Assembly (NCBI GenBank): GCA_016178075.1
Contig: JACOUA010000329.1
Coordinates: forward strand, 3,539 to 67,538
Source of the DNA: Acidobacteriota bacterium
GTDB lineage: Bacteria > Acidobacteriota > Vicinamibacteria > Vicinamibacterales > JACQTH01
Direction: 5' to 3'
Length of the DNA stretch: 64,000 nt
Shown here: positions 1 to 64,000 of the stretch, in pieces
How the letters are laid out: each line of letters starts with the position of its first letter
Numbering within the stretch: the stretch's first letter is position 1
Program-made: the position numbers and the translations under genes
Notes under the pieces: model-generated
Told to the model about the DNA's origin: nothing
Database searches by the model: none
What the model saw: only the letters and a program-made list of their open reading frames with translations

Positions 1-1159
1 TCCGTCCCGGGCTTGCGGGCGGGTGCGCCGAGGTCACGGCCGTCACGAAGCGATTGAGCTCGGCCGTCGGCACGCGTTTCCGGCGACCGACCGCGACCTG
101 ATCGATAAGCTGCAGCAGCCGCTCCACGCGCTCACCTGTGCGGGCCGACAGGTGGACCACTGGCGCGTAGTCGAGAAACTTGAGCTGATATCGAATCCGC
201 TCGTCGAACGTCCTCACGAACTCCTGTCCGCTTCCCTTGACCAGATCCCATTTGTTGACGGCGATGATGATGCCGCGCCCCGCACGCTGAATCTCTCCCG
301 CAATGGCCGCGTCCTGGTCGGTCGCGCCCTCTCTCGCGTCCACGACCAGCACCGCCACATCGGCGCGCGCGATGGCGCGACGGGCGACCAGCACGCTCGT
401 GGCTTCGACCGCTCCCGATGCGGCCACCCGTCCGGGCCGACGGATGCCTGCGGTGTCGACGATGCGGAACGATCGACGGTGCCAGCGGAGAACGGCGTCG
501 ACGGCATCGCGCGTCGTGCCGGGCATGTCGCTGACCAGCACGCGCTCCTCGCGGAGCAAACGGTTCACCAGCGACGATTTGCCGACGTTCGGCCGACCGA
601 CGATCGCGACCCCGACCTCCGCTTGGACATGCTCCGGCGCCGTCGAGGTCCCGGGGAGGTGCCCGACGATCTGATCCAGCAGATCCGCCACGCCGAGACC
701 GTGTTCGGCCGAGATTTCGACCACGGGCTCGAATCCAAAGCGATAGAACTCGACAACGCTGCCGGCGGTCCGCCGATCGTCGGCTTTGTTGATCGCCACC
801 ACAACCGGGATGCCGAGCGGTCGAAGCTCGGTCGCGATCTCCTCGTCCCCAGGAACTTTGCCCTGAGGACCATCGACGAGGAACACGATCACGTCGGCGC
901 TGGCCAGGGCGTTGCGCCCGTGCTGAACGACCAGCGCGTGCAGCGGATCCCGGCTGGCGCCAAACATGCCGCCCGTGTCCGTCAGCTCGAACTCGACATC
1001 GCGCCACGACACCCGCTGCGCGATCACGTCCCTGGTTGTCCCAGGCATCGGCGCGACGATCGCGCGGCGTGAGCCGGCGACTCTGTTGAACAGCGTGGAT
1101 TTGCCGACGTTGGGCCGGCCAACGAGCACGACCCGCGCCAGACGGCGCTGATTCATCAT
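1..1159 (-). CDS. der: Ribosome-associated GTPase Der/EngA (N-terminal ~385 codons; 3' end runs off the left edge)
   Basis: Absent from the ORF track because the frame stays open to the window edge. Reverse translation from ATGATG at 1159/1156 reads MMNQRRLARVVLVGRPNVGKSTLFNR...DTGG...NKAD. A second GTPase domain follows: VAIVGRPNVGKSSLVNRLL...DTAG...NKWD. This tandem P-loop architecture is diagnostic of Der. Confidence 0.9.
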   Translation of the reverse strand, partial: MMNQRRLARVVLVGRPNVGKSTLFNRVAGSRRAIVAPMPGTTRDVIAQRVSWRDVEFELTDTGGMFGASRDPLHALVVQHGRNALASADVIVFLVDGPQGKVPGDEEIATELRPLGIPVVVAINKADDRRTAGSVVEFYRFGFEPVVEISAEHGLGVADLLDQIVGHLPGTSTAPEHVQAEVGVAIVGRPNVGKSSLVNRLLREERVLVSDMPGTTRDAVDAVLRWHRRSFRIVDTAGIRRPGRVAASGAVEATSVLVARRAIARADVAVLVVDAREGATDQDAAIAGEIQRAGRGIIIAVNKWDLVKGSGQEFVRTFDERIRYQLKFLDYAPVVHLSARTGERVERLLQLIDQVAVGRRKRVPTAELNRFVTAVTSAHPPASPGR

Positions 1160-1182
1160 TGCTGATGCATCATTAATAATGT

Positions 1183-1330
1183 GCGGTGGGGCCCCCACGC
1201 CCACCGCCTGCCGTCCGCCTTCGCCAAGGCTACGGCGGACAAGCGGCCTTGCCCGCCGAAGCTCGAAGAGCGCAGGCGGGTCGCTGCTCGCTCGCCCGGT
1301 TGACTCGAACCAACGATCCGCTGCGTGCAG
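1183..1330. repeat. ~140-nt GC-rich interspersed repeat, copy 1 (GGGGCCCCCAC..CCACCGCCTGCC..TCCGCCTTCGCCAAGGCTACGGCGGACAAGCGGCCTTGCCCGCCGA..)
   Basis: Near-identical to 14256-14441. Lies just upstream of the der start codon in the der/ihf divergent spacer. Generates spurious ORFs (..ALAKADGRRWAWGPH..). Confidence 0.85.
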
Positions 1331-1434
1331 CAACCACAGCCCCGACCCATCATGCCCGCCGCGGCGCGCTCAGTAGGTCACTATCGTATGTCCGGTGGCG
1401 CAGCGCTTTCAGCTCGCGCGGGCTGGGCGGCGGC

Positions 1435-1464
1435 TTGACAGCGTTAAGTGTATGTATCTATAGT
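1435..1464 (+). promoter_or_regulatory. Sigma70-like promoter for the HU/IHF gene (TTGACA-18 nt-TATAGT)
   Basis: Consensus -35 TTGACA and near-consensus -10 TATAGT about 35 nt upstream of ATG 1498. AGGAGG lies ~12 nt before the ATG and can pair with an upstream CCTCC (CCTCCatacaGGAGG). Confidence 0.55.
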
Positions 1465-1497
1465 ATTTAGCCTCCATACAGGAGGCAGTCGGACCTC

Positions 1498-1767
1498 ATG
1501 ATCAAGCTCGACATTGTCAACGAAGTCTCGAAAGCGGCCGAGATTACGAAGGTCAAGGCCGAGTTGGCGGTGGACGCGGTCTTCGACGCGATGCGGGTGT
1601 CGATGCAGCGTGGCGAGCGGATTGAGCTTCGAGGGTTTGGCGTGTTTCAGGTCAAGCCGCGCAAGCGCGGGATCGGACGCAATCCTCGAACAGGGAAAGA
1701 GGTCCGTATCCCCCCCGGTCGTACGATTCGCTTCAAGCCCGGTAAGGACCTGCAGAACATCAGCTAG
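1498..1767 (+). CDS. HU/IHF-family (DNABII) DNA-binding protein
   Basis: 89 aa. RGFGVFQVKPRKRGIGRNPRTGKEVRIPPGRTIRFKPG is the beta-arm signature of HU/IHF proteins. Strong RBS and promoter. Confidence 0.92.
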   Translation: MIKLDIVNEVSKAAEITKVKAELAVDAVFDAMRVSMQRGERIELRGFGVFQVKPRKRGIGRNPRTGKEVRIPPGRTIRFKPGKDLQNIS

Positions 1768-1784
1768 CCGTGCTGGCACGGCTA
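1765..1784 (+). terminator. Perfect 9-bp hairpin starting in the ihf stop codon (TAGCCGTGC-tg-GCACGGCTA), no U-tract
   Basis: Read directly from the sequence. No T-run follows, so terminator function is uncertain. Confidence 0.4.
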
Positions 1785-1825
1785 GAATGTGTGCGAGCGT
1801 GTCAATGTCGCCGCGCAAGCCCGGG

Positions 1826-1856
1826 GTCCCCAACGCGGCAGCCGCGTTGGGGTGGA
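1826..1856. repeat. CCCCAACGCG-loop-CGCGTTGGGGTGG hairpin module, copy 1
   Basis: The same module recurs at ~49170-49210 and ~58085-58125. Confidence 0.75.
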
Positions 1857-1896
1857 AGCCCGGCTTAGGCGCGGCCGCGAGCGCGGCCGCGCAACT

Positions 1897-1958
1897 AGTA
1901 ACGAAGCTTCGCCCACCGGAGCTTCAGTATCACTCGTTCTAGGCGAAGCTTCGTTACT
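1897..1958. repeat. Hairpin element with a 17-bp perfect inverted repeat (AGTAACGAAGCTTCGCC ... GGCGAAGCTTCGTTACT)
   Basis: Perfect complementarity read from the sequence. Flanked by CTA / TTG. The right arm overlaps the annotated TTG start of the M50 protease ORF. Confidence 0.8.
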
Positions 1959-3001
1959 TGCCACCTCAAGACCCCGAACCCTGGGATTCGTTGCCTCCTG
2001 AATCTTCGAGCCACCGGAGCGTCGAGTCCGGCTGGGCCGGCGAGAAGTCCCTGTCCGGTTGGTCGACCTCGCCGCCGCAGCCGGCGGTTCCGTCGCGTTC
2101 GAGGGATCGCGTCTGGTTGCACGTGCTGCTTTTCTGCCTGACCGCGATCACCACCACCTTTGTAGGCGGCCTCCACTACTCAGCCTTCCTGCAGGATTTT
2201 CGGAGTGTCGCGCCCCTCGTGCCGGCCACGCGCCAGCTGATGCTGAAGGGCCTTTGGTACTCGGCGACGATTCTGGGCATCCTCGGCACGCACGAGATGG
2301 GTCACTACCTCGCCTGCCGCTACTACGGCGTCAACGCGTCGCTCCCGTACTTTCTTCCCGCGCCGATCGCGCTGACGGGTACGCTGGGCGCGTTTATCCG
2401 GATCCGGCAGCCGATTCGCAGCAAGCGGACGTTGTTCGACATTGGCGTCGCCGGACCGATCGCGGGGTTTCTCGTCGCAGTGCCCGCGCTGTTCATCGGG
2501 CTGTCCTTGTCGCACGTCGCAAGGGTGCCGTCCGACTTCACGGGTCTCTCGCTGGGCGAGCCGCTGCTCTTTCAATGGGCAACGCGGCTGGTCTGGGGAA
2601 CGGTGCCCGAGGGGTATTCGGTGAATCTCCACCCGATGGCCTTCGCCGCGTGGTTCGGCCTGCTGGCGACGGCGCTCAACCTGTTTCCCCTCGGCCAGCT
2701 CGACGGCGGGCATGTCTCCTATGCGGTGCTGGGACGCCGCTCGACGATCGTCACGCTCGCGACGGTGATGGCGGCCATCCTGCTGACCGTCGTCTACTCA
2801 CTGAGCTGGCTGGTCTGGACGGTCCTGATGGTCGTGATGCTGTTTGCGTTCGGTCCGGCGCATCCACCGACGCCTGACGAGCACGTTCCGCTCGACCGCG
2901 TGCGGTTGTGGCTGGCCGTGTTCGCGCTCGTGATGTTCGTCGTCTGCTTCACGCCCGCGCCGGTCGAGCCGCTGGAGCTGCTCGAGCCGCCGAATCGATA
3001 A
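1958..3001 (+). CDS. Site-2 protease family (peptidase M50) membrane metalloprotease
   Basis: HEMGHY (HExxH) and NLFPLGQLDGGH motifs in a polytopic membrane protein. The true start is uncertain: TTG at 1958, with no internal ATG before the first TM segment. Confidence 0.85.
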   Translation: MPPQDPEPWDSLPPESSSHRSVESGWAGEKSLSGWSTSPPQPAVPSRSRDRVWLHVLLFCLTAITTTFVGGLHYSAFLQDFRSVAPLVPATRQLMLKGLWYSATILGILGTHEMGHYLACRYYGVNASLPYFLPAPIALTGTLGAFIRIRQPIRSKRTLFDIGVAGPIAGFLVAVPALFIGLSLSHVARVPSDFTGLSLGEPLLFQWATRLVWGTVPEGYSVNLHPMAFAAWFGLLATALNLFPLGQLDGGHVSYAVLGRRSTIVTLATVMAAILLTVVYSLSWLVWTVLMVVMLFAFGPAHPPTPDEHVPLDRVRLWLAVFALVMFVVCFTPAPVEPLELLEPPNR

Positions 3002-3050
3002 CCAAGTTCTCAGTTCACAGTTCTTGGTTTTCAGTGAAAACTGAAAACTT
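2999..3050. repeat. Heptamer-type hairpin (CAGTTYT family, short copy) between convergent M50 protease and priA
   Basis: AACCAAG..CTTGGTT and GTTTTCAG-tgaaaa-CTGAAAAC stems, followed by TTTT. Confidence 0.7.
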
Positions 3051-3051
3051 T

Positions 3052-5157
3052 TCAAAGCACCTGCATGGGATCGACGTCAACGATGACACGCCGCCGGAGC
3101 TCCGGACGACGGTCGAGCGCCGTCAGCACCGCGTCTCGCATCGAGGCCCGACTGGTTCCCTTCAAGAACATCTGAACGCGGTACTCTCCCCGGAGCTTCA
3201 CGAACGGCGCCGGGGCTGGACCGAGGACGGAAAAGGCGTCGCGAGCATGCGATCGCAGCTCTTCGGCCACATCGCATGCCTCGTCCATCGTGCCGCTGAG
3301 CGTCCGGCCGCGCACGACCGCGTTGACCATCGCGATGATCGGCGGATACCGCATCGCCCGCCGGTATCGCAGCTCGGCGGCGAAGAACGCCTCGTAGTCC
3401 TGCCGGCAGGCGTGGACGATGCTGTAGTGATCCGGATAGAGCGTCTGGATGATCGCCTCGCCGGACTTGTCACCGCGGCCCGCGCGACCCACGACCTGCG
3501 TCAAGAGCTGAAATGTGCGCTCGGCCGCTCGAAAGTCCGGCAGGCCGAGACCAACGTCCGCTGACACCACGCCGACGAGCGTGACCGATGGGAAGTCGTG
3601 GCCCTTGGCGATCATCTGGGTCCCGACCAGCACGTCGATCTCGCGGGCGGCGAACGACGCCAGAAGTCGAGGCAGCGCGCCGCGTCGTCTGATGACGTCG
3701 CGATCGAGACGCGCGATCCGCGCGAGCGGGAACCGCGCCCGGACCTCCTCTTCCACTCGCTCGGTCCCGATCCCCAGGTGTTCGAGGTACGGCGCCGCGC
3801 ACAATGGGCACGCCTTCGGCACGCGCATCGAGTAGTTGCAGTAGTGACACCGCGCGCGGGCGCCCTCGAGGGTCACGGCGCCTTCGCCTGCCTGCCGCGG
3901 CTGATGCACGGTCAGGGACACGCTGCAGTTTGGGCACTCGAGAGTTCCCGCGCACTGCCGGCAGAAGACGGCCCGGGCAAAGCCGCGGCGATTGAGCAGC
4001 AGCAGCACCTGTTCCTGCGCGGCCAGGCGCTCGTCGATGGCCTGCTCGAGCGCGCGACTGAGCGAGATCTCCGGTCCACGCTCCGCGTACTCGTCGCGCA
4101 TGTCCACGAGCCGGACCGCGGCCAGCGGCCGATCCAGCACTCGCCGCGAGATCGTCATCAGCTCGTACCGCCCCTGCCGCGCGTTGTGGTAACTCTCGAG
4201 CGACGGCGTCGCCGACCCGAGCACCACCAGCGCACCGGCCCGCCTCGCCCGGACGATCGCGACATCGCGAGCGTGGTACCGTGGTGTCTCTTCCTGTTTG
4301 TACGAGCCGTCGTGCTCCTCGTCGACGATGACGAGGCCGAGCGCCGGGAGCGGCCCGAAGACCGCCGACCGTGTCCCGACGACGACGTCGATGGAGCCTT
4401 CCCGGATCCGCTGCCACTGATCGCGGCGCGCCCCGTCGGAGAGCCCGCTGTGCTGGATCGCCACGCGGTCGCCGAAGGCGCCGCGGCACTGGGCGACCAT
4501 CGCCCCCGTCAGGCCAATCTCCGGCACGAGCATCAGGACGCGGCGTTGGCGCGCCCGCACCTCGGCCGAGAGCCGCAGGTAGATCTCCGTTTTGCCGCTG
4601 CCCGTGACGCCGTGGAGGAGCGCAACGTGGAACACCTCTCGCGACGCGGCCCCGGCGAGCTGAGCGAGCGTTGCCGCCTGCTCGACCGTCAGCGTCCGGC
4701 TGATTGCGGCGTCCGCGAGCGGCCACTCGAGGTCCGGCGATGTCGCAGGCTTGCGCCTGCGCGTCTTGATCGCCGATCCGTCGGCAAGACGTCGGGCCGC
4801 ATCGCCTTCCATCCACGATCGCGGCGGCATCGCCGCATCGATGGCGTCTCCCGGTCCGCAGCCATAGTAGTCAGCCACCCACAGCGCCAGGTCGACGACC
4901 TCCTGCGGCAGGAACGGTCCATCGTCCAGGACCCGGACGAGATCCTTGAAATCGTGCTCGCGTTCCGCCTCGGCCGAGTCCCCTCCTCGGTCATCAAGGG
5001 GATCGGCATGGGGACCGTCGATCACCACACCCGTCACCATGCGGCTGCCGAGCGGCACCAGCACCCTCGCGCCCCTGGTCGGCGGGTTCATGCCCTCGGG
5101 GATTCGGTACGTGAGCAGGTTGAGGAAGGGGACCGGGACAGCGACAGAGACAACCAT
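3052..5157 (-). CDS. priA: Primosomal protein N' (replication restart helicase PriA)
   Basis: 701 aa. Walker A GVTGSGKTEIY, DEEHD box, Cys-rich zinc insert CRQC..CPNC...CHYC..CPLC. Confidence 0.95.
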   Translation of the reverse strand: MVVSVAVPVPFLNLLTYRIPEGMNPPTRGARVLVPLGSRMVTGVVIDGPHADPLDDRGGDSAEAEREHDFKDLVRVLDDGPFLPQEVVDLALWVADYYGCGPGDAIDAAMPPRSWMEGDAARRLADGSAIKTRRRKPATSPDLEWPLADAAISRTLTVEQAATLAQLAGAASREVFHVALLHGVTGSGKTEIYLRLSAEVRARQRRVLMLVPEIGLTGAMVAQCRGAFGDRVAIQHSGLSDGARRDQWQRIREGSIDVVVGTRSAVFGPLPALGLVIVDEEHDGSYKQEETPRYHARDVAIVRARRAGALVVLGSATPSLESYHNARQGRYELMTISRRVLDRPLAAVRLVDMRDEYAERGPEISLSRALEQAIDERLAAQEQVLLLLNRRGFARAVFCRQCAGTLECPNCSVSLTVHQPRQAGEGAVTLEGARARCHYCNYSMRVPKACPLCAAPYLEHLGIGTERVEEEVRARFPLARIARLDRDVIRRRGALPRLLASFAAREIDVLVGTQMIAKGHDFPSVTLVGVVSADVGLGLPDFRAAERTFQLLTQVVGRAGRGDKSGEAIIQTLYPDHYSIVHACRQDYEAFFAAELRYRRAMRYPPIIAMVNAVVRGRTLSGTMDEACDVAEELRSHARDAFSVLGPAPAPFVKLRGEYRVQMFLKGTSRASMRDAVLTALDRRPELRRRVIVDVDPMQVL

Positions 5158-5190
5158 TTGAAAATCTAGTTACCAAATGCATTGATCGAT

Positions 5191-5964
5191 TTATTCCCTC
5201 AGGATCGACCTGACCTTCTTCATGTCTTCCCACACGTCGCGCTTGCGATCGGGACTGCGGAGAAGGAATGCCGGATGGAAGGTCGCGATGAGCTGGGCGT
5301 CGCCGTGCTTGTAGACGCGGCCTCGCAGCTTCGAGATCGGATCTTGTGTCTTCAAGAGTGTTTGGGCCGCGAACTTGCCGAGCGCCACAATCACCTTCGG
5401 CTGGATCGAGGCGATCTGGCGGAACAGGAAGGGCTCGCAGGTGGCGACTTCATCCGGATCCGGGTTGCGATTGCCCGGCGGCCGGCATTTGATCACGTTC
5501 GCGATGTAAACCTCGTCCCGCTTGAGGCCGATTGATTCGATGATCTTCGTCAGGAGCTGCCCCGCGCGGCCGACGAACGGGATGCCCTGGATGTCTTCGT
5601 CCTGCCCCGGTGCCTCGCCGACGAACATCAGGTCGGCGTTCGGGTGGCCGACGCCGAAGACGATGTGCGTGCGACCTGCCTTACAGAGCTTGCAGCGCGT
5701 GCAGTCGCCGATGTCGGCGCGAATATCGGCGAGCGCTTCCCCGCCCGCTCCAGTGGATACCGCGACGGCCGGCGACATGTCGGCGGCGCTCGCCGCGTTC
5801 CACGCATCGTCGGCGCGCTGCCGCCATTTCGGATCGCGGCTCAAGCCGGTCACGCCAAGCTCACTCAGAAACACCAGGTGTTCGGCAAGTTGATCGCGGA
5901 GATCCATGAGGGAAGACGTCCCGAGATTATAGGCCGCGAACGAGAAAGAGCTCGTGAGGCGCAC
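5191..5964 (-). CDS. Uracil-DNA glycosylase, family 4 (Fe-S type)
   Basis: [23 protein letters not shown] and a CTRCKLC cluster motif. The start may be the internal ATG (MDLRDQ..). Confidence 0.9.
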
Positions 5965-5976
5965 GGCTCATCAGAG

Positions 5977-7218
5977 CTAGGACCTCGTCCCCGCGGCGGC
6001 TTGCGGTTTCTGAAGCATCGCTTCGACGCGATCAAGGATCGTCGCCGCGATCTCGCGCTTCGTCCGAAGGGCCGGCAGCTCGGCGCCCGCCCCGCCGCCT
6101 TCATCATCGGCAGCGATGAGCGCCACGGCATTCGCGTCGCCCTCGAACCCCGTGCCCTCGCGCGACACGTCGTTGGCGACGATGAGATCGATTTTCTTCC
6201 GGCGCAGCTTCTCGCGCGCTTTGGCGTCGACGTTCGAGGTTTCAGCGGCAAAGCCGACGAGCAGCGGACGCTCCCGTCCGCCTACCGCCCTCCACTGACC
6301 GAGATCCGCGAGCACGTCGGGCGTCCGCTCGAGCGCGAGCACCATGCCATCCGCCTGTTTTGCAATCTTCTCCGCCTCGCTGTGCCGCGGCGCGTAGTCG
6401 GCGACCGCCGCCGCCATGATGACGACCTCGACCGCGGGCGCGCGCTGCATCACCGCCCCATGCATCTCGGTCGCGCGTCTCACGCGCACCAGCTCGGACA
6501 CCTGAGGGGGAGCCAACGGCGTCGGCCCCATCACCAGCACCACATCGGCGCCGCGCGCGGTGGCCTCCGCGGCAAGGGCGAACCCCATCTTGCCGCTCGA
6601 CCGATTGCCGATGAAGCGCACGGGATCGAGGTCTTCGTAGGTGGGACCCGCGGTCACGAGGACCTTGCGGCCCGCGAGCGGTCCGCTCGGCCGCAGCATC
6701 GCCTCCGCGGCTTCGACGACCGCGTCGGGCTCGGCGAGCCGGCCCTTCCCAATCCAGCCGCACGCGAGATAGCCGGATCCCGGCTCGACGAACCGCACGC
6801 CGCGCGCCGACAGCGTCGCGATGTTCCGCTTGACCGCCTCGTGCTCGAGCATATTCGTGTTCATGGCCGGGGCCATCAACACCGGCGCTCTGATGGCCAG
6901 ATACAGCGAGGACAGGAAATCGTCTGCAATGCCGTTCGCGAACTTGCCGATCACGTTCGCCGTCGCGGGCGCGACGACGAGCAGGCTCGCCGCCGTCGCC
7001 AGCGAGATGTGTTCGATGTCCGCGTTAGCTCCCTCGGCGAACTGGCTCGTAATGACGCGCCTCCGGGTGATCGCCTCGAAGGTAAGCGGCCCGACGAACT
7101 TCCGGGCCGATCGCGTCATGATCGCCACGACGTCGTGGCCACGACTCTGCAGGCCGCGCGCGATCTCGACCGCCTTGTAGGCGCCGATCCCGCCGCAGAC
7201 GCCAAGGGCTACCAGCAT
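5977..7218 (-). CDS. coaBC: Bifunctional phosphopantothenoylcysteine decarboxylase / phosphopantothenate-cysteine ligase
   Basis: N-terminal flavoprotein domain (GVCGGIGAYKAVEIAR, PAMNTNM) plus a C-terminal CoaB domain. The ORF track extends to 7269, but those extra codons lie in a heptamer repeat. ATG at 7218 (MLVALGV..) fits homologue N-termini. Confidence 0.92.
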   Translation of the reverse strand: MLVALGVCGGIGAYKAVEIARGLQSRGHDVVAIMTRSARKFVGPLTFEAITRRRVITSQFAEGANADIEHISLATAASLLVVAPATANVIGKFANGIADDFLSSLYLAIRAPVLMAPAMNTNMLEHEAVKRNIATLSARGVRFVEPGSGYLACGWIGKGRLAEPDAVVEAAEAMLRPSGPLAGRKVLVTAGPTYEDLDPVRFIGNRSSGKMGFALAAEATARGADVVLVMGPTPLAPPQVSELVRVRRATEMHGAVMQRAPAVEVVIMAAAVADYAPRHSEAEKIAKQADGMVLALERTPDVLADLGQWRAVGGRERPLLVGFAAETSNVDAKAREKLRRKKIDLIVANDVSREGTGFEGDANAVALIAADDEGGGAGAELPALRTKREIAATILDRVEAMLQKPQAAAGTRS

Positions 7219-7231
7219 GATCAGAACATCG

Positions 7232-7319
7232 TCATTGCGGATTGCGGACTGCGGATTGATTCCCACCAATCAATACTCGACAATCAATCCGCATTCGGCA
7301 ACCTCCAATCCGCGATTCT
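7232..7319. repeat. Heptamer-type hairpin, word GCGGATT / AATCCGC, between coaBC start and rpoZ stop
   Basis: Left arm cattGCGGATTGCGGACTGCGGATTGATTccc. Right arm caATCAATCCGCATTCGGCAACCTCCAATCCGCgattc. Confidence 0.75.
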
Positions 7320-7550
7320 TCACCTATTCTCCGCCGCGCGCTCCCCTCCCGGACTCGGCGGGGCGACCTCGGCGGCACCCTGCTCCGTTTCAGGAGCGAC
7401 CGCACCGCCCAGGACTTCACGCTGGGCGGTCGTCACGGGCTTGGTCGACGCGGTGACGCGCGGCTGCGCCCCCCGCATCAGCTGGCGCGCGCGCGCGCCC
7501 GCCACGACGACGAATTCGAAGGAATTAGTCAGTTTGGATCTATCTATCAT
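7320..7550 (-). CDS. rpoZ: DNA-directed RNA polymerase subunit omega
   Basis: 76 aa. NSFEFVVVAGARARQL matches the conserved RpoZ core. Conserved gmk-rpoZ-coaBC neighbourhood. Confidence 0.82.
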   Translation of the reverse strand: MIDRSKLTNSFEFVVVAGARARQLMRGAQPRVTASTKPVTTAQREVLGGAVAPETEQGAAEVAPPSPGGERAAENR

Positions 7551-7576
7551 GCCCCACCCCCACCGCCAGGCGTCGC

Positions 7577-8323
7577 TTACGCGCCGGATCTTGCTTGTTT
7601 CGTCCGGTCATCTGCGAACGTCTCGATGATGCGTTCGGCCTCGGATCCCGTCGCCCGCCGACTGGCCCGCTCGGCGATGACAATCGACCGCAGCCGCTCG
7701 ACCGCCGACTCGAGCTCGTCGTTGATCACCAGGTAATCGTACTCACGAAACGCCCCGACTTCCTCACGTGCGACTGCCAGCCGCCGCCGAATTTGCGCCT
7801 CGTCGTCCTGGCTCCTGCCCCTCAGTCGCCGCTCCAGGATGGCGAACGAGGGCGGCAGGACGAAGATCGACGTGGCCGGAATGCCGCGCTCGCGCACCTG
7901 GCGCGCGCCCTGCACGTCGATGACCAGGACCAGATCCTCGCCGCGTGCCAGGACCCGCTCGGTGTCGGCCAGCGCGGTCCCGTACAGGTTGCCGAAAACG
8001 TCGGCCGACTCCATGAACTCGTCGGCCCCAATCATCGCGTCGAAACGCGCCCGACTGATGAAATGGTAGTCGACCCCGTCGATTTCGCCGGCCCGCACCG
8101 GCCTCGACGTGTACGATCGCGACATCCGCAGGTTCGGCACTCCCTCGATCAGCCGCTCGACCAGCGTCGTCTTGCCGGTACCTGAAGGCGCGGAGACGAC
8201 GAACAACAATCCCCGCCTCTCGACAGGCTCGAGGCGCCCTGCGCCTGTCGTCCCTCGACCGGGCTCGGGACGACCCTGTGGCTCTCGAAAAGTCGGGCGG
8301 CGACCTGCTGGCTCACTCGACAT
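7577..8323 (-). CDS. gmk: Guanylate kinase with a repeat-derived N-terminal extension
   Basis: P-loop SAPSGTGKTTL and SRSYTSRPVRAGEIDGVDYHFI. There is no start codon between the repeat and the P-loop, so the ~35-codon extension (..REPQGRPEPGRGTT..) must be translated. Confidence 0.9.
   Translation of the reverse strand: MSSEPAGRRPTFREPQGRPEPGRGTTGAGRLEPVERRGLLFVVSAPSGTGKTTLVERLIEGVPNLRMSRSYTSRPVRAGEIDGVDYHFISRARFDAMIGADEFMESADVFGNLYGTALADTERVLARGEDLVLVIDVQGARQVRERGIPATSIFVLPPSFAILERRLRGRSQDDEAQIRRRLAVAREEVGAFREYDYLVINDELESAVERLRSIVIAERASRRATGSEAERIIETFADDRTKQARSGA
8225..8290. repeat. GC-rich palindromic repeat (GTCGTCCC-N12-GGGACGAC core) inside the gmk 5' coding region
   Basis: GTCGTCCCtcgaccgggctcGGGACGAC at ~8247-8274. 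Same family as 11775-11870 and 16340-16500. Confidence 0.85.
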
Positions 8324-9206
8324 TCTGGACCTGTTCCCTCATCTTCTCGAGCTCGGCTTTGGCCGCGACGATGAGCTCCGACACCTGAAGGCCGTCGGCC
8401 TTCGAGCCCATGGTGTTGACCTCGCGGTTCATCTCCTGCAGCAGGAAGTCGAGCTTGCGTCCGCAGGGCTCGGCACTTTCACTCAGGATACCCCATTGCC
8501 CGATGTGACCGCGAAACCGCACGACCTCCTCGCTGATGTCCGAGCGGGCGGCGGTTCTGACGATCTCCTGCGCCACGGCGGCCGGCTCCAACTGGAACTC
8601 GCTGGTCAATTCGCGCACGCGTTCGCCCAGCCGGGCGATCAAGGCGGCCTCGCCGTCCTTGGCCGCGCGCGCAATCCCATCGACCATCTCAGCCACGGCC
8701 GCGCGGCGTCGATTCAGGTCCTGGGCGAGGAACTCGCCTTCCCGCGTTCGCATCGCGTCCAGCGCCACCAGCGCCTCTTCGATCGCCTTCAACGCCATGC
8801 TGGCGACATGCGCCGCCAGAGCCGGATCCTGGTCGAGCGACTGCTCCTTGATCGTGAACGCTTGTGGAAACCGCAGCAGGTCGCCTGGAGTCAACGCGCC
8901 CTGAAGGAGCCCGCGGTCCCGAGCCTGGCCTAGCGCAGTCCCGATCGCCGACAAGAACGCCTCGTTGATCTCGACCTGCACGGGCGGCGGCTGGCGCAGC
9001 TGCACCTGGACGGACAGCTCCACCCGCCCGCGGCCCGCATGCCGCTGGACCAGCGCGCGAAGCTGTGGCTCGAGCTCGGCGAGCGCCGTCGGCGTCCGCA
9101 GCTGCAGGTCGAGATAGCGATGGTTCACCGACCGGAGGGTGACGCCGATCGTGACGCGTTCGTCCTCGCGGGTCAGCGACGCGAACCCCGTCATGCTCTT
9201 GATCAT
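8313..9206 (-). CDS. yicC: YicC-family stress-induced protein
   Basis: 297 aa. The MIKSMTGFA N-terminus and length are typical of the YicC/TIGR00255 family. Overlaps gmk by 11 nt. Confidence 0.88.
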   Translation of the reverse strand: MIKSMTGFASLTREDERVTIGVTLRSVNHRYLDLQLRTPTALAELEPQLRALVQRHAGRGRVELSVQVQLRQPPPVQVEINEAFLSAIGTALGQARDRGLLQGALTPGDLLRFPQAFTIKEQSLDQDPALAAHVASMALKAIEEALVALDAMRTREGEFLAQDLNRRRAAVAEMVDGIARAAKDGEAALIARLGERVRELTSEFQLEPAAVAQEIVRTAARSDISEEVVRFRGHIGQWGILSESAEPCGRKLDFLLQEMNREVNTMGSKADGLQVSELIVAAKAELEKMREQVQNVE

Positions 9207-10957
9207 CGCGCGGGCGTCACCTCGTCTCGCTTCATCCCGAGAAGCTGCAGGGCATGCAGCCGCGCGTAGGCGCCCTCCGGCCGGGCCAACAGCTCGTCGT
9301 GCCGGCCCATCTCGACGATTTCGCCGGCCTCCAGGACGATGATGAGATCCGCCCGCCTGACCGTCGAGAGCCGGTGCGCGATGACGAACGAGGTGCGGTT
9401 CAGCATCAGGTTGGCGAGCGCGTCCTGCACCAGCAGCTCCGACTCGGTGTCGAGCGACGAGGTGGCCTCGTCGAGGATCAGAATCGGCGCGTTTCTGAGC
9501 AGCGCGCGCGCAATGGCGAGCCGCTGCCGCTGCCCTCCGGACAAGCGCTGCCCCCGCTCGGCAATTTTCGAGGCGTACCCGTTCGGCATCGCGCTGATGA
9601 ACTCGTGCGCGTGGGCGGCGCGGGCCGCCGCCTCGATCTCCACGATGCTGGCGCCCGGCGCCGCATACGCGATGTTATTCGCGACCGTGTCGTCGAACAG
9701 CACGGTTTCCTGGGTGACGAGCCCGATCTGCGATCGCAGCGACTTCAGGGTCACGCGCCGGATGTCGACGCCGTCGATCAGGATCGCACCGTCCGTCACG
9801 TCGTAGAACCGGGGCAGGAGGTTCACCAGGGTAGTCTTGCCGGCGCCGCTCTGGCCGACAATCGCGATCATCTGGCCCGCCTGCACCGTCAGGGTCACAT
9901 CCTTCAGAATCGGCCGGTGTCGAGCGTCGTCGTACCCGAACCGGACATGGCGAAACTCGATGGCGTCGGGTGGCTTCCTCAGCTCGATGGCGTCAGGCGC
10001 TTCAATGACCTCGCTGTGGGTGTCGAGCAGCTCGAAGATCCGTTCGGACGAGGCCACGGCCTGCTGGATGCTGGCGTTGACGCGGCTGAGCTTCTTGGCC
10101 GGGCCGTACATCAGAAAGAGCGCCGCGACAAACGACGCGAAGTCGCCCGTCGTGAGCCGTCCCGAGACGATTTCCCTGCTGCCGTACCAGAGCGCCGCCA
10201 CGATCCCGACCCCGCCCAGAAGCTCCATCAGCGGCGGGAGAATCGACAGGACCCGGGTGACCCTCATGTTGGCGCGGTACAGGCGGAACGCGGCGCGGCC
10301 GAACCGCTCCGCCTCCCGCGTCTCCGCCCCGAACGCCTTGACGATCCGATGGCCGGTGAACGCCTCCGCGCTCACATGCGACATGTGCTCGAGCGCTTCC
10401 TGGCTCAGCCGGGTCGTTCGCCGCAGCCGCTGACCCAGCCGCACCAGCGGATAGAGCACGAGCGGCGCGCCGGTCATGCAGACGAGCGCCAGCCCGTAAT
10501 CGTAGTAGAAGAGCAGCGCCGCGTACCCGGCCAGGGCGACCGACTCGCGAATCAGATCCGCAATCGTCTCCGAGACCGCCCGCTGGACCTGACCCACGTC
10601 GTTCGTCAGCCGCGACATCAGCTGACCGGTCGTCCGCTGTTTGAAGAACGTCGCGGACTGATCGAGGACATGGTGGTAGAGGAGATTGCGCAGATCGGTC
10701 ACAACCCGCTGGCCGACATCGGCCATCAGGTACTCGGAGAAGTACGACCCCAGGCCTTTGCAGACGTACGCCGCGATGATCGCCACTGCCGTGATCTGCA
10801 GGTCTTCCCGGCTCGGCAACACCTTGTCGATGATCGGCTTGATCAGATAGGCAAGCGCCGCCGAGCCGGCGGCGTAGAACAGCATCGCCACGAACGCCGC
10901 GGCGAGCCGGCCCCGATAGGGCGCGGCGTAGCGGAACAGGCGGAAGAGGGGCTGCAC
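9203..10957 (-). CDS. ABC exporter, fused permease/ATPase (MsbA-like lipid exporter family)
   Basis: Six-TM domain plus an NBD with Walker A GQSGAGKTT, signature LSGGQRQRLAIARAL and Walker B ILILDEATS. Confidence 0.9.
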   Translation of the reverse strand: MQPLFRLFRYAAPYRGRLAAAFVAMLFYAAGSAALAYLIKPIIDKVLPSREDLQITAVAIIAAYVCKGLGSYFSEYLMADVGQRVVTDLRNLLYHHVLDQSATFFKQRTTGQLMSRLTNDVGQVQRAVSETIADLIRESVALAGYAALLFYYDYGLALVCMTGAPLVLYPLVRLGQRLRRTTRLSQEALEHMSHVSAEAFTGHRIVKAFGAETREAERFGRAAFRLYRANMRVTRVLSILPPLMELLGGVGIVAALWYGSREIVSGRLTTGDFASFVAALFLMYGPAKKLSRVNASIQQAVASSERIFELLDTHSEVIEAPDAIELRKPPDAIEFRHVRFGYDDARHRPILKDVTLTVQAGQMIAIVGQSGAGKTTLVNLLPRFYDVTDGAILIDGVDIRRVTLKSLRSQIGLVTQETVLFDDTVANNIAYAAPGASIVEIEAAARAAHAHEFISAMPNGYASKIAERGQRLSGGQRQRLAIARALLRNAPILILDEATSSLDTESELLVQDALANLMLNRTSFVIAHRLSTVRRADLIIVLEAGEIVEMGRHDELLARPEGAYARLHALQLLGMKRDEVTPAR

Positions 10958-11072
10958 TACTCAGTCTTCAGTTTTCAGTTTTCAGTTTTCAGTTCTAAAC
11001 CTGCGACCTGAAGCGAAGGACGGGTCACCTTGTCAACTGATAACTGATAACTGAAAACTGATCACTACTCAG
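10957..11072. repeat. Heptamer-periodic inverted repeat, word CAGTTYT / ARAACTG
   Basis: Left arm CAGTCTTCAGTTTTCAGTTTTCAGTTTTCAGTTCT, ~35-nt spacer, right arm AACTGATAACTGATAACTGAAAACTGATCAC. Lies between the GT2 stop and the ABC exporter start. Confidence 0.85.
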
Positions 11073-11868
11073 TAAAACGATACTTGATGAGCACCCAGAG
11101 CGCGACCAGTCCGTCGTGCCAGGTGATTTTCTTCCCTTCCTCGTACCCCCGGCCGTCGTACGTGATCGGGACTTCGTACACCCGGTAGCCCCGCTTGAAC
11201 ACCTTCGCCGTCAACTCCGGCTCGATGCCGAAGCGCTGCTGCTTCAACTCCATCGATCGCAGCACGCTCGTGCGCATCACCTTGTAGCAGGTCTCCATGT
11301 CGGTCAGCATCGTGTTGTAGAGCAGGTTGGTCACGAGCGTCAGGAAGCGGTTGCCGAGGTAGTGACTGAAGAGAAAGACCCGGTGGCGGCCGAGAAAGCG
11401 CGAGCCGTACACGACGTCCGCGCGCCCCTGGCAGATGAGCTCGATGAGTTTCGGATACTCCTCGGGCGAGTATTCCAGATCCGCGTCCTGTACGACGACG
11501 ATATCGCCGGTCACGTCCTCGAAACCGCGGCGCAGGCCGGCGCCCTTCCCGGCGTTCTGCGGCTGCAGGATCAGCTTGAACCCCAGCTCACGGTTCAATC
11601 GCTGCAGGATATCGGGGGTGAGGTCGGTCGACGCATCGTCGACGACGATGAGCTCGATCCTGAGCGGCACCGCGACCACCCGGCGGATGATTGCCTCGAT
11701 CGTCTCCTGCTCGTTGAAGACGGGCATCACCACCGACAGCAGCGGATTGGTGAGCGTGCCTCGAAGGCCTGCCCTGAGCTCCGTTGAGGGGCCCGACCTG
11801 GGCTTCGTCGTCCCTCGGCTGGGTTCGGGACGACCCCGAGGGTCTCGAGGGGTCGAAGGGCCCGGCAT
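11065..11868 (-). CDS. Glycosyltransferase family 2 (polyprenol-phosphate sugar transferase-like) with a repeat-derived N-terminus
   Basis: LSVVMPVFNEQETIE, VDDASTD, VVQDADLEYSPEE. The ORF track runs to 12039, but ATG at 11868 overlaps the galE stop (TGATG). The first ~35 codons (..PRDPRGRPEPSRGTTKPRSG..) are a palindromic repeat. Confidence 0.85.
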   Translation of the reverse strand: MPGPSTPRDPRGRPEPSRGTTKPRSGPSTELRAGLRGTLTNPLLSVVMPVFNEQETIEAIIRRVVAVPLRIELIVVDDASTDLTPDILQRLNRELGFKLILQPQNAGKGAGLRRGFEDVTGDIVVVQDADLEYSPEEYPKLIELICQGRADVVYGSRFLGRHRVFLFSHYLGNRFLTLVTNLLYNTMLTDMETCYKVMRTSVLRSMELKQQRFGIEPELTAKVFKRGYRVYEVPITYDGRGYEEGKKITWHDGLVALWVLIKYRFTE

Positions 11869-11870
11869 CA
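11775..11870. repeat. GC-rich palindromic repeat at the galE/GT2 junction
   Basis: GTCGTCCCtcggctgggttcGGGACGAC (~11807-11834), flanked by CCTCGAG/GTCGAAGGG-type outer repeats. Confidence 0.85.
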
Positions 11871-12860
11871 GCGATCTGGGGGATAGCCGTTCGGATGGGT
11901 TTCGCGCCAGCGCCATGCGTGCTCGACGATCGTCCGCAGATCGTCGTAACGGGGCTCCCAGCCCAACTCCTGCCGGGCCCGGCCGTTGGCCGCATAGAGG
12001 ACCGCGGGATCGCCAGGACGCCGCGGCGCGAGCCGGCACGGCACCGGACGGCCGACCACGTCGGAGACCGCGTCGACGACCTGCTCGACCGAGTACGGCC
12101 GACCGTAGCCGAGGTTGTAGACCGTCGACGATCCGCCGCCCTCCAGGCGGTCGAGCGCACGCACGTGCGCGTCGGCCAGGTCTGTCACGTGGATGTAGTC
12201 GCGGAGGCAGGTGCCGTCCGGGGTGCCGTAATCGTCGCCGAAAACGAGCAGCTCGGCTCCGCCACGGGCGGCGTCGATGGCCCGCGGGATGAGGTGAATC
12301 TCGGGGTCGTGCTCTTCGCCGAGCTCGCCCTCGGGATCCGCGCCGGCCGCGTTGAAGTAGCGCAACCGGATCGCCTTGAGACCGTACGCGCGCTCGAAGT
12401 GCGGGAGCGCGCGCTCGATCGCCAGCTTGGTCTCACCGTAGGGATTGATCGGGTTCGTCGGGTGGCTTTCCGTGATTGGCACCTCGATGGGCTCACCATA
12501 GACGGCGCACGTCGACGAGAACACGAGCCGCCCCACCGATTCGAGCGCCATGGCTTCGAGCACGCTGAGCGTGCCCCGAACGTTGTTGCGATAGTACCCG
12601 ATCGGATCGCCGACGGAGTCGGAGACGATGAGGAACGCGGCAAACTGCATGACCGCGTCGACCTCGTGTTGCCGCATCGTCCGCCGCAGCGCCGCGACGT
12701 CGCTGATATCGCCTTCGACGAAGGCCGCGCCGGTCACTGCCTGCTGATGCCCGCTCGACAGGTTGTCGTACACGACCACGCGGCGGCCCGCCCGCACCAG
12801 CGCCTTGACCGTGTGGCTGCCGATGTAGCCTGCGCCGCCCGCGACCAGGATCGCAGGCAC
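11868..12860 (-). CDS. galE: UDP-glucose 4-epimerase
   Basis: VAGGAGYIGSH Rossmann motif, YGETK catalytic YxxxK, 330 aa. Confidence 0.93.
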   Translation of the reverse strand: MPAILVAGGAGYIGSHTVKALVRAGRRVVVYDNLSSGHQQAVTGAAFVEGDISDVAALRRTMRQHEVDAVMQFAAFLIVSDSVGDPIGYYRNNVRGTLSVLEAMALESVGRLVFSSTCAVYGEPIEVPITESHPTNPINPYGETKLAIERALPHFERAYGLKAIRLRYFNAAGADPEGELGEEHDPEIHLIPRAIDAARGGAELLVFGDDYGTPDGTCLRDYIHVTDLADAHVRALDRLEGGGSSTVYNLGYGRPYSVEQVVDAVSDVVGRPVPCRLAPRRPGDPAVLYAANGRARQELGWEPRYDDLRTIVEHAWRWRETHPNGYPPDR

Positions 12861-12861
12861 G

Positions 12862-14157
12862 TCAGCGTCCGATCGAGTAGTAGGTGAAACCCTGCGACTT
12901 CATCAGGGCGGGATCGTAGATGTTGCGCCCGTCGAAGACGACCGGCGCGCGCAGGAGCTTCCGCATGCGCGCAAAGTCTGGCTCGCGAAACTCGTTCCAC
13001 TCCGTGATGATCGCCAGCGCGTCGGCATCCCGAAGCGCGTCGTAGCTCTTGCCCGGCATCGTGATGCGGGTGCCGAAGATCCGCTTCGCGACTTGCTCCG
13101 CTTCCGGATCGTACGCCTGCACACGCGCGCCCTGCGCGAGGAGCTTCTCGATGACCGTGATGGCCGGCGCCTCGCGCATGTCGTCGGTGCGCGGCTTGAA
13201 CGCCAGTCCCCAGATCGCGATCGTCTTCCCCTTCACGGAGCCGAAGTGCCGCTCGATCTTGGCGACCAACCGCTCCTTCTGCCGCTGGTTCACGCGCTCG
13301 ACGGACTTCAGCAGATCGAAGTCGTACCCCTTGTCGGACGCGAGCTTCACAAGAGCCTTGACATCCTTGGGAAAGCAGCTGCCGCCGTAGCCGACACCAG
13401 GAAAGAGGAAGGACCGGCCGATGCGTCGGTCGGCGCCGATCGCCTTGCGCACCTCGTCCACGTTGGCGCCGAACAGCTCGCAGACGTTGGCCACTTCGTT
13501 CATGAAGGAGATCCGCGACGCCAGTAGCGCGTTGGCAGCGTACTTCGTCATCTCGGCGCTCGCGCAGTCCATCACGAGGATCGGGGCGCCCGTGCGCGTG
13601 AACGGGCGGTACAGCTCCTCCATCAGCTCCCTCGCTCGCGGATCCTCCGCCCCGATCACCACGCGATCGGGCCGCATGAAGTCGTCGATGGCCGCGCCCT
13701 GCTTCAAGAACTCTGGGTTGCTCACCACGCTGAACGGGTGCGTCGTCTCGCGGCGGACGATCTCGCGGACCCTGGCCGCCGTGCCGACCGGAACCGTGCT
13801 CTTGTCGACGATCACCTTGTAGCCGTCCATGGCGCGCGCGACGTCGCGGACGACGTCCAACACCTGCGTGAGATCCGCGGAGCCGTCCTCGTCCTGCGGC
13901 GTTCCGACGGCCACGAACACGATGCTCGAGGATCGCACGGCTTTGGCGAGCGCGGTCGTGAAGCTCAGTCGCTGTTCCTGCCGGTTGCGCCGGACCATCT
14001 CCTCGAGGCCGGGCTCGTAAATCGGCATCTGCCCGCGCTTGAGGAGGCGGATCTTCGCCGCGTCATTGTCGACGCCGACGACCTCGTTGCCGTGCTCGGC
14101 CAGACACGCGCCGGCCACCAACCCGACATAGCCGGTGCCGATGACTGCGATCTTCAT
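12862..14157 (-). CDS. ugd: UDP-glucose 6-dehydrogenase
   Basis: MKIAVIGTGYVGLV, catalytic GGSCFPKD, 431 aa. Confidence 0.95.
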   Translation of the reverse strand: MKIAVIGTGYVGLVAGACLAEHGNEVVGVDNDAAKIRLLKRGQMPIYEPGLEEMVRRNRQEQRLSFTTALAKAVRSSSIVFVAVGTPQDEDGSADLTQVLDVVRDVARAMDGYKVIVDKSTVPVGTAARVREIVRRETTHPFSVVSNPEFLKQGAAIDDFMRPDRVVIGAEDPRARELMEELYRPFTRTGAPILVMDCASAEMTKYAANALLASRISFMNEVANVCELFGANVDEVRKAIGADRRIGRSFLFPGVGYGGSCFPKDVKALVKLASDKGYDFDLLKSVERVNQRQKERLVAKIERHFGSVKGKTIAIWGLAFKPRTDDMREAPAITVIEKLLAQGARVQAYDPEAEQVAKRIFGTRITMPGKSYDALRDADALAIITEWNEFREPDFARMRKLLRAPVVFDGRNIYDPALMKSQGFTYYSIGR

Positions 14158-14164
14158 TATTTAG

Positions 14165-14445
14165 TTTGCGGCGGGGCCCCACCCCCACCGCCTGCCACCG
14201 CTCGCTCACGCTCGCGGCGTTGATTACTTGCGACGATCCCTCTCCCAGGCATTCTCGGTGGGGGCCCCACCCCCACCGCCTGCCATCCGCCTTCGCCAAG
14301 GCTACGGCGGACAAGCGGCCTTGCCCGCCGACCAGCCTCCGTCAAGGCTTCGGCGGTCCGCCGTCGCTTCAGCGAAGGCGGAAGCTCGAAGAGCGGAGGC
14401 GGGTCGCTCACGCTCGCGGCGCTGACTGGTGGCGACGATCCGTTT
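14165..14445. repeat. Nested/tandem copies of the ~140-nt GC-rich interspersed repeat (copy 2, plus an internally deleted copy)
   Basis: GGGGCCCCACCCCCACCGCCTGCC occurs twice (~14172 and ~14262). CGCTCACGCTCGCGGCG..GCGACGATCC also occurs twice. 14256-14441 aligns to 1183-1330 with a ~50-nt insertion. Fills the ugd/GT4 divergent spacer. Confidence 0.85.
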
Positions 14446-14586
14446 TCAGAGACACGCTTCGGTCGAGGCCGAGCGGCCGATTCAAAATTCCCGACCTTAA
14501 CACACCAGGTAGTGGCAGTCAAGTTCCTCACCATCAAGAGGTTGCGGTTCCCTAAGCGGTTCGGGATACGATCGGGCGGGCTTCGC

Positions 14587-15708
14587 ATGCGGGTGCTCAT
14601 CGACTATCGTCCGGCGCTGCGGGAGCGCACCGGTGCCGGGGAATTCGTGCATCAGATCGCCGCGGCGCTCGCCCGCCACGCCGCGTTGAAGATCGACGTC
14701 ACGGTGTTCACGAGCTCCTGGAAGGACCGGCTGAGGCCGTCGGCGCGTCGGGAGCTGGGACCGGCCGAGGCAGTGGACGTGCGAATTCCGGTCCGGATGC
14801 TGAACCTCGGCTGGCACCGGTTGGGATGGCCGCCGATCGAGCTCGTGGCCCGCCGGAGGTTCGACGTCGTGCACGCCGCGCACCCGCTCGCCATCCCCAG
14901 CACCCGCGCCGCGCAAGTGATCACGATCCACGACCTGCACTTCCTCGATTTCCCGTCCCACACCGAGGCCGAAATCCGTCGCGATTACCCCGGCCTCGTT
15001 CGTCGTCACGCCGAACGAGCCGACATGATCATCGTGCCTTCCCACCACACCGGCCGTCTGATTCGGCAACGGCTCGGGATCTCGCACGACCGGATCGCGC
15101 TCTGCCGGCCAGGCGCGCCGGCGTGGGCGGATCGGATTGCGAGCGCCCGGGAACCTCGGGATATCGTGTTTCTGGGAACGCTCGAGCCGCGCAAGAACAT
15201 CGGCGTGCTCCTCGACGCCTACACGCGACTGCTCGACGCCGGCCGCCCGGTTCCGGATCTCGTGCTGGGCGGGAAGGCGACCGCCGCCGCGCGCGGCTGG
15301 CTCGATCGCCTGACGCGGCCGCCGCTCGCGGGTCACGTCCGTCATCTCGGGTACGTGGAGACGGACCAGCGCCTCGAGCTGTATCGGCGCGCGCGACTGC
15401 TGGTTCTGCCGTCGCTGGACGAAGGGTTCGGGCTGCCGGTGCTCGAAGCGATGGCCTGCGGCGTGCCGGTCGTGGTGTCGACACGAGGGTCGCTGCCGGA
15501 GGTGGCCGGCAGCGCGGGGCTGCTCGTCGACCCGGAGGATGTCGACGGCTGGGCGGGCGCGATTCAACGCATGCTCGAAGACGATCCGTTTGCCGCGGCC
15601 TCCGCGGCCAGCGGGCGCTTGCGCGTACGCGAGATGACCTGGGACCACGCGGCGGAAGCGCTCAAGCAGGCTTACGAGCACGCGCTCGTGGCACGACAAG
15701 CGCGTTGA
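14587..15708 (+). CDS. Glycosyltransferase family 4
   Basis: MRVLIDYRPALRERTGAGEF N-terminus and the EGFGLPVLEAMACGVPVVVS GT1/GT4 motif. The ORF-track start 14512 lies in non-coding sequence. Confidence 0.87.
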   Translation: MRVLIDYRPALRERTGAGEFVHQIAAALARHAALKIDVTVFTSSWKDRLRPSARRELGPAEAVDVRIPVRMLNLGWHRLGWPPIELVARRRFDVVHAAHPLAIPSTRAAQVITIHDLHFLDFPSHTEAEIRRDYPGLVRRHAERADMIIVPSHHTGRLIRQRLGISHDRIALCRPGAPAWADRIASAREPRDIVFLGTLEPRKNIGVLLDAYTRLLDAGRPVPDLVLGGKATAAARGWLDRLTRPPLAGHVRHLGYVETDQRLELYRRARLLVLPSLDEGFGLPVLEAMACGVPVVVSTRGSLPEVAGSAGLLVDPEDVDGWAGAIQRMLEDDPFAAASAASGRLRVREMTWDHAAEALKQAYEHALVARQAR

Positions 15709-15710
15709 AA

Positions 15711-15811
15711 CAGTTCTCAGTCATCAGTTCACAGTTCTCAGTTAAGGCGAGGACTGACAGACAACCGAGAACACCCTGAGAACTGATAACTGAAACCTGA
15801 TAACTACTGGT
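15711..15811. repeat. Heptamer-periodic inverted repeat, word CAGTTYT / ARAACTG
   Basis: CAGTTCTCAGTCATCAGTTCACAGTTCTCAGTT ... CTGAGAACTGATAACTGAAACCTGATAACTACTG, between two co-directional GT4 genes. Confidence 0.85.
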
Positions 15812-15814
15812 CTT

Positions 15815-17080
15815 GTGATGCACATCGCCATCGACGCCCGTGAGCTCTGTGGCCGGCCGACCGGCGTTGGGCGGTATCTGTCCCACCTGCTCACCGCGTG
15901 GGGAGATATGGCCGAAACACGGGGCCACCGCTTCACGTTGTACACGCCGGCGCCGATCGACATCCAGACCGTGGCCCCCCGGGCACGAGCGCTCGATCTC
16001 GTCGTGCAGGTCATCGGCGGCCACCCGGGAGCCATCTGGGAACAGATTCGTCTTGCTTCGGCGCTGCGTCGCGATCGTCCGGACGTCCTCTTCGCGCCGG
16101 CCTACACGTCACCGCTGCGGTGCGGCGTCCCGACGGTGTTGACGGTTCACGACATCTCGTTCGAGGCGCATCCGGAGTGGTATCGCTGGCGTGAAGGCAC
16201 GCGCCTGCGCTGGCTGACGCGCAGGGCCGCGCGGGCTGCTCGCCTGGTGCTGACGGATTCGGAGTTCTCGAAGCGCGAGCTCGTCGAGCGGATGGGCATC
16301 AGCGCCAACGCCATCCGCGTCATCCGTCTGGGGGTCAGCGAGCCACGCCCTTCGACCGTTCGACCCTTCGACAGGCTCGGCGTCGTCCCGAGCGCGGTCG
16401 AGGGAGGAGAGCCACAGGGTCGTCCCAAGCCCAGTCGGGGGACGACGGCGCCCGACGCAGGCCCGTCGACGACGCCCGGGGCACGCGCGTCGCAGGCGGA
16501 GCGCGAGCCGCTCGTGTTGTTCGTCGGATCGTTGTTCAACCGGCGGCGTCTCCCGGATCTGTTGAGCGCCTTTCGCGACCTGACTCGAACCCATCCGGGG
16601 GCCAGGCTCGAGATCGTCGGGGAAGACCGCACATACCCGCACCAGGATCTTGCGGCCCTCGCCGTGCGACTGGGGATCCCGGAGCGAGTGTCGCTGCGAT
16701 CGTATGTCAGCGACGAGGAGCTGGTGCGCCTCTACGAGCGAGCCAGCGTCTTTGGATTTCTGTCTGAGTACGAGGGCTTCGGTCTGACGCCGCTGGAAGC
16801 CCTCGCCGCGGGCGTGCCGATTGTGGTGCTCGACACGGCTGTCGCCCGAGAGCTGTATGGCGATGCGGCGGTCTACGTCGGGCGCGGCGACGTTGGCGGG
16901 ACCGCAGCGGCGCTCGCGCAACTGATATCGGACGCCGACGCGCGGCGGCGGCGGCTCGACCGCGCGGCGGTCGTGCTTCGCGGGTTCTCCTGGTCCGAGG
17001 CAGCGCGTCAGACGCTCGAGGCGCTCGAAGCGGCCCACAGTCCAAAGCCCCCGTCCGGACTGCCTCATCAAGCCTCATGA
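15815..17080 (+). CDS. Glycosyltransferase family 4 carrying an in-frame palindromic-repeat insertion in the interdomain linker
   Basis: N-domain MMHIAIDARELCGRPTGVGRY. C-domain LVLFVGSLFNRRRL, EGFGLTPLEALAAGVPIVV. Between them sits ~45 aa of repeat-encoded sequence (RPFDRLGVVPSAVEGGEPQGRPKPSRGTTAPDAGPSTTPGARAS). Confidence 0.87.
   Translation: MMHIAIDARELCGRPTGVGRYLSHLLTAWGDMAETRGHRFTLYTPAPIDIQTVAPRARALDLVVQVIGGHPGAIWEQIRLASALRRDRPDVLFAPAYTSPLRCGVPTVLTVHDISFEAHPEWYRWREGTRLRWLTRRAARAARLVLTDSEFSKRELVERMGISANAIRVIRLGVSEPRPSTVRPFDRLGVVPSAVEGGEPQGRPKPSRGTTAPDAGPSTTPGARASQAEREPLVLFVGSLFNRRRLPDLLSAFRDLTRTHPGARLEIVGEDRTYPHQDLAALAVRLGIPERVSLRSYVSDEELVRLYERASVFGFLSEYEGFGLTPLEALAAGVPIVVLDTAVARELYGDAAVYVGRGDVGGTAAALAQLISDADARRRRLDRAAVVLRGFSWSEAARQTLEALEAAHSPKPPSGLPHQAS
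16340..16500. repeat. GC-rich palindromic repeat (two modules) inside the GT4 coding sequence
   Basis: CCTTCGACaggCTCGGcgtcgtcCCGAGcgcgGTCGAGGG, followed by GTCGTCCCaagcccagtcggGGGACGAC (~16419-16446). Confidence 0.85.
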
Positions 17081-17928
17081 CCGACCTCGCCATCGTCATT
17101 GTCAGCTACCAGGCACGCGAGCACCTGGAACGCTGTCTCGCTTCGCTGGGGGCTGCTCCACCGCAGCGGTCGCACGAAATCGTGGTGGTGGACAACGCGT
17201 CGAGTGACGGAAGCGCCGACCGCGTCGCGGCCGAATGGCCGTCGGTGACGCTGATCCGGCTCCCGGACAACAGGGGGTTCGCCGCCGCGACCAACGTCGG
17301 CATTCGGCGGACGCGCAGTGAATTCGTGCTGCTCCTGAACAGCGACGCGATCGTGCCGTCAGGCGCACTCGATCGGCTCGTGGCCGCGCTCGAGCGACAC
17401 GCTGACGCCGCCGCGATCGGGCCGCGCCTCGTCGACGACACGGGGCAGGTTGAACTCTCGTTCGGCCGCATGTTCTCGCCGCTGAACGAGCTGCGGCAAA
17501 AGCTCCTCGTTCGGGCCTCTCGGTCGGGGATTCCGGGCGCACGGGCCTATGTGCAGCGACTCGTCTCGCGACCCCGGACGCCGGACTGGATCAGTGGGGC
17601 GTGCCTGCTCGTCCGCCGGGCCGACGCCGATCGAGCCGGCCTGCTCGACGAGCGCTTCTTTCTGTACGCGGAAGACGTGGACTTCTGCGCGCGGCTGCGC
17701 GCGCTCGGCCGCCTGATCCGCTTCGCGCCGGAGATCGACGTCGTGCACGCGCGCGGGCAGTCGGTCGCGTTCGACCCTCGCGCCGCCGAGGCGCACTATC
17801 GACGCAGCCAGCTCGCGTTCTACGCGAAGCACGCGCCGCGCTGGCTGCCATGGCTGCGGCTCTATCTCGCACTACGCGGAAGGCTCCCGCCGAGTCGGGA
17901 TTCGGGCGTCGGGATTCGGGATTCGTAG
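17077..17928 (+). CDS. Glycosyltransferase family 2
   Basis: LAIVIVSYQAREHLERCLASL, VVVDNASSDGS, LNSDA. ATGA overlap with the upstream GT4. The last ~12 codons and the stop lie in a heptamer repeat arm. Confidence 0.87.
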   Translation: MTDLAIVIVSYQAREHLERCLASLGAAPPQRSHEIVVVDNASSDGSADRVAAEWPSVTLIRLPDNRGFAAATNVGIRRTRSEFVLLLNSDAIVPSGALDRLVAALERHADAAAIGPRLVDDTGQVELSFGRMFSPLNELRQKLLVRASRSGIPGARAYVQRLVSRPRTPDWISGACLLVRRADADRAGLLDERFFLYAEDVDFCARLRALGRLIRFAPEIDVVHARGQSVAFDPRAAEAHYRRSQLAFYAKHAPRWLPWLRLYLALRGRLPPSRDSGVGIRDS

Positions 17929-17988
17929 GCGGCGTGTCCCGCTGCGTGGGGCCATCGAATCCCGAGCCCCGATCCCGAATCCCGAGCC
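17891..17988. repeat. Heptamer-periodic inverted repeat, word GGGATTC / GAATCCC
   Basis: GAGTCGGGATTCGGGCGTCGGGATTCGGGATTCG ... CGAATCCCGAGCCCCGATCCCGAATCCCGAGC. The left arm supplies the GT2 C-terminus (..DSGVGIRDS*). Confidence 0.85.
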
Positions 17989-18007
17989 CTTGTGATACGT
18001 TTCACCG

Positions 18008-19114
18008 GTGCGCGTGGCGATCGACATCCGAAAGCTCCACGACTTCGGCATCGGCACCTACATCCGCAATCTTCTGAAGTACCTGGCCCAAATCGATCGG
18101 ACGACCGAGTACATCCTGCTCTGTCGTCCGGAGGACACCGCACGGCTCCCCGATCTCGGCGCGAACTTCCGGCCGGTCGTCGAACCGTCGCCGCCGTATT
18201 CGTTGCGGGAGCAGGTGCGGGTGCCGCTCAGCCTGCGGCGCGAGCGGGTCGATCTCTTTCATGCGCCGCATTACGTGCTGCCGCCCCTCACGCTGTGCCG
18301 CTCGGTCGTGACGATTCACGACTGCATCCACTTGATGTTTCCCCAATACCTGCCGAACCGGCTCGCGTATGCGTACGCGCGGGCCTCGCTCTGGTCCGCG
18401 GCCAAGCGCTCGTCACGCATCCTCACCGTGTCGGAGGCGTCCAAGGCGGACATCCTGCGCTTCTTTCACGTGCCCCCCGCCAAGATCGCCGTGATCTACA
18501 ACGCGATTGACGAGCGCCTCGGCACGGAGCCCGACGAGGAGGAGATCGCGCGCGTCCGCGAGCGGTATCAGCTTCACGAGCGGTTCGTGCTCTATGTCGG
18601 GAACATCAAGCCGCACAAGAATCTCGAGCGGCTCATCGAAGCCTTCCATCGGCTGCGGCGGCACGAGTTCGAGCACCTCAAGCTGCTCATCATCGGCGAC
18701 GAGATCTCCAAGTACCCGGGCCTGCGCCACGCCGTGCACCGGCATCATCTGCACAAATACGTCCGCTTTCTCGGCTTCGTGCCGGTGGAAACGCTCGCGG
18801 TCCTGTATCGGCTCGCCGGTGTGTTCGCCTTTCCCTCCCTCTACGAGGGATTCGGTCTGCCACCGCTCGAGGCCATGGCGAGCGGCACGCCGGTCGTCAC
18901 CTCGAACGTGTCGTCGTTGCCGGAGGTCGTGGGCGACGCCGCGATCCTGGTCGACCCCCACGACCCGGAAGCGATCGCGGAGGGGATGCGGCGCGCGCTG
19001 ACCGATCAGGAGCTCAGGGCGGATCTGCGGGCCCGCGGACTGTCCCGCGTCAAACAGTACTCGTGGGCGCGGTCGGTCCAGCGGGTCTGGGAGATTTACC
19101 AGGAGGTGGCGTGA
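18008..19114 (+). CDS. Glycosyltransferase family 4
   Basis: GTG start. [38 protein letters not shown]. Confidence 0.9.
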
Positions 19115-20247
19115 ACGGCACGAGTCGAGTCTCGGGAGCGCGCATCGCGCTCGCGCACGACTGGCTCACGGGAATGCGAGGGGGCGAACGTGTTCTCGAG
19201 GTCCTGTGCCAGCTTTATCCGCGCGCCGAGCTCTTCACGCTGGTGCACGTCAACGGGTCGGTGGCTTCGTCGATCGAGGGCCGGACGGTCCATCGGTCGT
19301 TCGTCCAGCGTCTGCCGAACGTTCAACGCTGGTACCGGCACTACCTCCCCCTTTACCCGACTGCGGTCGAGCAGTTCGATCTGGACCAGGTCGATCTCGT
19401 CATCAGCACGAGCCACTGCGCGATCAAGTCGCTCGTGACCCCCGGTCGGGTGCGCCACCTGTGCTATTGCCTCACGCCGATGCGGTACGCGTGGGACCAG
19501 TTCGACGCGTACTTCGGGCCCGACCGGGTCGGCCGCTGGCCAAGCCGCCTCCTGAAGCCCGTCCTGAGCCACCTGGCGCGCTGGGACCGCGACACGGCCG
19601 CGCGCGCGGATCGTTATGTGGCGATCTCTCAACATGTTGCGCAGCGGATCGCCCGATACTATAATCGCCGCGCGAGTGTGGTACATCCACCGGTGGACAC
19701 TCGCTTCTATCACCCTGCCACGCTTGCCGACGATCACTTTCTGCTCATCGTTTCTGCCCTCGTGCCGTACAAGAGGATCGACGTGGCGATCCGCGCGTCC
19801 CGAATGGCCGGAGTCCCGCTGAAGATCGTCGGCGTGGGACCGGAGCGCGCGCGGCTGCAGGAACAGGCCGGACCGACGGTCGAGTTTCTGGGGAATCGTT
19901 CCGATGAAGAGGTGCGGGACTTGTATCGCCGGAGCGCCGCGCTCGTGATGCCCGGCGAGGAGGACTTCGGCATCGCGCCGCTCGAAGCCCAGGCGTGCGG
20001 TCGTCCGGTCGTGGCGCTGGCCAGGGGCGGCGCGCTCGAGACGGTCGTCGACGGCACGACCGGCCTCCTCGTGGGCGATCTGTCCGACGAGGCGCTGGCC
20101 ACCGCCATGCGCGACGCGGTTGCGACGCCGTTCGACCCGGCGGTCATCCGCCGGCACGCCGAGCGGTTCGGACGCGATCGATTCGAAGCCGAGATGGCCG
20201 CCTGTGTCGAGGAGACGCTGGCGGCGCCGGTGGGCACCCGATGGTAA
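19111..20247 (+). CDS. Glycosyltransferase family 4
   Basis: GTGA overlap with the previous gene. ARIALAHDWLTGMRGGERV N-terminus, EDFGIAPLEAQACGRPVVALARGGALETV. Confidence 0.87.
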   Translation: MNGTSRVSGARIALAHDWLTGMRGGERVLEVLCQLYPRAELFTLVHVNGSVASSIEGRTVHRSFVQRLPNVQRWYRHYLPLYPTAVEQFDLDQVDLVISTSHCAIKSLVTPGRVRHLCYCLTPMRYAWDQFDAYFGPDRVGRWPSRLLKPVLSHLARWDRDTAARADRYVAISQHVAQRIARYYNRRASVVHPPVDTRFYHPATLADDHFLLIVSALVPYKRIDVAIRASRMAGVPLKIVGVGPERARLQEQAGPTVEFLGNRSDEEVRDLYRRSAALVMPGEEDFGIAPLEAQACGRPVVALARGGALETVVDGTTGLLVGDLSDEALATAMRDAVATPFDPAVIRRHAERFGRDRFEAEMAACVEETLAAPVGTRW

Positions 20248-21677
20248 AACGCTACAACCGGCTCCTCACCGCGTTCTTCATCGTCACCGATGCGCTGGCG
20301 GGCATCGTGGCGCTCGTGATCGCGTATCTGCTCCGGTTCGAGACCGGCCTCCTTCCGGTCACGAAGGGGTATCCGCCCTTCCTGCAGTACGTCGCTATTT
20401 TTCCGTTCATTGCGATCGCCGTCCCGCTGGGCTTTCACCTTCAGGGCCTCTATCGGTTGCGCCGCGGCCGATCGCGCGTCGACGACTTCTTCGGCGTGCT
20501 CGTCGGCAGCATCGTCGCGGTGATGTTCGGCGTGGTGGGCACGCTGTATTTCCAGACCTACTACGTGCCGGACGAGCTGAAGGATCGCGGCGCGTTCGAG
20601 GTGTCGCAGCCCGTCTGGGCGCTCCTGCTGATCGTCAACGTCGGCCTCACCTATGCCTCGCGCGAGCTGGTGCGGCAGGCCCTCGAGCGTCGATGGCGCG
20701 CCGGCATCGGGCTGAAGCGCATCCTGATTGTCGGGGCCGGTGACCTCGGGCGGCTGGTCGCGGACAAGATCCTCGAGCACCGGGCGCTCGGTTTCAAGGT
20801 CGTCGGGTTCGTCGACGATCGAGCCGGCGGCGATCACCTCGGCTACCGCGGGCTGCCGCTGCTCGGGACCTTTGAAGAGGTGGGCGAGATCGCGGAACGC
20901 GAGCACGTGGACCACGCGTATGTCGCGTTACCCCTCGAGGAACATACCAAGCTGATGCAGGTGCTGGAAGATGTGAGCCGCGAGGGGATCGACGCCAAGG
21001 TCGTTCCGGATCTCCTGCAGTTCATCGCCCTCAGGGCGCGCCTCGAGGATCTGGACGGCATCCCGATCATCAACATCAACGACGCGCCGCTCCAGGGCCT
21101 GAACTCGCTCGTCAAGCGCGCGGTGGACTTCGCAATGTCGGCGGTCGCCCTCACCCTGCTGGCCATGCCGCTGGGGCTCATCGCTTTTGTCATCAAGCTG
21201 ACCTCGTCGGGGCCCATCTTCTACCGTCAGGAGCGCATGGGCCTGGACGGCCGCGCCTTCACCGTCTTCAAGTTCCGATCGATGTTTCACGAGGCGGAGC
21301 GGGACACCGGCCCGGTCTGGGCACGCGAAGACGACCCCCGCTGCACCCCGATCGGCCGGATCCTTCGCCGCTTCGATCTCGATGAGCTGCCGCAGCTCTG
21401 GAACGTCTTCAAGGGCGACATGTCGCTCGTCGGCCCCCGCCCGGAGCGCCCGTTCTTCGTGCAGCAGTTCAAACAGCGGTTCGCGCACTACATGCTACGC
21501 CACAAGGTGAAATCCGGCATCACCGGCGGGGCCCAGGTGAACGGCTGGCGCGGCAACACGTCGATTGAGAAGCGGATCGAGTACGACCTGTACTACATCG
21601 AGAATTGGTCGCTGGGGTTGGACTTCAAGATCCTCTGGCTCACCCTCATCCGCGGCTTCTTCCAGCGAGCCTACTGA
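20241..21677 (+). CDS. Polyprenyl-phosphate glycosylphosphotransferase (WbaP/WcaJ-type priming sugar transferase)
   Basis: MVKRYNRLL start overlaps the upstream stop. N-terminal TM bundle, central Rossmann-like domain, C-terminal FKFRSM...[22 protein letters not shown]. The ORF-track start 19995 is an out-of-gene extension. Confidence 0.92.
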
Positions 21678-21682
21678 GTGCA

Positions 21683-22630
21683 GTGAAGCCCCGCATCGTC
21701 ATCACCGGCGCGGCCGGGTTCATCGGATCGCACCTGGCCCAGCGGCTGCTCGATCTGGATTACGCCGTCATCGGGATCGACAATCTGCTGACCGGCGACA
21801 TCCAGAACATCGCGCACCTGGTGAACCGGGACTTCCTCTTCATGAAGCACGACGTCACGAACTACATCTACATCGACGGGCACGTCGACTTCGTGCTGCA
21901 CTGGGCGAGCCCTGCGAGCCCCATCGACTATCTCGAGCTGCCGATTCCGACGCTCAAGGTCGGTGCGCTCGGTACCCACAAGGTGCTGGGGCTGGCAAAG
22001 GCGAAGGGCGCGAAGTTCGTGCTCGCCTCCACCTCGGAAGTCTACGGCGACCCGCTCGAGCACCCGCAAAAGGAAACGTATTGGGGGAACGTGAACCCCA
22101 TCGGGCCGCGCGGTGTCTACGACGAAGCCAAGCGGTTCGCCGAGGCGATGACGGTCGCCTATCACCGCTATCACGGGCTCGACACCAAGATCGCCCGGAT
22201 CTTCAACACCTACGGGCCTCGCATGCGGGTCAACGACGGGCGGGCCGTCCCGACCTTCATCTCTCAGGCGCTTCGCGACGAGGACCTCACGATTTTCGGC
22301 GACGGCACCCAGACGCGCAGCTTCTGCTACATCAGCGACCTGGTCGACGGCATCGTCCGCCTGATGCACTCGAGCGCCAACGATCCGATCAACATCGGAA
22401 ACCCGCACGAGATGACGATCGAGCAGATCGCCCGATCGATCCTGACCATGACGGGATCGCGCAGCCGCCTCGTTTATCGTCCCCTCCCCATGGACGATCC
22501 CAAAGTGAGACAGCCGGACATCACGAAGGCCCGCAGCATCCTGGGCTGGGAGCCGACGGTCGGCCTGGAGGAGGGTCTCACGAAGACGATCGCGTACTTC
22601 AGAACGAAGGCATCGGCGATTGGCGACTGA
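21683..22630 (+). CDS. UDP-glucuronate decarboxylase (UDP-xylose synthase) family SDR
   Basis: [27 protein letters not shown] (YxxxK), [20 protein letters not shown] start just after the upstream stop. Confidence 0.9.
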
Positions 22631-22644
22631 CAGCCGCCAATCGA
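22615..22644. repeat. 9-bp hairpin CGATTGGCG-N10-CGCCAATCG spanning the UXS stop (convergent with the pgsA-like gene)
   Basis: Read directly. Uses the same GATTGGC word as the 31084-31257 element. Confidence 0.6.
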
Positions 22645-22659
22645 CATTCGACAATTCTT

Positions 22660-23211
22660 CTATTCGCTCGCCAAGCGCGCCACCCGAATTGTGTAATCAA
22701 TCCCGGACACGAGTGTGATGGCGAGCGATCCGTACACGCACAACGCGATCACCCAGGACGATTCGTCCAGATAGTTGAAATACAGCGTTACCAGACAGGT
22801 CACGACGTACATCGCGGTCGCCGTTTTCCCGTAGATCGACGGGCGGAACGTTCGCGGGCCGACAGCGAGGTTGACGATCGCCACCGTCAGCACAATCAGC
22901 ACATCACGGCTGATGATGAGGACGGTCAGCCAGACCGGCAGACGGTTTCGCAGGCCGAGGCCCGGCAGCGTGAGGACCACAAAGGTGGTCACGAGGAGGA
23001 GCTTGTCGGCCATCGGATCGAGCCACGCGCCCAGATTCGTTTTCTGCCCGGACCGGCGCGCGATCACCCCATCGAGCGCGTCGGTCGACCCGGCGGCAAT
23101 CAGCACGATCAGCGCCCACCCGAGGTGGCCGTACACCACGAGGATCACGAAGGCCGGAATCAGCAGCACGCGCAGCAGGGTCAACTGGTTGGCGGTCGTG
23201 AGCGTCGTCAT
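22660..23211 (-). CDS. pgsA: CDP-alcohol phosphatidyltransferase (PgsA-like)
   Basis: DALDGVIARRSGQKTNLGAWLDPMADK matches the D-G-x2-A-R-x8-G-x3-D-x3-D motif. 183 aa, multi-TM. Confidence 0.85.
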   Translation of the reverse strand: MTTLTTANQLTLLRVLLIPAFVILVVYGHLGWALIVLIAAGSTDALDGVIARRSGQKTNLGAWLDPMADKLLLVTTFVVLTLPGLGLRNRLPVWLTVLIISRDVLIVLTVAIVNLAVGPRTFRPSIYGKTATAMYVVTCLVTLYFNYLDESSWVIALCVYGSLAITLVSGIDYTIRVARLASE

Positions 23212-23223
23212 ACGGGATGCCTG

Positions 23224-23308
23224 TAGTTTACAGTTCTCAGTTTTCAGTTTTCAGTTTTCAAGGCGCTGTTTCAACTGACGACTGACAACTGACAACTGAA
23301 AACTGTTC
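23224..23308. repeat. Heptamer-periodic inverted repeat, word CAGTTYT / ARAACTG
   Basis: ACAGTTCTCAGTTTTCAGTTTTCAGTTTTCA-aggcgctgtt-TCAACTGACGACTGACAACTGACAACTGAAAACTGT. The TCAGTT core pairs, with one mismatch per heptad. Confidence 0.88.
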
Positions 23309-23309
23309 T

Positions 23310-24689
23310 TTAGCGCGCGAGCTGTCGCAGGCGTTGCATGGCGGCGACGGCTTCGGCTCCTGTGACTGGCCGCGTGGGTTGGAAGGTCTCGCCGTCGAGG
23401 AGCGGCATCACACCCGAGGAGACCGCCAGCGCCGCGGCGGGATACACGAGGTTGCCGGGATTCACGTCGGCGATGCGGGGGCGGGCCTTGCGCCAGTCCG
23501 CCGAGAGGCGCGGCCGCCGAAGGGCCACGAGATTGAGCAGGCGGCTCACCGCCTGCGCCATCTCTCCACGGCGTACCACCGCGCCGGGCTGGAACGTGTG
23601 ATTCGGGTAGACCTCCATCACGCCCGCCGACACGACCGGGAGGATCCAGGTGGCGGCCCAGTGATTGCGCGTATCGGTCGCGACGACGGAGCCGGGCCGA
23701 CGCGCACTCTGGACGATGTCGGCGAGGTTGACACCGACGAGCGCCGCCAGCGCCCCCCGCGTGAGCTGCGGTGCGCTCTCAATCGCGCGATACTCCGCGG
23801 GCAACCCCGCGAGCGCCGCCTTCTCCCTGAGGCCTTCCAGCCGCCGGCCGACGTCGGTCGACGACTCGATGGCCATCGCCTTGGTATAGGCCGCCGCGGC
23901 CGCGTCGAGATCGTCCTTGAGCTCGTAGATCTCCCCCATCTGAACGAGCGAGCGGGCATCGCTCGGGTCCAGTTCGCTCGCGCGCCGCAAATGCTCGAGC
24001 GCCTGGTCGAGATCGTCGTCCGCGCGATCCTCGAGGCCGAGTTCTCGATAGAGGAACGCGCTCTCGGGCGAGGCCTCGATGGCTATCTTGTAAATCTGCC
24101 GGGCCTGATCGTGCCGCCCGGCCGCGGCCGCCTGCCGGGCGCTCGTGACGAGCGACTGCGTGTTCTGAAACCGCAGCACCTCGACTCGCCGGCGGACGTC
24201 GGCGAGAGCCGTGGCGTCGCCGGATTTCGCCAACGCCGCTTCGAACGAGTCGAGTGCTTCCGCGGGACGTCCCAGCGCCAGCAGCGCCTGGCCGCGCCCG
24301 ACGAGCGCCGGCACGTAATCGCTCGACGTCTTCAGCGCCTTCTCGAAGGTGCCCAGCGCCGGCTGTGCGCGATCGCCCGCGAGCTCGACGTAGCCAAGTC
24401 CCGCGATCGACGGGTAGAAGGTGGGTTGACGGCGGAGCGCCGCGCCAAATTCCTGCTCGGCGGTGCGGAGATCGCCGGCCTGAAGAAACTGCCAGCCGCG
24501 CTCGTGGCGCGAGGTCACGACGGCCGGCGCGTTGGCCGGCATGGATGGAAACACGAAGTCCGGATACTTCGGCGACGCGACGGTCGGCACGGCCGACAAG
24601 CGCTCGCGCGAGGCGCAGCCGGCGAGGTCGATCGCCGCCAGCGCCGCCAGCGCGCACGCCGCGCCGCGATGCCATCGGCCGGCCGTCAC
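23310..24689 (-). CDS. TPR-repeat lipoprotein with C-terminal SLH-like repeats
   Basis: Lipobox LAGCAS, several TPR-like A/L/Y-rich repeats, and two C-terminal F.P...V.R.E.A SLH-like segments. Confidence 0.7.
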   Translation of the reverse strand: MTAGRWHRGAACALAALAAIDLAGCASRERLSAVPTVASPKYPDFVFPSMPANAPAVVTSRHERGWQFLQAGDLRTAEQEFGAALRRQPTFYPSIAGLGYVELAGDRAQPALGTFEKALKTSSDYVPALVGRGQALLALGRPAEALDSFEAALAKSGDATALADVRRRVEVLRFQNTQSLVTSARQAAAAGRHDQARQIYKIAIEASPESAFLYRELGLEDRADDDLDQALEHLRRASELDPSDARSLVQMGEIYELKDDLDAAAAAYTKAMAIESSTDVGRRLEGLREKAALAGLPAEYRAIESAPQLTRGALAALVGVNLADIVQSARRPGSVVATDTRNHWAATWILPVVSAGVMEVYPNHTFQPGAVVRRGEMAQAVSRLLNLVALRRPRLSADWRKARPRIADVNPGNLVYPAAALAVSSGVMPLLDGETFQPTRPVTGAEAVAAMQRLRQLAR

Positions 24690-25978
24690 CGCGGCACCTC
24701 CGCGTGCACCGGCGCCTCGACCAGGCGCTCGAGGAGCCGCCGCGGAACGTCCGCCTCGATTTGTACCCGATCCTCCGTCAGCACGTGTTGCAGCACGCGG
24801 GCATGACGATAGAGCCGCGCGATCCGCGCCTGATCGTCCGGATCATGGCTGTTGAAGACGAGCGTGACGCGCTTGGTATCGAGGGCCAGTCGAGACGCCA
24901 TCGTATCGATGAGCTCCTGATGGCTCTCGAAGCGGTCTGCCCGGATCGCGGAGATGAAGACCGCGTCGGGATGCGCACGCTCCAGCCGACCGAGCTCGTC
25001 GGCCGACACGAGATCACATTTGTTGAAGACCTCGAGCACCGGGACATCGGCCGCCTCCACCTCCACCAACACGCGCGTGACCGCCTTCATTTGCCGGCCG
25101 ACCTCCGGACTCGACGCGTCGACGACGTGCAGGAGCAGATCGGCGCCCTTCACCTCTTCGAGCGTGGCCCTGAAGGCGGCGACGAGCGTGTGCGGCAGGC
25201 GATCGATGAAGCCGACCGTGTCGGACACGAGCAGCTCCCGGTTGTCCGGGAGCCGCACCCGACGGACCAGCGGATCGAGCGTGACGAACATGGCGTTGGA
25301 CGCGTCCGCCTGCTGACCGGTCAGGGCGTTGAACAGCGTGGTCTTGCCGGCGTTGGTGTATCCGACGAGCGCGACCGTCGGGACCGCCGCTCGGTGCCGC
25401 CGGTCGCGGAGCTGGGAACGTCTCGAGCGGACCTGATCGATGGCGCGGGCCACTGCGCCGATGCGCTGCCGAATCCGCCGGCGGTCGGTTTCGAGCTTCG
25501 TCTCGCCGGGTCCCCGGGTCCCGATCCCGCCGCCCAGGCGTGACAACGCCGCGCCGGCGCCGACCAGGCGCGGCAGCAGGTACCGGAGCTGCGCCAGCTC
25601 CACCTGCCACTGGCCCTCGCGCGTCCGCGCGCGCCTGGCGAAGATGTCGAGGATGAGCTGCGTCCGATCCAGGGTTTTTCGATCCAGCGCCGCTTCGACG
25701 TGACGAAGCTGCGCCGGCGTCAGCTCGTTGTTGAAGATCACGAGGTCCGCGCCGACTTCGTCGCAGGACACCGCCAGCTGCGCGATCTTGCCGCTGCCCA
25801 CAAACGTCGCCGGATCCGGCTTCGCGCGTTCCTGCAGGACCCTGAGGACCACCGCCGCGCCGGCCGCGCCGGCCAGCCCCGCCAGCTCGTCGAGCGACCG
25901 CTCGGCTTCCCACCGGTCGGCACCGAACAGCCCGACGAGCGCGGCGCGCTCCCGGTGAGCGGCCGAGTTCCTGCGCAT
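24686..25978 (-). CDS. hflX: GTPase HflX
   Basis: HflX N-domain plus G-domain VALVGYTNAGKTTLFNALTG, DTVGF, NKCD. Confidence 0.93.
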   Translation of the reverse strand: MRRNSAAHRERAALVGLFGADRWEAERSLDELAGLAGAAGAAVVLRVLQERAKPDPATFVGSGKIAQLAVSCDEVGADLVIFNNELTPAQLRHVEAALDRKTLDRTQLILDIFARRARTREGQWQVELAQLRYLLPRLVGAGAALSRLGGGIGTRGPGETKLETDRRRIRQRIGAVARAIDQVRSRRSQLRDRRHRAAVPTVALVGYTNAGKTTLFNALTGQQADASNAMFVTLDPLVRRVRLPDNRELLVSDTVGFIDRLPHTLVAAFRATLEEVKGADLLLHVVDASSPEVGRQMKAVTRVLVEVEAADVPVLEVFNKCDLVSADELGRLERAHPDAVFISAIRADRFESHQELIDTMASRLALDTKRVTLVFNSHDPDDQARIARLYRHARVLQHVLTEDRVQIEADVPRRLLERLVEAPVHAEVPR

Positions 25979-25979
25979 T

Positions 25980-26603
25980 TCACAGAAATTCTAGCACGCG
26001 CTCCCACGGCACCGCGCCGGCGCGCACGAGTCGTACGTCATCGCCGACGACATCGATGATGGTCGACGGCGCGCCCCCGGGTGTCGGCCCGGCGTCAACC
26101 ACGAGCGACACGAGCGGCAGATGCGCCATCACCTCGTCCGCGGTGATGGCCGCGGCGTGGCCGTGCGGGTTCGCGCTGGTCGCCGTCAGAGGGACCGACG
26201 CCAGGCGCGCGAGCGCACGCGCGACCTCATGATTCGGAACCCGAACCGCCACTCGTCCTCGCCCCCGATGCACGGCTGCGGCGATCGACGGCCAGGCGTC
26301 GACGATGAGCGTGAGCGGCCCGGGCCAGAAGGCCTCGGCGAGCCGGCGCGCGCGTGGCGACAAGCGGCCGACCTGCGCCTCGACTTGTGACCGATCGGCG
26401 GCGATCAGGGGAAGCGCCGACTCATGAGCGCGGCCCTTCACGCTGAACACCACCTCGACGGCGCCGGGGTTGTGCGCATCGGCGGCCAGCCCGTAGAGCG
26501 TGTCGGTCGGGAACGCGATGACGGCGCCGGACTTCAGCAGCGTCACCGCCTGTTGCAGGACGATCGGATCGGGCGAGACGGGATCGACGCGAAGGCGTTG
26601 CAT
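25980..26603 (-). CDS. tsaC: L-threonylcarbamoyladenylate synthase (YrdC/TsaC family)
   Basis: AFPTDTLYGLAADA, VFSVKGR, TSAN. The ORF-track start 26681 would overlap the MFS gene by 53 nt. ATG at 26603 (MQRLRV..) is preferred. Confidence 0.85.
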   Translation of the reverse strand: MQRLRVDPVSPDPIVLQQAVTLLKSGAVIAFPTDTLYGLAADAHNPGAVEVVFSVKGRAHESALPLIAADRSQVEAQVGRLSPRARRLAEAFWPGPLTLIVDAWPSIAAAVHRGRGRVAVRVPNHEVARALARLASVPLTATSANPHGHAAAITADEVMAHLPLVSLVVDAGPTPGGAPSTIIDVVGDDVRLVRAGAVPWERVLEFL

Positions 26604-26628
26604 GAGAAGTGAGAAGTCAGCATCCCGT

Positions 26629-27855
26629 TCAGACCTCATCGATGATAGTCGATCGGGCGGCCTCGACCGGGCGCGAGCCATCGTCTTCCCCCCTCATCGA
26701 CTTCCAGGCGCCCAGCGCGACGATGCCCAGCGCCGCAGCGTTCGTGAGGAGCGCCAGCCGTAAATCGCGGGCACTCAGCAACCCCGCAATCACCGGGCTG
26801 ATGGCCAGCGCCGCGAGGTACGCGCTCGTCAGCAGCCCGAAGCCCGCACCCTGCGCGCCCTCAGGGATCACCCTCCCGGCGGCCGTGTAGGCCGCCGTCA
26901 GCGCGAGGCCGATGCCGAATCCGAAGATCGCCATGCCAATCGCGAGCAGCGCCGCGTGGCTGGCTCCGGTGAAGAGCAGGAGTCCCAGCAAGCCGAGCCC
27001 GGCGCCGAAGGTGATGAGGGCTCGAGCCGAAAAGCGCCGCAGCGCGCGGCCGCACAGGGTGTTCCCAACCGCGCCGAGACCGGCGGCGATGGAGAACAGC
27101 GCCCCCGACAAGAGCGGGACCCGTTCCGGGTCGACGCCGCGGTGCGCCACGTAGAGCGGGAGGATCGGACCCAGGCTGCGATCGGCGAACTGGACACCGA
27201 AGATCACCGCCATCACGAGAAAGAAGTTCTGGAACGCCAACGCGCTTCGAAACGTCACGTGGCCGCCGGCAGCCGTGTCTCGTCCGCCGCGCGGCCGGCT
27301 GGGCTCCTCGTAGAGCAGCAGCATCAGGAAGAACCCGATCGCGTAGAAACCCGCCGTGACGAAGAACGCACGCCGCAGGCCCGCCATTTGGGCGACGAGG
27401 CCGCCAAGGACGGGACCGAGCGCGGGCCCGAGCCGCTGGGCCATCTGGACCCGGCCGATGGCGGACGCCATCCGATCCCTGGGCGCGGACTCCGCCGCCA
27501 TGGCGACCGCGAGGCCTCCATAGCCCGCGAAGAATCCGAGCGCGATTCTGAGCGCCAGCACGTGCCAGGGGCGCGTCACGAACGCCATCGCCGCCATGAT
27601 CACGATGAAGCTCACGAGCGAGCGCTCCACCATGAGCTTCCGGCCGAACCGATCGGCGACGCGTCCCCAGAACGGCGACAGCACCGCCGTGATGGCCGGC
27701 GTCACACCGAGGCAGAGCCCCGTCCACGTCGCGACCTCGCCGACGTCGGTGACCCCGAGCGTGGTGATGTAGAGCGGAAGGAACGGCATCACCAGCGTGA
27801 AGCCGGTGAAGCCCATGAAGCTGACCGCGGTGACGACGAACAGGTTGCGACGCAC
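26629..27855 (-). CDS. MFS transporter
   Basis: 408 aa, ~12 TM segments, GRVADRFGRK loop motif between TM2 and TM3. Confidence 0.88.
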   Translation of the reverse strand: MRRNLFVVTAVSFMGFTGFTLVMPFLPLYITTLGVTDVGEVATWTGLCLGVTPAITAVLSPFWGRVADRFGRKLMVERSLVSFIVIMAAMAFVTRPWHVLALRIALGFFAGYGGLAVAMAAESAPRDRMASAIGRVQMAQRLGPALGPVLGGLVAQMAGLRRAFFVTAGFYAIGFFLMLLLYEEPSRPRGGRDTAAGGHVTFRSALAFQNFFLVMAVIFGVQFADRSLGPILPLYVAHRGVDPERVPLLSGALFSIAAGLGAVGNTLCGRALRRFSARALITFGAGLGLLGLLLFTGASHAALLAIGMAIFGFGIGLALTAAYTAAGRVIPEGAQGAGFGLLTSAYLAALAISPVIAGLLSARDLRLALLTNAAALGIVALGAWKSMRGEDDGSRPVEAARSTIIDEV

Positions 27856-27984
27856 AAAAAGTTATCAGTGCACAGTTCTCAGTTTTCAGGTTCGGACCTC
27901 GCCTGCTGCGCCTCGGCGAAATCGCTTCGGCAGAGGCCGTGAGCTCCAAACTGCGAACTGTGAACTGACAACTGAAAACTTTCT
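27856..27984. repeat. Heptamer-periodic inverted repeat, word CAGTTYT / ARAACTG; probable intrinsic terminator of glpX on the minus strand
   Basis: AAAAAGTTATCAGTGCACAGTTCTCAGTTTTCAG ... ACTGCGAACTGTGAACTGACAACTGAAAACTTT. On the minus strand the hairpin is followed by TTTTT. Confidence 0.85.
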
Positions 27985-28972
27985 AGAATCGGATCTTGAC
28001 GTCATCCCCGTCGCGGACGTGGATGCTGTCGATGAAACGGATGCGCCGCGGCTTGGTCTGCATCACGATCGAGCTCGTGCGGGTCCCCTCGCCAAAGAAG
28101 CGCACGCCGCGCATCAGCGTGCCGTCGGTGACGCCGGTGGCGGCAAACACGATCGATTCGCCCGAGGCCAGGTCTTTCGAGGTGTACACCCGCTTCAGGT
28201 CCCTGATCCCCATCTCGCGGCAGCGCTTCTCGTGCTCGGGCTTCGAGATGACGAGCCGGGCGAAGATCTCACCGTTCAGGCATCGCATCGCCGCGGCCGT
28301 CAACACGCCTTCGGGCGCGCCACCGGTCCCCATGACGGCGTGGACACCGCTGCCCACAACCGCGGCCGCAATGCCGGCCGACAGATCACCGTCGCTGATC
28401 AGGCGTATTCGGGCCCCGGTCTCGCGGATGTCCGCGATGAGCTTCTGGTGCCGGTCGCGGTCCAGCACGATGACGACCAGGTCCTCGACCCGCCGATCGA
28501 GGCAGCGCGCAATCGCCTGCAGGTTGTCCGAGACCGGGGCATCCAGGCTCACGGCGTGTCTCGAGCTCGGCCCGACCACCAGCTTCTCCATGTACAGGTC
28601 CGGGGCGTGGAGAAGCCCGCCTTTTTCGGACGCCGCCAGCACCGCCAGCGCGTTGGGCGAGCCGGTCGCGCACAGGTTCGTCCCCTCCAGGGGATCGACG
28701 GCGATGTCCACCTGGTCGTACTGCTCGCTGTCGGCGTGCCGCGTGTGCGCGAGGCCGACTTTCTCGCCGATGAAGAGCATCGGCGCCTCGTCGCGCTCGC
28801 CCTCGCCGATCACGATCGTGCCGTCGATCGGGACGGTATCCATGACGCGCCGCATCGCTTCGACGGCCACATCGTCGGAATGGTGCCGATCGCCCTGTCC
28901 CATGGTCTGGGCGCAGGCGATCGCCGCCTCTTCCACGACCCGCAGAAACTCCAACGACAGGTCTGCTTGCAT
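27983..28972 (-). CDS. glpX: Class II fructose-1,6-bisphosphatase
   Basis: 329 aa. [38 protein letters not shown]. Confidence 0.93.
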
Positions 28973-29014
28973 AGGACTCTGGCAGGCGGAAGTCGAAAGT
29001 CTCCGTGTACGCGT

Positions 29015-30226
29015 TCACGTTTGCTGCGCGCGTCGCCAGGGCGGCAGATCGCAGCGCGTGGGACGATCGGCGCGATAGCCGAGGACGTAGTCGGCCTGCA
29101 TCACCTTGTGGATCTCGCGGGTGCCCTCGTAGATCACCGCCCCCTTGCAGTTGCGGTAGAAGCGTCCGACCGGGTACTCATCGGAGTAGCCGTTCGCGCC
29201 GTGCACCTGCACCGCGTCCGAGGCGGCGCGCTCGGACGCGACAGTGGCGAACCACTTGGCCAGGCCGGTTTCCCGCGTGTTGCGCAGACCTTCGTTCTTC
29301 AGCCAGGCGGCGCGCAGCCAGAGCAGCCTCGCCGCCTGATAGTCGGACTCCATCTGCGCGATCATTTCCTTGACGAGCTGGTGCTGACCGATCGCGACGC
29401 CGAAGGTGCGGCGCTCCAGCGCGTACTTCACGCTCGCGTCGCGGCACGCGCGGATGAGCCCCGTCGCGCCGGCCGCCACCGTGAACCGGCCCTGGTCGAG
29501 GGCGAACATCGCGATCTTGAAGCCCTCGCCGGGACGGCCCACCAGGTTCGCATCCGGCACCTCGACCTCGTCCATGTTGAAGAAGCCGGTATTGCCCGCG
29601 AGAATCCCCCACTTCTCCTTGAGGGTCCCGCTCGAGAACCCCTTGAACCCGCGCTCGACGACGAAGGCGCTCAGCCCAGCGGGATCGCGCTGCTTCTTCT
29701 TTTCCTGATCGCTCCAGGCGAAGACGAGGAAGTGGTCGGCGACGTCCGCGAGCGAGATCCACATCTTCTCGCCCGTGAGGACATAGCGATCGCCGTTCTT
29801 GATCGCGACCGTCTGGATGCCGCGGACGTCGCTCCCGGCGCCCGGCTCGGTCAACCCGTAGGTGGCGATCTTCTTGCCCTGCGCCTGCGGCACCAGGTAG
29901 CGGCGCTTCTGCTCGTCGCTTCCCCACGTCAACAGCGTCAGGCAGTTGAGCGCCGCGTGGACCGACATGATCACGCGGAGCGAGGTGTCGATGTACTCGA
30001 GCTCTTCGCTCGCCAGCCCCAGGCTGATGTAGTCCATGCCGGCGCCGCCGTGCTCGGTCGGCACCGAGATGCCGAGCAGGCCGAGCGACGCCATCTGGGG
30101 AAAGATCCCGCGATCGAACCGATGCTCGCGATCGAGGTCGTGAATCCTGGGCGCGATCTCGCGGCCGCCCCACTCCCGCACCGATTGCTCGAGCAGCCGG
30201 TGCTCCTCCGTCAGATCGAAATCCAT
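29015..30226 (-). CDS. Acyl-CoA dehydrogenase family protein
   Basis: [12 protein letters not shown].., [18 protein letters not shown]. 403 aa. Confidence 0.92.
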
Positions 30227-30282
30227 GAGAGCGTCCTTGTATGAAATGCGCCTGAACCGGCGCGGATGAACGGGAAATCCTA

Positions 30283-31080
30283 CTACGTTCTCGATGATTC
30301 AGCCACCGCGCGAACGGTCGCGCCACGACCGAGACCGAGGCGTCTGGCCGCGCTGTCACGGTTGGCGGCGATCTCGACGAACCCGCTGCTGCCGATGAGC
30401 GCGCAGACCTCTCCTTCCGCCACCTCGGCGTAGGTCGAGACGAAGCGATCGACGCGCTGCTCGCCCGCGTGCAGGCGCACGCCGCGATCCAGCGACGCCG
30501 ACGCGAGCGCGGCCCGATCGATGTTGGTGATCAGATTCCCGAAGCGATCCACGCGAAGGATGCAGCCGGCGATCGCGTGGGGCGACACCTGCGGCGCCGG
30601 AATCTCGAGGCGCTGGACGTCGTCGACGCGAGGCCCCAGATCCTCCAGCGGCGTACCACGAGCCAGCCAGCCGGCGGCGGGCGCGAACCGATCGCGTCCC
30701 TCGAACGTGCGGGTGACGTCGGGCAGCGCATATCGGGCGTTGGTCAGCTCGACGACCGACGCCGGGCGATCCGCGAGCACGCCGGTCAGGACACCGTTGT
30801 CGGGCGCGACGAACCGATAGCCTCCAGCGCTCGCGGCAATGCCGCGTCGTGCGGTCCCGACGGCGGGGTCCACCACCACGACGAACACCGTGCCGGCCGG
30901 AAAGAAGCGGTAGCTCGATCGGAGCTCGAGGCTGGCCGACAACACGTCCTGGGGCGGGATGTCGTGGGTGATGTCGACCAGCGTCGCCTCGTCACAGATG
31001 CCCAGGATCACGCCCTTCATCGTCCCGACGTAGTGATCCTGCAGGCCGAAGTCGGTCAGCAGGGCGATGACGGGTTTCAT
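30283..31080 (-). CDS. SAM hydroxide adenosyltransferase (DUF62; chlorinase/fluorinase-related)
   Basis: MKPVIALLTDFGLQDHYVGTMKGVILGI, VVVDPAVGTARRGI. Confidence 0.88.
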   Translation of the reverse strand: MKPVIALLTDFGLQDHYVGTMKGVILGICDEATLVDITHDIPPQDVLSASLELRSSYRFFPAGTVFVVVVDPAVGTARRGIAASAGGYRFVAPDNGVLTGVLADRPASVVELTNARYALPDVTRTFEGRDRFAPAAGWLARGTPLEDLGPRVDDVQRLEIPAPQVSPHAIAGCILRVDRFGNLITNIDRAALASASLDRGVRLHAGEQRVDRFVSTYAEVAEGEVCALIGSSGFVEIAANRDSAARRLGLGRGATVRAVAESSRT

Positions 31081-31083
31081 GAG

Positions 31084-31257
31084 AATTGACGATTGGCGAT
31101 TGGAGATTGACGATTGATTGTTGATTGGCGAATGGGCGGAATTGCCAGGAACGAAGGACGATTGAGAGCAATTCCGATCAGGCGTCCTTGATTCGTCAAT
31201 TCCGCGCCATCGTCAATCGCCAATCAATCCTCAATCGTCACTCGCCAATCGTCAATG
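31084..31257. repeat. ~175-nt nested hairpin, heptamer word GATTGRC / GYCAATC
   Basis: Left arm ATTGACGATTGGCGATTGGAGATTGACGATTGATTGTTGATTGGCG. Right arm CGCCATCGTCAATCGCCAATCAATCCTCAATCGTCACTCGCCAATCGTCAAT. The centre holds CGGAATTG..CAATTCCG and AAGGACG..CGTCCTT sub-hairpins. Confidence 0.88.
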
Positions 31258-31261
31258 CAGA

Positions 31262-31960
31262 TTAGGCGAGATAGCCCGGTTTCCTGAACAGAATCTCGCG
31301 CAGGTTGGTCTTCAGCAGGAACGAGTCGCTCACGCGAAGGCCGCCGAACAGCTTGATGATGTCGCGATTCTGGAGGACGCGCACCCGGCCGCGCGCGGCG
31401 GGATAGGGACGGTACTTCAGATTCGCCTCGTCGACGATGGCGTACTTGACGTAGCGCGGGTCCCGGGACGCCGCCGTGCCGAAAAACCCGAGCAGCGCGC
31501 CGTCGATGCGCAGCGCGCGCGTCAGGATGCCCGCCAGCACCGTGGCGGCCGCGGGGTCGAGATAGTCGAACAGGTCCCAGCACAGCACGCCGTCAACGCT
31601 GCCGTCGGCGTGCGACAGGCGGGTCTTGAGAAACGCGGGGAACGCCTCGAGCGCGCTCTTGCGGGTGTGACGATCGAGATCCGCGTACAGATCCTCGACG
31701 TGGATCTTGCAGCCGCCCTGCTCCCCCAGAAAGGTGATGTTCGAGCCGACCACGGCGCCGACGTCGAGGATCACGGGGCCCTCGCGCTGGCGGAGCACCG
31801 CCAGGAATTTTTTCAGGGCCTTGCTGGGAAAGATGGGCTCAGCGGCCCGCGGCGCGGGGCGATCGATGACGCCCACCTCCTGTCCGGCCCCGGCGCGCGG
31901 GCGCTGGCCGAACAACGAACCCAGAGCAGGAAGGCCTCGTCCCTTGTCTGCGCCGCTCAC
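31262..31960 (-). CDS. Class I SAM-dependent methyltransferase (substrate unknown)
   Basis: ILDVGAVVGSNITFLG (motif I-like) and DGVLCWDLFDYL. 232 aa. Confidence 0.65.
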   Translation of the reverse strand: MSGADKGRGLPALGSLFGQRPRAGAGQEVGVIDRPAPRAAEPIFPSKALKKFLAVLRQREGPVILDVGAVVGSNITFLGEQGGCKIHVEDLYADLDRHTRKSALEAFPAFLKTRLSHADGSVDGVLCWDLFDYLDPAAATVLAGILTRALRIDGALLGFFGTAASRDPRYVKYAIVDEANLKYRPYPAARGRVRVLQNRDIIKLFGGLRVSDSFLLKTNLREILFRKPGYLA

Positions 31961-32011
31961 CTCGTCTCCTCGGCAGCCGGTCGGAGATCGGAAGAAGCCA
32001 CGCGTGGTCGA

Positions 32012-32569
32012 TCAGATGCCGGCGCGCTGCGGGGCCGCGGGCGTCGTGGGCGCGCCCGGCTTGGGCTCGACCTTCGGCTGCGCAGCCTGCACCGGCGGCG
32101 TCTTCCGCTGCATGTCGACGCTCCCGCGGAAGTGTGCGCCCTCCGCGATCGCGACCCGCGGGGCCACGACGTCACCGTCGACTGATCCGTTCTCGCGGAT
32201 GTCGACCTTCTCGCTCGCCGTGATGTTCCCCATCACCTCGCCCAGCACGACGACGGCCTTGGCGAAGACCTGAGCATTGATACGGCCGTGCGGACCGATC
32301 GTGAGCACGTGATCCTTGAGCTCGATCTTGCCCTCGACGTTGCCCTCGACCGTCAGGTCCTCGCTGCCGTTCAGCTCGCCCTTGATCACGACGCTCTTGC
32401 CGATGTTGACGACTTCTTCCTTCATGGATCGACTCGGTTCTCTCTCCAGCCCGAATCCGCCCGAGCCGCCCGCAGGCGGCGTCACCGGCGACGCGGCCGG
32501 AGTGCTGGGCGTCGTGCCCGGCCTCGGTGCATCTTCACGCTTCCACATGATCTGATCCTCGCTCGTCAA
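32012..32569 (-). CDS. Bactofilin-family polymer-forming cytoskeletal protein
   Basis: Beta-helical DUF583 core (VVIKGELNGSEDLTVEGNVEGKIEL...VVLGEVMGNITA..VDIRENGSVDGDVVAPRVAIAEGAHFRGSVDM) with Pro-rich disordered termini. Confidence 0.88.
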   Translation of the reverse strand: MTSEDQIMWKREDAPRPGTTPSTPAASPVTPPAGGSGGFGLEREPSRSMKEEVVNIGKSVVIKGELNGSEDLTVEGNVEGKIELKDHVLTIGPHGRINAQVFAKAVVVLGEVMGNITASEKVDIRENGSVDGDVVAPRVAIAEGAHFRGSVDMQRKTPPVQAAQPKVEPKPGAPTTPAAPQRAGI

Positions 32570-32662
32570 TCGTGACCGTCGTGTGATTCTAGAAGTCCCG
32601 CCCGAAGTTGTCTAGTGCCTTTTATTGCCGAGGGTTAGGGGCGATGCTATGATGCCGTCAGG

Positions 32663-33820
32663 GTGCGGATCTACCTCGATCACAATGCCACGACGCCCGT
32701 CGCGCCGGAGGTGCGCCAGGCGATCGCGCGGGCGCTCGACGAGCAGTTCGGGAACCCGTCGAGCGTGCATTATTTCGGACAGCAGGCCAAGGCCGCGCTC
32801 GATGAGGCGCGGTCGGCCGTCGCTGAGCTGGTGGGCGGCGACCCTGGCGAGGTGGTCTTCACGAGTGGCGGGACCGAGTCGGACAACGTCGCGATTCGCG
32901 GGGCGGCCGAGGCGCTCGAGGCGACAGGCCGGCGCCACCTCATCGCCAGCGCCATCGAGCACGAGGCGGTGCTCAACACGCTCAAGGCGCTCGCGCGCCG
33001 CGGCTGGCGCACGACACTGCTGAAAGTCGACGCGAGCGGAATCGTGTCGCCCGACCTGCTGCGCGACGCCCTCACCGACGACACGTTGCTCGTGTCGGTC
33101 ATGCATGCCAACAACGAGATCGGCACCGTCCAGCCGATCCGCGAATTGGCGGCCCTTGCGCACGAGCGCGGCGCGCTCTTCCACACCGACGCCGTGCAGT
33201 CGGCGGCCAAGATTCCGATCGACGTTCGGTCCCTGATGGTCGATCTGCTGTCCATCTCGGCCCACAAGTTCTACGGACCCAAGGGCGTCGGCGCGCTGTG
33301 GGTCAAGCGCGGCACGCGGCTTGCGTCCGTGATGACCGGCGGCAAGCAGGAGCGCAATCGCCGCGCCGGGACGGAGAACACGCCCGGGATCATCGGCATG
33401 GGCGTGGCGGCTCGCCTGGGTCTGTCGAAGATGGCCGCGGAAGGCGCTCGTCTTGGCGCGCTCAGGGATCGCCTCGAGGACGGCATCGTGAACCGCGTCC
33501 CGCGCACCACGACGAACGGCGCCCGATCGCCGCGCGTGCCCAACACGACGAACATCAGCTTCGATCACGTCGAAGCCGAGTCGCTCCTCATCGCGCTCGA
33601 CCTCGAGGGCGTCGCGGTGTCGACCGGATCGGCCTGCTCCTCGGGCACGCTCGAGCCGTCGCACGTCCTCAAGGCGATGGGGTTCCCGCCACACCGGACC
33701 CAGAACTCGCTCCGCTTCAGCCTCGGGGCCGCGAATACCGAAGCGGACGTCGACGCGGTCGTCACCCTGCTCCCGCCGATTGTGGACAAGCTGAGGGGAC
33801 TGACGAGGAAGGCGGGGTAA
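32663..33820 (+). CDS. Cysteine desulfurase (NifS/IscS class I)
   Basis: IYLDHNATTP, SAHKFYGPKG (PLP lysine), SSGSACSS (catalytic Cys loop). GTG start. Confidence 0.93.
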   Translation: MRIYLDHNATTPVAPEVRQAIARALDEQFGNPSSVHYFGQQAKAALDEARSAVAELVGGDPGEVVFTSGGTESDNVAIRGAAEALEATGRRHLIASAIEHEAVLNTLKALARRGWRTTLLKVDASGIVSPDLLRDALTDDTLLVSVMHANNEIGTVQPIRELAALAHERGALFHTDAVQSAAKIPIDVRSLMVDLLSISAHKFYGPKGVGALWVKRGTRLASVMTGGKQERNRRAGTENTPGIIGMGVAARLGLSKMAAEGARLGALRDRLEDGIVNRVPRTTTNGARSPRVPNTTNISFDHVEAESLLIALDLEGVAVSTGSACSSGTLEPSHVLKAMGFPPHRTQNSLRFSLGAANTEADVDAVVTLLPPIVDKLRGLTRKAG

Positions 33821-34881
33821 TGCGAGTTGTCGTAGCCATGTCGGGCGGCGTGGATTCCTCCGTCGCCGCGGCCCTGCTCGTCGAGCAGGGGCACGAGGTC
33901 ATCGGGCTGTCGATGCAGCTCTACGATCAGCAGCAGGGCGAGGTGCGCTTTGGAAGCTGCTGCACGCTGGACGATCTCCACGACGCGCGGCGCGTGGCCC
34001 AGCGGCTCGGCATTCCGCACTACATCCTGAACTTCGAGCGGCAGTTCGACGATCACGTCGTCTCGAACTTCGTCCGCGAGTACCTGACGGGGCGCACGCC
34101 GATCCCGTGCGCGCACTGCAACAGTGACCTGAAGTTCTCGGCGCTGCTCGAGCGGGCGCGCGCGCTGGGTGCCGACGGCGTGGCGACGGGCCATTACGCC
34201 CGCGTCGCGCGCGGCGCCGCCGGCAGGCTGACGCTCCGGCGCGGCGCCGACCGGGCCAAGGACCAGTCCTATTTCCTGTTCTCCCTCACGCAGGATCAGC
34301 TCGATCACGCGCGGTTCCCGGTCGGGGACCTCGCGAAGTCCGAGGTCCGCGATCATGCGCGACGCCTCGACCTGCCGGTCGCCAACAAGCCCGACAGCCA
34401 CGAAATCTGCTTCATCCCCGACGGTGAGTACGCCGGGTTCGTCGAGCGTCATGCCGCCTCAGGCGTCGGAAGCGGGTGGATAATGAATCACGAAGGGCGC
34501 CCGCTTGGTCGTCACGACGGCATTCACCGGTTCACCGTCGGCCAACGGAAGGGGCTCGGTCTTTCGGGCGCGCATCCCTTGTACGTGCTGGAGCTTCGTC
34601 CCGAGTCGCAGACCGTCGTCGTCGGGCCGCGCGCCGCGCTCGAGAAGGTGACGCTGACCGCGTCCGGCGTGAACTGGGTCGGGGGCGCGCCTCCAGAGGC
34701 GCGCGTGACGGTCACCGCGCAGATTCGCCATCGGCACCAGGCCGCGCCCGCTTCCTGGCGTTCGCTCGCCTGTGATCGTCTCGCCCTCGAATTCGAGACG
34801 CCCCAAACCGCGATCACGCCCGGGCAGGCGGTGGTCCTGTATGACGGGGATGAAGTGCTGGGCGGAGGTTGGATCGATTAG
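33820..34881 (+). CDS. mnmA: tRNA 2-thiouridine(34) synthase
   Basis: MRVVVAMSGGVDSSVAA PP-loop, CAHCNS. TAATG overlap with the desulfurase. The ORF-track start 33298 is an upstream out-of-gene extension. Confidence 0.93.
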   Translation: MRVVVAMSGGVDSSVAAALLVEQGHEVIGLSMQLYDQQQGEVRFGSCCTLDDLHDARRVAQRLGIPHYILNFERQFDDHVVSNFVREYLTGRTPIPCAHCNSDLKFSALLERARALGADGVATGHYARVARGAAGRLTLRRGADRAKDQSYFLFSLTQDQLDHARFPVGDLAKSEVRDHARRLDLPVANKPDSHEICFIPDGEYAGFVERHAASGVGSGWIMNHEGRPLGRHDGIHRFTVGQRKGLGLSGAHPLYVLELRPESQTVVVGPRAALEKVTLTASGVNWVGGAPPEARVTVTAQIRHRHQAAPASWRSLACDRLALEFETPQTAITPGQAVVLYDGDEVLGGGWID

Positions 34882-35037
34882 GACCCGTCCCGGAATAAGT
34901 GTGCCATTCTGGGCGTCGAGGCGCCCGCCCGGCAAGGCGCGAGGAGCGCGCATACCGGGCGTATGTAAGCGACGAGCAACGAAGCCCGGCGGGATGCATC
35001 GGCGTCCAGAATGGTGCACTTATTCCGGGACGGGTCC
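34881..35037. mobile_element. MITE-like hairpin element with ~35-bp terminal inverted repeats and TTA flanks, inserted between the mnmA and trxB stop codons
   Basis: GGACCCGTCCCGGAATAAGTGTGCCATTCTGG ... CCAGAATGGTGCACTTATTCCGGGACGGGTCC. TTA lies on both sides (34878-80 and 35038-40). The core is shared with 49051-49255. Confidence 0.6.
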
Positions 35038-36009
35038 TTAGGCGGTCACTTGCGCTTCGCCGAGGTGCTGCGGGAGCCCCTCGAGGTATTTCTCGGCGTC
35101 CATCGCCGCCATGCACCCCGATCCTGCGGCCGTGACGGCCTGCCGGTACACGTGATCCTGCACATCACCGCAGGCGAAGACGCCCGGGACGTTGGTCCGC
35201 GCGCCCGAGTGCGTCAGGATGTAGCCGTTCGGATCCATCTCGAGCTGTCCGGTGAACAGCCTGGTGTTCGGTGTGTGGCCGATCGCCACGAACACGCCGT
35301 CGACCGCAAGACCGCCGGCCTCGCCGGTTGCCGTATTCGTCCACGTGAGGCCGGTCACCTCGCCCTTGTCGCCGGCGACGATGTCGTCGACGACGGTGTT
35401 CCAAAGGAACGAGATCTTCGTGTTGGCAAAGGCTTTGTCCTGCATGATCTTCGACGCCCTCAGCCGGTTGCGCCTGTGGATGACCGTCACGTGGGAGGCG
35501 AATTTCGTCAGAAACAGGGCTTCTTCCATCGCGGAATCGCCGCCGCCGACCACGGCGATCGGACGCCCTCTAAAGAAGTAGCCGTCGCACGTCGCGCACG
35601 TCGAGACGCCGTGCCCCATGAGGGTTCGCTCGCTCGGGAGGCCGAGCAGACGCGCCGACGCGCCGGTCGCGACGATGACCGTTCGGGCGCGATGGTTCTC
35701 GCCATCCGAGGTCACGACGAACGGCCGAGCCCTCAGATCCGCCGCGTTGACATCGCGAGCGATGAGCTCGGCACCGAACCGCTCGGCCTGCGCGCGCATT
35801 TCCGCCATCAGGTCCGGTCCCAGGATGCCTTCCCGGTGCCCCGGATAGTTCTCGACGAGCGTCGTCAGCATGAGCTGCCCGCCGGCCTCGGCCCCCTCGA
35901 ACACGAGCGGGTTGAGATTGGCGCGGGCGGCATACAGCGCCGCCGTCAGGCCGGCGGGGCCCGAGCCGATGACGATCACGTTGCGAAGGTCTGACATGTT
36001 CACTTTCAC
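35038..36009 (-). CDS. trxB: Thioredoxin-disulfide reductase
   Basis: [17 protein letters not shown], redox-active [16 protein letters not shown]. Confidence 0.93.
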
Positions 36010-36012
36010 TTC

Positions 36013-36116
36013 TGGCTGTCAGCTCTCAGCTGTCGGCTTTCAGCCGTCGGCCTACACCTTCATTCGAACTGCAGGTCTTGTTCTAGCTGAGAGCTGACAG
36101 CTGAGAGCTGAGAGCT
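36013..36116. repeat. Heptamer-periodic inverted repeat, word CAGCTNT / ANAGCTG
   Basis: GGCTGTCAGCTCTCAGCTGTCGGCTTTCAGC ... GCTGAGAGCTGACAGCTGAGAGCTGAGAGC, between the trxA stop and the trxB start. Confidence 0.88.
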
Positions 36117-36119
36117 TCC

Positions 36120-36452
36120 TTACGCATGCTTCTCCACCATCCGTTTGAGCTCGTCCTTCGACACCAGGCCGACGATCGACTCCACGATCTGACCGCCCTT
36201 GAAGAGCAGCAGCGTGGGGATCCCGCGGATGCTGTAGCGAAAGGGCACTTCCGGGTTCTCGTCGACGTTCATCTTGCCGATGACGACGCGCCCTTCCATC
36301 TCGGCGGCTAGCGCGTCAACGGCGGGGGCCAAGCGGCGGCACGGCGCACACCATTCGGCCCAGAAATCCACGAGCACCGGCTTGGCTGATTGGATCACGG
36401 CCTGATCGAAGTTCGTATCCGTAAAAGTCTGGACGTTGTCGGATGCCATCAC
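36120..36452 (-). CDS. trxA: Thioredoxin
   Basis: 110 aa, WAEWCAPCR active site. Confidence 0.94.
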   Translation of the reverse strand: MMASDNVQTFTDTNFDQAVIQSAKPVLVDFWAEWCAPCRRLAPAVDALAAEMEGRVVIGKMNVDENPEVPFRYSIRGIPTLLLFKGGQIVESIVGLVSKDELKRMVEKHA

Positions 36453-36458
36453 GTCACC

Positions 36459-37973
36459 TCATTCCGGCCTGACCACCGCATCGGGGTTCCCCGGCGCGTG
36501 TCGTCGGGCGTTCCTGTACAGTTCGACGTACTTCTGGGCCGAGGCGTCCCAGGAATAATCGCCCCGCATGCCGGCTTCCTGAATCCGGCGCCAATGGGCC
36601 CGGTTTCGATACGTCGCAAGGGCGCGCTCCAGGGCGCTCAGCAGGGCTTCCGGCGTGGGCTCGGCGAACTTGAAGCCGTTTCCCCGTCCGCTGATCGGGT
36701 CGAAATCCTCGACCGTATCGTCCAGCCCGCCCGTGGCTCGAACGACCGGGACCGTTCCATAGCGCAAGCTGTACATCTGATTCAGCCCACATGGCTCGTA
36801 CCGCGACGGCATGAGAAAGATGTCGGCCCCGCCTTCGATGAGGTGGGCCCGCGCTTCATCGAATCCAATGTGGGCCGCAATCCGCTCGGGAGCATTTCCC
36901 GCGAGCGCACGCCACATGTCCTCGTACCGGGCCTCGCCGTTCCCCAGCACGACGATGGAGGCATCGAGCCCAGTCAGCCGGCCCGCCAGCGCCTCGACGA
37001 GGTCGAACCCCTTCTGATCCACGAGCCGAGAGATCATCCCGACGAGGGGTCGAGCCATCGCGGCCTTGGAGCTGGGAAGCCCGAACCTGCGCAGGACCTC
37101 TCGCTTGGCGGCCTCTTTCCCCGTGAAATCGCATGCGTCGTACGGCTCGGGGAGAAACCGGTCGCGCCGCGGATCCCATTCATCGTAATCAATTCCGTTC
37201 AGAATGCCGACAAGGTCGGCCGCGCGCGCCCGGAGGATGCCTTCGAAGCCACATCCGTACTCCGGCGACTGAATCTCGATCGCGTATCGCGGACTCACGG
37301 TCGAGAGCGCGTCGCTGAACCCGACGCCGCCTTTGAGAAAACTGACCTGTCCGAAGTACTCCAGGCTGTCGAGAGCACCTGGCAAGAACACGTCGGGACC
37401 GAGATCCAGCGCCGGCAGCCATCCCTCGTCGGCCAACCCTTGGTACGCGAGATTGTGAATCGTGAAGACGACCGGCACGGCGTCCAGCCGCGCATGGCGG
37501 TGATAGAGCCGGCGGAGGTAGACGGGCAGGAGCCCCGCCTGCCAGTCGTGGGTGTGCAGCACGGATGTCGGCTCGTCGCGCTGCGCGAGGAGCTCGAGCG
37601 CGGCGCGCGACAAAAAGCCGAAACGCGCGGGATTGTCGGGATAATCGGCGCCGTCGACGGTGTACAGCCCGTCACGATCGAAGAACTCGGGACAGTCGAC
37701 GAAGATCATCTCGACGCGTTCGTGGAGGCGCTCGACGTAGTAGACCGCGGTGACGAGCCGCCCGCCCATCGGAATACTCGCGTCGGCGAGCCGCTCACCC
37801 GCCGAGATCCCGCGATACCGGGGCAGCAACACGGTAACGCGGTGCCCCAGCCGGCCGAGTGCGCGTGGAAGCGCGCCGAGCACGTCGCCGAGGCCGCCCG
37901 TTTTCGCGTACGGCGCGGCCTCGGATCCGACCATCACGATCGAGAGCGGCTCAGGCGGTTGCAACGCCAGCAT
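36459..37973 (-). CDS. glgA: Glycogen synthase (ADP-glucose type)
   Basis: SIVMVGSEAAPYAKTGGLGDV, PSRYEPCGL. ATG at 37973 (MLALQPPEPLSIVMV..) is preferred over the ORF-track start 38063. Confidence 0.92.
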   Translation of the reverse strand: MLALQPPEPLSIVMVGSEAAPYAKTGGLGDVLGALPRALGRLGHRVTVLLPRYRGISAGERLADASIPMGGRLVTAVYYVERLHERVEMIFVDCPEFFDRDGLYTVDGADYPDNPARFGFLSRAALELLAQRDEPTSVLHTHDWQAGLLPVYLRRLYHRHARLDAVPVVFTIHNLAYQGLADEGWLPALDLGPDVFLPGALDSLEYFGQVSFLKGGVGFSDALSTVSPRYAIEIQSPEYGCGFEGILRARAADLVGILNGIDYDEWDPRRDRFLPEPYDACDFTGKEAAKREVLRRFGLPSSKAAMARPLVGMISRLVDQKGFDLVEALAGRLTGLDASIVVLGNGEARYEDMWRALAGNAPERIAAHIGFDEARAHLIEGGADIFLMPSRYEPCGLNQMYSLRYGTVPVVRATGGLDDTVEDFDPISGRGNGFKFAEPTPEALLSALERALATYRNRAHWRRIQEAGMRGDYSWDASAQKYVELYRNARRHAPGNPDAVVRPE

Positions 37974-37998
37974 CAGTGATCGAGAATGATAACTGCTT

Positions 37999-38880
37999 GT
38001 GCCTCCCCCCGAGCAGCCCCGCCGACCCGTCCGCAGCCAGTCGCGGGAAGTTGTCGAGCTCAATCAGATTAAAGCCGCACACCCTGAGCTCGCGACGGCC
38101 GTCGACTTGCAGATCGAGCTCGTCGGCGTGCAGCGTCGCCTGCAGGCGCGGCTGCCGCTCCCCTGGATCGAAGTCGACGCCCGATGGCTGGCCGAAGAGC
38201 AGCGTCACGGGCGTCCGCTCGTTCGCTTCAAGGATCTGCGGCTCGAGTGGTCCGACGTGCGCTTCATGGTCCGGCAGGCCGCGGACGTGCTGCGGCGGTT
38301 CGACATGATCGAGTCCGACGATCACGCCAGGGTGCAGCACCTGATTCGTGAGGGGCATCAACTCGAGCCGCTCGTCGCGCGTTGGTATTCCACGCAGGCG
38401 TTCCCGGACGATCCGACGCCCGAGACGCCGCCGGTCGATCCGCCGATCTCGCCGGAAGCTCTCGAGTTGGTGCTGCTGTTCGCGATGCGGCCGTTCCTCG
38501 CGCGATGTGCCGAGATGCTGCTGCCACAGGTCGATCTGACCGCCTGGACGCATCCGCGATGTCCGCTGTGCGGCGGGGATCCGGAAATGGGCGCGCTCAA
38601 CGCGGCGGGCGACCGGATGCTGGTCTGCGGCCGGTGCACCGGCGCGTGGACGTTCGATTCGGGGGTGTGTCCGTTCTGTCGGAACGACGACCGAAGCCTC
38701 CTGAGCACCTTCACCGGCAGTGACCCCTGCTACCTCATCGAGGCGTGCAACGTGTGCCGTCGCTACATCAAGACGTTCGACAGCCGTCGGGGCACCAGAC
38801 CTTTCATGCTGGCGGTCGACTCGGTCGCCACGCTCCCGCTCGACGCGGCCGCGATGCAGAAGGGGTACACCGGTGGGTAA
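37999..38880 (+). CDS. FdhE-like protein (four CxxC motifs), no formate dehydrogenase nearby
   Basis: CPLCGG..CGRC..CPFC..CNVCRRYIKTFD matches the rubredoxin-like Cys pattern of FdhE. The start is uncertain. Confidence 0.7.
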   Translation: MPPPEQPRRPVRSQSREVVELNQIKAAHPELATAVDLQIELVGVQRRLQARLPLPWIEVDARWLAEEQRHGRPLVRFKDLRLEWSDVRFMVRQAADVLRRFDMIESDDHARVQHLIREGHQLEPLVARWYSTQAFPDDPTPETPPVDPPISPEALELVLLFAMRPFLARCAEMLLPQVDLTAWTHPRCPLCGGDPEMGALNAAGDRMLVCGRCTGAWTFDSGVCPFCRNDDRSLLSTFTGSDPCYLIEACNVCRRYIKTFDSRRGTRPFMLAVDSVATLPLDAAAMQKGYTGG

Positions 38881-38897
38881 CGAACAGAAAGCGCGCT

Positions 38898-39009
38898 GTA
38901 GTTTTCAGTTCTCAGTGCTCAGTTGTCAGTTCAAAGACTCCAGCCTGCGGCCGGTGTCCTTGAAAAACCACGGCGTCGGAAAACTGACAACTGAGAACTG
39001 AAAACTATT
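38898..39009. repeat. Heptamer-periodic inverted repeat, word CAGTTYT / ARAACTG, between convergent genes
   Basis: GTAGTTTTCAGTTCTCAGTGCTCAGTTGTCAGTT ... AAAACTGACAACTGAGAACTGAAAACTATTTT. Confidence 0.88.
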
Positions 39010-40045
39010 TTGTCGCGGGTTTCAGCCGTTCGGTGAGCCAGTTGAAGAGGTGCCGCGTTTCCCAGAATCGGCCCGCGTTCGACCGGGCGCCGAGGATCAC
39101 GACGGCGACTTGCTGGTTGAGGTCGGGAACCTGAAGGAGTGTCGCGAGACAGTACCCCGCCTTGCCGATGAAGCCGGTCTTGCTGGCGCGGACGTCCAGA
39201 TCGCCGCCGACCAGCTTGTTGGTGTTGTGGATCGTCACCGTGCGGCGGTTCGTGCTGACCTCGAACTCCGGCGTCCGCATGATGACGGCCATCCGCTGGT
39301 CGGTCCCGGCGTACGCGATCAACCGCGCCATGTCGTACGCAGACGAGACGTTGTCCGCACTGAGCCCGGACGGGTCGTGATACTCGGTGCTTCGCAGCCC
39401 GAGCTCGGCCGCCTTCTCGTTCATGCGGACGACGAACCCGGCGGGGCCGCGCGAAGAATAGCGCGCCAGCGTCCTCGCGGCCGCGTTGTCCGACGCGATG
39501 AGCGTCAGGTGCAGCACGTCGTCGAGCGACACCTGCTCGTTGGCGCGAAGATACGTGATCGACGCCCCGCGGACGTCGTTTCGATCGATCGTCACAGCGC
39601 GGTTGAGGTCGGGGCTGTCCTCGAGAAAGACCAGCGTCGTCATCACCTTCGTGATGCTCGCGATGGACCGCTGGTTCTGTGCGTTCTCTTCCCAGAGAAT
39701 CTCGCCGGTGTCCGGGTTGTAGATGATGGCCGCCTCGGCCCGAATGTCGGGCACGAGGTTGCCGTGCTGATCCATGCGGAAGCGCGGCGTCTGCGCTTCC
39801 TGCAGTTGTCGCGCACGCGCCGCCGCTTGCGCCCGAGCCAGACGTGCGCGCCTCGCCTGCGCCGCCGTCGAGGAGTAGGTCGGGCGCCTGGCCGCTGGCT
39901 TCTTGGCGGTCGTTCCCTGCCCGCACACCTGGGGGGCGTGGGCGAGGGAGATCCCAACCAGCGCGACAAAGACCCCGGCAGCCCGGAGAAGCCGAGCTTT
40001 CAACATGCCCGGATGTGTGATGGAAACTGACACCAAACGTGTCAT
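39005..40045 (-). CDS. D-alanyl-D-alanine carboxypeptidase (peptidase S11, PBP5/6-like)
   Basis: Signal peptide, SITK (SxxK), SDN, KTGF motifs in the canonical order. Confidence 0.88.
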   Translation of the reverse strand: MTRLVSVSITHPGMLKARLLRAAGVFVALVGISLAHAPQVCGQGTTAKKPAARRPTYSSTAAQARRARLARAQAAARARQLQEAQTPRFRMDQHGNLVPDIRAEAAIIYNPDTGEILWEENAQNQRSIASITKVMTTLVFLEDSPDLNRAVTIDRNDVRGASITYLRANEQVSLDDVLHLTLIASDNAAARTLARYSSRGPAGFVVRMNEKAAELGLRSTEYHDPSGLSADNVSSAYDMARLIAYAGTDQRMAVIMRTPEFEVSTNRRTVTIHNTNKLVGGDLDVRASKTGFIGKAGYCLATLLQVPDLNQQVAVVILGARSNAGRFWETRHLFNWLTERLKPATK

Positions 40046-40167
40046 CGGTATCTTAGCAGAACATCTACAGCCTGCAACCCGTACGAGGTGATAATTCGCG
40101 AAATCCGGGCCTGACGCTGGGATACCGGGCGTGAGTTCGGCATCCTGGCTCAGCTAGACCAAGACTT

Positions 40168-40839
40168 ATGCCAGAGCCTCCGAGCGGTTCACCGGGCTCG
40201 ACCCAGACGACGGCGCAGGCCGAGTTCGAGGCGCTTCGCGCCACGATCCGGGAGCGAGGCTCGATGCGAGTGCTGGTCTTCGTCATCGGGCTCGCGTCCT
40301 GGGCGCTTGTCTGGGCCTGGCTCGCCTCGTCGCCGTTCCTCCCATTCATCTCGCTCGTTCCATTGGCTTTGCTGGCCGGCGTCTTCGAGGCCGTGAACGC
40401 CCTCCACGTCGGGGTCGAGCGGATCGGACGCTATCTCGAGGTCTTCTACGAAGGAGCCCCGTCCCACGCGCTCGACGATGCGGCGGAGCGTGCGCGCTGG
40501 GAAACCACGATGGCGGCGTACGGGCGCCGCTTTACGGGTGGCTCTCCCGATCCTCTCTTTTGTGGGGTCTTCGCGATCTCCGTGCTACTGAATCTGTTGC
40601 CGGTCGCGATGCTGAGGCCCAGGATGAGAGAGTGGGTGTTCTTCGGACTGCTGCATCTCGCCGTGCTCGGACGGTTGGCCCGTGCCCGCCGGCGGGCGGC
40701 CGATCAGCGCGCGACGGACCTCGACGCGTTCCGCGCGCTTTATCGCAGCTCGAGCTCGGCTTCGACCAGAGAGAGCACGGCCTCCGGCTCCACCACCGCT
40801 TCTTCATCGGAGCCCGCCGTCTCCGGCTCATCGTCCTGA
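40168..40839 (+). CDS. Hypothetical membrane protein (about 4 TM)
   Basis: Hydrophobic segments VLVFVIGLASWALVWAWL, FISLVPLALLAGVF, LFCGVFAISVLLNLL, VFFGLLHLAVL. No recognisable family. The Ser-rich tail overlaps the convergent gene by 100 nt. Confidence 0.45.
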   Translation: MPEPPSGSPGSTQTTAQAEFEALRATIRERGSMRVLVFVIGLASWALVWAWLASSPFLPFISLVPLALLAGVFEAVNALHVGVERIGRYLEVFYEGAPSHALDDAAERARWETTMAAYGRRFTGGSPDPLFCGVFAISVLLNLLPVAMLRPRMREWVFFGLLHLAVLGRLARARRRAADQRATDLDAFRALYRSSSSASTRESTASGSTTASSSEPAVSGSSS

Positions 40840-41138
40840 CAGAAATCCTCGAGCGGCGCGTACGGCGTGTTGAGTAGCTCCTCGAGCCGGCTGACGTCGC
40901 ATCCGACCGCGATCTCGTGACGAAAGATGACGGTCGGCACCCAGGCGCGGCCGGCCATCGTCAGGAGCAGGCGGAGCGCCCGGTTGTCGGCCTCGATGTC
41001 GAACTCGATGGCGGTCAGGCCGCGCGCGGCCAGATGCTCGCGCAGCGCGGCCGAGCGGGCGCAGCCCGGACGCGCGAACAGCACCGGCCGATACCGCGCC
41101 CCGTCCCATCGTCGGAGATCGCGCCGCTCGAGACGCAT
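40740..41138 (-). CDS. Glutaredoxin-fold protein with a CxxS motif and an acidic C-terminal tail
   Basis: VLFARPGCARSAALREHL..VPTVIF resembles a glutaredoxin/NrdH fold, with CARS in place of CxxC. Confidence 0.55.
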   Translation of the reverse strand: MRLERRDLRRWDGARYRPVLFARPGCARSAALREHLAARGLTAIEFDIEADNRALRLLLTMAGRAWVPTVIFRHEIAVGCDVSRLEELLNTPYAPLEDFCQDDEPETAGSDEEAVVEPEAVLSLVEAELELR

Positions 41139-41317
41139 GTCTACTTCTTTTGGTTCGCGTGGGGCGGCCGCTCCGCCCCATCCGAAAGCAACAACAGGAC
41201 TCCGCGACCGCTCATTGTTTGATCCGGGGCCCCCTGGATCCCCGTTGGCCCCACGCGCTGCCGTCGCTTACGCTCCGGATCTTGATTGCGAAGCCGGACT
41301 CAAAACTCGATGCGTCC

Positions 41318-42586
41318 TTACTTTTGCGTCAGCGCCACGACGAGGAGCAACGCGCGCTGCGCGCCTCTCCAGGCGTCGGTGGTATCGAAGGCTTCGTTGA
41401 GCGAGTGGGAGCCGCTTCCGCGGCCGCCGCCGTCGATCGTCAGCGCCGGAATCTTCAGGCTCATCGGCACGTTCGACTCGGTCGAGCCCTCGCCGAGATC
41501 CGACGCAATTGCGAGCGCTTTGTCGACGGAGATCGCGGCGCGCATGATCGGCGAGTCCTCGGGTGTGCTCCCGGCAGGACGATCGCCGACCAGGGCGTTC
41601 TCGACCGTCAGGCGGCCGCGGCCGCCCCACCGCGCGTTCTCTTCCGCGAGCGCCTCGTCAACCGCCTTGCGGTACTGCGCGTCGAGCGCCTGCAGTGAAG
41701 GTGGGTCTGCCGATCGCATGTCCATCTCCAGCCACGCCTCGAACGCGATCGAGTTCACCGACGTCCCGCCCCCCACGCGGCCGACATTGAAGGTGGTCTT
41801 GGGTCGGGCCGGCACCTGGATGCTGGAGATCTTCGCGATGGCGCGGCCCAACGCATGAATCGGGTTGGCGAGGCCGAACGCGCCGTAGCTGTGCCCGCCC
41901 GGGCCCTTGAAGCTCGCGCGGTACCGGTGGCTCCCGACGGCGACGTTCGTGATCCCAAGGCCGGCGCCATCGAGCGCGACGAAGCGATCGATCCGTCCCT
42001 TCAGCGTCTCGTTGAACAGTCGCTTCACGCCGCGAAGATCGCCAAGCCCTTCCTCTCCAACGGTGCCCGCGAACGTGATCGTGCCCGGTGTTCTAATCTT
42101 CGCCTCGTTCAGGGCACGGACGACCGCCAGCAGCACCGCAAGTCCGCGGCAGTTGTCACCGATCCCGGGCCCGCGGAGCACCGATCCTTCGCGTGTGACC
42201 TTCACCTTGGTGTCTTCCGGGAAGACGGTATCGAGATGAGCGGTGAAGAGAAGGTGCGGTTGCTCGGACAGACCTGGACGGTCGCCGACGACGTTGCCCG
42301 CGGTATCGATTCGAACGTTTGCGAGGCCGAGAGCCTCGAACTTCTTCTTGTAGAGCTCAGCGCGGGCGGTTTCCTTGAACGGCGGCGCGGCCACTTCGCA
42401 GAGCTCGATCTGCTGCTCGACGGTCGAAGGCTCGCTTGTGCGGACCGCCTCGAGGGCGACCTTCACGGCGGCGTCCTCCCGGAGGCGCGCACCGAGATCG
42501 GCGGCACCTTCCTGACCGCGGGATACTGTGAAGAACGAAGCAGCTATCGCAATCGCGAGGGCCGTGCGTGCGTGTTGACGGATCAT
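41318..42586 (-). CDS. M20/M28-type metallopeptidase, secreted
   Basis: Signal peptide after ATG 42586 (MIRQHARTALAIAIAASFF). LLFTAHLDTVFPEDT, GPGIGDNCRG, GTVGEEGLGDLRG. Confidence 0.87.
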   Translation of the reverse strand: MIRQHARTALAIAIAASFFTVSRGQEGAADLGARLREDAAVKVALEAVRTSEPSTVEQQIELCEVAAPPFKETARAELYKKKFEALGLANVRIDTAGNVVGDRPGLSEQPHLLFTAHLDTVFPEDTKVKVTREGSVLRGPGIGDNCRGLAVLLAVVRALNEAKIRTPGTITFAGTVGEEGLGDLRGVKRLFNETLKGRIDRFVALDGAGLGITNVAVGSHRYRASFKGPGGHSYGAFGLANPIHALGRAIAKISSIQVPARPKTTFNVGRVGGGTSVNSIAFEAWLEMDMRSADPPSLQALDAQYRKAVDEALAEENARWGGRGRLTVENALVGDRPAGSTPEDSPIMRAAISVDKALAIASDLGEGSTESNVPMSLKIPALTIDGGGRGSGSHSLNEAFDTTDAWRGAQRALLLVVALTQK

Positions 42587-42896
42587 CGGTTTTTCGGCGC
42601 TCCGTGGTGGGGTGGCCACTATTTCCTCTCGCGCCGGCGCTGTCAAGCACGGTTGCACACTGCGCACGCGATCCAAAAACACGGATGCGAACAGAGGGAT
42701 TCATTGGATCGCGGCAGCCGAGCGACGCGACTTTCCAATCTAAGTCTTCAGACGGCAACTACTTGCGGACATTACTCAGGTGCCGATGTGTGGCACCCAG
42801 CTTGCTCGGACCGGAGTATTCCGAACTCGCGCGTTCTTGAGTACAGTCCATCGATCAAACCATTGCCGCTGAACGACCTTCCTTGGAGGGCATTTC

Positions 42897-45839
42897 ATGA
42901 GACGTTGGAGGATTGAGGTGTTGAGGCCAGTTCTGTACGTCGCTCTGCTGGCGCTCGCAATTGGGATCGCCAGCCCCGCGGCGGCGCAGGAGTTCCGCGG
43001 GCGCATCAGCGGAACCGTCACCGACAACAGCGGCGGCGTGCTCCCGGGCGTGACCGTCACCGCCACCAGCCCGGCGATGATTCAGCCGCAGGCGGTGGTG
43101 ACCGGCGCGGATGGCGTGTACCGCCTGATCGCGCTTCCGGCCGGCCTCTATACGGTGACGTTCGAGCTGTCTGGTTTCAACTCGCTCAAGCGCGAGGGGA
43201 TCCGCGTCGTCATCAACCAGACATTGACGCTGAACGCCGAGCTGCAGGTCGCCTCACTGCAAGAGACCGTGACGGTGAGCGGTGAGTCGCCCGTTGTCGA
43301 CACGTCGACGACCACGGTCGGCACGAACTTCACGAAGGAGCTGCTGACCGAGATTCCGAACGCACGTGACATCTGGGCAGCCATGGCGCAAGCCCCTGGC
43401 TTCCAGGTGACCGGCTACGATGTCGGTGGCTCGCACACCGGAACTCAGACCGGCTACGTTACCTACGGCGTCAGCCAGCAGAACACCACTCGGATCGACG
43501 GTGTCAACACGAGCGAGGGCACGAGCGCCAACGCCGGGTACTTCGACTTCGGGTCGTTCGAAGAGTTCCAGCTCGGCGGCGCCGGGAACGACGCCGCACA
43601 GGACGTGCCCGGCGCGTCGCTGAACATCACCGTCAAGTCCGGCGGCGACCGGTTCAGCGGCAACTGGTACAGCGACTGGGAGAACCACAGCACCATCAGC
43701 GACAACGTGCCCGACTACCTCAAGACGCCGTTCCAGAAGAGCAGCGACGGATTCTTCACCCGGACGGCCGTTCAACGTGGCAATCAGATCGATCGGCAGT
43801 ACGACATCAACCCGAACGTCGGCGGCCCGCTCTGGAGAGGCAAGGCGTGGTTCTTTACCTCGTGGCGTCTCAACGATCAATACAAGTACGTGCTCGGGTT
43901 CGACGAGCTCGCGCGGTCGAAGCTCAGCAACAAGTACACCCTGAAGGGTACGTTCCAGCTCTCGAAGAACAACCAGCTCATCGCCTTCCTCAACAAGCGC
44001 GAGAAGCTGCAGGCCCTGCGCGAGTTTGGCCCGACCGTCCCGCTGTCGGCCGCCTACTATCAATCGTCTCGGAACTATCCGTGGAAGTTCGAGTGGACGA
44101 GCGTGCTGTCGAGCCGCATGTTCCTCGATGTGCTGGCAGGCAACTGGTACAACTTCTTCCCGCTGCGACCGCAGACCGAGGTGGGCGTGTGGCCGATCGA
44201 CAAGTTCGTGCCCGGGCGAATCAACCTGAACGACAACACCTATTTCGCGGGCGGCGCGAACGATTCATATCAGGACCAGAAGCGGTTCAAGCCGCAGACG
44301 TTGACGACCCTTTCGTTCTTCCAGGACGGGTGGCACGGCGCACACGACTTCAAGTTTGGCTTCGAGGCGCGCCGCGACCGTCGCATCCTCGGAAACGACG
44401 AGCCGTTCAACATCTTCTACCGCGACAGAGACGGTGTCCCCTCCGAACTTGAAATCTACAACGGTCCCGTGGCGCCGACCAACGACGTCAACGTGCGCAG
44501 CGCGTTCGTGCAGGACAACTGGAAGTTCAACGAGAAGCTGACGCTCAACCTCGGCTTCAGGGTCGATCACTACACCGACGGCTGGCCCGAGCAGCAGTTC
44601 GCGCCGGCAGGCGTTCCCGCGCTGGCCAACGCGACCGATCCGCGGATCGTCAGCTTCTTCGCGGCGAAAACGATTTCGGCGCAGATTGTGGCGAGATCGA
44701 CAACGGCCGGACCCCGCGCCGGGTTCGCGTACGACCTGGCGGGCAATGGGAAGTCGGTCGTCAAGGGCTACTACGGCCGGTTCTATTTCAACTCCGCCGA
44801 CCTGATTGCCGACAACCAAAACCCGGTGGGGTTCGCCCGACTGCGGTATCAGTTCAGGGACGCCAACGGCAACAAGCTCCTCGACAGCCCGGCCGAATTG
44901 GGAAATTTCATCACGACGGCCGGCGGCGGCGGGTTCGTCACGGTCGATCCGAACCTGAAACGGCCCTACGGCGACGAGGTGTCGGCGCACTACGAGCAGG
45001 AGATTCGAGAAGGTCTCTCGGGTCGCTTCTCGTATGTCTACAAGAACCTCCGCAATGAGTGGGCGGAGGTCGACCTCGGCCGCGTCAACGCCCAGACCAT
45101 TCCCGTCAACGTCGTCGATCGAGGACCCGACGGGATTCTGGGTAATGCGGATGATGCGACCCGAACGCTGTACGACATCCCGGCCGGGACGCCGAGCCAG
45201 CGCACGTTCACGAATCCGACGAGCCCGCAGTACAACTCCGACTACAACACGGTGGAGTGGGCGGTCAACCGGCGGCTCAAGGGCGGCTGGATGGTGCTGA
45301 CATCGTTCGAGTACTCCTGGCTGAAGGAGTTCGTCGGCGCCACGTCTTCGACGAGCAGCACCGGCGCGGCGGGGAACACGAAGACGTACTCGTGGAACCG
45401 CAACCTCCGGCAGGCGGATCGCGAAACCACGACGATCTGGAACTACAAGCTGATCGGACGATACATGCTGCCGCTAGAGGTCGGGATCAGCGGGTCGTAC
45501 AAGCTCCAGAGCGGACGCCGGTGGGGCCGCGCCGTGAGCTTGAGCGTGCCGAACCTGGGCGCCCAGACCGTCCGCGTGGAACCCGTCACCTCGCATCGCG
45601 CCCCGAACGTCAGCATCGTCGATCTCCGGTTCGACAAGTCGATCAAGATTCCGGGGAACAACGGTGGCCGCTTGACCGCGATGGTGGACGTGTTCAACCT
45701 GTTGAACTCGGATGTCCCCATTACGTTTCGTACGCTGACCGGCAACGTGGCGGCCGGACAGCCGTACGGCAACTTCGGGGAAGTGACCGCGATCCTCGAC
45801 CCGCGCATCGTGCGGTTCGGCATCCGGTACGACTTCTAA
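42897..45839 (+). CDS. TonB-dependent receptor-like outer-membrane protein with an N-terminal carboxypeptidase-regulatory-like domain (paralogue 1)
   Basis: Signal peptide, GRISGTVTDNSGGVLPGVTVTATSP...DGVYRLIALPAGLYTVTFELSGF, large beta-barrel, C-terminal ..RIVRFGIRYDF. GGAGGG RBS 6 nt before the ATG. Confidence 0.88.
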   Translation: MRRWRIEVLRPVLYVALLALAIGIASPAAAQEFRGRISGTVTDNSGGVLPGVTVTATSPAMIQPQAVVTGADGVYRLIALPAGLYTVTFELSGFNSLKREGIRVVINQTLTLNAELQVASLQETVTVSGESPVVDTSTTTVGTNFTKELLTEIPNARDIWAAMAQAPGFQVTGYDVGGSHTGTQTGYVTYGVSQQNTTRIDGVNTSEGTSANAGYFDFGSFEEFQLGGAGNDAAQDVPGASLNITVKSGGDRFSGNWYSDWENHSTISDNVPDYLKTPFQKSSDGFFTRTAVQRGNQIDRQYDINPNVGGPLWRGKAWFFTSWRLNDQYKYVLGFDELARSKLSNKYTLKGTFQLSKNNQLIAFLNKREKLQALREFGPTVPLSAAYYQSSRNYPWKFEWTSVLSSRMFLDVLAGNWYNFFPLRPQTEVGVWPIDKFVPGRINLNDNTYFAGGANDSYQDQKRFKPQTLTTLSFFQDGWHGAHDFKFGFEARRDRRILGNDEPFNIFYRDRDGVPSELEIYNGPVAPTNDVNVRSAFVQDNWKFNEKLTLNLGFRVDHYTDGWPEQQFAPAGVPALANATDPRIVSFFAAKTISAQIVARSTTAGPRAGFAYDLAGNGKSVVKGYYGRFYFNSADLIADNQNPVGFARLRYQFRDANGNKLLDSPAELGNFITTAGGGGFVTVDPNLKRPYGDEVSAHYEQEIREGLSGRFSYVYKNLRNEWAEVDLGRVNAQTIPVNVVDRGPDGILGNADDATRTLYDIPAGTPSQRTFTNPTSPQYNSDYNTVEWAVNRRLKGGWMVLTSFEYSWLKEFVGATSSTSSTGAAGNTKTYSWNRNLRQADRETTTIWNYKLIGRYMLPLEVGISGSYKLQSGRRWGRAVSLSVPNLGAQTVRVEPVTSHRAPNVSIVDLRFDKSIKIPGNNGGRLTAMVDVFNLLNSDVPITFRTLTGNVAAGQPYGNFGEVTAILDPRIVRFGIRYDF

Positions 45840-45842
45840 GTA

Positions 45843-45899
45843 AAACCCAGGAGCCAGTTGGAGACCGGGCGAACTCGGCCTTCAACAAGTCCTGGGTTT
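45843..45899. repeat. Hairpin element with a 10-bp perfect stem (AAACCCAGGA ... TCCTGGGTTT) directly after the receptor stop
   Basis: Read directly. Flanked by TAAGTA / TACTAG. Confidence 0.7.
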
Positions 45900-45902
45900 A
45901 CT

Positions 45903-45932
45903 AGAGGCCGGGTTCACCCGGCCTCTTTTTTT
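45903..45932 (+). terminator. Rho-independent terminator (AGAGGCCGG-gttcac-CCGGCCTCT + T7)
   Basis: 9-bp GC-rich stem followed by TTTTTTT. Confidence 0.85.
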
Positions 45933-46038
45933 GTACGTCGCCCTCTCTTGCCGTTAGCGGCTCTACTCCGCTACAGTTCACGCTTATACTCCACGTATCG
46001 GGCGGCCGTCTCAGCGATCTACCGAGGAGGGCAGTTTC

Positions 46039-48939
46039 ATGAGACCTCGAAGCATCGGCCTTTGGGTCGCGCTGATCGCGCTGGCGATCGGCCTGGCCAC
46101 CCCCGCGGCGGCCCAAGAGCTCCGTGGGCGCATCACCGGCACGGTCACCGACAACACCGGTGCCGTGCTACCTGGCGTCTCGGTCACGGCCAGCGGACCC
46201 GCGCTCATCCAGCCGCAGAGCAGCGTCACTGGAGCCGATGGGAGCTACCGCTTCCCGGCGCTCCCGACCGGCGTCTTCACCTTGACGTATGAGCTTGCGG
46301 GATTCCAGACGCTCAAGCGCGAACAGATCCGCCTGGGGTTGAACATGACCCTGACGGTGAACGTCGAGCTGCAGCTCTCGTCGCTGCAGGAAACCGTGAC
46401 GATCACCGGTGAATCACCCACGGTCGACGTCAAGACCACCGCCATCGGGACCAACTTCACCAAGGAGCTGCTGCAGGACATTCCCAACGCACGGGACATT
46501 TGGGCGGCGATGGCGCAGGCCCCAGGGTTCCAGATGACCGGCTTCGACGTCGGCGGGTCGCACACCGGGACGCAGACGGGGTACATCACCTACGGTGTCG
46601 GCGACCAGAACAAGACGTTTCTCGAGGGCATCAACGTGACTGAAGGCACCGGCGGAAACGCCGGCTACTTCGACTTTGGATCCTTCGAGGAATTTCAGCT
46701 CGGTGGCGCCGGCAACATGGGAGAGCAAGCGGGCCCCGGCGCGTTCCTCAACCTGACCATCAAATCGGGGGGCGATCGATTCGCCGGGCAGTTCTACCTG
46801 GACTACGAAAACGATGCCACGATCTCGGACAACGTGCCGAGCGCTTTCAAAGCGCCGGGCGGTGTCGACTCACGCGGGTTCAAGGCCCCAACGATCCGCG
46901 ACCCGGCGACCGGACAGTTGTTGGGCCTGGCGCGCGGCAACCCGATCACCAAGCAGTACGACCTGAACGTGAATGGCGGCGGCCCGATCAAGCGCGGCAA
47001 GGCCTGGTTTTTCACGAGCTACCGCGACAACAATCAGTACACGACGATTTTGGGCCTTCCCGGGGTGACCGCGCAGAGTCAGCTCGTGAACTGGCCGACG
47101 CTCAAGGGCACGTATCAGATCAGCAAGAGCAATCAGTTCATCGCCTTCTACAACGAGCGATCCAAGCTGCAACCGCTGCGCGGCCTCTCGCTTGCCCGGC
47201 CTGCGGAATCGGCACAGTGGCAGGATTCGAAGAACCGGCCGCAAAAGTACGAGTGGACGAGCGTCCTTTCCCAGCGGGCGTTCCTCGACATTCAGTACTC
47301 GTACTGGGGTAACTACTTCCCGCTCTTCCCGACGCAGACGAAGTCCACGTCGACCGAGGGAGTCCCCGTCGGTCGCATCGACCTCACGACCAACCAGGAG
47401 TCCGGCGCCAACGTCCTGTACCACTTCCGCACGACGCTGAAGCCGCAGTTCTCGGGAAGCCTTGCCTACTTCCAGGACAACTGGGGCGGCACGCACAACT
47501 TCAAGTTCGGGTTCGAGGCGTATCGCGAGCGGAGGAAGTTCCTCCGCTTCCAACCGGGCAACATCTACTACCGGGATCGCGAGGGCCGGCCGTCGGAAGT
47601 CGACATCTACAACACCCCCAATGAAGCCGCCGACGATTCCAATAGCCTGAGCATTTACGTCCAGGATGGGTGGAGCGTCTCGCGGGCGCTGACCATCAAT
47701 GCCGGGGTTCGGCTGGATCACTACAGGCTCGGCTGGCCGGCTCAGAGCTTCACACCTGAGCAAACGCAGTACTTCCAGCCGGTCAACACGCCCGACACGA
47801 CCGTCGCGAAGTTCAATTCGGTGAGCCCGCGCGTGGGGCTCGCCTGGGATTTCGGCGGACAAGGAAAGAGCGTCGTCAAAGCCTTTTACGGACGCTTCTA
47901 CTACAACCCCAGCACCGACATCAGCTCGTTGGAGAATCCCGTGAGTCAGTCGGCCCGGCGCTACCAGTTCAACGACCTGAACGGAAACCGGGTGCTCGAC
48001 GGGCCGCAAGAGCTGGGACGCTTACTGTCGAGCGTGGGCGGTGGCGGCAACGTGAGGGTCGATCGCGATCTCGAGCACGCCTGGGGCCAGGAAGTCTCGA
48101 CGCATTTCGAGCGCGAGCTGGCCGAGGCGCTCTCGGCTCGAGTCTCCTACGTGTACAAGGGCACGCGAAACGGGTGGGCCGAGGTGGACCTCGCTCGAGT
48201 CAATGCTTATACAGCGCCGTTCCCATTTGTGGATGTCGGGCCCGACAACATTCGCGGCACATCAGACGACCAGACGCTCAATCTCTTCGATCGCCCGGCT
48301 GGCACTCCGAGTCAACGAACGTTCACGAATCCCGGACGCATTCAGGGAGTGCCGGCGTACGAGGGTGATTACCACACCATCGAGCTGGCGCTAAACCGCC
48401 GGTTCAAGGACAAGTGGCTCCTCCTCACGTCGTTCGAACAAACCTGGGCCGACGACTTCCGCGGCACGGGCGTGGGAACTGGGACACTCGCGACGGTGCA
48501 ACAGGGCACGGCGTTCCTCTGGCAGCCGAACCGGCGACGCCTGGGTCGAGAAGCGACCACGTTCTGGAACTACAAGGCGATCGGCCGCTATGTCTTCCCC
48601 TGGGACATCGGCGTCAGCGGGTCCTACAAGTTCCAGAGCGGCTTCAACTACGCGAGAACGATCAGCGTAAGCCTGCCCATCGCCGGAAGCGAAGAGATCC
48701 GGACCGGGCCACTAAAGGACACCCGCGCCCAAAACGTCCACATCGTTGATGTGCGGCTCGAGAAGATGATCAACTTCGGTGCTCGCCGCGGAAAGTTCAG
48801 CGCCATGGTCGACGTTTTCAACGCGCTGAACGCGAACCCGCTGACCAACTTCCGCGTCGTCACCGGGTCGCGCTACAACGAAGTGATCGCGCTGCTCGAT
48901 CCGCGCATCGTGCGGTTCGGCGTGCGGTACGAGTTCTAG
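46039..48939 (+). CDS. TonB-dependent receptor-like outer-membrane protein with a carboxypeptidase-regulatory-like domain (paralogue 2)
   Basis: Collinear with paralogue 1 (GRITGTVTDNTGAVLPGVSVTASGP...; ..RIVRFGVRYEF). Same GGAGGG-N6-ATGAGA translation start context. Confidence 0.88.
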   Translation: MRPRSIGLWVALIALAIGLATPAAAQELRGRITGTVTDNTGAVLPGVSVTASGPALIQPQSSVTGADGSYRFPALPTGVFTLTYELAGFQTLKREQIRLGLNMTLTVNVELQLSSLQETVTITGESPTVDVKTTAIGTNFTKELLQDIPNARDIWAAMAQAPGFQMTGFDVGGSHTGTQTGYITYGVGDQNKTFLEGINVTEGTGGNAGYFDFGSFEEFQLGGAGNMGEQAGPGAFLNLTIKSGGDRFAGQFYLDYENDATISDNVPSAFKAPGGVDSRGFKAPTIRDPATGQLLGLARGNPITKQYDLNVNGGGPIKRGKAWFFTSYRDNNQYTTILGLPGVTAQSQLVNWPTLKGTYQISKSNQFIAFYNERSKLQPLRGLSLARPAESAQWQDSKNRPQKYEWTSVLSQRAFLDIQYSYWGNYFPLFPTQTKSTSTEGVPVGRIDLTTNQESGANVLYHFRTTLKPQFSGSLAYFQDNWGGTHNFKFGFEAYRERRKFLRFQPGNIYYRDREGRPSEVDIYNTPNEAADDSNSLSIYVQDGWSVSRALTINAGVRLDHYRLGWPAQSFTPEQTQYFQPVNTPDTTVAKFNSVSPRVGLAWDFGGQGKSVVKAFYGRFYYNPSTDISSLENPVSQSARRYQFNDLNGNRVLDGPQELGRLLSSVGGGGNVRVDRDLEHAWGQEVSTHFERELAEALSARVSYVYKGTRNGWAEVDLARVNAYTAPFPFVDVGPDNIRGTSDDQTLNLFDRPAGTPSQRTFTNPGRIQGVPAYEGDYHTIELALNRRFKDKWLLLTSFEQTWADDFRGTGVGTGTLATVQQGTAFLWQPNRRRLGREATTFWNYKAIGRYVFPWDIGVSGSYKFQSGFNYARTISVSLPIAGSEEIRTGPLKDTRAQNVHIVDVRLEKMINFGARRGKFSAMVDVFNALNANPLTNFRVVTGSRYNEVIALLDPRIVRFGVRYEF

Positions 48940-49017
48940 GCACGAAGGCACGAGGGCTGGCCGCGCCCGGGCACGGTGAGGCGCGGCCGACCCCACAAGG
49001 ACACGAAGAAGACTGTG

Positions 49018-49044
49018 AGGCCGGGGTTACCCGGCCTTTTTTTT
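49018..49044 (+). terminator. Rho-independent terminator (GGCCGGG-gtta-CCCGGCC + T8)
   Basis: 7-bp GC stem followed by TTTTTTTT. Confidence 0.85.
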
Positions 49045-49050
49045 AGCTTA

Positions 49051-49255
49051 GTACCGCGTTTCATAATTACGGTGAGGCACCGAGGGCGCCGAGGCGCCCG
49101 CCCCGCAAGGCGCGAGGAGGGAGAATACCGGGAGTATTTGACCGACGAGCAACGCCGCGGAACCGGGGCCCCCAACGCGCGTTTTCCAGCGCGTTGGGGT
49201 GGTGGGGCGGGATGCATCGGCGGCCGAATGCCACCGTAATTATGAAACGCGGTAC
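49051..49255. mobile_element. Composite MITE-like hairpin element: 25-bp perfect terminal inverted repeats, TTA flanks, shared core and a nested CCCCAACGCG module
   Basis: GTACCGCGTTTCATAATTACGGTG ... CACCGTAATTATGAAACGCGGTAC, with TTA on both sides. The core GAGGCGCCCGCC..GCAAGGCGCGAGGAG..ATACCGGG.GTAT..GACGAGCAACG..GGCGGGATGCATCGGCG is shared with 34881-35037. CCCCCAACGCGCGTTTTCCAGCGCGTTGGGGTGG (~49170-49210) is nested inside. Confidence 0.6.
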
Positions 49256-49257
49256 TT

Positions 49258-49349
49258 AGGACTCACGACTCAAGGCTCATGGAGAAGGCATTCTATGAGC
49301 CATAAGACGTCAGCCGTGGGCCATGAGCCGTCAACCGTGAGCCGTGCCG
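49258..49349. repeat. Heptamer-type inverted repeat, word GAGCCNT / ANGGCTC
   Basis: GGACTCACGACTCAAGGCTCATGG ... CCATGAGCCGTCAACCGTGAGCCGTGCC, immediately upstream of the spermidine-synthase-like gene. Confidence 0.65.
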
Positions 49350-49366
49350 GATGTACACTGCTCGAC

Positions 49367-52300
49367 ATGTCCGGCCGCCGCGCGTTGCTCTCCATCTACG
49401 CCCTCTCCGGCGCAGCGGCGCTCATCTACGAGGTCTGCTGGACTCGGCTCCTCACGCTGCACATGGGTCACACCGTGGCGAGCGTCAGCACCGTGCTCGC
49501 CGCGTTCATGGGAGGCCTGGCGGCTGGCGCCTCGCTCGCGGGCCGGCTCTCGGCGCGAGTCGATCCTCAATCCGCCCTCCGCGCGTACGCCGGCCTCGAG
49601 ATCGGGATCGGGGGCTTCGCGCTGGTGCTCCCGTATCTCCTTGCCGCGTGCGATCCGATCCTGGCGGGCGCCTATGCGAACGGCGACGGTGGCGTGACGT
49701 TCGGCCTTGCGCGTGTGGTCTCGAGCCTGCTTCTCCTGCTCGCGCCGTGTGCGCTGATGGGCGCGACGTTCCCGATGGCGGCGCGCTGGTTCATGCGCGA
49801 CGTGGCCAGAGCCGGCGCTGACGCCGGCAGCCTGTACGCAGCCAACACCGTCGGGGCGACACTCGGCGCCGTCGCGGCCGGGTTCTGGCTGATTCCGGCC
49901 CTCGGGCTGCGCGGCACGACATGGATCGCCATCGCCTTGAACATCGTCGCGGCGGTCGCCGCCTGGCTCGTGGCGGGATCACTGGGTGCCGTTCGCCCTG
50001 GGCTTGTCGGTCCACCACGAACGACTGTCACGCGACATGCGGGAGACGAGACCAGCGATGCGAGAAGAAAGGCGCGGAACAAGGCGGCGGCTGTGCCTGC
50101 TCCAGTTGTCCCACACCCGTGGCTTGCGACGGTGGCGATCGCGACCTCCGGCTTCGTCGCGCTCGTCGACGAGGTGAGCTGGACGCGCGTGCTGGCGCTC
50201 GTCGTCGGCCCGACGACGTACGCGTTTTCGGCGATGCTGGCGGCCTTCATCGCGGGGATCGCGGTGGGATCCACGCTCGGATCGCGAATCGCCGCGCGCG
50301 CGAGGCAGCCGATCATCTGGCTCGCCGCGTGTCTGGCGTGCGCGGCGATCGGCAGCGTCGCCGCCGCGTCGGTGGTGGACGACGGACTGATCTTCGTCGG
50401 CGATCGGATTGCATCGCCCGACGTGCAGTTCGGCTCGGTAGTCCTGCTCCAATCGACCGTCGTGGCCGTGCTGCTCCTGCCCTTGACCCTCGCGCTGGGA
50501 GCCGCCTTCCCTTTCGCAGTCGCGACAACGGCTCGCCGGCCCGACGGCCTTGCCGGCGACGTCGCCGATGTCTACACCGCCAACACCCTCGGCGCGATCG
50601 CTGGATCGTTCGCGGGCGGTTTTGGCCTGATCCCGTTGCTGGGGCTGAGCACGACGTTGCGGATCGCGGGGGGCCTTGCGATCGTCGTCGCGGGCGGGTC
50701 GCTGCTGGCCGCAGGCATGAGTCGCCGAACCCGGCTCACCGCCGTCGCGGTCAGCGTCGCATGCCTGACCGCCGTGACGCTCATCCCGAGCTGGGACACC
50801 GAGCTCCTGTCGAGCGGCGCTTACAAATACGCGCCTTACCTCCGGGGCACGGATCTGAAGTCCGCCTTGAAGGTCGGCGCGCTCCTCTACTACGACGAGG
50901 GCGCGGTGGCCACCGTCACGGTGAAGGAAGCCGGCGGTGCGGTGTCGCTCGCCATCGACGGCAAGGTCGACGCGTCGAACGCGGGCGACATGCTGACGCA
51001 GAAGCTCCTCGCCCACGTTCCGCTGCTGCTGCACCCGCACCCCAAGGAGATCTGCATCATCGGCCTCGGAAGCGGCGTCACGGCCGCCGCCGCCCTCAGC
51101 CACGCGGTGAGCCGCCTGGACGTGCTGGAGATCTCGCCCGAAGTCGTCGAGGCCTCGAGCTACTTTTCACGCGAGAACCATGACGTCCTGAAGGATCCGC
51201 GCGTCCACCTGATCGTCGGCGACGGCCGAACCCATCTGCTGCTCGCCCCGCGGCAGTACGACGTCATCGTCTCGGAGCCGTCGAACCCGTGGATGGCGGG
51301 CGTGGCGTCGCTCTTCACCGCGGAGTTCTTTCGCGCGGCGCGCGCGCGTCTCGCCCCCGGCGGGATCCTCTGCCAATGGGCGCACACCTACGACATCAGT
51401 GAACAGGACCTGCGATCGATTGCCGCGACGTTTCGGACCGTGTTCCCGGACGGCACGATGTGGCTCATCGGCGCCGGGGATCTGCTGCTCGTGGGCTCGG
51501 ACCGGCCGCTGGAGGGAGCGCTGAATCAGATCGGGAGCCGTTGGGAAAGGCCGGGCGTTGCCGCGGATCTGCGGGAGGTTGGGGCGACCGAGCCGTTTGG
51601 CCTGTACGCGATGCACCTGGCCGGGCCCCAAGGACTGACAAGGTTCAGCCGTCCGTCGAACGCGACCATCCCGATCCAGACCGACGATCGGTTGAGCCTC
51701 GAGTTCTCGGCGCCCCGAAGCATCTACGGTCGATCGAGCAATCGCACGCTCGATCTGCTGCGCCAGATTGGAAAGGACACGCCCGTGCCGACCGTCATCG
51801 ATGAGGCGCGCCGCAGCCGGAATCCCCGGTCGTGGCGCGATCTCGGCACGATGCTGCTTCGCGCCGAAGCGTACGACTCGGCGGTCGATGCGCTCCGGAG
51901 ATCGGCGGGACTGGACCCGGGCGATCGCGACACGCTCGCCAGCCTCACACGCGCGGCTGCCGCGGTGAACCGCCTGGACGAGGTGCAACGGCTGCTCGAG
52001 CAGATGGCCACGGACCAGCCGGACAACACTCCGGTCCGCGTCGAGCTCTCGCGACTGCTGTCCTCGCGCGGGCAGTACGATCGGGGAGTGCAGTTCGCCG
52101 AAGAGGCGCGGCGCATTGCGCCGGCCGATCCCCTGGCGCGGGAACAGCTGGCGTCGATTTATGCGGACATATCCGACCTGGGCCGACTCCGGCCGCTGGT
52201 CGAGGAGATGAATCGGCTTGCTACCGACCGCGACGACACCGTCTACTACACTGGGGCGTTGGCGTTTCTCTCGGGCCAGCCGGCCGCGGCGGTCGACCCG

Positions 52301-52630
52301 GCGGCGCGGCTGGCGGCGCGCAATCCGCGACACGCCCGGGCGTACAACCTGCTGGGCGCCTGCTATGCCAGCCTCGGGCAGACCGATCAGGCCCGTCAGG
52401 CGTTTCAAGCCTCGATTCAGGCCGACCCGAGAGACCCCGCGGCCTACGCCAATCTCGGGGTCTTCGAGCTCCAAGCCGGCAACCCCACCTCCGCCGCGGA
52501 GTATTTCGCGGAAGCGCTCACGATCGATCCCCGGTCGCAGGTGGCGCGCGTTGGGCTGGCCGATGCGCTGGACCGCCAAGGCGCCCGCGACCGCGCGTCC
52601 CGGCTGCGGTCCCGGGAACCGTCGCCTTGA
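49367..52630 (+). CDS. Fused polytopic membrane domain / spermidine synthase-like domain / C-terminal TPR protein
   Basis: Start MSGRRALLSIYALSGAAALIYEVCWTRLL. Two MFS-like TM bundles. Spermidine-synthase fold (ICIIGLGSGVTAAA, VIVSEPSNPWMAGVASLFT). TPR repeats at the C-terminus. The ORF-track start 49199 lies within repeats. Confidence 0.85.
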   Translation: MSGRRALLSIYALSGAAALIYEVCWTRLLTLHMGHTVASVSTVLAAFMGGLAAGASLAGRLSARVDPQSALRAYAGLEIGIGGFALVLPYLLAACDPILAGAYANGDGGVTFGLARVVSSLLLLLAPCALMGATFPMAARWFMRDVARAGADAGSLYAANTVGATLGAVAAGFWLIPALGLRGTTWIAIALNIVAAVAAWLVAGSLGAVRPGLVGPPRTTVTRHAGDETSDARRKARNKAAAVPAPVVPHPWLATVAIATSGFVALVDEVSWTRVLALVVGPTTYAFSAMLAAFIAGIAVGSTLGSRIAARARQPIIWLAACLACAAIGSVAAASVVDDGLIFVGDRIASPDVQFGSVVLLQSTVVAVLLLPLTLALGAAFPFAVATTARRPDGLAGDVADVYTANTLGAIAGSFAGGFGLIPLLGLSTTLRIAGGLAIVVAGGSLLAAGMSRRTRLTAVAVSVACLTAVTLIPSWDTELLSSGAYKYAPYLRGTDLKSALKVGALLYYDEGAVATVTVKEAGGAVSLAIDGKVDASNAGDMLTQKLLAHVPLLLHPHPKEICIIGLGSGVTAAAALSHAVSRLDVLEISPEVVEASSYFSRENHDVLKDPRVHLIVGDGRTHLLLAPRQYDVIVSEPSNPWMAGVASLFTAEFFRAARARLAPGGILCQWAHTYDISEQDLRSIAATFRTVFPDGTMWLIGAGDLLLVGSDRPLEGALNQIGSRWERPGVAADLREVGATEPFGLYAMHLAGPQGLTRFSRPSNATIPIQTDDRLSLEFSAPRSIYGRSSNRTLDLLRQIGKDTPVPTVIDEARRSRNPRSWRDLGTMLLRAEAYDSAVDALRRSAGLDPGDRDTLASLTRAAAAVNRLDEVQRLLEQMATDQPDNTPVRVELSRLLSSRGQYDRGVQFAEEARRIAPADPLAREQLASIYADISDLGRLRPLVEEMNRLATDRDDTVYYTGALAFLSGQPAAAVDPAARLAARNPRHARAYNLLGACYASLGQTDQARQAFQASIQADPRDPAAYANLGVFELQAGNPTSAAEYFAEALTIDPRSQVARVGLADALDRQGARDRASRLRSREPSP

Positions 52631-52653
52631 TCTCCGGCGAATCCAACTTCTTG

Positions 52654-52690
52654 GTGTCAAAAATCCAACATCAACGGAAGTTTTTGACAC
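52654..52690. repeat. 10-bp perfect inverted repeat GTGTCAAAAA-N17-TTTTTGACAC
   Basis: Read directly. Lies 24 nt after the stop of the long fused gene, at the edge of a lower-GC spacer. Confidence 0.6.
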
Positions 52691-52868
52691 ACTGACGCCC
52701 ACGCGCGATTCGATTCCGCACGCGACCCCAGACCGATCGCACCCCGAAACACACCGAATTCCGCCCAGTTTTATGCTCGAGTGTCGATCCCGCCCATGCG
52801 ATCCGGGCTGGCGCAGGAAGCTCCGAGCACAGGCACAGCGATTGCTTAAGGCCGAGTTGGAGCACCCA

Positions 52869-53081
52869 ATGAGTCTTGTCAGACTGCTCGGATTCACCAC
52901 CCTCACCTGCGGCTGTGTGATCGGTCGCTACCGTGAAGTCGCCACCCACCGCGAGCTCGTTTACGTCGAGGAGAAGGGGGACGCCTGCCAGAGTCATGGG
53001 CATCGGCGGAACCACACGATTTCCTCCGGGACCGGCCTTCAGGGTGTGACGGCGATCTTCGCCGGCAGCAAAGCGTCGTAG
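52869..53081 (+). CDS. Small hypothetical Cys/His-containing protein (70 aa)
   Basis: GGAG 6 nt upstream of the ATG. MSLVRLLGFTTLTCGCVIGRYREVATHRELVYVEEKGDACQSHGHRRNH.. has a C-x-C ... C-x2-H-x-H pattern. No family recognised. It is embedded in a longer out-of-context track ORF (52218..53081). Confidence 0.4.
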   Translation: MSLVRLLGFTTLTCGCVIGRYREVATHRELVYVEEKGDACQSHGHRRNHTISSGTGLQGVTAIFAGSKAS

Positions 53082-53160
53082 CGGCGAGTTCAGATCGCGA
53101 TACAATCCCGGCGACGCGGGCTCGCGCCGGCCCTGAGCCTTCGAAGCGTCGACCAGGACT

Positions 53161-54063
53161 TTGACGTCCTTCCCCCAGCCAGACGCTCTCATCCGAACAG
53201 ATACGGCCACGCTTCGGTTTTGCGCCGGAGACTGTCTCGATCTGCTTGCCAGGCTCGAGCGCGCCAGCGTGGACGTGGTCGTCACGTCGCCTCCCTACAA
53301 CCTGGGTATTCGTTACAGCACCTACCGCGACTCGCTTCCGCGTGACCAGTACCTGGACTGGACGGCGCACTGGGTACAGGCGGTCGCGCGTGTGCTTGCG
53401 CGGGACGGGTCGCTCTTTCTGAACGTCGGGGCCAAGCCAAGCGATCCGTGGGCGGCGCTCGACGTTGCCCAGGCGGTCCGGCCGTTTCTCTACTTGCAGA
53501 ACACGATTCATTGGGTCAAGTCGATCGCGATCGATCAGGATGCGGCGGGGGCGGCCGCGGAGCTGACCCGGGGCCTCGCGCTCGGACACTACAAGCCGAT
53601 CAACAGCCGGCGATTTCTGAACGACTGTCACGAGTTCATCTTCCATTTCACCCCCACGGGCGAGACGCCGCTCGAGCGACAAGCGATCGGCGTGCCCTAT
53701 CAGGACACCTCGAACATCGGCCGTTGGCAGTCCGCCGCAGGCGGCCTGCGGTGTCGGGGCAACACCTGGTTCATGCCCTACGACACGATCCAGGATCGCG
53801 CCCGCGAGCGCCCTCACCCGGCGACCTTTCCGGCACGGCTACCCGAGTACTGCATCCGGCTCCATGGCCGGGAGCGCGTTCGACTCGTGGTCGATCCGTT
53901 CCTCGGCCTGGGCAACACCGCGGTCGCCTGCGCGCGGCTCGGCGTCGATTTCATCGGGTTCGAGGTCGATCGGGAGTATCTGATGGAGGCGGCGGCCCGA
54001 ACGCGAAAGGATGTCGAGTCCCGACGAACGCTGTTCGACAACGTGGAGCCGGTTGAACGGTGA
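53161..54063 (+). CDS. Site-specific DNA methyltransferase, beta class (N4-cytosine or N6-adenine), no cognate nuclease seen
   Basis: Motif IV VVTSPPYNLG near the N-terminus and motif I DPFLGLGNTAVACARLG near the C-terminus (N6_N4_Mtase order). TTG start. Confidence 0.88.
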   Translation: MTSFPQPDALIRTDTATLRFCAGDCLDLLARLERASVDVVVTSPPYNLGIRYSTYRDSLPRDQYLDWTAHWVQAVARVLARDGSLFLNVGAKPSDPWAALDVAQAVRPFLYLQNTIHWVKSIAIDQDAAGAAAELTRGLALGHYKPINSRRFLNDCHEFIFHFTPTGETPLERQAIGVPYQDTSNIGRWQSAAGGLRCRGNTWFMPYDTIQDRARERPHPATFPARLPEYCIRLHGRERVRLVVDPFLGLGNTAVACARLGVDFIGFEVDREYLMEAAARTRKDVESRRTLFDNVEPVER

Positions 54064-54080
54064 AGGCTGAGAATGCGCTT

Positions 54081-54181
54081 GCAGGCTCTAGGCTCCGGGC
54101 TTTAGGCTTGAGGCCTATTCCCGAGCCGGCTTCACCTGATCACGGTCAGGCCCAAAGCCACGAGCCTAAAGCCTAGAGCCA
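54081..54181. repeat. Heptamer-type inverted repeat, word AGGCTNN / NNAGCCT
   Basis: CAGGCTCTAGGCTCCGGGCTTTAGGCTTGAGGCC ... GGCCCAAAGCCACGAGCCTAAAGCCTAGAGCC. Confidence 0.8.
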
Positions 54182-54195
54182 GACAAGAGGCACCT

Positions 54196-54774
54196 ATGAA
54201 ACGACTTGCGATCGCGGGACTCCTCGGAGCCACCGTCGCGCTGACGGCCGGTGCGGCGGCCGGCGGCGGGCAGGCACCACCTCCGCCAACACCGACGGTG
54301 AAAGTCGGAGACGCCGCGCCCGACTTCACGCTGCCCTACCTCGAAGCCACGGCCGAGGGAAAAGTCGCCAGCAAGGAAATGAAGCTGAGCGACTTCAAGG
54401 GCAAGAGCGTCGTCGTGCTGGCGTTCTTCCCAGCGGCGTTTTCACCGGGTTGAACGAAAGAGATGTCTCAGTATCGAGACAATGCCAGCAAGTTCGGCAA
54501 CGAGGTGAAGGTGTTCGGAATCAGCGTCGACAGCACCTGGGCGAACAAAGCGTTCCGCGAGCAGGTCGGCGTGGAGTTCCCGATCCTCAGCGACTCGAAG
54601 AAAGAGGTCACGCGCAAGCTCGGGATTCTGAACGAGCAGAGCCAAATGGCGCGGCGGTCCACCTTCGTCGTCGACGCGAACGGGATCATTCAGCACATCG
54701 ATCTGGATGCGACCGCGATCGATCCGAACGGCGCGATCGGCGCCTGCAGTCTGCTCAAGAAGAAGGCGGGATAG
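54196..54774 (+). CDS. Secreted PrxQ/BCP-type peroxiredoxin with in-frame TGA (54451-54453) at the peroxidatic Cys position: candidate selenoprotein
   Basis: Track ORFs 54196..54453 and 54463..54774 are in the same frame, separated only by TGA ACG AAA GAG. The joined sequence reads ..[50 protein letters not shown], i.e. the canonical ..FYP..FTPGCT.E.. Prx active site with TGA in place of Cys. N-terminal signal peptide. Possible resolving Cys in ..GAIGACSLL. Confidence 0.75.
54464..54481 (+). promoter_or_regulatory. Candidate bacterial SECIS hairpin (TGTCTC-agtatc-GAGACA) starting 10 nt after the TGA
   Basis: 6-bp stem and 6-nt loop read from the sequence. The spacing from UGA fits bacterial SECIS geometry. 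The stem is short, so this is tentative. Confidence 0.45.
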
Positions 54775-54777
54775 ATC

Positions 54778-54856
54778 GTCAGAAGTGAGAAGTGGGAAGG
54801 TAGAAGTGAGAAGTGGCTTTCTTTCTTCTTCCTTCTTCCTTCTCACTTCTCACTTC
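54778..54856. repeat. Heptamer-type inverted repeat, word GAGAAGT / ACTTCTC, between convergent Prx and VWA genes
   Basis: CAGAAGTGAGAAGTGGGAAGGTAGAAGTGAGAAGTGG ... CTTCTTCCTTCTTCCTTCTCACTTCTCACTTC. Confidence 0.85.
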
Positions 54857-56112
54857 GTGGCGGGCCGCGGCGGCGGCTTGAGCGAATAGGAAGTGCGCGA
54901 CCAGACCTGCACGCCGAGCCGCCGCACCTTCACCTCGAGCTTCCGGGTCCGTCTGGTCGGGTCCGGGTTGCTCGTGTAGTAGCCGAGCACGTAGTAGTCG
55001 CTCGTTTCGTTGTCGATCTTCTTGAGCGCCCTGTCGAAATCGTTCTGGTTCACGACCGCGACCCCGCCGGTCAATTCGGCCAGCACCCGCAAGCTGTCCT
55101 GCGTCTTTCGGACGTAGTTGCCCCACTCGACCGGGTCGACCGGGTCGTCCAGGTCCGCTCCCGCGACCAGCCCGCGGGGATCGATGGTGTAGATCGTGGC
55201 GTTCGCGCGATTGGCGGCCCGCGTCAGATCGGCGAGCTCGCGCGCCAGGTCCGCGTCGGCGAACTGCTGGCCCTGACGCAGCTCCGGCTGATGCCTGTTT
55301 TCTTCCTTGTCCTCACCGTAGCGTCCACCGAAGAACGGATCCTCGCCGAGCCGGCCTTCAGGAAACGGATTGAAGTCGTAGCCGTTGCTCACGTAGATCA
55401 CGGCCTTGCGCCGGTTGTGGACGCGCTCGAGGTTCTGCATGATCTCGTACGTCGTCGAGAACGCCACGTGCGCGCGATAGCGGACCTCGCTCGGACCGTC
55501 CGCGCTCTCCGGACCTTCGATGATCTCCTGCGGCTTCAGGCCGTTGCCCGCAATCCGCTTGATCGCATCGTCCAGGCGCTTCCGATCGTAGGTGAGATCG
55601 ATCGCCAGCGACGAGGGCCCCGTCGAGACGATTCCGAACATGTCGCCTTCGTGGACGAGGTTCTTCGAAATCCGCTTGAATAGATCCCGAATGCGTCCCG
55701 TGTTCCTGAAATCCAGGTGCAGGTCGTCGACCACGAACAGGAAGATGCGGCCGGCTGCGTCGTTGGTCGGACGCGGCGGCGGCAGGATGATCCCTTCGGG
55801 AGGCGGCGGTGGCGTCGGGGTCAGGGCGCTGAACGTCCGGCCGCCGTGAATGAGCTCGAGCGACGCAATCTCCTGCTTGATGTCGTCCTCGTAGACCTCG
55901 AAATCTCCGGGTTTCAGATCCGCGACGAACTGGCCGTTCTGGTCCCGGACGATCGCATCGGTCGTGATGAGATCGATCGAGATCCGGAAGGTCGGCTGCT
56001 GATCCTTGGGGGGCGGTTGAGGCGGCGGCTGCGGCGTCTGAGCCAGGAGGGCCGTCGACAGGAGCAGCAGCGCCAGCGTGGACGTGCCGAGCCAGGAGCG
56101 TTTCAGCGGCAT
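54850..56112 (-). CDS. VWA domain protein (VWFA-related acidobacterial type)
   Basis: Signal peptide, Pro-rich linker, FRISIDLITTDAIVRDQNGQFVADLKPGDFEVYEDD, then a VWA fold (IFLFVVDDLHL..). Confidence 0.87.
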   Translation of the reverse strand: MPLKRSWLGTSTLALLLLSTALLAQTPQPPPQPPPKDQQPTFRISIDLITTDAIVRDQNGQFVADLKPGDFEVYEDDIKQEIASLELIHGGRTFSALTPTPPPPPEGIILPPPRPTNDAAGRIFLFVVDDLHLDFRNTGRIRDLFKRISKNLVHEGDMFGIVSTGPSSLAIDLTYDRKRLDDAIKRIAGNGLKPQEIIEGPESADGPSEVRYRAHVAFSTTYEIMQNLERVHNRRKAVIYVSNGYDFNPFPEGRLGEDPFFGGRYGEDKEENRHQPELRQGQQFADADLARELADLTRAANRANATIYTIDPRGLVAGADLDDPVDPVEWGNYVRKTQDSLRVLAELTGGVAVVNQNDFDRALKKIDNETSDYYVLGYYTSNPDPTRRTRKLEVKVRRLGVQVWSRTSYSLKPPPRPATK

Positions 56113-56147
56113 GTGCTGAGTATAGCCCGTCCCCTCTTGGACGAGAA

Positions 56148-57050
56148 CTAGCCGCCGCCCGGGGGTCCCTCGGTCCCCGGGGGGGCCGGCCGCCTGCGAC
56201 CTCGGCGGCGGCGCCGACGACGGCCGAGCACGCGGCGGACCTCGTCATAGACCTGCTCGTAGTGTTCAAGGCCCTGCCGGACCTCGTCCGCTGTGACCCA
56301 CGAGTCGGGATCCAGGCGATCGGCTTTCGCCCGAAGCTCCTCCTGACGAGCAGGGTCGGACGTTCGCTCCGCGACCCTGGCCAGGATCTCCGCGTAACGG
56401 GCACGCAATCGGGCATGAGACTCCGGATCGAGGGCGTGAGTGGGTCGTGGGACAGGCTCGGCCTCGAGGTCGGACTCTGGCTCAGACTCCCGGCTGACGC
56501 CGGGCTCCTCCTCTGCCGCCACAGTGTGCAAGAGCTGTTCTTCCACTGCTTCTTCAGCCGGCATCACGTCAACGGGCTCACTTGGCTCAAGCGGGGCGAC
56601 CGGAGGTGCCTCGGATCGGGCGGCCATCGGCTGAACCGGAGGCCTCTGCCCCCCTCGACGACGCTCGGGGCGCCCCGAGCCCGAGTCGAAGGGCGGCCGC
56701 GCGGGACCGCTGCCTCTCGGCCGTTGCTCGACGGGGTTCGGGGCGCGCTGAGCGCGAGTCGACGGGCGCTGCCGGCGGCGAGGACCCTCGGCGCGATGTC
56801 GGGATTCAACGGTCGACGGCTCTGGTCGCGCCTGCAGGATTCGCTTCCAGTCGAACTTCAGTTCCGGATTGCTTTCCTCGATCGTGCGGATCGCGTCCTC
56901 GTCCAGCGGCGACCGTCCCACACGGACTCCGGGCGGCGTGCGAAACCAATAAAGGACACGCGGCTGCGAGCGCCCGCGGATCCGGAACGCGTGCATCAGG
57001 TACGTGTTCTCGTACCCGCGGGTATCGCGTGTAAAACGCAAGAAGGGCAT
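56148..57050 (-). CDS. Hypothetical protein: conserved-looking N-domain, disordered repeat-containing middle, Arg-rich tail
   Basis: MPFLRFTRDTRGYENTYLMHAFRIRGRSQPRVLYWFRTPPGV.. followed by low-complexity P/E/R-rich sequence that includes a palindromic repeat. No family recognised. Confidence 0.6.
   Translation of the reverse strand: MPFLRFTRDTRGYENTYLMHAFRIRGRSQPRVLYWFRTPPGVRVGRSPLDEDAIRTIEESNPELKFDWKRILQARPEPSTVESRHRAEGPRRRQRPSTRAQRAPNPVEQRPRGSGPARPPFDSGSGRPERRRGGQRPPVQPMAARSEAPPVAPLEPSEPVDVMPAEEAVEEQLLHTVAAEEEPGVSRESEPESDLEAEPVPRPTHALDPESHARLRARYAEILARVAERTSDPARQEELRAKADRLDPDSWVTADEVRQGLEHYEQVYDEVRRVLGRRRRRRRGRRRPAPPGTEGPPGGG
56652..56693. repeat. GC-rich palindromic repeat variant (CCCTCGAC..CTCGGGGCGCCCCGAG..GTCGAAGGG) inside a coding sequence
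   Basis: 16-nt perfect palindrome CTCGGGGCGCCCCGAG, flanked by the CCYTCGAC / GTCGARGG outer repeat. Confidence 0.8.
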
Positions 57051-57053
57051 TCT

Positions 57054-57173
57054 TGGCTATCAGCTATCAGCTGTCAGCTATCAGCTCCGCCTATCAGCGT
57101 CGGGAAGGCCGCACATCGGTGCGGCCGAAATCAAACGAGGATGCTGAGAGCTGAAAGCTGAGAGCTGTTAGCT
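57054..57173. repeat. Heptamer-periodic inverted repeat, word CAGCTNT / ANAGCTG, with a central GGCCGCAC-atcg-GTGCGGCC hairpin
   Basis: GGCTATCAGCTATCAGCTGTCAGCTATCAGCTC ... GCTGAGAGCTGAAAGCTGAGAGCTGTTAGC. Confidence 0.88.
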
Positions 57174-57176
57174 CGT

Positions 57177-57974
57177 TCACCGCCGCCTCGGCGTGCCGCC
57201 AGCTTTCTTCGACTGGGTCGTCCGGGCGCGCGTGCCGGCGCCTGGGCGGGCTTTCTTCGGCGCAGCCTTCGACCCGGGCTGCGAGCGCCCCGAGCCCCGT
57301 CGAGGGGCGGCGCGCCTCTGCGAACCTCGTCCTGCCGCCGCGGAACGCCGCGCGCGTGCTTCGGCGCCCTTCGACCTGGGCTCAGGGCGCCCCGAGCCTT
57401 GTCGAGTGGCAGCCGCCGAAGGCTGGCGAGCGCCGCGGTGCACCAGCGCGAATCGTGTCTGGTCACCGAGCGAGTGGTAGCCCCAGATCTCGGTGACCTC
57501 AATCTGATTGTCCGAACAAAGTCGGCGCGCCGCTTCCACCGACCCGCTCGGCACGTACAAGTAGAAAGGCGCGCGGAACCGAGCCATCGGCCCCCACTGG
57601 GCGAGCGCTTCCATATTGTTGACCGATTCACCGGTTTCCACCTCGACGATGCCGTGGATCTTCCGCCCACCGTGAAGCGAGGTGAGGACCAAATCGGGAT
57701 AGAGCGTCGCGGTCCCGGTTCCCGCGCTGGCGGTCTGCTCCGCCCCAAGGTTCGCGGCAACGTTGTACCGCCGGCGCCACCTCGCCTGGAGCTGCCGGAT
57801 CACACGGTCGTGTTCGAGCTGCTCCCTGACGGGGCGCACGAGGATGGGGCTCACGATTCCTCCATCGCTAAGCCTGCGGAGCCTGATTGGGGGGTCAGTC
57901 AGTGGGTAACCGAGCCCCAGACTATAGCATGAACCTCGAACCGTACCTGGGGGCAACGTGAACGCACCTTGCAT
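57177..57974 (-). CDS. Hypothetical protein, possible PD-(D/E)xK-like core, with a repeat-derived basic C-terminal tail
   Basis: The core ..VREQLEHDRVIRQLQ...LYPDLVL...GIVEVETGESV...FYLYVPSG.. loosely resembles a restriction-endonuclease-like fold (weak). The last ~90 aa are encoded by two palindromic repeat copies. The start is uncertain. Confidence 0.5.
   Translation of the reverse strand: MQGAFTLPPGTVRGSCYSLGLGYPLTDPPIRLRRLSDGGIVSPILVRPVREQLEHDRVIRQLQARWRRRYNVAANLGAEQTASAGTGTATLYPDLVLTSLHGGRKIHGIVEVETGESVNNMEALAQWGPMARFRAPFYLYVPSGSVEAARRLCSDNQIEVTEIWGYHSLGDQTRFALVHRGARQPSAAATRQGSGRPEPRSKGAEARARRSAAAGRGSQRRAAPRRGSGRSQPGSKAAPKKARPGAGTRARTTQSKKAGGTPRRR
57266..57409. repeat. Two tandem copies of the GC-rich palindromic repeat variant within the 3' part of the hypothetical gene
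   Basis: CCTTCGACCCGGGCTGCGAGCGCCCCGAGCCCCGTCGAGGGG and CCCTTCGACCTGGGCTCAGGGCGCCCCGAGCCTTGTCGAGTGG, about 100 nt apart. Confidence 0.82.
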
Positions 57975-58005
57975 TCTTTGCGCCCTGCACCTTCGTGTAC
58001 GCTTA

Positions 58006-58058
58006 GACCGCTATACGGCGCCTTACGAGAATTTCGTTCTCGTTGCCGTAGAGCGGTC
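58006..58058. repeat. Small hairpin element (GACCGCTATACGGC ... GCCGTAGAGCGGTC) with an inner ACGAGAA/TTCTCGT stem, flanked by TTA / CTA
   Basis: Read directly. One mismatch in the 14-bp outer stem. The flanks resemble the TTA flanks of 34881-35037 and 49051-49255. Confidence 0.65.
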
Positions 58059-58084
58059 CTAGGCGCGCACAGCGCGCCTGCGAG

Positions 58085-58125
58085 CCGGGGTCCCCGACGC
58101 GCGTTTTTCAGCGCGTTGGGGTGGG
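58085..58125. repeat. CCCCGACGCG-loop-CGCGTTGGGGTGG hairpin module, copy 3
   Basis: CCGGGGTCCCCGACGCGCGTTTTTCAGCGCGTTGGGGTGGG, upstream of hemE. Confidence 0.75.
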
Positions 58126-58202
58126 AGGGAGCGGCGCGGGGCGTAGGGGCCCCCGCAAGCGACCGAGCCAGGGTCCGGGGCAGAGCCCCGGCCTAGTTTG
58201 TT

Positions 58203-59249
58203 GTGAACGACCGATTCACGCGCGCGTGCCGCCGCCAACTCGTCGATGCCACCCCGGTCTGGTTCATGCGTCAGGCCGGCCGCTACATGGCCGAGTACCG
58301 GACGCTCAGAGAGCGCCACTCGCTCATCGAGATCTGCCGCACGCCCGAGCTTGCGACTGAGGTGACCTTGCAGCCGGTCGCACGCCTCGAGGTGGACGCC
58401 GCGATTCTCTTCTCAGACTTGCTCGTGCCGCTCGCGCCGCTCGGCCTGCCGTTCGATTTCGTCAGCGGCGAAGGCCCAGCCATCGCGACGCCGATTCGCC
58501 AGGCGGCTGACGTTGACCGCTTGAGGCGCTTCGAGCCGCGCGAGGCGCTCGCGTTCGTGTTCGACGCGATCAAAGAGGTGAGGGCGGCGCTCGCCGGCAG
58601 GCTTCCGTTGATCGGCTTTGGAGGCGCCCCCTTCACGCTGGCGTCATACGCAATCGAGGGCGGCCACTCGTCGACGTTCGCGCTGACGAAGGCGTTCATG
58701 TATCGAGAGCCGAAGGCGTGGGCGAAACTGATGGAGCTCTTGTCGACGGTCGTGCTCGACTACCTCCGGGCTCAGGTCGAGGCTGGCGTGCAGGCGGTGC
58801 AGGTGTTCGATTCGTGGGTCGGGGTCCTGAGCCCCGACGATTACCGCGAGTTCGCCCTGCCGTACACACGAGCGATCTTCCGCGGCCTGAGGGACGCCGC
58901 CGTTCCCACCATTCACTTCGGAACCGGGACGTCAGCGTTGCTGGCCGACATGCGCGATGCCGGCGGCGAGGTGATCGGGATCGACTGGCGGATCCCGCTG
59001 GACGAGGCGTGGGCTCGGATTGGCGAGGGACACGCGATCCAGGGCAACCTCGACCCCGCGGTGCTCATCGGACCCCTGGATCGGCTGATTGCCGCCGCCG
59101 ACCTCGTCCTGGACCGCGCGGCCGCCCGGCCCGGTCACATCTTCAATCTCGGCCACGGAATCCTTCCCAGCACGCCGCTCGAGCACGTGCAGGAGCTCGC
59201 CCACCACGTTCATCAGAGAACGAAGAATCTTCGTCCTCCGTTGCGATGA
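58203..59249 (+). CDS. hemE: Uroporphyrinogen decarboxylase
   Basis: PVWFMRQAGRYMAEYR N-terminal signature. 348 aa. GTG start. Confidence 0.95.
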   Translation: MNDRFTRACRRQLVDATPVWFMRQAGRYMAEYRTLRERHSLIEICRTPELATEVTLQPVARLEVDAAILFSDLLVPLAPLGLPFDFVSGEGPAIATPIRQAADVDRLRRFEPREALAFVFDAIKEVRAALAGRLPLIGFGGAPFTLASYAIEGGHSSTFALTKAFMYREPKAWAKLMELLSTVVLDYLRAQVEAGVQAVQVFDSWVGVLSPDDYREFALPYTRAIFRGLRDAAVPTIHFGTGTSALLADMRDAGGEVIGIDWRIPLDEAWARIGEGHAIQGNLDPAVLIGPLDRLIAAADLVLDRAAARPGHIFNLGHGILPSTPLEHVQELAHHVHQRTKNLRPPLR

Positions 59250-60619
59250 TCGCCATTGTCGGTGGTGGGATCTCCGGCCTGGCCGCGGCCTTCGAGCTGC
59301 AGCGGCAGCGCGTCGACTTCCGGTTGTTCGAAAAGTCCCGGCGCCTCGGCGGGCTCATCCTGACCGAGGATGTCGATGGGCTCATCATCGAAGCCGGGCC
59401 GGATGCTCTGCTGGTTCAGAAGCCGGCAGCGATCGAGCTGTGTCGCGAGCTGGGGCTGAACGACCATCTGGTTCCCACCTCCCCTCCTCGTACGGCCTAC
59501 ATCGTGCGAAATCGAAAGCTGCACCCCATCCCGGACCGTTCGTTTCTCGGCATCCCGCTCACGATGACCGCGCTGGCCCGCTGCGGCTTTCTGTCTGCCG
59601 TCGGTAAGGCTCGCCTCGCCGCCGAGCGGTTCGTCACGCCGAGGACGAGCGCCGAGGATGAATCGATCGCGGACTTCATGCAGCGGCGATTCGGTCGCGA
59701 GGCCGTGGATTACCTGGCTGAGCCACTCCTTGCCGGCATCCATGCCGGTGACGTGAAACGACTCTCGATGCAGGCGCTCTTCCCCCGACTTCCGGAGGCT
59801 GAGAAGCAGTACGGCAGCGTCCTGCGCGCGCTCGGCAAAACCGAGCGACCACGCTCGGCGGAGGGGGCGTTCCTGTCGCTCGATCGCGGCCTCGGCGATC
59901 TCGTCACGGCGCTGGAGCGTGCGCTCCCCGGCTCGGCCGTGGAACGGGAGGCCGGCGTGACCAGGATCGCGTTCGACGCGACCAGCCGAGACTACCTGAT
60001 TCACACCGCGCGCCGCGAGCCGGTGCGCGCGCGCGGCGTCATCCTCACGACGCCGGCGTATGTCACCGGAACCTTGCTCCAGGACCTCGATCCGCATCTG
60101 GCCGAGCACTGTCGGGCGATCCCGTATGTCTCGACCGCGTCGGTTTCGCTGGCGTACCGCCGTGAGGCGATCGCAGACCCCATCGAAGGGGTGGGGTTCC
60201 TGGTGCCTTCTGCGGAGCGGCTGCACATCCTGGCCGCGTCCTGGGTTTCGTCGAAGTGGCCCGGGCGCGCCCCCCCACATCTCGCGCTCCTGCGCGTGTT
60301 CGTCGGGAGCGCGCGCGACACCGAGATCCTGCGGCGTTCCGACGAGGAGCTGGTGCGAGTCGCCCACGAGGAGCTCAGCCAGCTCATGCGAATTCGTGAA
60401 TGGCCAAGCGTCACTCGTGTGTATCGTTGGGAGCGCGCCAGCGCCCAGCACGACGTCGGGCACCTCGAGCATGTCCGCACGATTGAGCGAAAACTTGAAC
60501 GTTTTCAGGGCCTTACGGTGACAGGCAGCGGCTTTCGCGGTGTCGGGATCCCGGATTGCATTTCTGACGCTCGTCGCACCGCCGAGCTTACTGCAGCACG
60601 GATTTGCACGAGCCGATAA
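59246..60619 (+). CDS. hemY: Protoporphyrinogen/coproporphyrinogen III oxidase, FAD-dependent (HemY type)
   Basis: MIAIVGGGISGLAAAFEL dinucleotide-binding start. ATGA overlap with hemE. The ORF-track start 58718 is an out-of-gene extension. Confidence 0.9.
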   Translation: MIAIVGGGISGLAAAFELQRQRVDFRLFEKSRRLGGLILTEDVDGLIIEAGPDALLVQKPAAIELCRELGLNDHLVPTSPPRTAYIVRNRKLHPIPDRSFLGIPLTMTALARCGFLSAVGKARLAAERFVTPRTSAEDESIADFMQRRFGREAVDYLAEPLLAGIHAGDVKRLSMQALFPRLPEAEKQYGSVLRALGKTERPRSAEGAFLSLDRGLGDLVTALERALPGSAVEREAGVTRIAFDATSRDYLIHTARREPVRARGVILTTPAYVTGTLLQDLDPHLAEHCRAIPYVSTASVSLAYRREAIADPIEGVGFLVPSAERLHILAASWVSSKWPGRAPPHLALLRVFVGSARDTEILRRSDEELVRVAHEELSQLMRIREWPSVTRVYRWERASAQHDVGHLEHVRTIERKLERFQGLTVTGSGFRGVGIPDCISDARRTAELTAARICTSR

Positions 60620-60629
60620 GCCGAGTGGC

Positions 60630-61361
60630 ATGGATAGCATTGATCTGCCGGGGGCCATTTTCGGCCGGGCTACCGATGAGTTCGTGATGCCCACGCCGCC
60701 TCCCCGTCAACGCCAGCGCCTGTTGCTCGTCGAGGACGACGAAGAGAACGCCAATATCGTCACGGAGCTCCTTCAGATCAATGGATTCGAGGTGCACCGT
60801 GCGAACGATGGCCCGTCGACCCTGAAGCTCGTTCGGGATCACGAGTTCGACGCCGTCGTCCTCGACGTGTTACTGCCCGGGATGGATGGCTTCGAGGTCT
60901 GCCGTCAGCTTCGCGCCGATCCCTCGACCCAGAATCTGGTCATCGTGCTGCTCACCGGCCTCGACGACATCCCGTCGAAACTCGAAGGGTTGAACGGCGG
61001 CGCCGACGACTATCTGGTGAAGCCGGTGACGTCGCGCGAGCTCGTGGCGCGGATCCGCCGTCGGCTCGAGGCCCGCGATGCCGGTTCCGATGAAGTCCGT
61101 AAGCAGCGCCTGCTCGCGATCGGTCAGCTCGCCACGGCGATCTGCCACGAGATCAACAACCCGCTGACCGCGGCGCTCGGCACGCTCGATCTCGTGCTCT
61201 ACCGCAACGACATCACCCCCCCCGTGCGGCGCGAGCTGGAACAGTGTCAGACGGCGCTTCTCCGCATCAGCCAGATCATCTCGCGCCTCGACGAGGTCGA
61301 AGACCGCACCGTCATCTACGTCGGTGCCGACCAGATGATCGACCTCGCCAAAGAAGAATAG
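60630..61361 (+). CDS. Response-regulator receiver domain fused to a DHp (HisKA-like) domain, lacking an ATPase domain
   Basis: REC: LLLVEDDEENA..DAVVLDVLLPGMDGFEV..YLVKP. Then an H-box LATAICHEINNPLTAALG and two helices. The protein ends ~60 aa later, with no N/G1/G2 boxes. Confidence 0.8.
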   Translation: MDSIDLPGAIFGRATDEFVMPTPPPRQRQRLLLVEDDEENANIVTELLQINGFEVHRANDGPSTLKLVRDHEFDAVVLDVLLPGMDGFEVCRQLRADPSTQNLVIVLLTGLDDIPSKLEGLNGGADDYLVKPVTSRELVARIRRRLEARDAGSDEVRKQRLLAIGQLATAICHEINNPLTAALGTLDLVLYRNDITPPVRRELEQCQTALLRISQIISRLDEVEDRTVIYVGADQMIDLAKEE

Positions 61362-61366
61362 CCGCC

Positions 61367-61411
61367 CCCAATCCCGAATCCCGATTCCCGAATCCCGAAT
61401 CCCTGATCGGA
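61367..61411. repeat. Single-arm tandem heptamer tract (GAATCCC x5), no obvious partner arm
   Basis: CCAATCCCGAATCCCGATTCCCGAATCCCGAATCCCTGATCGG. Same word as the right arm of 17891-17988. Confidence 0.75.
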
Positions 61412-61424
61412 TAAACTCTGAGGC

Positions 61425-62132
61425 ATGGCTGCGTCTCGATCGGCATACCCGCTCGCCCTGGCGGTGCTCGCGCTCGGGTTGGGGATCTTCGGCTACGCTT
61501 TTTTGGAAAGACGCGGAGCCGCACCTGCGGAAGCGCGCATCTCCGCACCGCCGACCGCCGCGGCCGGCGCGGGAAAAGTCGACCTGACGAGCGAGATTCG
61601 CGGCGTCCTCGCGTCGATCAAAGCCGCCGACGCCGGTCAGCTGGCCGTCTCCCAGGAGGATGGCCGGTTTCTGCGCGCGCTCGTCGTGACGGCCCGGGCG
61701 CGGCGTGGTCTGGAGATCGGGTCGGCGAGCGGCTACAGTGCGATTTGGATGGGGCTCGGGTTTCGCGAAACCGGCGGCCGATTGACGACGATCGAGTACG
61801 ACCCGGAGCGGGCGCGAGAGGCCGCCCGCAACATCGAGCGCGCCGGATTGAACGACGTCGTCACAGTCGTGGCAGGCGATGCCTTCAGCGAGATTTCGCG
61901 TCTTCCCGGGTCGTTCGACTTCGTGTTCCTCGACGCCTGGAAGAAGGACTACAGGCGGTTCTTCGATCTCGTCTTCCCGCGCCTCGATCGCGGCGGCCTC
62001 TTCACGGCGCACAACGTCGTCAACAAGCGCGACGAGATGCGTGAGTTCCTGGAGGCCATCGAGGGGCCCGAGTTGCTGACATCGATCGTGTCGCCCGGCA
62101 GTGAAGGAATGTCCGTATCGGTTCGGCGCTGA
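61425..62132 (+). CDS. Class I SAM-dependent O-methyltransferase (family 3, caffeoyl-CoA OMT-like), with signal/anchor sequence
   Basis: LEIGSASGYSAIWMG, TTIEYDPERAREA, FDFVFLDAWKKDY. Confidence 0.85.
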   Translation: MAASRSAYPLALAVLALGLGIFGYAFLERRGAAPAEARISAPPTAAAGAGKVDLTSEIRGVLASIKAADAGQLAVSQEDGRFLRALVVTARARRGLEIGSASGYSAIWMGLGFRETGGRLTTIEYDPERAREAARNIERAGLNDVVTVVAGDAFSEISRLPGSFDFVFLDAWKKDYRRFFDLVFPRLDRGGLFTAHNVVNKRDEMREFLEAIEGPELLTSIVSPGSEGMSVSVRR

Positions 62133-63041
62133 ATGAGACCTGTTCACATCATCGGCATCCCGCTGGATCTTGGCGCCGGACGCCGCGGCGTGGACATGGG
62201 ACCGTCCGCGGTACGGATCGCCGGCATTGGCGAGCGCGTTGCGGCGCTCGGCCACGCGGTCATCGACAAGGGCGACATCTCCGCGCCCACGCCGGAAACG
62301 TCCGACCGCGGCGACGAGCGGCGGAAGTACCTCCCGGACATCGCGGAGGTGTGCCGCAAGCTGTACCAGTCGTCGCTTGAGAGCTTGGAGGCGGGGGCGC
62401 TGCCGCTCGTGCTCGGGGGCGATCACAGCCTCGCCACCGGATCGGTGGCGGCCGCCGCCGCGTGGGCGCGCGCGCGCGGCAAGCCGCTCGGGCTGCTGTG
62501 GGTCGACGCGCACGGCGACATGAACACGCCGGCCACGACGACGAGCGGCAACGTCCATGGGATGCCACTCGCAGCGCTGGTCGGAGACGAGCCGGCGGAG
62601 CTCTCGGGCATCGGCGGCTTTTCACCGAAGGTCCTGCCCGACCACACGGTCCTGGTGGGCGTCCGCAACCTCGATCCGATCGAGAAGGATCGCGTGCTGA
62701 CGTCGAAGGTCCACGTCTTCACGATGAAGGACATCGACCGCGCCGGCGTCGCGGCCGTGGCCGAGCGGGCCATCGCGCTCGCCGGCCAGGGCACGGCCGG
62801 GATTCACGTCTCGTTCGACATGGACGTCTGCGACCCGACCATCGCGCCGGGCGTCGGGACGCCGGTCAAAGGTGGGCTCAACTACCGGGAGGCCCACATG
62901 GTGATGGAGCTCGTCGCCGATTCCGGGCTCCTGACGTCGATCGATCTCGTCGAGATCAATCCGATTCTCGACACCGAGAACTCCACCGCGCGTCTCGGCA
63001 CGGAGCTGCTGCTCTCGGCGCTGGGGATGAAGATCCTCTAG
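62133..63041 (+). CDS. rocF: Arginase
   Basis: LVLGGDHSLA, VDAHGDMNTP, SFDMDVCDP Mn-binding motifs. 302 aa. Confidence 0.9.
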   Translation: MRPVHIIGIPLDLGAGRRGVDMGPSAVRIAGIGERVAALGHAVIDKGDISAPTPETSDRGDERRKYLPDIAEVCRKLYQSSLESLEAGALPLVLGGDHSLATGSVAAAAAWARARGKPLGLLWVDAHGDMNTPATTTSGNVHGMPLAALVGDEPAELSGIGGFSPKVLPDHTVLVGVRNLDPIEKDRVLTSKVHVFTMKDIDRAGVAAVAERAIALAGQGTAGIHVSFDMDVCDPTIAPGVGTPVKGGLNYREAHMVMELVADSGLLTSIDLVEINPILDTENSTARLGTELLLSALGMKIL

Positions 63042-63179
63042 GCTGAAATCGGCCTTTTGGGGTGCTGCTTACTTTACGCGTATCGAGTTGGTCAATATGG
63101 TGAATACCGATGACTCCAAAGACAGCGGAACCCAAAAGAATTGTTCCTATGAGTCTAATCGGGCCGCCTTCGATACGCC

Positions 63180-63545
63180 TCACACGTTCAAAAGTCCGAG
63201 ACTGATCATCATCGCCTGGTCAACGCGTCTCATCGATTCCCGGTGAAGAGCACCAAGCCGTCGACCGAGCCGGCGCTTGTCGATAGTCCGGATTTGGTTC
63301 AGCAAAATGACGGAATCGACCGTGAAGCCGCCCTCCGGAGCATCGACCACCACACTCGTCGGTCCGCGGCGCTCAAGATTCGACGTGACTGCCGCAACAA
63401 TGGTCAGCGGGCTGTGCTCGTTGCCGATGTCGTTCTGCACAACCAGCGCCGGGCGCGTCTTTTGGATTTCAGCACCCAGCGCCGGGTCAAATGAGACCAG
63501 GTAGACATCACCGCGTCGAGGAATCAACGGTTTCCGCGTTGCCAT
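63180..63545 (-). CDS. mazF: Type II toxin, PemK/MazF family endoribonuclease
   Basis: RRGDVYLVSFDPALGAEIQKTRPALVVQND..PLTIVAAVTS. ATG at 63545 (MATRKP..) is preferred over the track start 63569. Confidence 0.87.
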   Translation of the reverse strand: MATRKPLIPRRGDVYLVSFDPALGAEIQKTRPALVVQNDIGNEHSPLTIVAAVTSNLERRGPTSVVVDAPEGGFTVDSVILLNQIRTIDKRRLGRRLGALHRESMRRVDQAMMISLGLLNV

Positions 63546-63769
63546 ACTTCTTCTTCCAGCGGGAACCACTCCTCGGCCAGCTTTAAGTCGAATTCACCAT
63601 TCATCCGGTAGCTTTCAATAAGTTGCGCCCGGACGTTCGCCCTTGTTTCCGTTTCTAAATAGCGTCGCACAGCACGATCAATCAGCCGGCTGCGCCGCCC
63701 CTTGCCGGCAACCCGATCCATCAACGCGACTGTCCGCTCCGGCAGCGTGATGTTGAGCCGTTTTGTCAT
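63524..63769 (-). CDS. Ribbon-helix-helix (CopG/MetJ-type) antitoxin
   Basis: MTKRLNITLPERTVALMDRVAGKGRRSRLIDRAVRRYLE is a typical RHH N-terminus. Lies upstream of, and overlaps, mazF. Confidence 0.82.
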   Translation of the reverse strand: MTKRLNITLPERTVALMDRVAGKGRRSRLIDRAVRRYLETETRANVRAQLIESYRMNGEFDLKLAEEWFPLEEEVWQRGNR

Positions 63770-63787
63770 TGGTTCACCTGACTTCAT

Positions 63788-63822
63788 AGGATACACATGA
63801 ATGATGTGTATTCAGGATACAC
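63788..63822. promoter_or_regulatory. Candidate TA operator: ATACACAT-gaatg-ATGTGTAT palindrome within direct AGGATACAC repeats
   Basis: Read directly. Lies 20-50 nt upstream of the antitoxin start, where RHH antitoxins usually autoregulate. Confidence 0.5.
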
Positions 63823-63889
63823 CGTGGGGGATGCAACCGGCCAGACAATCTTCAGCGACCATTGCCAAAGGCAACGAGGCCCGACAGAA

Positions 63890-64000
63890 TCAACGTCCGG
63901 CGGCTCGTGGTGAAAACCCCTCCTTCATGCCGGACCTGATCCTAAAGAGGTACACAACATCTCGATCCGCCCGGACGGCTTGACCGGCGGGTTGGGTTGA
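63890..64000 (-). CDS. 3' end of a gene entering from the right edge; C-terminus weakly resembles a RelE/ParE-family toxin
   Basis: Not in the track (edge-truncated). Reverse frame reads ..GQAVRADRDVVYLFRIRSGMKEGFSPRAAGR*. The ..D..VVYL.RI..G.. ending resembles ParE/RelE C-termini. Only 36 codons are visible. Confidence 0.25.
   Translation of the reverse strand, partial: STQPAGQAVRADRDVVYLFRIRSGMKEGFSPRAAGR

Follow-up and report, generated by a model that had tools for sequence, protein, structure and literature searches.

A gene-less MITE with a conserved structured core at the shared stop codons of mnmA and trxB in an Acidobacteriota contig

Results and Discussion

A hairpin element between mnmA and trxB

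A 157-nt hairpin, termed here e1 (positions 34881..35037 of the 64-kb window, i.e. of the whole stretch of DNA that was analysed), is a MITE without a protein of its own, inserted at the stop codons common to the convergent genes mnmA and trxB, both of which are undamaged. It belongs to a family of small gene-less mobile elements that is present in many bacterial phyla and is characterized by IS630-like ends, a TWA duplication of the target in the e1 subtype, and a conserved structured module that is not in Rfam. We give a probability of about 80% to the explanation that e1 is a non-autonomous MITE mobilized by an IS630/Tc1-mariner-like enzyme, with duplication of TWA and a core that acts in cis.

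e1 (nhmmer E = 6.8e-47) is described here on the plus strand, which carries the boxes of its core in sense. It is flanked by two copies of TTA: in the left copy (34878..34880) the TA, together with the first G of e1, forms the MnmA stop codon TAG (34879-34881), and the right copy (35038..35040) is the TrxB stop codon TAA read on the minus strand. The junctions thus run from ...GGATCGA-TTA into GGACCCGTCCCGGAATAAGTG at the left end, and from CACTTATTCCGGGACGGGTCC into TTA-GGCGGTCAC at the right end. Inside the left terminal inverted repeat (34881..34912, GGACCCGTCCCGGAATAAGTGTGCCATTCTGG, homologous to the ends of other subtypes of the family and to the ends of IS630-family IS) and the right one (35006..35037) lies an inner stem, the P-stem, whose 5' strand (34913..34932) leads into the core module and whose 3' strand (34982..35005) includes the conserved GGCGGGATGCATCGGCG. 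Between these strands we found Box 1, CAAGGCGCGAGGAG (34933..34946), which is the same in 92/92 aligned units and is part of the search pattern; an apical stem-loop (34947..34970) of variable sequence with a covarying stem; and the invariant Box 2, GACGAGCAACG (34971..34981), which can form G-C pairs with Box 1, with two tandem G.A/A.G mismatches lying between them.

In the whole window the terminal 21-mer GGACCCGTCCCGGAATAAGTG has exactly two occurrences, namely the two ends of e1 in inverted orientation (21/21 exact), compared to 0 expected from 100 shuffles. The inverted repeat extends over 53 nt with 83% complementarity, and the first 32 nt of the arms match at 30 positions, both mismatches being G.T wobbles on the plus strand; the initial annotation, which described terminal inverted repeats of ~35 bp with 3 mismatches, was therefore right about the repeats and wrong about the count, there being two in the first 32 nt. 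Folded as a single strand, e1 reaches -121.5 kcal/mol, compared to -69.2 +/- 4.0 for dinucleotide shuffles (z = -13.2; 0/200 shuffles as good). The ORFs of at least 60 aa that overlap it run mostly through the flanking sequence of mnmA and trxB, and none is credible as its own gene. We found neither a sigma-70-like promoter nor an intrinsic terminator in or next to e1, and no T-tract; blastn of e1 against plasmids and phages gave no match.

The left neighbor is MnmA (NF001138, an NCBIfam equivalog, 443 bits, aligned to the last position of the profile), and the right neighbor, on the opposite strand, is TrxB (TIGR01292, 406 bits), which is 100% identical to P0001, a protein of an Acidobacteria MAG. 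In silico removal of e1 and one TTA yields GGATCGATTAGGCGGTCAC / GATTAGGCGG, in which the stop codons of mnmA and trxB overlap in TTAG. The location of the hairpin between the MnmA TAG and the TrxB TAA, its TTA/TTA flanks and the overlapping stops restored by deletion were all described in the initial annotation and agree with the sequence.

A search for empty sites, also proposed there, was successful in that the three relatives closest in TrxB (87-88% identity) among those with sufficient flanking sequence (Logan contigs L110, L111 and L112) have the same convergent thioredoxin-trxB/mnmA arrangement without the element, with the two stops 15-22 nt apart. Their junctions have diverged from that of the window (with 2-7 additional codons in mnmA and TGA as the stop of trxB), so they demonstrate the absence of the element and not the exact pre-insertion sequence.

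Other hairpins in the window

A search of the window with the profile of the family copies revealed exactly two members, e1 and a region at 49049-49256, corresponding to a second copy termed here e2 (49051..49255, plus strand), which has the same core, GTACCGCG-type ends, and TTA/TTA flanks at 49048-49050 and 49256-49258. The two copies share a core of ~100 nt with 87-92% identity, and their outer 30 nt bear no sequence relation to each other; the terminal repeats are quite different and the internal core alone is common. In addition, e2 carries a nested, unrelated small GC-rich hairpin repeat (49151-49205) that recurs at 58075-58124.

The initial annotation listed two further elements of the same type, with flanks that we found as described: GC-TTA and TTA-GG at 49051-49255, and GC-TTA and CTA-GG at 58006-58058. 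The assignment holds for the former, which has the common core, and is unsupported for the latter, a 53-nt hairpin with TTA/CTA flanks whose ends (GACCGC..TACGG) are faintly like those of e2, from which the core is absent and for which no relative was found in any fetched locus.

Distribution of the family

The core pattern (20 nt), scanned against species-representative genomes, matches at least 109 loci. Among the matches listed, most are from Vicinamibacterales and from MAGs of other Acidobacteriota, which is the lineage of the window as judged from its TrxB, many are contigs of one Planctomycetota MAG, some are complete chromosomes of Rariloculus and other Gammaproteobacteria, and further ones represent Nevskia, Ectothiorhodospiraceae, Myxococcota, Nitrospirota, Longimicrobiales and others; the labels of MAGs may be wrong for single contigs, but the subtypes differ by lineage, and complete chromosomes are among the matches. 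In metagenomes, a pattern of the two boxes (CAAGGCGCGAGGAG and GACGAGCAACG, 10-40 nt apart) was found on at least 120 contigs, and it also occurs twice on one 16-kb contig labelled as viral. The box-bearing hairpin elements on metagenome contigs are 78-340 nt long and have very different arms. In an alignment of 70 full-length copies the center is nearly invariant and the arms are highly variable, and of the 51 pairs predicted by RNAalifold, 40 show compensatory changes, with up to four Watson-Crick pair types in columns of the arms.

Many copies are located at contig ends. In a full-text literature search, the sequences of the boxes and of the ends matched nothing but unrelated primers, and a large survey of MITEs (PMC11602168) does not describe the family.

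Target duplication and target sites

Among the 70 copies, 32 have a T-A/T-A triplet on both flanks, and in 29 of these the middle base is the same on both sides (14 TTA/TTA, 15 TAA/TAA, 3 discordant; Fisher p = 6.8e-6). The same triplet, whichever it is, occurs on both flanks of 30/70 copies (43%), compared to 19.8% if the left and right flanks were unlinked. Such concordance is predicted by a 3-bp duplication, and not by an extended inverted repeat or by an end encoded in the element. The flanking logo from 65 copies reads C-TWA-G, with C at -1 in 32/65 and G at +1 in 43/65; the target suggested in the initial annotation, a TTAGG-like sequence, came close to it. The type of duplication follows the type of the ends: copies ended by GTGG, GTGC and GGRC (including e1 and e2) have TWA flanks, and GTGT-ended copies have a TA duplication in CTAG.

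An independent case is provided by the locus L099, in which an e2-subtype copy (722-1167, with TTA at 719-721 and 1168-1170) interrupts an IS630-family transposase gene. Removal of this copy and 3 nt restores an uninterrupted ORF of 376 aa (NF033545, 277.7 bits), which aligns without gaps to an intact 374-aa homolog (P0121) at 95% identity across the junction HEHPK/PFVWTK. The restored frame fixes the added length and, taken together with the flank concordance, supports a 3-bp duplication at CTAAG. Thus, the empty junctions of the relatives, the concordant flanks, the target logo and the restoration of the L099 frame all support what was proposed at the outset, namely a transposition-like insertion with a 3-bp TTA duplication. 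Two other readings of the flanks were rejected. A duplication of TA only in the e1 subtype would need two forms of the element, each with a fixed neighboring base, and the table of flanks shows otherwise; an integron attC-like site is contradicted by the orientation of TTAG..CTAA, which is opposite to that of R''/R', and by the flanks, which behave as direct repeats.

Preservation of stop codons, pointed out for e1 in the initial annotation, is a pattern of the whole family. According to a crude GC3-based gene caller, 27/70 copies (~39%) abut a predicted stop codon, three of them at both ends; as mnmA escaped the caller, e1 adds one more two-sided case. In the same loci, 5% of all TWA and 13% of CTWAG sites are at stop codons. 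None of the 70 copies lies between divergent gene starts. The orientation of the copies with respect to the neighboring genes is unbiased (at stop codons, 16 copies are sense and 14 are antisense; within 300 nt the numbers are 30 and 31) and thus lends no support to a strand-specific role in 3' UTRs.

The core module

The core module comprises ~65 nt, in which the boxes CAAGGCGCGAGGAG and GACGAGCAACG are located within covarying stems. Both boxes are unchanged in at least 190 copies from several phyla, AT-rich ones included, and the GC-rich boxes are intact even where the stems are AT-rich (down to 28% GC); because the boxes were the search key, their invariance in this sample is partly by construction, a bias that does not extend to the conserved parts outside the search key or to the comparison between e1 and e2. 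For the structure composed of the P-stem, the box helix and the apical stem, 86% of the cells are paired in 92 diverse units, compared to 64% in column shuffles (0/500) and to 26-41% in controls with a slid register, and the covariation score is 0.498, compared to 0.147 in shuffles (0/500). Compensatory changes were found in 8/9 pairs of the P-stem and in 6/6 pairs of the apical stem. In the box helix the G-C pairs are split by the two tandem G.A/A.G mismatches (GCGAGGAG over CGACGAGC), a helix that can be formed by the top strand only.

In the ~270-nt subtype the module lies off-center, in the left half of the element, and the right half contains a diverged second module on the opposite strand. 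The off-center position indicates that the hairpin of the module is not a mere by-product of the terminal palindrome; the P-stem and the apical stem covary in this type as well. In 64/70 whole elements and 70/92 modules, folding is better for the box-bearing strand than for the complementary one. Mismatches of the G.U type exceed those of the A.C type in the P-stem of the core modules (40 vs 21), and in the apical stem without its basal pair the numbers are 8 and 10, i.e. the excess is modest in the variable stems; a G.U pair at columns 61/139 of the alignment A1 is conserved in 66/70 copies.

Searches of Rfam revealed no match to the window at the gathering threshold, only chance microRNA-like hits to e1 at a permissive one (E up to 10), and no match to the module from 13 other loci at the permissive threshold. 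Core boxes were not found in the IS630 elements examined, which argues that the core is not a remnant of an IS. We also rejected the possibility that the core is a MITE in its own right, inserted into older hairpins, as the junction of the arms and the core shows neither inner duplications nor inner terminal repeats. We infer that the core module has its effect in cis, probably in the form of a folded single strand or of an extruded cruciform.

Ends of the elements and the source of the transposase

Without the nested copy, the L099 IS is 1191 bp long, with flanks C-TA...TA-G and ends GTGTCCTGTCCC. The same 12 nt form the ends of the module-bearing copies of the GTGTCC type, L167 and L232, and the ends of e1 and e2 align column for column to the ends of the GTGTCC type and of the L099 IS (CC.GTC..C...AAT.A). 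Similar ends are present in IS630 elements on plasmids of Komagataeibacter and Sinorhizobium. The end homology favors an IS630-type enzyme, and a relative of IS630/Tc1-mariner transposases acting with a 3-nt stagger is, judging from sequence comparisons, most likely what mobilizes e1.

A transposase with ends matching those of e1 was not found, and the 21-mer end of e1 matches nothing else in the window and nothing in the scanned metagenome contigs. A pattern search of the fetched loci for a long element with A-type ends was negative, and a search for perfect 8- or 10-bp ends with TWA/TA flanks at 0.4-5 kb yielded nothing but chance pairs, combinations of separate copies, and the L099 IS. In the fetched loci other than L099 we found no IS630 or IS427-like gene near the copies, and tblastn of the L099 transposase against the 64-kb window gave no match. 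We also observed that distant pairs of sense and antisense modules enclose host genes, namely a DEAD-box helicase and a Phd antitoxin.

Alternative explanations

The e1 subfamily combines features of two groups of elements, since it has ends homologous to those of IS630/Tc1-mariner elements, and instead of the 2-bp TA that canonical members of this group duplicate (PMC2170065) it duplicates 3 bp, TWA, as do IS5 and PIF/Harbinger elements. The same kind of element might therefore be mobilized by an IS5-family (IS427/IS1031 group) or PIF/Harbinger-like transposase, in which case the likeness to the IS630 ends would be convergent or limited to the TA-duplicating subtypes. We regard this as improbable, at odds well below even, although duplications of 3 bp (TTA/TAA) at CTWAG-like targets are classically ascribed to such enzymes, which would account for both TWA and C-TWA-G. 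The IS5 end, GGAAGGTGCGAATAAG, also has GG...GAATAAG in common with e1. The TWA duplication is a hallmark of IS5 (IS427 and IS1031 groups) and PIF/Harbinger (PMC2516522, PMC12730594): IS1237 of the IS427 group of IS5 duplicates TTA (TAA) (PMC2516522, Table 1), and canonical Harbinger elements, which are related to IS5, make 3-bp duplications (PMC12730594). Against it, the ends of e1 and e2 align with those of subtypes whose first 12 nt are the end of an IS630-family IS, and in ~0.94 Mb around the copies we found no IS5-like transposase and no matching IS ends, the protein query being a hand-written IS427-like consensus. The initial annotation had named IS630/Tc1-like and IS200/IS605-type enzymes as candidates; the former fits the ends, if not the canonical length of the duplication, and the latter is excluded by the presence of a target duplication.

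Another explanation, which partly overlaps with the favored one, shifts the emphasis from the element to its core: the module would be the essential object, a strand-specific structured RNA or single-stranded DNA (engaged e.g. in protein binding, processing or priming), and the arms and transposition would be its vehicle. The core would then be a previously undescribed structured motif (RNA, or single-stranded or cruciform DNA) and itself the selected unit, carried by IS630-like MITEs and spread at least among Acidobacteriota, Planctomycetota and Gammaproteobacteria; a variant of IS630-type transposition (CTWAG, 3-nt stagger) could depend on it in cis, or it could have a host-level or anti-host function. 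We consider this possible, yet doubtful. The invariance of the boxes in 92 diverse units irrespective of the composition of the stems, the covariation that persists where the module is off-center, the conserved G.U pair, the better folding of the top strand and the tandem G.A helix open to that strand alone all speak for it, but orientation with respect to the flanking genes is unbiased, e1 has neither a promoter nor a terminator of the kinds sought and matches no Rfam family, the boxes were the search pattern, the variable stems show a modest excess of G.U, and template switching in quasi-palindromes could keep the stems paired without selection. Far less probable than either of these, and in our opinion hardly worth retaining, is evolution of the spacer in place by local duplication or as a terminator hairpin that was never mobile. 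A very stable hairpin does lie exactly where a bidirectional terminator would be expected; the distribution, with hundreds of related copies at unrelated loci in many genomes, refutes this origin, and the flanking duplications, the junctions without the element in relatives, and the lack of a T-tract or terminator-like site are against it as well.

Relationship to known elements and proposed mechanism

Among the known systems, the MITEs derived from IS630/Tc1-mariner elements, such as RUP of Streptococcus pneumoniae (linked to IS630-Spn1) and the Stowaway elements of plants, resemble the e1 family in being short, non-coding and multi-copy, with a long hairpin, IS630-homologous ends and TA within C..TA..G, and the GTGT-end subtypes of the family even show the TA duplication in CTAG. 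They differ in that the e1 and e2 subtypes duplicate TWA (3 bp) rather than the canonical TA, and the e1 family has an invariant internal module absent from the autonomous IS and spans several phyla with very different arms. Correia (NEMIS), ERIC and other bacterial hairpin MITEs are, as far as is known, confined to one genus or family and conserved over their whole length. Like the e1 family, these elements are intergenic, often just 3' of genes, can fold into long RNA hairpins and are co-transcribed with the neighbors, whereas the e1 family conserves only the ~65-nt core and its arms differ completely between subtypes and phyla. REP/REPIN (RAYT) and palindromes derived from IS200/IS605 have no target duplication and possess a conserved tetranucleotide head; they share with the e1 family the character of hairpin-forming intergenic repeats in which structure weighs more than sequence. 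In contrast to them, the e1 family duplicates TWA or TA at the target, the modules of the 270-nt type form an inverted pair and not a direct one, and instead of insertion 3' of a fixed tetra- or pentanucleotide without duplication we found flanking triplets that vary between copies and agree within a copy. Finally, IS5-family elements (IS427/IS1031 group) and the Tourist-like MITEs of PIF/Harbinger have the 3-bp TTA/TAA duplication and a palindromic CTWAG-like target (PMC2516522; PMC12730594) in common with the e1 family, whose ends align instead with IS630-type ends and for which no IS5-like transposase or matching end was found.

Under the favored explanation, mobilization by an IS630/Tc1-mariner-like enzyme, a DDE transposase encoded elsewhere in the genome would excise e1 from a donor site and join both of its inverted-repeat ends to a C-TTA-G site cut with a stagger of 3 nt, and repair of the gaps would duplicate TTA. 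On this view the target was the site at which the stop codons of the two convergent genes, mnmA and trxB, overlap, and both stops were regenerated by the duplication and the initial G of e1; the insertion was thus harmless and for this reason kept. The core module could aid mobilization if it keeps the two ends in contact or recruits a factor; alternatively, it could favor retention of the element.

Conclusions

Taken alone, the e1 locus is ordinary, i.e. a MITE on a TAA-type stop codon, harmless to the genes that it separates. It is also a neat example of how, in GC-rich genomes, a T-A-rich target directs such elements to the ends of genes, and the repeats of its family break metagenome assemblies. 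IS630-type ends combined with a TWA duplication of 3 bp would widen the range of activities ascribed to enzymes of the Tc1/mariner type. What sets the family apart is a ~65-nt module with two invariant boxes, kept inside completely different arms across phyla and base compositions. If this module is needed for mobilization, the family would represent a bacterial MITE "tuned" by a sequence that the source of its transposase lacks; if it is an RNA, it would be a new widespread motif.

Nested insertions and small hairpins

The retrieved locus L099 contains insertions nested three levels deep (601-2240): a MITE bearing the conserved module of the family breaks an IS630-family IS near the 3' end of the transposase gene, and its own apical loop is split by a third insert of ~280 bp, which begins with CAGTCTTGTCCAAATTAGC.

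Nesting is also seen in e2, the copy of the family located at 49051-49255 in the window, which contains a small GC-rich hairpin repeat of the form CCGGGGCCCCCAACGCGCG-loop-CGCGTTGGGGTGG (49151-49205). Other family copies host this hairpin too, and in these as in e2 it occupies one and the same position in the inner stem, on its 3' strand. Free-standing occurrences are also present. Overall, the repeat recurs in the window at 58075-58124 and at about 1809-1855, and outside it in the loci L021 and L101 and at the end of L113. The repeat thus has the look of another element, a tiny one, either mobile or templated.

A hairpin of 53 nt at 58006-58058, flanked by TTA and CTA and with the ends GACCGCTATACGGC, lacks the conserved core of the family, and no relatives of it were found among the retrieved loci. 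Either an e2-type element that has undergone extensive deletion or an unrelated hairpin could account for it.

The window also contains many intergenic hairpins whose arms are composed of tandem heptamer-like repeats (7234-7309, 10963-11066, 15712-15805, 23238-23305, 31085-31256, 36015-36116, 38899-39007, 54084-54180, and 54778-54856), e.g. (AGTTTTC)n opposite (GAAAACT)n, as well as ATTGRCG and GCTGWCA units. Hairpins resembling this class are found also in related loci (L079, 292-1248), and 10-mer versions of the tandem-repeat arms occur in L122 (3660-4540). To all appearances, the lineage of the window has in these hairpins a distinct class of repeats that is abundant.

Genomic neighborhood of the family copies

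Directly upstream of e2 lies a terminator-like hairpin with a T-run (49018-49047, GAGGCCGGGGTTACCCGGCCTTTTTTTT), which places the e2 insertion between a terminator and the start of the next gene. Another copy (L133, about 601-760) directly adjoins what appears to be the 3' end of a tRNA gene on the opposite strand (GGTGCCGGAGGTGGGACTTGAACCCAC). Contig ends harbor many further copies, which suggests that the repeat breaks assemblies.

In truncated copies in L033 (reverse-complement offset ~392) and L037 (reverse-complement offset ~1996), inspection by eye shows the box 1 sequence GAGGAG shortly before the start codon of a host gene, at a distance of a few bases. The respective downstream genes encode a putative lipoprotein (MKEIAPIVLMALVALAGC...) and a lipoyl-domain protein (INIVVPQLGESV...). 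Here the remnant of a MITE copy may serve as a ribosome-binding site.

Two module-bearing copies of ~268 nt were found on IMGVR_UViG_3300022695_000189, a 16-kb contig labelled as viral (L114, 3149-3248, and L115, 5263-5362). This contig could be a mislabelled chromosomal fragment, or it could be a vehicle for the spread of the family between hosts.

Follow-up and report, generated by a model that had tools for sequence, protein, structure and literature searches.

Heptanucleotide-repeat hairpins abutting stop codons in an acidobacterial genome probably form one intergenic class in which frame-closing stop triplets are a by-product

In a 64,000-nt stretch of DNA (the window) from an uncultured Vicinamibacterales-like acidobacterium, the spacer between two convergent genes is filled by an element of tandem 7-nt units (38899-39007) that carry stop triplets, which raises the question of whether these stops are the reason for such a tract or only follow from the way in which it is built. 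The original prediction was that the tracts may serve as frame-independent translation stops at gene boundaries, in addition to any RNA-structure role. Upstream lies an FdhE-like gene (37999..38880, + strand), which was delineated from its ORF and GC3 and matched FdhE_C, FdhE_central and TIGR01562 weakly, and whose identical product is present in GCA_016197075.1. On the other side, a convergent D-alanyl-D-alanine carboxypeptidase (Peptidase_S11) gene (39005..40045, - strand) was assigned by Pfam PF00768 (E=3.4e-46). Both ends of the element are bounded by the stop codons of these flanking genes. The FdhE-like gene has its own TAA at 38878-38880, 18 nt ahead of the left arm, and the S11 translation terminates in ...RLKPATK* with a TAG that is the final CTA of the right arm read on the - strand, so that this stop codon overlaps the outermost heptad.

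The element consists of inverted AGTTNTC/GANAACT heptads on either side of a unique GC-rich inner hairpin. The left arm (38899-38932) reads TAGTTTTC AGTTCTC AGTGCTC AGTTGTC AGTTC, the right arm (38979-39007) reads GAAAACT GACAACT GAGAACT GAAAACT A, and the unique centre between them (38933-38978) has its own GC-rich inner stem-loop at ~38930-38965 (CAAAGACTCCAGCC-TGC-GGCCGGTGTCCTTG). Tandem repeats of period 7 were identified by TRF, with 4.7 copies at 38900-38932 and 4.0 copies at 38979-39006. The predicted folds reached -58.3 and -59.9 kcal/mol on the two strands (z -5.4 and -6.1), and none of 200 shuffles was as stable; the 7-nt periodicity together with the inverted symmetry is thus far above chance.

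On the + strand, the right arm carries TGA at 38985, 38992 and 38999 (coordinate mod 3 = 0, 1 and 2), and further stops in the element are a TAG at 38899 and a TGA at 38961. The left arm has no TGA on the + strand and five on the - strand (38933-31, 38928-26, 38921-19, 38914-12 and 38907-05), which fall in all three frames. These coordinates bear out the earlier claim that TGA recurs every 7 nt and closes every frame on both strands, apart from a small error in the string quoted for the arm: CTGAAAACTGACAACTGAGAACTGA is absent, the first unit is CGGAAAACTGA, and AAAACTGACAACTGAGAACTGA begins at 38980. The other word families listed earlier as stop-carrying are also present with their stops as described, and GGGATTC, correctly named as lacking stops, is joined by the likewise stop-free ATTGCGG. 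Because 7 is coprime to 3, any stop-containing heptamer word in at least three units closes all three frames. In the focal element alone, 11 stops were counted where dinucleotide shuffling gave 7.7 (P=0.06), and every frame on both strands was also closed in 15% of the shuffles. The occurrence of TGA in all frames is probably a by-product of simple arithmetic, a stop-bearing word being repeated with period 7.

The focal tract is one of ~16 heptad-repeat elements in the 64 kb (~1 per 4 kb), which use at least eight different words; a period-7 scan identified ~29 arrays in the window, and 13 of the 16 elements are clear inverted pairs. Arrays of ~4-5 units were preferred, whatever the word. The AACTGAN family is found at 3002..3049, where the genes for an M50 peptidase (stop 3001) and PriA (stop 3052) converge, at 15710..15805 between two glycosyltransferase genes, at 23225..23307, and at 27860..27980 after glpX. 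The element at 10958..11066 has the form (TCAGTTT)n ... (AACTGAT)n with one T-T mismatch per heptad, and its right arm (array 11030-11066) is made of exact TAACTGA repeats. AGCTGAN is the word at 36014..36119, between trx and trxB, and at 57051..57173. The longest element (31080..31256, -99 kcal/mol) uses GATTGAC, and its stop-bearing arm is the near arm. Further words are TGAGCCN (49252..49346), AGGCTNT in the forms CTAGG, TTAGG and TTGAGG (54083..54180), and GTGAGAA (54777..54859), the last between convergent genes, where the array's first TGA (54850-54852) doubles as the stop codon of the gene on the - strand. Between rpoZ and coaBC, the stop-free ATTGCGG forms an element (7232..7295) whose partner arm is weak. 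Stop-free GGGATTC was found at 17892..17989, where the upstream ORF runs through the left arm, and, read as CCCGAAT, in a single unpaired array 2 nt past a stop codon (61364..61409). Each GGGATTC unit holds a GANTC, a motif depleted overall (219 vs 381), and a PF01555 methylase gene lies within the window.

Long-hairpin folds were predicted for 15 of the 16 elements (z -2.5 to -10.6 on either strand), the exception being the single array at 61364. The all-against-all comparison of the element centres revealed no similarity, and the focal centre is common to no other element. At the variable seventh position, in-register complementarity was not kept in three of eight elements, in which the arms are homogeneous internally and unlike each other, giving one mismatch per heptad; since this complementarity is not maintained, the variable base is free and not covarying.

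The placement of the elements was assessed on a home-made gene map derived from GC3. All of the ~16 elements follow a gene end, lying in spacers or overlapping the gene end by at most 37 nt, and the stop-to-array gaps range from -37 to +24 nt, mostly 0-5. Three contexts are convergent and ~12 co-directional, and none of the five divergent spacers, a small sample, holds an array. Every clear convergent pair that bears a spacer (3/3) has an element. Elements also occur inside likely operons, namely the glycosyltransferase cluster, trx-trxB and rpoZ-coaBC, and some finish 0-18 nt ahead of the next start codon. Genes adjacent to elements end in 5 TAA, 5 TAG and 5 TGA, and 17 of 28 other genes end in TGA, a difference that was not significant (P=0.12).

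Comparison with relatives indicated turnover. In the 99.8%-identical GCA_016197075.1, the 23225-23307 element is absent, the one at 36014-36119 has been replaced and 80 nt are deleted from the focal element; these differences rest on one short-read MAG and may in part be assembly artefacts. The 99.8%-identical MAG contig L022 lacks the 23225 element, Logan contig L023 has it, and the Logan contigs agree with the window. At this polymorphic site the flanking spacer differs too, indicating replaced flanks and no clean insertion. At the trx/trxB site, contig L011 has a different single array, and contig L024 lacks an element and has the two genes overlapping. Where L011 has the deletion at the focal site, its S11 ORF ends two codons further on, at a TGA on the left-arm edge. 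Changes by whole 7-nt units, the mark of replication slippage, are shown by an exact 7-nt indel (CAGTTCG) within the 27860-27980 element, whose L024 orthologue is 88% identical. At the fdhE/S11 site, the words are AGTTNTC/GANAACT here vs AGTTATG/CANAACT in L024: a joint switch of word in both arms separates this genome from its 93% relative, C:G having become G:C in almost all units, and after this change of CTGA to CTCA/TGAG each strand retains a TGA. The two arms of an element carry the same word in every case. Many relatives have neither the element nor any spacer at the focal site, more distant ones show abutting stops or other words there, and elements are absent from the compact orthologous spacers of more distant relatives. 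The exact 28-nt flank pattern matched nothing in the metagenome contigs, and a protein-profile scan recovered only eight loci.

Whether the stops themselves are selected depended on the null that was applied. Closure of all frames on both strands, seen in the focal element, was counted in 7 of 15 elements vs 2.4 expected from shuffles, and the elements contained 143 stops in total vs 102.7 +/- 6.3 in element-by-element dinucleotide shuffles, an excess that was not relied on because tandem units are non-independent copies of one seed, which overstates its significance. Out-of-frame stops were also reached sooner after element-followed genes (median 71 nt vs 214 nt, P=0.0009), a comparison confounded because coding DNA follows most element-free gene ends. 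When word composition was matched by letter permutation, the enrichment that the original prediction implied did not appear: 6 of 8 word families were stop-bearing vs 4.67 expected (P=0.27), and across relatives 15 of 26 locus-word combinations vs 15.6 expected (P=0.70). Against GC-matched genomic 7-mers, a modest excess was found for words with any stop (14/22 vs an expected fraction of 0.43, P=0.04) and for TGA words (12/22 vs 0.295, P=0.012), in a set of only 22 word families that are not fully independent, and it weakened to P ~0.02-0.04 once related words were merged. Over 63 units, the C, T and G of the core were conserved at 0.98, 0.97 and 0.95 and the A of TGA at 0.84, with TGA lost in 12 units. 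The evidence for stop selection is thus at most weak and null-dependent.

The reading in which the tracts were selected as frame-independent, two-strand translation stops at gene boundaries of a stop-poor, GC-rich genome draws on the closed frames, the shorter distance to an out-of-frame stop and the TGA-word excess, as well as on the retention of a TGA per strand in L024 and the capping of the S11 ORF by an array-edge TGA in L011. It shares with ambush and back-up stops, which are off-frame stops within coding sequences or in-frame tandem stops (PMC3700767; PMC5909447), the idea of catching frameshifted or read-through ribosomes, moved here to intergenic DNA. The published excess of off-frame stops, however, concerns mainly AT-rich genomes, GC-rich genomes having been proposed to prevent frameshifts instead (PMC5909447), and the selective advantage is expected to be tiny. 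In addition to the failure under letter permutation and the better conservation of the CTG core, this reading faces the facts that the flanking genes all carry their own stop, 0-24 nt before the array, that stop-free words occur here and are common in relatives (GGGATTC, ATTGCGG, GCAGAGT, CAGAATC and ATTTGCC among them), that many relatives do without a spacer, and that elements are lost between 99.8%-identical strains; it also leaves the inverted arms in co-directional spacers unexplained. In 8 of 8 ARCTGAN elements the stops sit, on either strand, in the 3' (far) arm, and overall the stop-bearing arm is far in nine elements and near in two. A refinement would make such far-arm stops the last chance of termination before a hairpin-defined mRNA 3' end, avoiding non-stop stalling. 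We consider selection of the tracts as stops unlikely. It is quite unlikely, too, that the hairpins are retained in this lineage because their TGA words form a compact all-frame, two-strand stop cassette, which would halt out-of-frame, read-through and antisense-entering ribosomes before the hairpin-defined mRNA 3' end and spare them stalling or an entry into the neighbouring gene, a process whose footprint would be the modest TGA-word excess together with the C:G to G:C switch of the sister lineage that keeps a TGA on each strand. Of the original prediction, the capping effect stands, the frames being closed, and the stops as the reason for the tracts were not established; frame capping is real, yet it is probably not what maintains the element.

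The hairpins might instead be primarily tail-less transcription terminators, bidirectional between convergent genes. Such a function would suit elements that are always placed after a stop codon and are missing from divergent spacers, that fold into very stable hairpins on both strands and that occupy all three clear convergent pairs with a spacer; in Xanthomonas, such repeats coincide with transcript starts or stops more frequently than control sites do (PMC4692102). The elements lack a T tract, the sequence past the focal stem being TATTTTGTCG on the + strand and CAGCGCGC on the - strand, though real GC-stem terminators with T7/T8 exist elsewhere in the window (45903 and 49017), and a scan with the canonical terminator consensus revealed no terminator-like site at the focal element and counts overall not above shuffles. 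The elements are thus probably not canonical intrinsic terminators. Elements between likely co-transcribed genes that end 0-18 nt before the next start, a U-rich 5' arm and A-rich 3' arm (the reverse of a bidirectional terminator) and the variable presence among near-identical strains also argue against termination as the primary role, which appears rather unlikely. Regarding other RNA functions, Rfam 15 gave no match at gathering score over the whole window, and at 38800-39100 (E<=1) only chance matches to miRNA precursors of at most 20 bits vs gathering scores of 54-104. The sense fold was favoured in ~5 elements and the antisense fold in 5-6; with no consistent sense-strand advantage, nothing specifically indicates selection at the RNA level.

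The symmetric, strand-neutral stability would also fit an action on DNA, through multi-site binding or non-B DNA such as G-quadruplexes, GANTC methylation, or gyrase or nucleoid-protein sites as in BIMEs. The GGGATTC arrays have at least four G3 runs, like the G4-forming GGGNATC (PMC4692102), and hold a GANTC in each unit despite its depletion, in a window with a PF01555 methylase. Most words, however, are A/T-rich and incapable of forming G4, and the focal GANAACT/AGTTNTC, without G-runs, is unlike the G-rich GGGNATC with its four G-tracts. The preference for 4-5 units in all words, including non-G4 ones, weakens the G4 rationale, eight unrelated words would require eight specificities, and no binding protein was identified; a DNA-level role is accordingly very unlikely. 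Non-autonomous mobile elements (MITE- or REPIN-like) with the heptad arrays as terminal inverted repeats would account for palindromic, intergenic units of ~50-180 nt that are present, absent or replaced between strains and that appear between genes overlapping in relatives. This identity is largely refuted and highly improbable, given the unique centres with no shared internal sequence, the differing words, the lack of target-site duplications and the replaced flanks in place of a clean insertion at 23225. A true MITE in the window (49050-49256), with 25-bp terminal repeats, TTAG flanks and related copies, looks quite different from the heptad elements.

Among known systems, the REP/BIME sequences of enterobacteria are imperfect palindromes that occupy 3' or inter-cistronic spacers where genes converge or run in the same direction and that do not occur in divergent promoter regions; mRNA 3' stabilisation and weak termination have been proposed as their roles. 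They have a family consensus and are RAYT-linked. The elements here have no consensus beyond the locally repeated 7-mer. With unique centres and words that differ between elements, REP/BIME/REPIN identity was rejected, and no RAYT-like gene was seen among the scanned genes of the window. The ACTG/CAGT core recurs in the cyanobacterial STRR words CCCCAGT and CAACAGT. Like LSSR/STRR loci, the elements have heptanucleotide units of variable copy number at many intergenic loci. Heptamers are the commonest long simple-sequence repeats in prokaryotes, and polymerase slippage was proposed for them (Mrazek 2007, as cited in PMC4679880); unlike the simple direct arrays of that cited description, the elements here have a paired hairpin architecture and a change of word that affects the two arms jointly.

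In Xanthomonas, GGGAATC arrays make up 70-75 inverted pairs; they lie at most 50 bp from stop codons, are under-represented where ORFs diverge and differ in length among species, and the heptamer word of Nostoc is GGGGA(C/T)T (Rehm et al. 2015, PMC4692102). The elements of the window resemble the Xanthomonas and Nostoc pairs in their ~4 tandem copies of 7-nt units in inverted, stem-loop-capable arrays, and the Xanthomonas pairs also in lying near or over stop codons, in their depletion between divergent ORFs and in varying between close relatives. Only those at 17892-17989 and 61364-61409 use GGGATTC, near-identical to the Xanthomonas word. In contrast to Xanthomonas, most words are A/T-rich and non-G4 (AACTGAN, AGCTGAN, GATTGAC, GTGAGAA and others), at least eight occur in 64 kb, the arms flank a unique GC-rich hairpin, and the host is an acidobacterium. 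The stop-codon content of heptamers is not discussed in Rehm et al. 2015. TAACTGA repeats are known from marine Beggiatoaceae, Cyanobacteria and Bacteroidetes, where forward arrays read LITDN-stop and cannot extend into genes; these sets, 169 direct vs one inverted, lie mostly just upstream of start codons, and a role in translation initiation was proposed (MacGregor 2015, PMC4679880). The focal units AAACTGA, CAACTGA and GAACTGA (NAACTGA) share this word and the array at 11030-11066 is exact TAACTGA, but here the arrays form inverted pairs that abut stop codons and vary at position 7. No report of heptamer hairpins from Acidobacteria turned up in the literature searched.

On balance, the focal tract probably belongs to a genome-wide class of intergenic heptanucleotide-repeat hairpins that are built by slippage and have coupled arms, the stops being a by-product. 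An element of this class comprises two inverted arrays, each with ~4-5 copies of a single 7-nt word, on either side of a unique GC-rich stem-loop, and is packed after a stop codon. The arrays may arise as slippage extends the two sides of a terminal hairpin that was already there, growth halting where coding sequence is met on either side, and the likeness of the arms may be kept by hairpin-templated copying between them or by selection for pairing. If transcribed, the imperfect hairpin would most likely act as a REP-type 3' structure, as a barrier to 3'-exonucleases and as a weak, leaky terminator or site of processing. Against the slippage-built class stands the modest excess of TGA words, for which pure slippage of random seeds does not account, as does the finding of TAACTGA and GGGAWTC in phyla far apart.

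If the stops were truly selected, the elements would be the first intergenic device for translational error control and would give a fresh view of the way in which GC-rich genomes manage with few off-frame stops, a conclusion of which the present evidence falls short. Practically, heptad elements break or collapse when short reads are assembled and lead gene callers astray where genes end. Heptad hairpins of the type known from Xanthomonas, Nostoc and Beggiatoaceae are densely spread in this uncultured, Vicinamibacterales-like acidobacterium, and some of their words (TAACTGA, GGGAWTC) are shared. To the published descriptions this genome adds a preference for 4-5 units that also holds for words incapable of forming G4, a joint change of word in both arms, and turnover between 99.8%-identical strains. 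Together, these points suggest that some process links the two arms, beyond mere slippage, and make the old question of the origin of heptamer repeats more approachable.

An FdhE-like gene (37999-38880, + strand, stop TAA) converges on one encoding a Peptidase_S11 D-Ala-D-Ala carboxypeptidase (39005-40045, − strand, stop TAG). The space between them is filled exactly by the focal element, and the S11 stop TAG forms the final three bases of its outermost heptad. The left arm (38899-38932; TAGTTTTC AGTTCTC AGTGCTC AGTTGTC AGTTC) and the right arm (38979-39007; GAAAACT GACAACT GAGAACT GAAAACT A) are built of mutually inverted 7-nt units and lie 46 nt apart, around a unique centre with a GC-rich stem-loop of its own. 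On either strand the whole element folds as a single long imperfect hairpin (−58.3 and −59.9 kcal/mol; z = −5.4 and −6.1), and an equally good fold was found in 0 of 200 shuffles. The original prediction held that the 7-nt period with its embedded stop triplets closes all frames on both strands. The position list bears this out, with + strand TGAs at 38985, 38992 and 38999, one per frame, and five − strand TGAs between 38933 and 38905, covering all three frames; the string quoted in support was one base off, its first unit carrying CGG and not CTG. Every frame is hit as a matter of arithmetic, because a stop-bearing 7-mer is repeated at least three times. The focal element alone contains 11 stops, where dinucleotide shuffles give 7.7 (P=0.06); six-frame closure also arose in 15% of these shuffles; taken alone, its all-frame closure is not beyond chance.

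Using a period-7 scan and TRF, about 29 arrays, grouped into about 16 elements, were found within the 64 kb, whose G+C content is 62-70%. Most are inverted pairs with 4-5 units per arm, whichever the word, and a unique sequence between; no shared sequence was found among the centres compared within the window. The stop-bearing words are AACTGAN (6 elements), AGCTGAN (2), GTGAGAA (2), GATTGAC, TGAGCCN and AGGCTNT, and the stop-free ones GGGATTC (2 elements) and ATTGCGG. Compared with shuffles, folding is much more stable (z from −2.5 to −10.6) in every element but the single array at 61364. Fold stability is equal on both strands, without sense-strand bias, and the arms often fail to pair at the variable seventh base, giving one mismatch per heptad; neither feature points to RNA-specific selection. 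Separately, GANTC is strongly depleted window-wide (219 sites vs 380.7 ± 16.7 in dinucleotide shuffles), yet a site occurs in each GGGATTC heptad; at 53161-54063 (+) there is also an orphan DNA methylase gene of the PF01555 (N6_N4) family that is only weakly CcrM-like.

On a GC3-based gene map, the elements occupy 3′ spacers, three between convergent and about 12 between co-directional genes, and 0 of the 5 clear divergent spacers in the window hold one. The distance from the upstream stop codon to the array start is −37 to +24 nt, in most cases 0-5 nt, and the next start codon often follows the array end by 0-18 nt. The neighbouring genes are ordinary housekeeping genes, some of which look co-transcribed (the glycosyltransferase cluster, trx-trxB and rpoZ-coaBC). 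All of them have their own stop, and the first array triplet serves as the gene stop in only two. A GT2 glycosyltransferase ORF (17077-17928, +) reads through a stop-free GGGATTC arm (array 17892-17926) to a TAG directly after it, so that its last ~12 codons are repeat-encoded, whereas stop-bearing arrays start after the stop codon. To the right of element 10958-11066, the 800 nt at 11067-11867 contain neither an ORF of coding-like GC3 nor an Rfam match. Long antisense or out-of-frame ORFs (100-530 aa) overlie real genes, e.g. 36390-37979 (+) vs 36459-38063 (−), as expected at 66% G+C.

Whether stop-bearing words are enriched at the level of independent words depends on the null. Letter permutation gave no enrichment, either for the window families (any stop 6/8 vs 4.67 expected, P=0.27) or for the locus-word combinations from 234 kb of window and relatives together (15/26 vs 15.6, P=0.70). 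Against GC-matched real genomic 7-mers, a null that respects TA avoidance, a modest excess was obtained for any stop (14/22 vs 0.43 per family, P=0.04) and for TGA (12/22 vs 0.295 per family, P=0.012), and with related words merged TGA reached 6/10 to 7/11 (vs 0.295 per family, P=0.02-0.04). By this null, heptad words show a modest excess of TGA/TCA. Element-by-element shuffles yielded a large excess (143 stops vs 102.7 ± 6.3), which overstates significance, the units of an array all being copied from a single seed. Among the 63 units of the AACTGAN and AGCTGAN families, C (0.98), T (0.97) and G (0.95) are best conserved; the A of TGA is conserved at 0.84, and TGA is lost in 12 units. In 8/8 elements of these families TGA lies in the 3′ arm, whichever strand is read, so a ribosome leaving either gene meets the stop-free arm and the centre first. 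The first out-of-frame stop lies a median of 71 nt after genes with an element vs 214 nt after genes without (P=0.0009), but most controls run into coding DNA. An excess of off-frame stops has been described mainly in AT-rich genomes (PMC5909447), and it has been noted before that TAACTGA repeats in forward orientation read as stops, a property then treated as limiting the places available to them (MacGregor 2015, PMC4679880). The pattern itself stands. Support for reading it as an adaptive all-frame stop is weak, and no such reading is required.

By protein searches the window belongs to Acidobacteriota, near Vicinamibacterales, and among relatives elements are gained and lost rapidly. Arrays are densest in the window (0.3 per kb, vs 0 to 0.2 per kb in relatives), and a ~100-nt element can be present between genes that overlap in relatives. 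The orthologous fdhE/S11 junction varies widely: the stop codons abut with zero spacer in four relative contigs (L014, L016, L018, L019), L015 has a GC hairpin only, and a GC hairpin flanked by arrays of other words is present in L001/L013 (GGATTCN) and in L006 (GCAGAGT). The closest distinct relative is the sister lineage L024 (glpX protein 93% identical). Its fdhE/S11 element has a left arm of AGTTATG units and a right arm of CANAACT units, vs AGTTNTC and GANAACT in the window, the same base pair having changed from C:G to G:C in nearly all units of both arms; both arms of an element share one word, and they switch it jointly. Arrays also change by whole units, as the glpX/MFS element common to the window and L024 is 88% identical and one exact 7-nt unit apart. 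At L024 1-150 (JGI 3300045502 Ga0494960_00001694), a 9-unit TTATGAG array with an internal duplication (ACTCGCTGTCGTTATGAGTTATG, twice) has no GC-rich centre, showing that the central hairpin can be taken up into arrays or lost from them.

Turnover was also seen against contigs of the MAG GCA_016197075.1, whose genes are 99.7-99.9% identical to those of the window, yet three elements differ. Element 23225-23307 is missing, with another short spacer in its place (L022 vs window 23211-23316); 36014-36119 is replaced by a different single array (L011, JACPWL010000042.1, vs window 35997-36120); and the focal element in L011 has an 80-nt deletion (38941-39020) that removes the S11 stop, so that the ORF runs on for two codons to a TGA at the left-arm edge. 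Flank identity falls to 98.2% beside one of the three. Elements 27860 and 31080 are identical in L022, and 54083 and 54777 in L020 and L021 (MAG or Logan contigs); a fifth element has its right arm (49296-49346) colinear in L020. With 23225-23307 also unchanged in the Logan contig L023, the Logan assemblies agree with the window throughout. The three differences could in part be assembly artefacts: strains may truly be polymorphic or have recombined here, or short reads may have been mis-assembled at palindromes.

A role as classical terminators is unlikely for the heptad elements, which lack a T tract and sit inside probable operons. Genuine intrinsic terminators, each with a 9-10-bp GC stem and a T7 or T8 tail, exist elsewhere in the window (45903-45933 and 49017-49046, +), downstream of two paralogous CarboxypepD_reg/TonB-type outer-membrane protein genes (42897-45839 and 46039-48939); as both genes end in such textbook signals, canonical terminators are used alongside the tail-less heptad hairpins. 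A MITE-like insertion (49050-49256) with 25-bp perfect terminal inverted repeats (AGTACCGCGTTTCATAATTACGGTG) and (C)TTAG flanks is absent in contig L020, otherwise 99.7% identical. A second element, in the mnmA/trxB convergent spacer (34879-35040), resembles it in its core (87% over 71 nt) and its TTAG flanks but has different inverted ends, and a core fragment lies at 58082-58124; none of the three has an Rfam match.

The focal element most likely belongs with the LSSR/STRR repeats, as a heptanucleotide-repeat hairpin, and among described systems the inverted GGGAATC pairs of Xanthomonas come closest to it. Those number 70-75 and lie within 50 bp of stop codons; they are under-represented between divergent ORFs, tend to have about 4 units and vary between species (PMC4692102). 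Distant phyla have some of the same words (TAACTGA, GGGAWTC and an ACTG core). We infer that slippage may extend arrays to either side of an older GC hairpin, that hairpin-templated copying or selection for pairing could couple the arms, and that the transcribed hairpin might act at mRNA 3′ ends in a REP-like way. The element belongs to a known kind of repeat, here in a new phylum and with words that are not G-rich.

Follow-up and report, generated by a model that had tools for sequence, protein, structure and literature searches.

A bacterial MITE is normally confined to a single lineage, and its tips are the main object of selection. Several described systems are close to the elements considered here. 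ERIC/IRU, Correia/NEMIS and RUP are small, intergenic and dispersed repeats with TA junctions, and the enzyme that mobilises them is unknown (PMC2229807, PMC10969869). REP/BIME units are palindromes of 21-65 nt whose 5' foot bears a GTAG or CGTC tag (PMC6006769, PMC3733652). IS200/IS605 PATEs are defined by the lack of terminal inverted repeats, the lack of target duplication and the presence of separate subterminal hairpins on the same strand (PMC6006769). TIMEs are experimentally mobile (PMC4133298).

The window, i.e., the whole stretch of 64,000 nt that was analysed, contains two elements that are compared below with these systems. Both are probably copies of a widespread family of small, non-autonomous, MITE-like mobile hairpins with a structured core kept by selection. 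Element 1 (157 nt) is localized at 34881..35037 and element 2 (205 nt) at 49051..49255, both on the plus strand. They are the only two copies detected by the covariance model in the 64-kb window (111 and 82 bits, respectively), the next best match reaching 14 bits. The initial annotation had described a core of about 85 nt shared by 34881-35037 and 49051-49255; this core is found again, as 71 nt at 87% identity. GCAAGGCGCGAGGAG, CGACGAGCAACG and GGCGGGATGCATCGGCG occur twice each in the window, at 34932/49105, 34970/49143 and 34988/49206, respectively. The coordinates first assigned to both copies are exact element boundaries: each element has G as its first nucleotide and C as its last one, and a direct TTA repeat lies on each side. 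The G+C content of the window is 66%. This composition, the architecture of the receptor gene upstream of element 2 and the nearest relatives of the elements would place the source in Acidobacteriota/Vicinamibacteria; a look-up of the exact protein of the trxB-like gene, from two start codons, gave no match.

Element 1 spans the entire gap between two convergent genes, i.e., mnmA (Pfam tRNA_Me_trans, plus strand) and a trxB-like gene (Pyr_redox_2, minus strand). Its left TTA repeat is found at 34878..34880, and TA together with the first G of the element is the mnmA stop codon TAG (34879-34881). Its right TTA repeat (35038..35040) corresponds to the TAA stop codon of the minus-strand trxB-like gene. 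Deletion in silico of element 1 and of one TTA gives GATTAGGCGG, and the stop codons of mnmA and of the trxB-like gene then overlap. Element 2 is localized between the gene of a CarboxypepD_reg/TonB-type outer-membrane receptor and a spermidine-synthase/TPR gene, and its TTA repeats are at 49048..49050 and 49256..49258. The terminator-like hairpin and the T-run of the upstream receptor gene (49017..49046, plus strand) lie outside element 2, directly 5' of it.

All the internal features are on the plus strand. In element 1, the 5' strand of helix P1 (34924..34933, pairing with 34984-34993) is followed by the 5' strand of the conserved core (AAGGCGCGAGGAG, 34934..34946), by the variable P2 hairpin (34947..34969, CATAC-cgggc-GTATG, with a 3x3 internal loop) and by the 3' strand of the core (CGACGAGCAACG, 34970..34981). 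The same order is found in element 2: 5' strand of the core (AAGGCGCGAGGAG, 49107..49119), P2 hairpin (49120..49142, AATAC-cggga-GTATT, with a GAG/TGA internal loop) and 3' strand of the core (CGACGAGCAACG, 49143..49154). Both elements form a near-continuous hairpin. The fold of 34881-35037 has an energy of -121.5 kcal/mol (z -13.8) and that of 49051-49255 an energy of -138.4 kcal/mol (z -11.3); in each case none of 200 shuffles equals it. The arms of the two elements are 83-96% complementary, the value being 96% for the 28-nt outer arm of the 49051 copy.

The core occurs beyond the source genome, in many bacterial phyla. The pattern AAGGCGCGAGGAG-N(10-40)-GACGAGCAAC was scanned over 185,579 species genomes, and at least 120 loci were obtained. 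Among the matches listed, the isolates are four Massilia, Ottowia beijingensis, Pseudomonas koreensis, Methylophaga, Pseudoxanthomonas and Ca. Thiodiazotropha. Carrier contigs of about 100 kb to several Mb belong, among these same matches, to Acidobacteriota/Vicinamibacteria, Gamma- and Betaproteobacteria, Verrucomicrobiota, Planctomycetota, Myxococcota and Saccharibacteria. Less secure carriers, represented by short MAG contigs, are Actinomycetota, Bacteroidota, Thermodesulfobacteriota and one Asgard archaeon (3.6-kb contig). It must be kept in mind that the number of phyla is possibly inflated by MAG binning errors, some assignments depending on such short contigs. Copies are also carried, unannotated, by plasmids of P. 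aeruginosa, Azotobacter, Halomonas and Methylophaga; the plasmid search made with element 1 gave only chance matches of 25 nt. Among the matches listed, many are localized at contig ends, and several 8-kb loci contain 2-3 copies. The core was found in one viral contig among 2.9 million, and carriage by phages was dropped on that basis.

The family is present in no RNA-family catalogue, and it is new to Rfam 15 and to the full-text literature searched. At the gathering score, Rfam 15 has no match in the 64-kb window and none in 8 loci; the E-value scan returned microRNA noise only (17-19 bits). In the full-text literature, queried by core strings and by descriptions of the family, no paper describing such a family was found. 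The string GGGCCTGTTAAC has one match in this literature, a PCR primer. There is no recurrent neighbour gene either, since no family of flanking ORFs is found at more than 5 of the 120 loci listed. The clustering of about 1,400 flanking ORFs yields generic families only (ABC ATPases, GGDEF proteins, response regulators), and ten ORFs inspected from the largest flanking clusters are ordinary cellular genes. A riboswitch or an RNA-enzyme pairing through a recurrent neighbour was thus rejected, the flanking families being only generic among the loci listed.

Among the matches listed, the core lies inside inverted-repeat elements of about 160 or about 270 nt whose tips are mutually paired, with one exception. 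Tip-to-tip pairing is seen in about 90 loci, and the overall length of the elements ranges from 157 to 330 nt. The exception is a Planctomycetota locus where the core is repeated in a tandem array with a period of 245 bp and lacks terminal inverted repeats; it is the sole such array among the loci listed. Two forms can be distinguished. The short form (about 157-172 nt) has one core unit, i.e., tip, arm, helix P1, core, P1', arm' and tip; both copies of the window belong to it. Between its two tips, the long form (about 265-285 nt) contains hairpin 1, which carries the core, then a small CCC-loop-GGG linker hairpin and hairpin 2. Hairpin 2 contains the reverse complement of a diverged core and is detected by the model on the opposite strand, with 28-57 bits; the long element thus consists of two units in inverted orientation. 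The distance between the tip and the start of the core is 54-63 nt (about 57 nt) in nearly all copies of both forms.

Pairing extends along the entire arms, which evolve through compensatory changes. Their tips differ between subfamilies: GGGCC[CT]GT.., GTGGCC.., GTGTCG.., GAACCTGT.., GTACC.., GAACC.. and GGGGGTATG.. are found. A G start and a (G)AATAA box at about position 13-20 are common to many of them. The terminal arms of the two copies of the window had been considered as unrelated. They are in fact subfamily variants of a single architecture, i.e., a tip starting with G, a (G)AATAA box at about 13-20 and a core at about 57 nt from the tip, and each of the two arm types is found again with the same core in other genomes. 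Element 1 matches five loci (L061, L066, L033, L078 and L089). Element 2, of the CATAAATACGGTG arm subfamily, can be aligned over its full length with one locus of Acidobacteria (L113) and with two loci of Thermodesulfobacteriota MAGs (L104 and L067). The core is not tied to one arm type, since many arm types carry it. The notion of a same core with different arms also holds at a larger scale: the internal part (about 190 nt) of the long form of P. koreensis is about 75% identical to that of the long forms from plasmids of P. aeruginosa, Halomonas and Azotobacter, and the terminal 30 nt or so differ.

The initial annotation had noticed one compensatory change in the small stem, CATAC/GTATG in one copy and AATAC/GTATT in the other, and had taken it as a sign of selection on structure. 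This change is real. It corresponds to columns 59/77 of an alignment of 92 distinct copies gathered by exact pattern, where the pair is C-G in 49, U-A in 17 and A-U in 12 copies. The covariation check over more copies, run on these 92, gives overwhelming support to the structure: what was a single compensatory pair extends to 18 covarying P1/P2 pairs out of 18. Standard pairs occupy 82% of the cells, vs. 53% after shuffling and 32-42% when the partner is slid by 1-3 columns. The covariation score is 0.68, vs. 0.19 for shuffles (none of 500 reaches 0.68), and it does not exceed 0.16 with a slid partner.

The conserved «internal loop» is itself helical, G-C pairs alternating there with tandem G.A mismatches. 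Its outer part comprises G43-C92, then G44.A91 and C45.A90, then G46-C89 and C47-G88. Its inner part comprises the tandem G48.A87 and A49.G86, the pair G50-C85, the tandem G51.A84 and A52.G83, and the pair G53-C82. In the modelled layout the core is about 47 nt long, with two tandem mismatches predicted to be of the sheared G.A type, followed by a third GAG/UGA loop and by the variable hairpin. The base of P2 has, besides this third loop, a G.U pair at columns 58/78 in 44 of the 92 copies. The layout was tested on copies found by the covariance model and not by the exact pattern. In these copies GGAG and CGAC exchange strands, G50-C85 being replaced by C-G in 6 copies. G53-C82 becomes C-G in 4 and G-T in 5 copies, and G46-C89 becomes A-T in 4. 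The G.A positions are about 95% invariant in the same model-found copies.

It must be noted that the 23 core positions required by the scan owe part of their invariance in the main alignment to ascertainment. The core is nevertheless conserved beyond this effect of the search pattern, since in 22 copies outside the pattern selection the identity to the consensus is 79% at core positions and 56% at stem positions. The GC-rich core is unchanged in elements having 38-47% GC, and the fold hardly varies between Saccharibacteria (about 47% GC) and Acidobacteriota (about 70% GC).

Folding also depends on the strand. In 49 of 50 short elements the strand bearing the core is the more stable one, by 14 kcal/mol on average. 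For long elements, hairpin 1 folds better on the top strand (18/24) and hairpin 2 on the bottom strand (20/24); in other words, the favoured strand of each unit is the one running from the tip of that unit towards the interior. The core is a structured, strand-specific motif under purifying selection. With respect to flanking genes, as judged from crude ORF calls, the orientations are distributed without bias (++ 20, -- 15, -+ 12, +- 9).

The 49051 copy had been described as a nested composite, and it is one: L113, L104 and L067, its closest relatives among the matches listed, have the same arms and the same core, without the block 49159-49203. This block (49159..49203, plus strand) is a nested insertion of 45 nt forming a CCGGGGYCCCCRACGCG-loop-CGCGTTGGGGTGG hairpin. 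The hairpin module recognised earlier, CCCCAACGCG..CGCGTTGGGG, is found at 1828-1852 and 49170-49199 (0 expected by chance), and its further independent copy, with one mismatch, at 58092-58121. The two free-standing copies extend over 1821..1855 and 58085..58124, both on the plus strand, the latter sharing 84% identity with the nested copy along 55 nt. The window thus contains three copies of the module, all in one orientation. No copy was found in about 1.2 Mb of other family loci. The module is therefore a separate, lineage-specific small repeat, its copies being confined to the window among the sequences searched. It had been proposed that such modules insert into the apical region of pre-existing hairpins; the actual site is on the 3' strand, at the junction between P1 and the core, and the fold predicted for element 2 with the module is a three-way junction. 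Nested insertions exist elsewhere in the family: L074 and L117 have a different hairpin, of about 37 nt, in the right arm.

The sequences next to the tips bear on mobility. Among the matches listed, 13 elements, including both copies of the window, are flanked by perfect direct repeats of 3 nt. Within one subfamily and one genome these repeats are TTA/TTA (L032), TAA/TAA (L091) and TTT/TTT (L068). A flanking repeat that changes in step at both ends behaves as a target duplication and not as a fixed end of the element. The junctions of most long elements have the sequence C-TA-[G...C]-TA-G/A, as expected for duplication of TA in an NTAN target; in many of them the flanks C-TA-[G..C]-TA-G are palindromic, and a 2-nt duplication is there indistinguishable from an extended inverted repeat. 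In 22 of 89 cases the element is immediately next to a stop codon, that of an ORF with 100 codons or more. This adjacency would be expected if most TA-centred targets of GC-rich genomes were stop codons. At the orthologous trxB-mnmA convergent pair, none of 80 soil-metagenome relatives (68-78% protein identity) has an element; these empty sites are supportive and not decisive, the protein identity of the relatives not exceeding 78%. Between near-identical genomes, no pair of a filled and an empty site was seen.

A search of about 1.2 Mb of family loci and of the plasmid matches gave no autonomous element with matching termini, and no transposase was found in the flanks checked by eye or with Pfam. 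The long-span candidates for an autonomous partner are second copies or chance repeats. L092 contains PIN-like ORFs, and L043 a truncated arm beside an ordinary gene.

Taken as mobile elements, the two copies and their family have the terminal inverted repeats, the short direct repeats, the small size, the lack of a transposase gene and the dispersed copies that characterize MITEs. They may be moved in trans by a transposase making a staggered cut of 2-3 nt at TTA, TAA or CTAG; their termini may be of the IS5/PIF or IS630 type. The termini would be exchangeable, and the core would be kept by selection for folding on one strand and for recognition by a conserved partner. The 49051 copy has acquired a second, lineage-specific hairpin repeat of 45 nt. 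A transposase that binds double-stranded ends leaves unexplained both the strand-specific fold and the stronger conservation of the core compared with the tips.

The initial annotation had offered another mechanism, in which a palindromic repeat is mobilised as single-stranded DNA in the manner of an IS200/IS605 PATE or of REP/RAYT. A Y1 HUH enzyme would bind the folded core and cut the foot of the stem 3' of YTA at both ends, and the excised strand would be joined 3' of another YTA. Several observations agree with it: the strand-specific folding, the conserved core with freely covarying arms, the fixed, ruler-like distance from core to tip and the presence of YTA directly 5' of both junctions in almost all copies. 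Moreover, the two inverted units of the long form would free excision from the direction of replication. The analogy with IS200/IS605 and REP/BIME fails, however, on three points. The arms pair over their whole length, tip to tip, whereas the ends of IS200/IS605 are separate subterminal hairpins of one strand; the trinucleotides next to the two ends change together within one subfamily and genome, as target duplication predicts; and, in the long form, the strand on which hairpin 1 folds best is opposite to that of hairpin 2. In addition, the elements have 160-280 nt vs. 21-65 nt for REPs, they bear no GTAG or CGTC tag, and no neighbour gene recurs among the loci listed. This mechanism is thus quite improbable, but the underlying idea of a function in single-stranded folded form is plausible. 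The elements could also matter chiefly as RNA, i.e., as cis-acting hairpins of 3'-UTRs or intergenic regions comparable to ERIC in Yersinia, mobility only delivering them; the tandem-G.A helix would be a site of binding or cleavage for a conserved ribonuclease or RNA-binding protein. G.U pairs are indeed tolerated on the core strand only (see columns 58/78, G.U in 44/92 copies), 22 of 89 copies are next to the stop codon of an ORF, element 1 being exactly between two stops, and ERIC and Correia elements are known to exert their effect in transcripts by means of RNase E and RNase III (PMC2229807, PMC10969869). The long form would also yield one sense unit whatever the direction of transcription. 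Yet crude ORF calls give no orientation bias with respect to flanking ORFs, element 2 is preceded by a terminator-like hairpin and its T-run, and the near-identity of the core across phyla is hard to explain by weak host-level selection on dispersed copies, so that this alternative is considered as unlikely.

That the core be a free-standing small RNA gene or a recombination site (e.g., a 6S-like RNA or an integron attC), the inverted repeats being incidental, is hardly credible. The core is certainly conserved and structured, and the Planctomycetota array of 245 bp lacks terminal inverted repeats. Against this stand the lack, both in the window and in 8 loci, of any Rfam match reaching the gathering score, with noise only in the E-value scan, the many dispersed copies per genome, some of which break contigs, the absence of copies at orthologous sites and the constancy of arms and flanking repeats. 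Inspection revealed no RYYYAAC/GTTRRRY end boxes, and no integrase recurs nearby among the loci listed. An integron attC was rejected, the ends being G..C flanked by TTA or TA, with one tandem array only among the loci listed. K-turn, hammerhead, twister, SRP, 6S and attC were dropped on inspection, their defining sequence or bulge arrangements being absent.

The core would be recognised in a folded, single-stranded state by a conserved partner, since its conservation exceeds that of the tips, which are exchangeable and lie at a fixed distance from it. There is close to an even chance that it is a cis-acting module needed for propagation and read as folded single-stranded DNA or as a cruciform. 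It is also possible, to a lesser degree, that it is a motif acting in read-through RNA (stability, processing or protein binding). That it does something else, or nothing, is rather unlikely. A broader proposal can be made only tentatively, and is in our opinion doubtful: the tandem-G.A core would be a new structured signal, read on one strand as DNA or RNA by a widely conserved protein that enables propagation in more than six phyla. If so, (i) the recognising protein, and not the sequence of the tips, would let the family propagate; (ii) the arms would be a mere measuring stem of about 57 nt, free to vary and to swap termini; (iii) the mechanism of mobilisation or maintenance would be one not described for MITEs; (iv) orphan families such as ERIC, the transposase of which has to our knowledge never been found, might be explained. 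In practical terms, the family is unannotated, it breaks assemblies at contig ends, and it sits on stop codons and between convergent genes. The covariance model could add it to RNA and repeat catalogues.

The comparison with known systems leads to the following conclusions. Like ERIC/IRU, Correia/NEMIS and RUP, the present elements are ORF-less, have about 100-300 nt, long imperfect hairpin arms, a TA junction and a short duplication, and are dispersed as intergenic copies, often just after genes. Unlike ERIC, Correia and RUP, each of which belongs to one genus or family, the present family is found in many phyla and has a near-invariant core. ERIC also contains a GAG/TGA internal loop, the potential for tandem G.A, and the string GAGCGAACGCAGCC vs. 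GAGCAACGCAGCC in the present family. A kinship with ERIC was considered and rejected for the 127-bp consensus, on the basis of a sequence verified in E. coli: the covariance model gave no match at the E. coli ERIC locus at E up to 10, the nhmmer profile gave none at E up to 100, and the best local alignment score is 25, vs. 21.7 +/- 2.3 for shuffles. ERIC being undetected by three tests, the likeness is a resemblance only.

The family shares with REP/REPIN-RAYT and IS200/IS605 the mismatched hairpins recognised in one strand and a short conserved flanking motif (PMC6006769), and with REPINs the frequent pairing of units in inverted orientation. It differs from REP and IS200/IS605 by its size (157-330 nt), its tip-to-tip pairing, its co-varying TTA/TAA/CTAG flanks and the lack of a GTAG/CGTC tag. 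As for TIMEs, the long form of P. koreensis is of similar size and has termini with a GGGG start, but the flanks of the present family have no 5-bp duplication. The search of a plasmid collection with the P. koreensis element returned the present family only and no annotated TIME, in a collection that may not include TIME-bearing plasmids. Identity of the Pseudomonas form with a TIME is thus not supported, in view of this search and of the flanks.

The use of TTA, TAA or CTAG targets and the 2-3-nt duplications are common to the IS5-family/PIF-Harbinger-Tourist and IS630/Tc1-mariner groups, and the 3-nt TWA duplication is compatible with IS5-family/PIF-Harbinger. The tips GGGCCTGTT.. and GG..(G)AATAAG presumably resemble the ends of IS903 (GGCTTTGTTGAATAAATC), IS5 (GGAAGGTGCGAATAAG) and Tourist/PIF. 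Unlike IS5, PIF and IS630, however, the present family has tips that vary greatly with the subfamily and an internal core that is constant, and no transposase partner was found in the searched loci. Variable tips with a constant core are the reverse of what is expected if recognition of the tips is the main constraint. The present family thus reverses the norm of MITEs: tips and arms diverge and swap, while a strand-specific fold of 47 nt is nearly constant. This nearly constant fold with divergent tips is an indication of a conserved partner recognising the fold, for which a direct search is possible.

In two gammaproteobacterial copies of the main family (L074, at about 6270-6320, and L117, both Ca. 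Rariloculus-type), the right arm contains an inserted ~37-nt hairpin (..GCCGTCTTCGGCGAGGCGGTCTTCCGCC..), as seen with reference to the copy L093; the inserted hairpin is of another kind. Nested insertions of small hairpins, i.e., extra hairpins lodged inside a main-family element as in element 2 (49051-49255), are therefore recurrent in the family. In a subgroup of Ottowia and Rhodocyclaceae-type copies (L002, L071 and L119), the inverted repeat extends past the CTAG flank (TTCAACCTAGAAAC ... GTTTCTAGGTTCAA): either these copies have longer tips, or the element is lodged within another palindromic repeat.

The core hairpin is also found in a tandem array. In a Planctomycetota MAG (L047, 1952-2641), it lies within a 245-bp unit repeated 2.8 times with 98% identity and without terminal inverted repeats; the same genome contains one single copy (L035).

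Element 2 is located after the second of two neighbouring paralogous ORFs of the window (42873-45839 and 45958-48939, about 970-990 aa each), which have shared blocks with 70-88% nucleotide identity. The ORF at 45958-48939 corresponds to a CarboxypepD_reg/TonB-type outer-membrane receptor, and no such element is found behind its paralogue.

An additional repeat family, separate from the main one, occurs in the window (1170-1259, 14154-14196 and 14242-14331). Two of its sites share a 76-nt block (CGGTGGGGCCCCCAC..GCCTTGCCCGCCGA) with 96% identity, a third copy is partial, and the family carries inverted repeats of its own.

Numerous intergenic hairpins of the window have arms built from tandem heptamers, e.g., AGTTTTC repeated in one arm opposite repeated GAAAACT in the other. 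They are localized at 7234-7309, 10949-11070, 15712-15809, 17909-17972, 23225-23315, 27860-27991, 31085-31256, 36015-36116, 38886-39017, 49260-49345, 54084-54180, 54778-54856 and 57056-57177. The heptamer unit is not constant and changes between sites (further units are ATTGACG/ATTGGCG, GCTGTCA/GCTCTCA, GAAGTGA and GGCTCTA). Similar hairpins, with units differing again, occupy the spacer between the convergent trxB-like and mnmA genes in many related contigs from soil metagenomes, among them L123, L125, L128, L134, L135, L139, L141 and L142. To our knowledge, such heptamer-armed intergenic hairpins have not been described.

Two small palindromes of the window have xTAG at both sides, i.e., CTAG-CCGTGCtggCACGG-CTAG (1764-1785) and TTAG-ACCGCTATACGGC...GCCGTAGAGCGGTC-CTAG (58003-58062). 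By comparison with the main family, they are devoid of the core but have TA-centred flanks of like kind.
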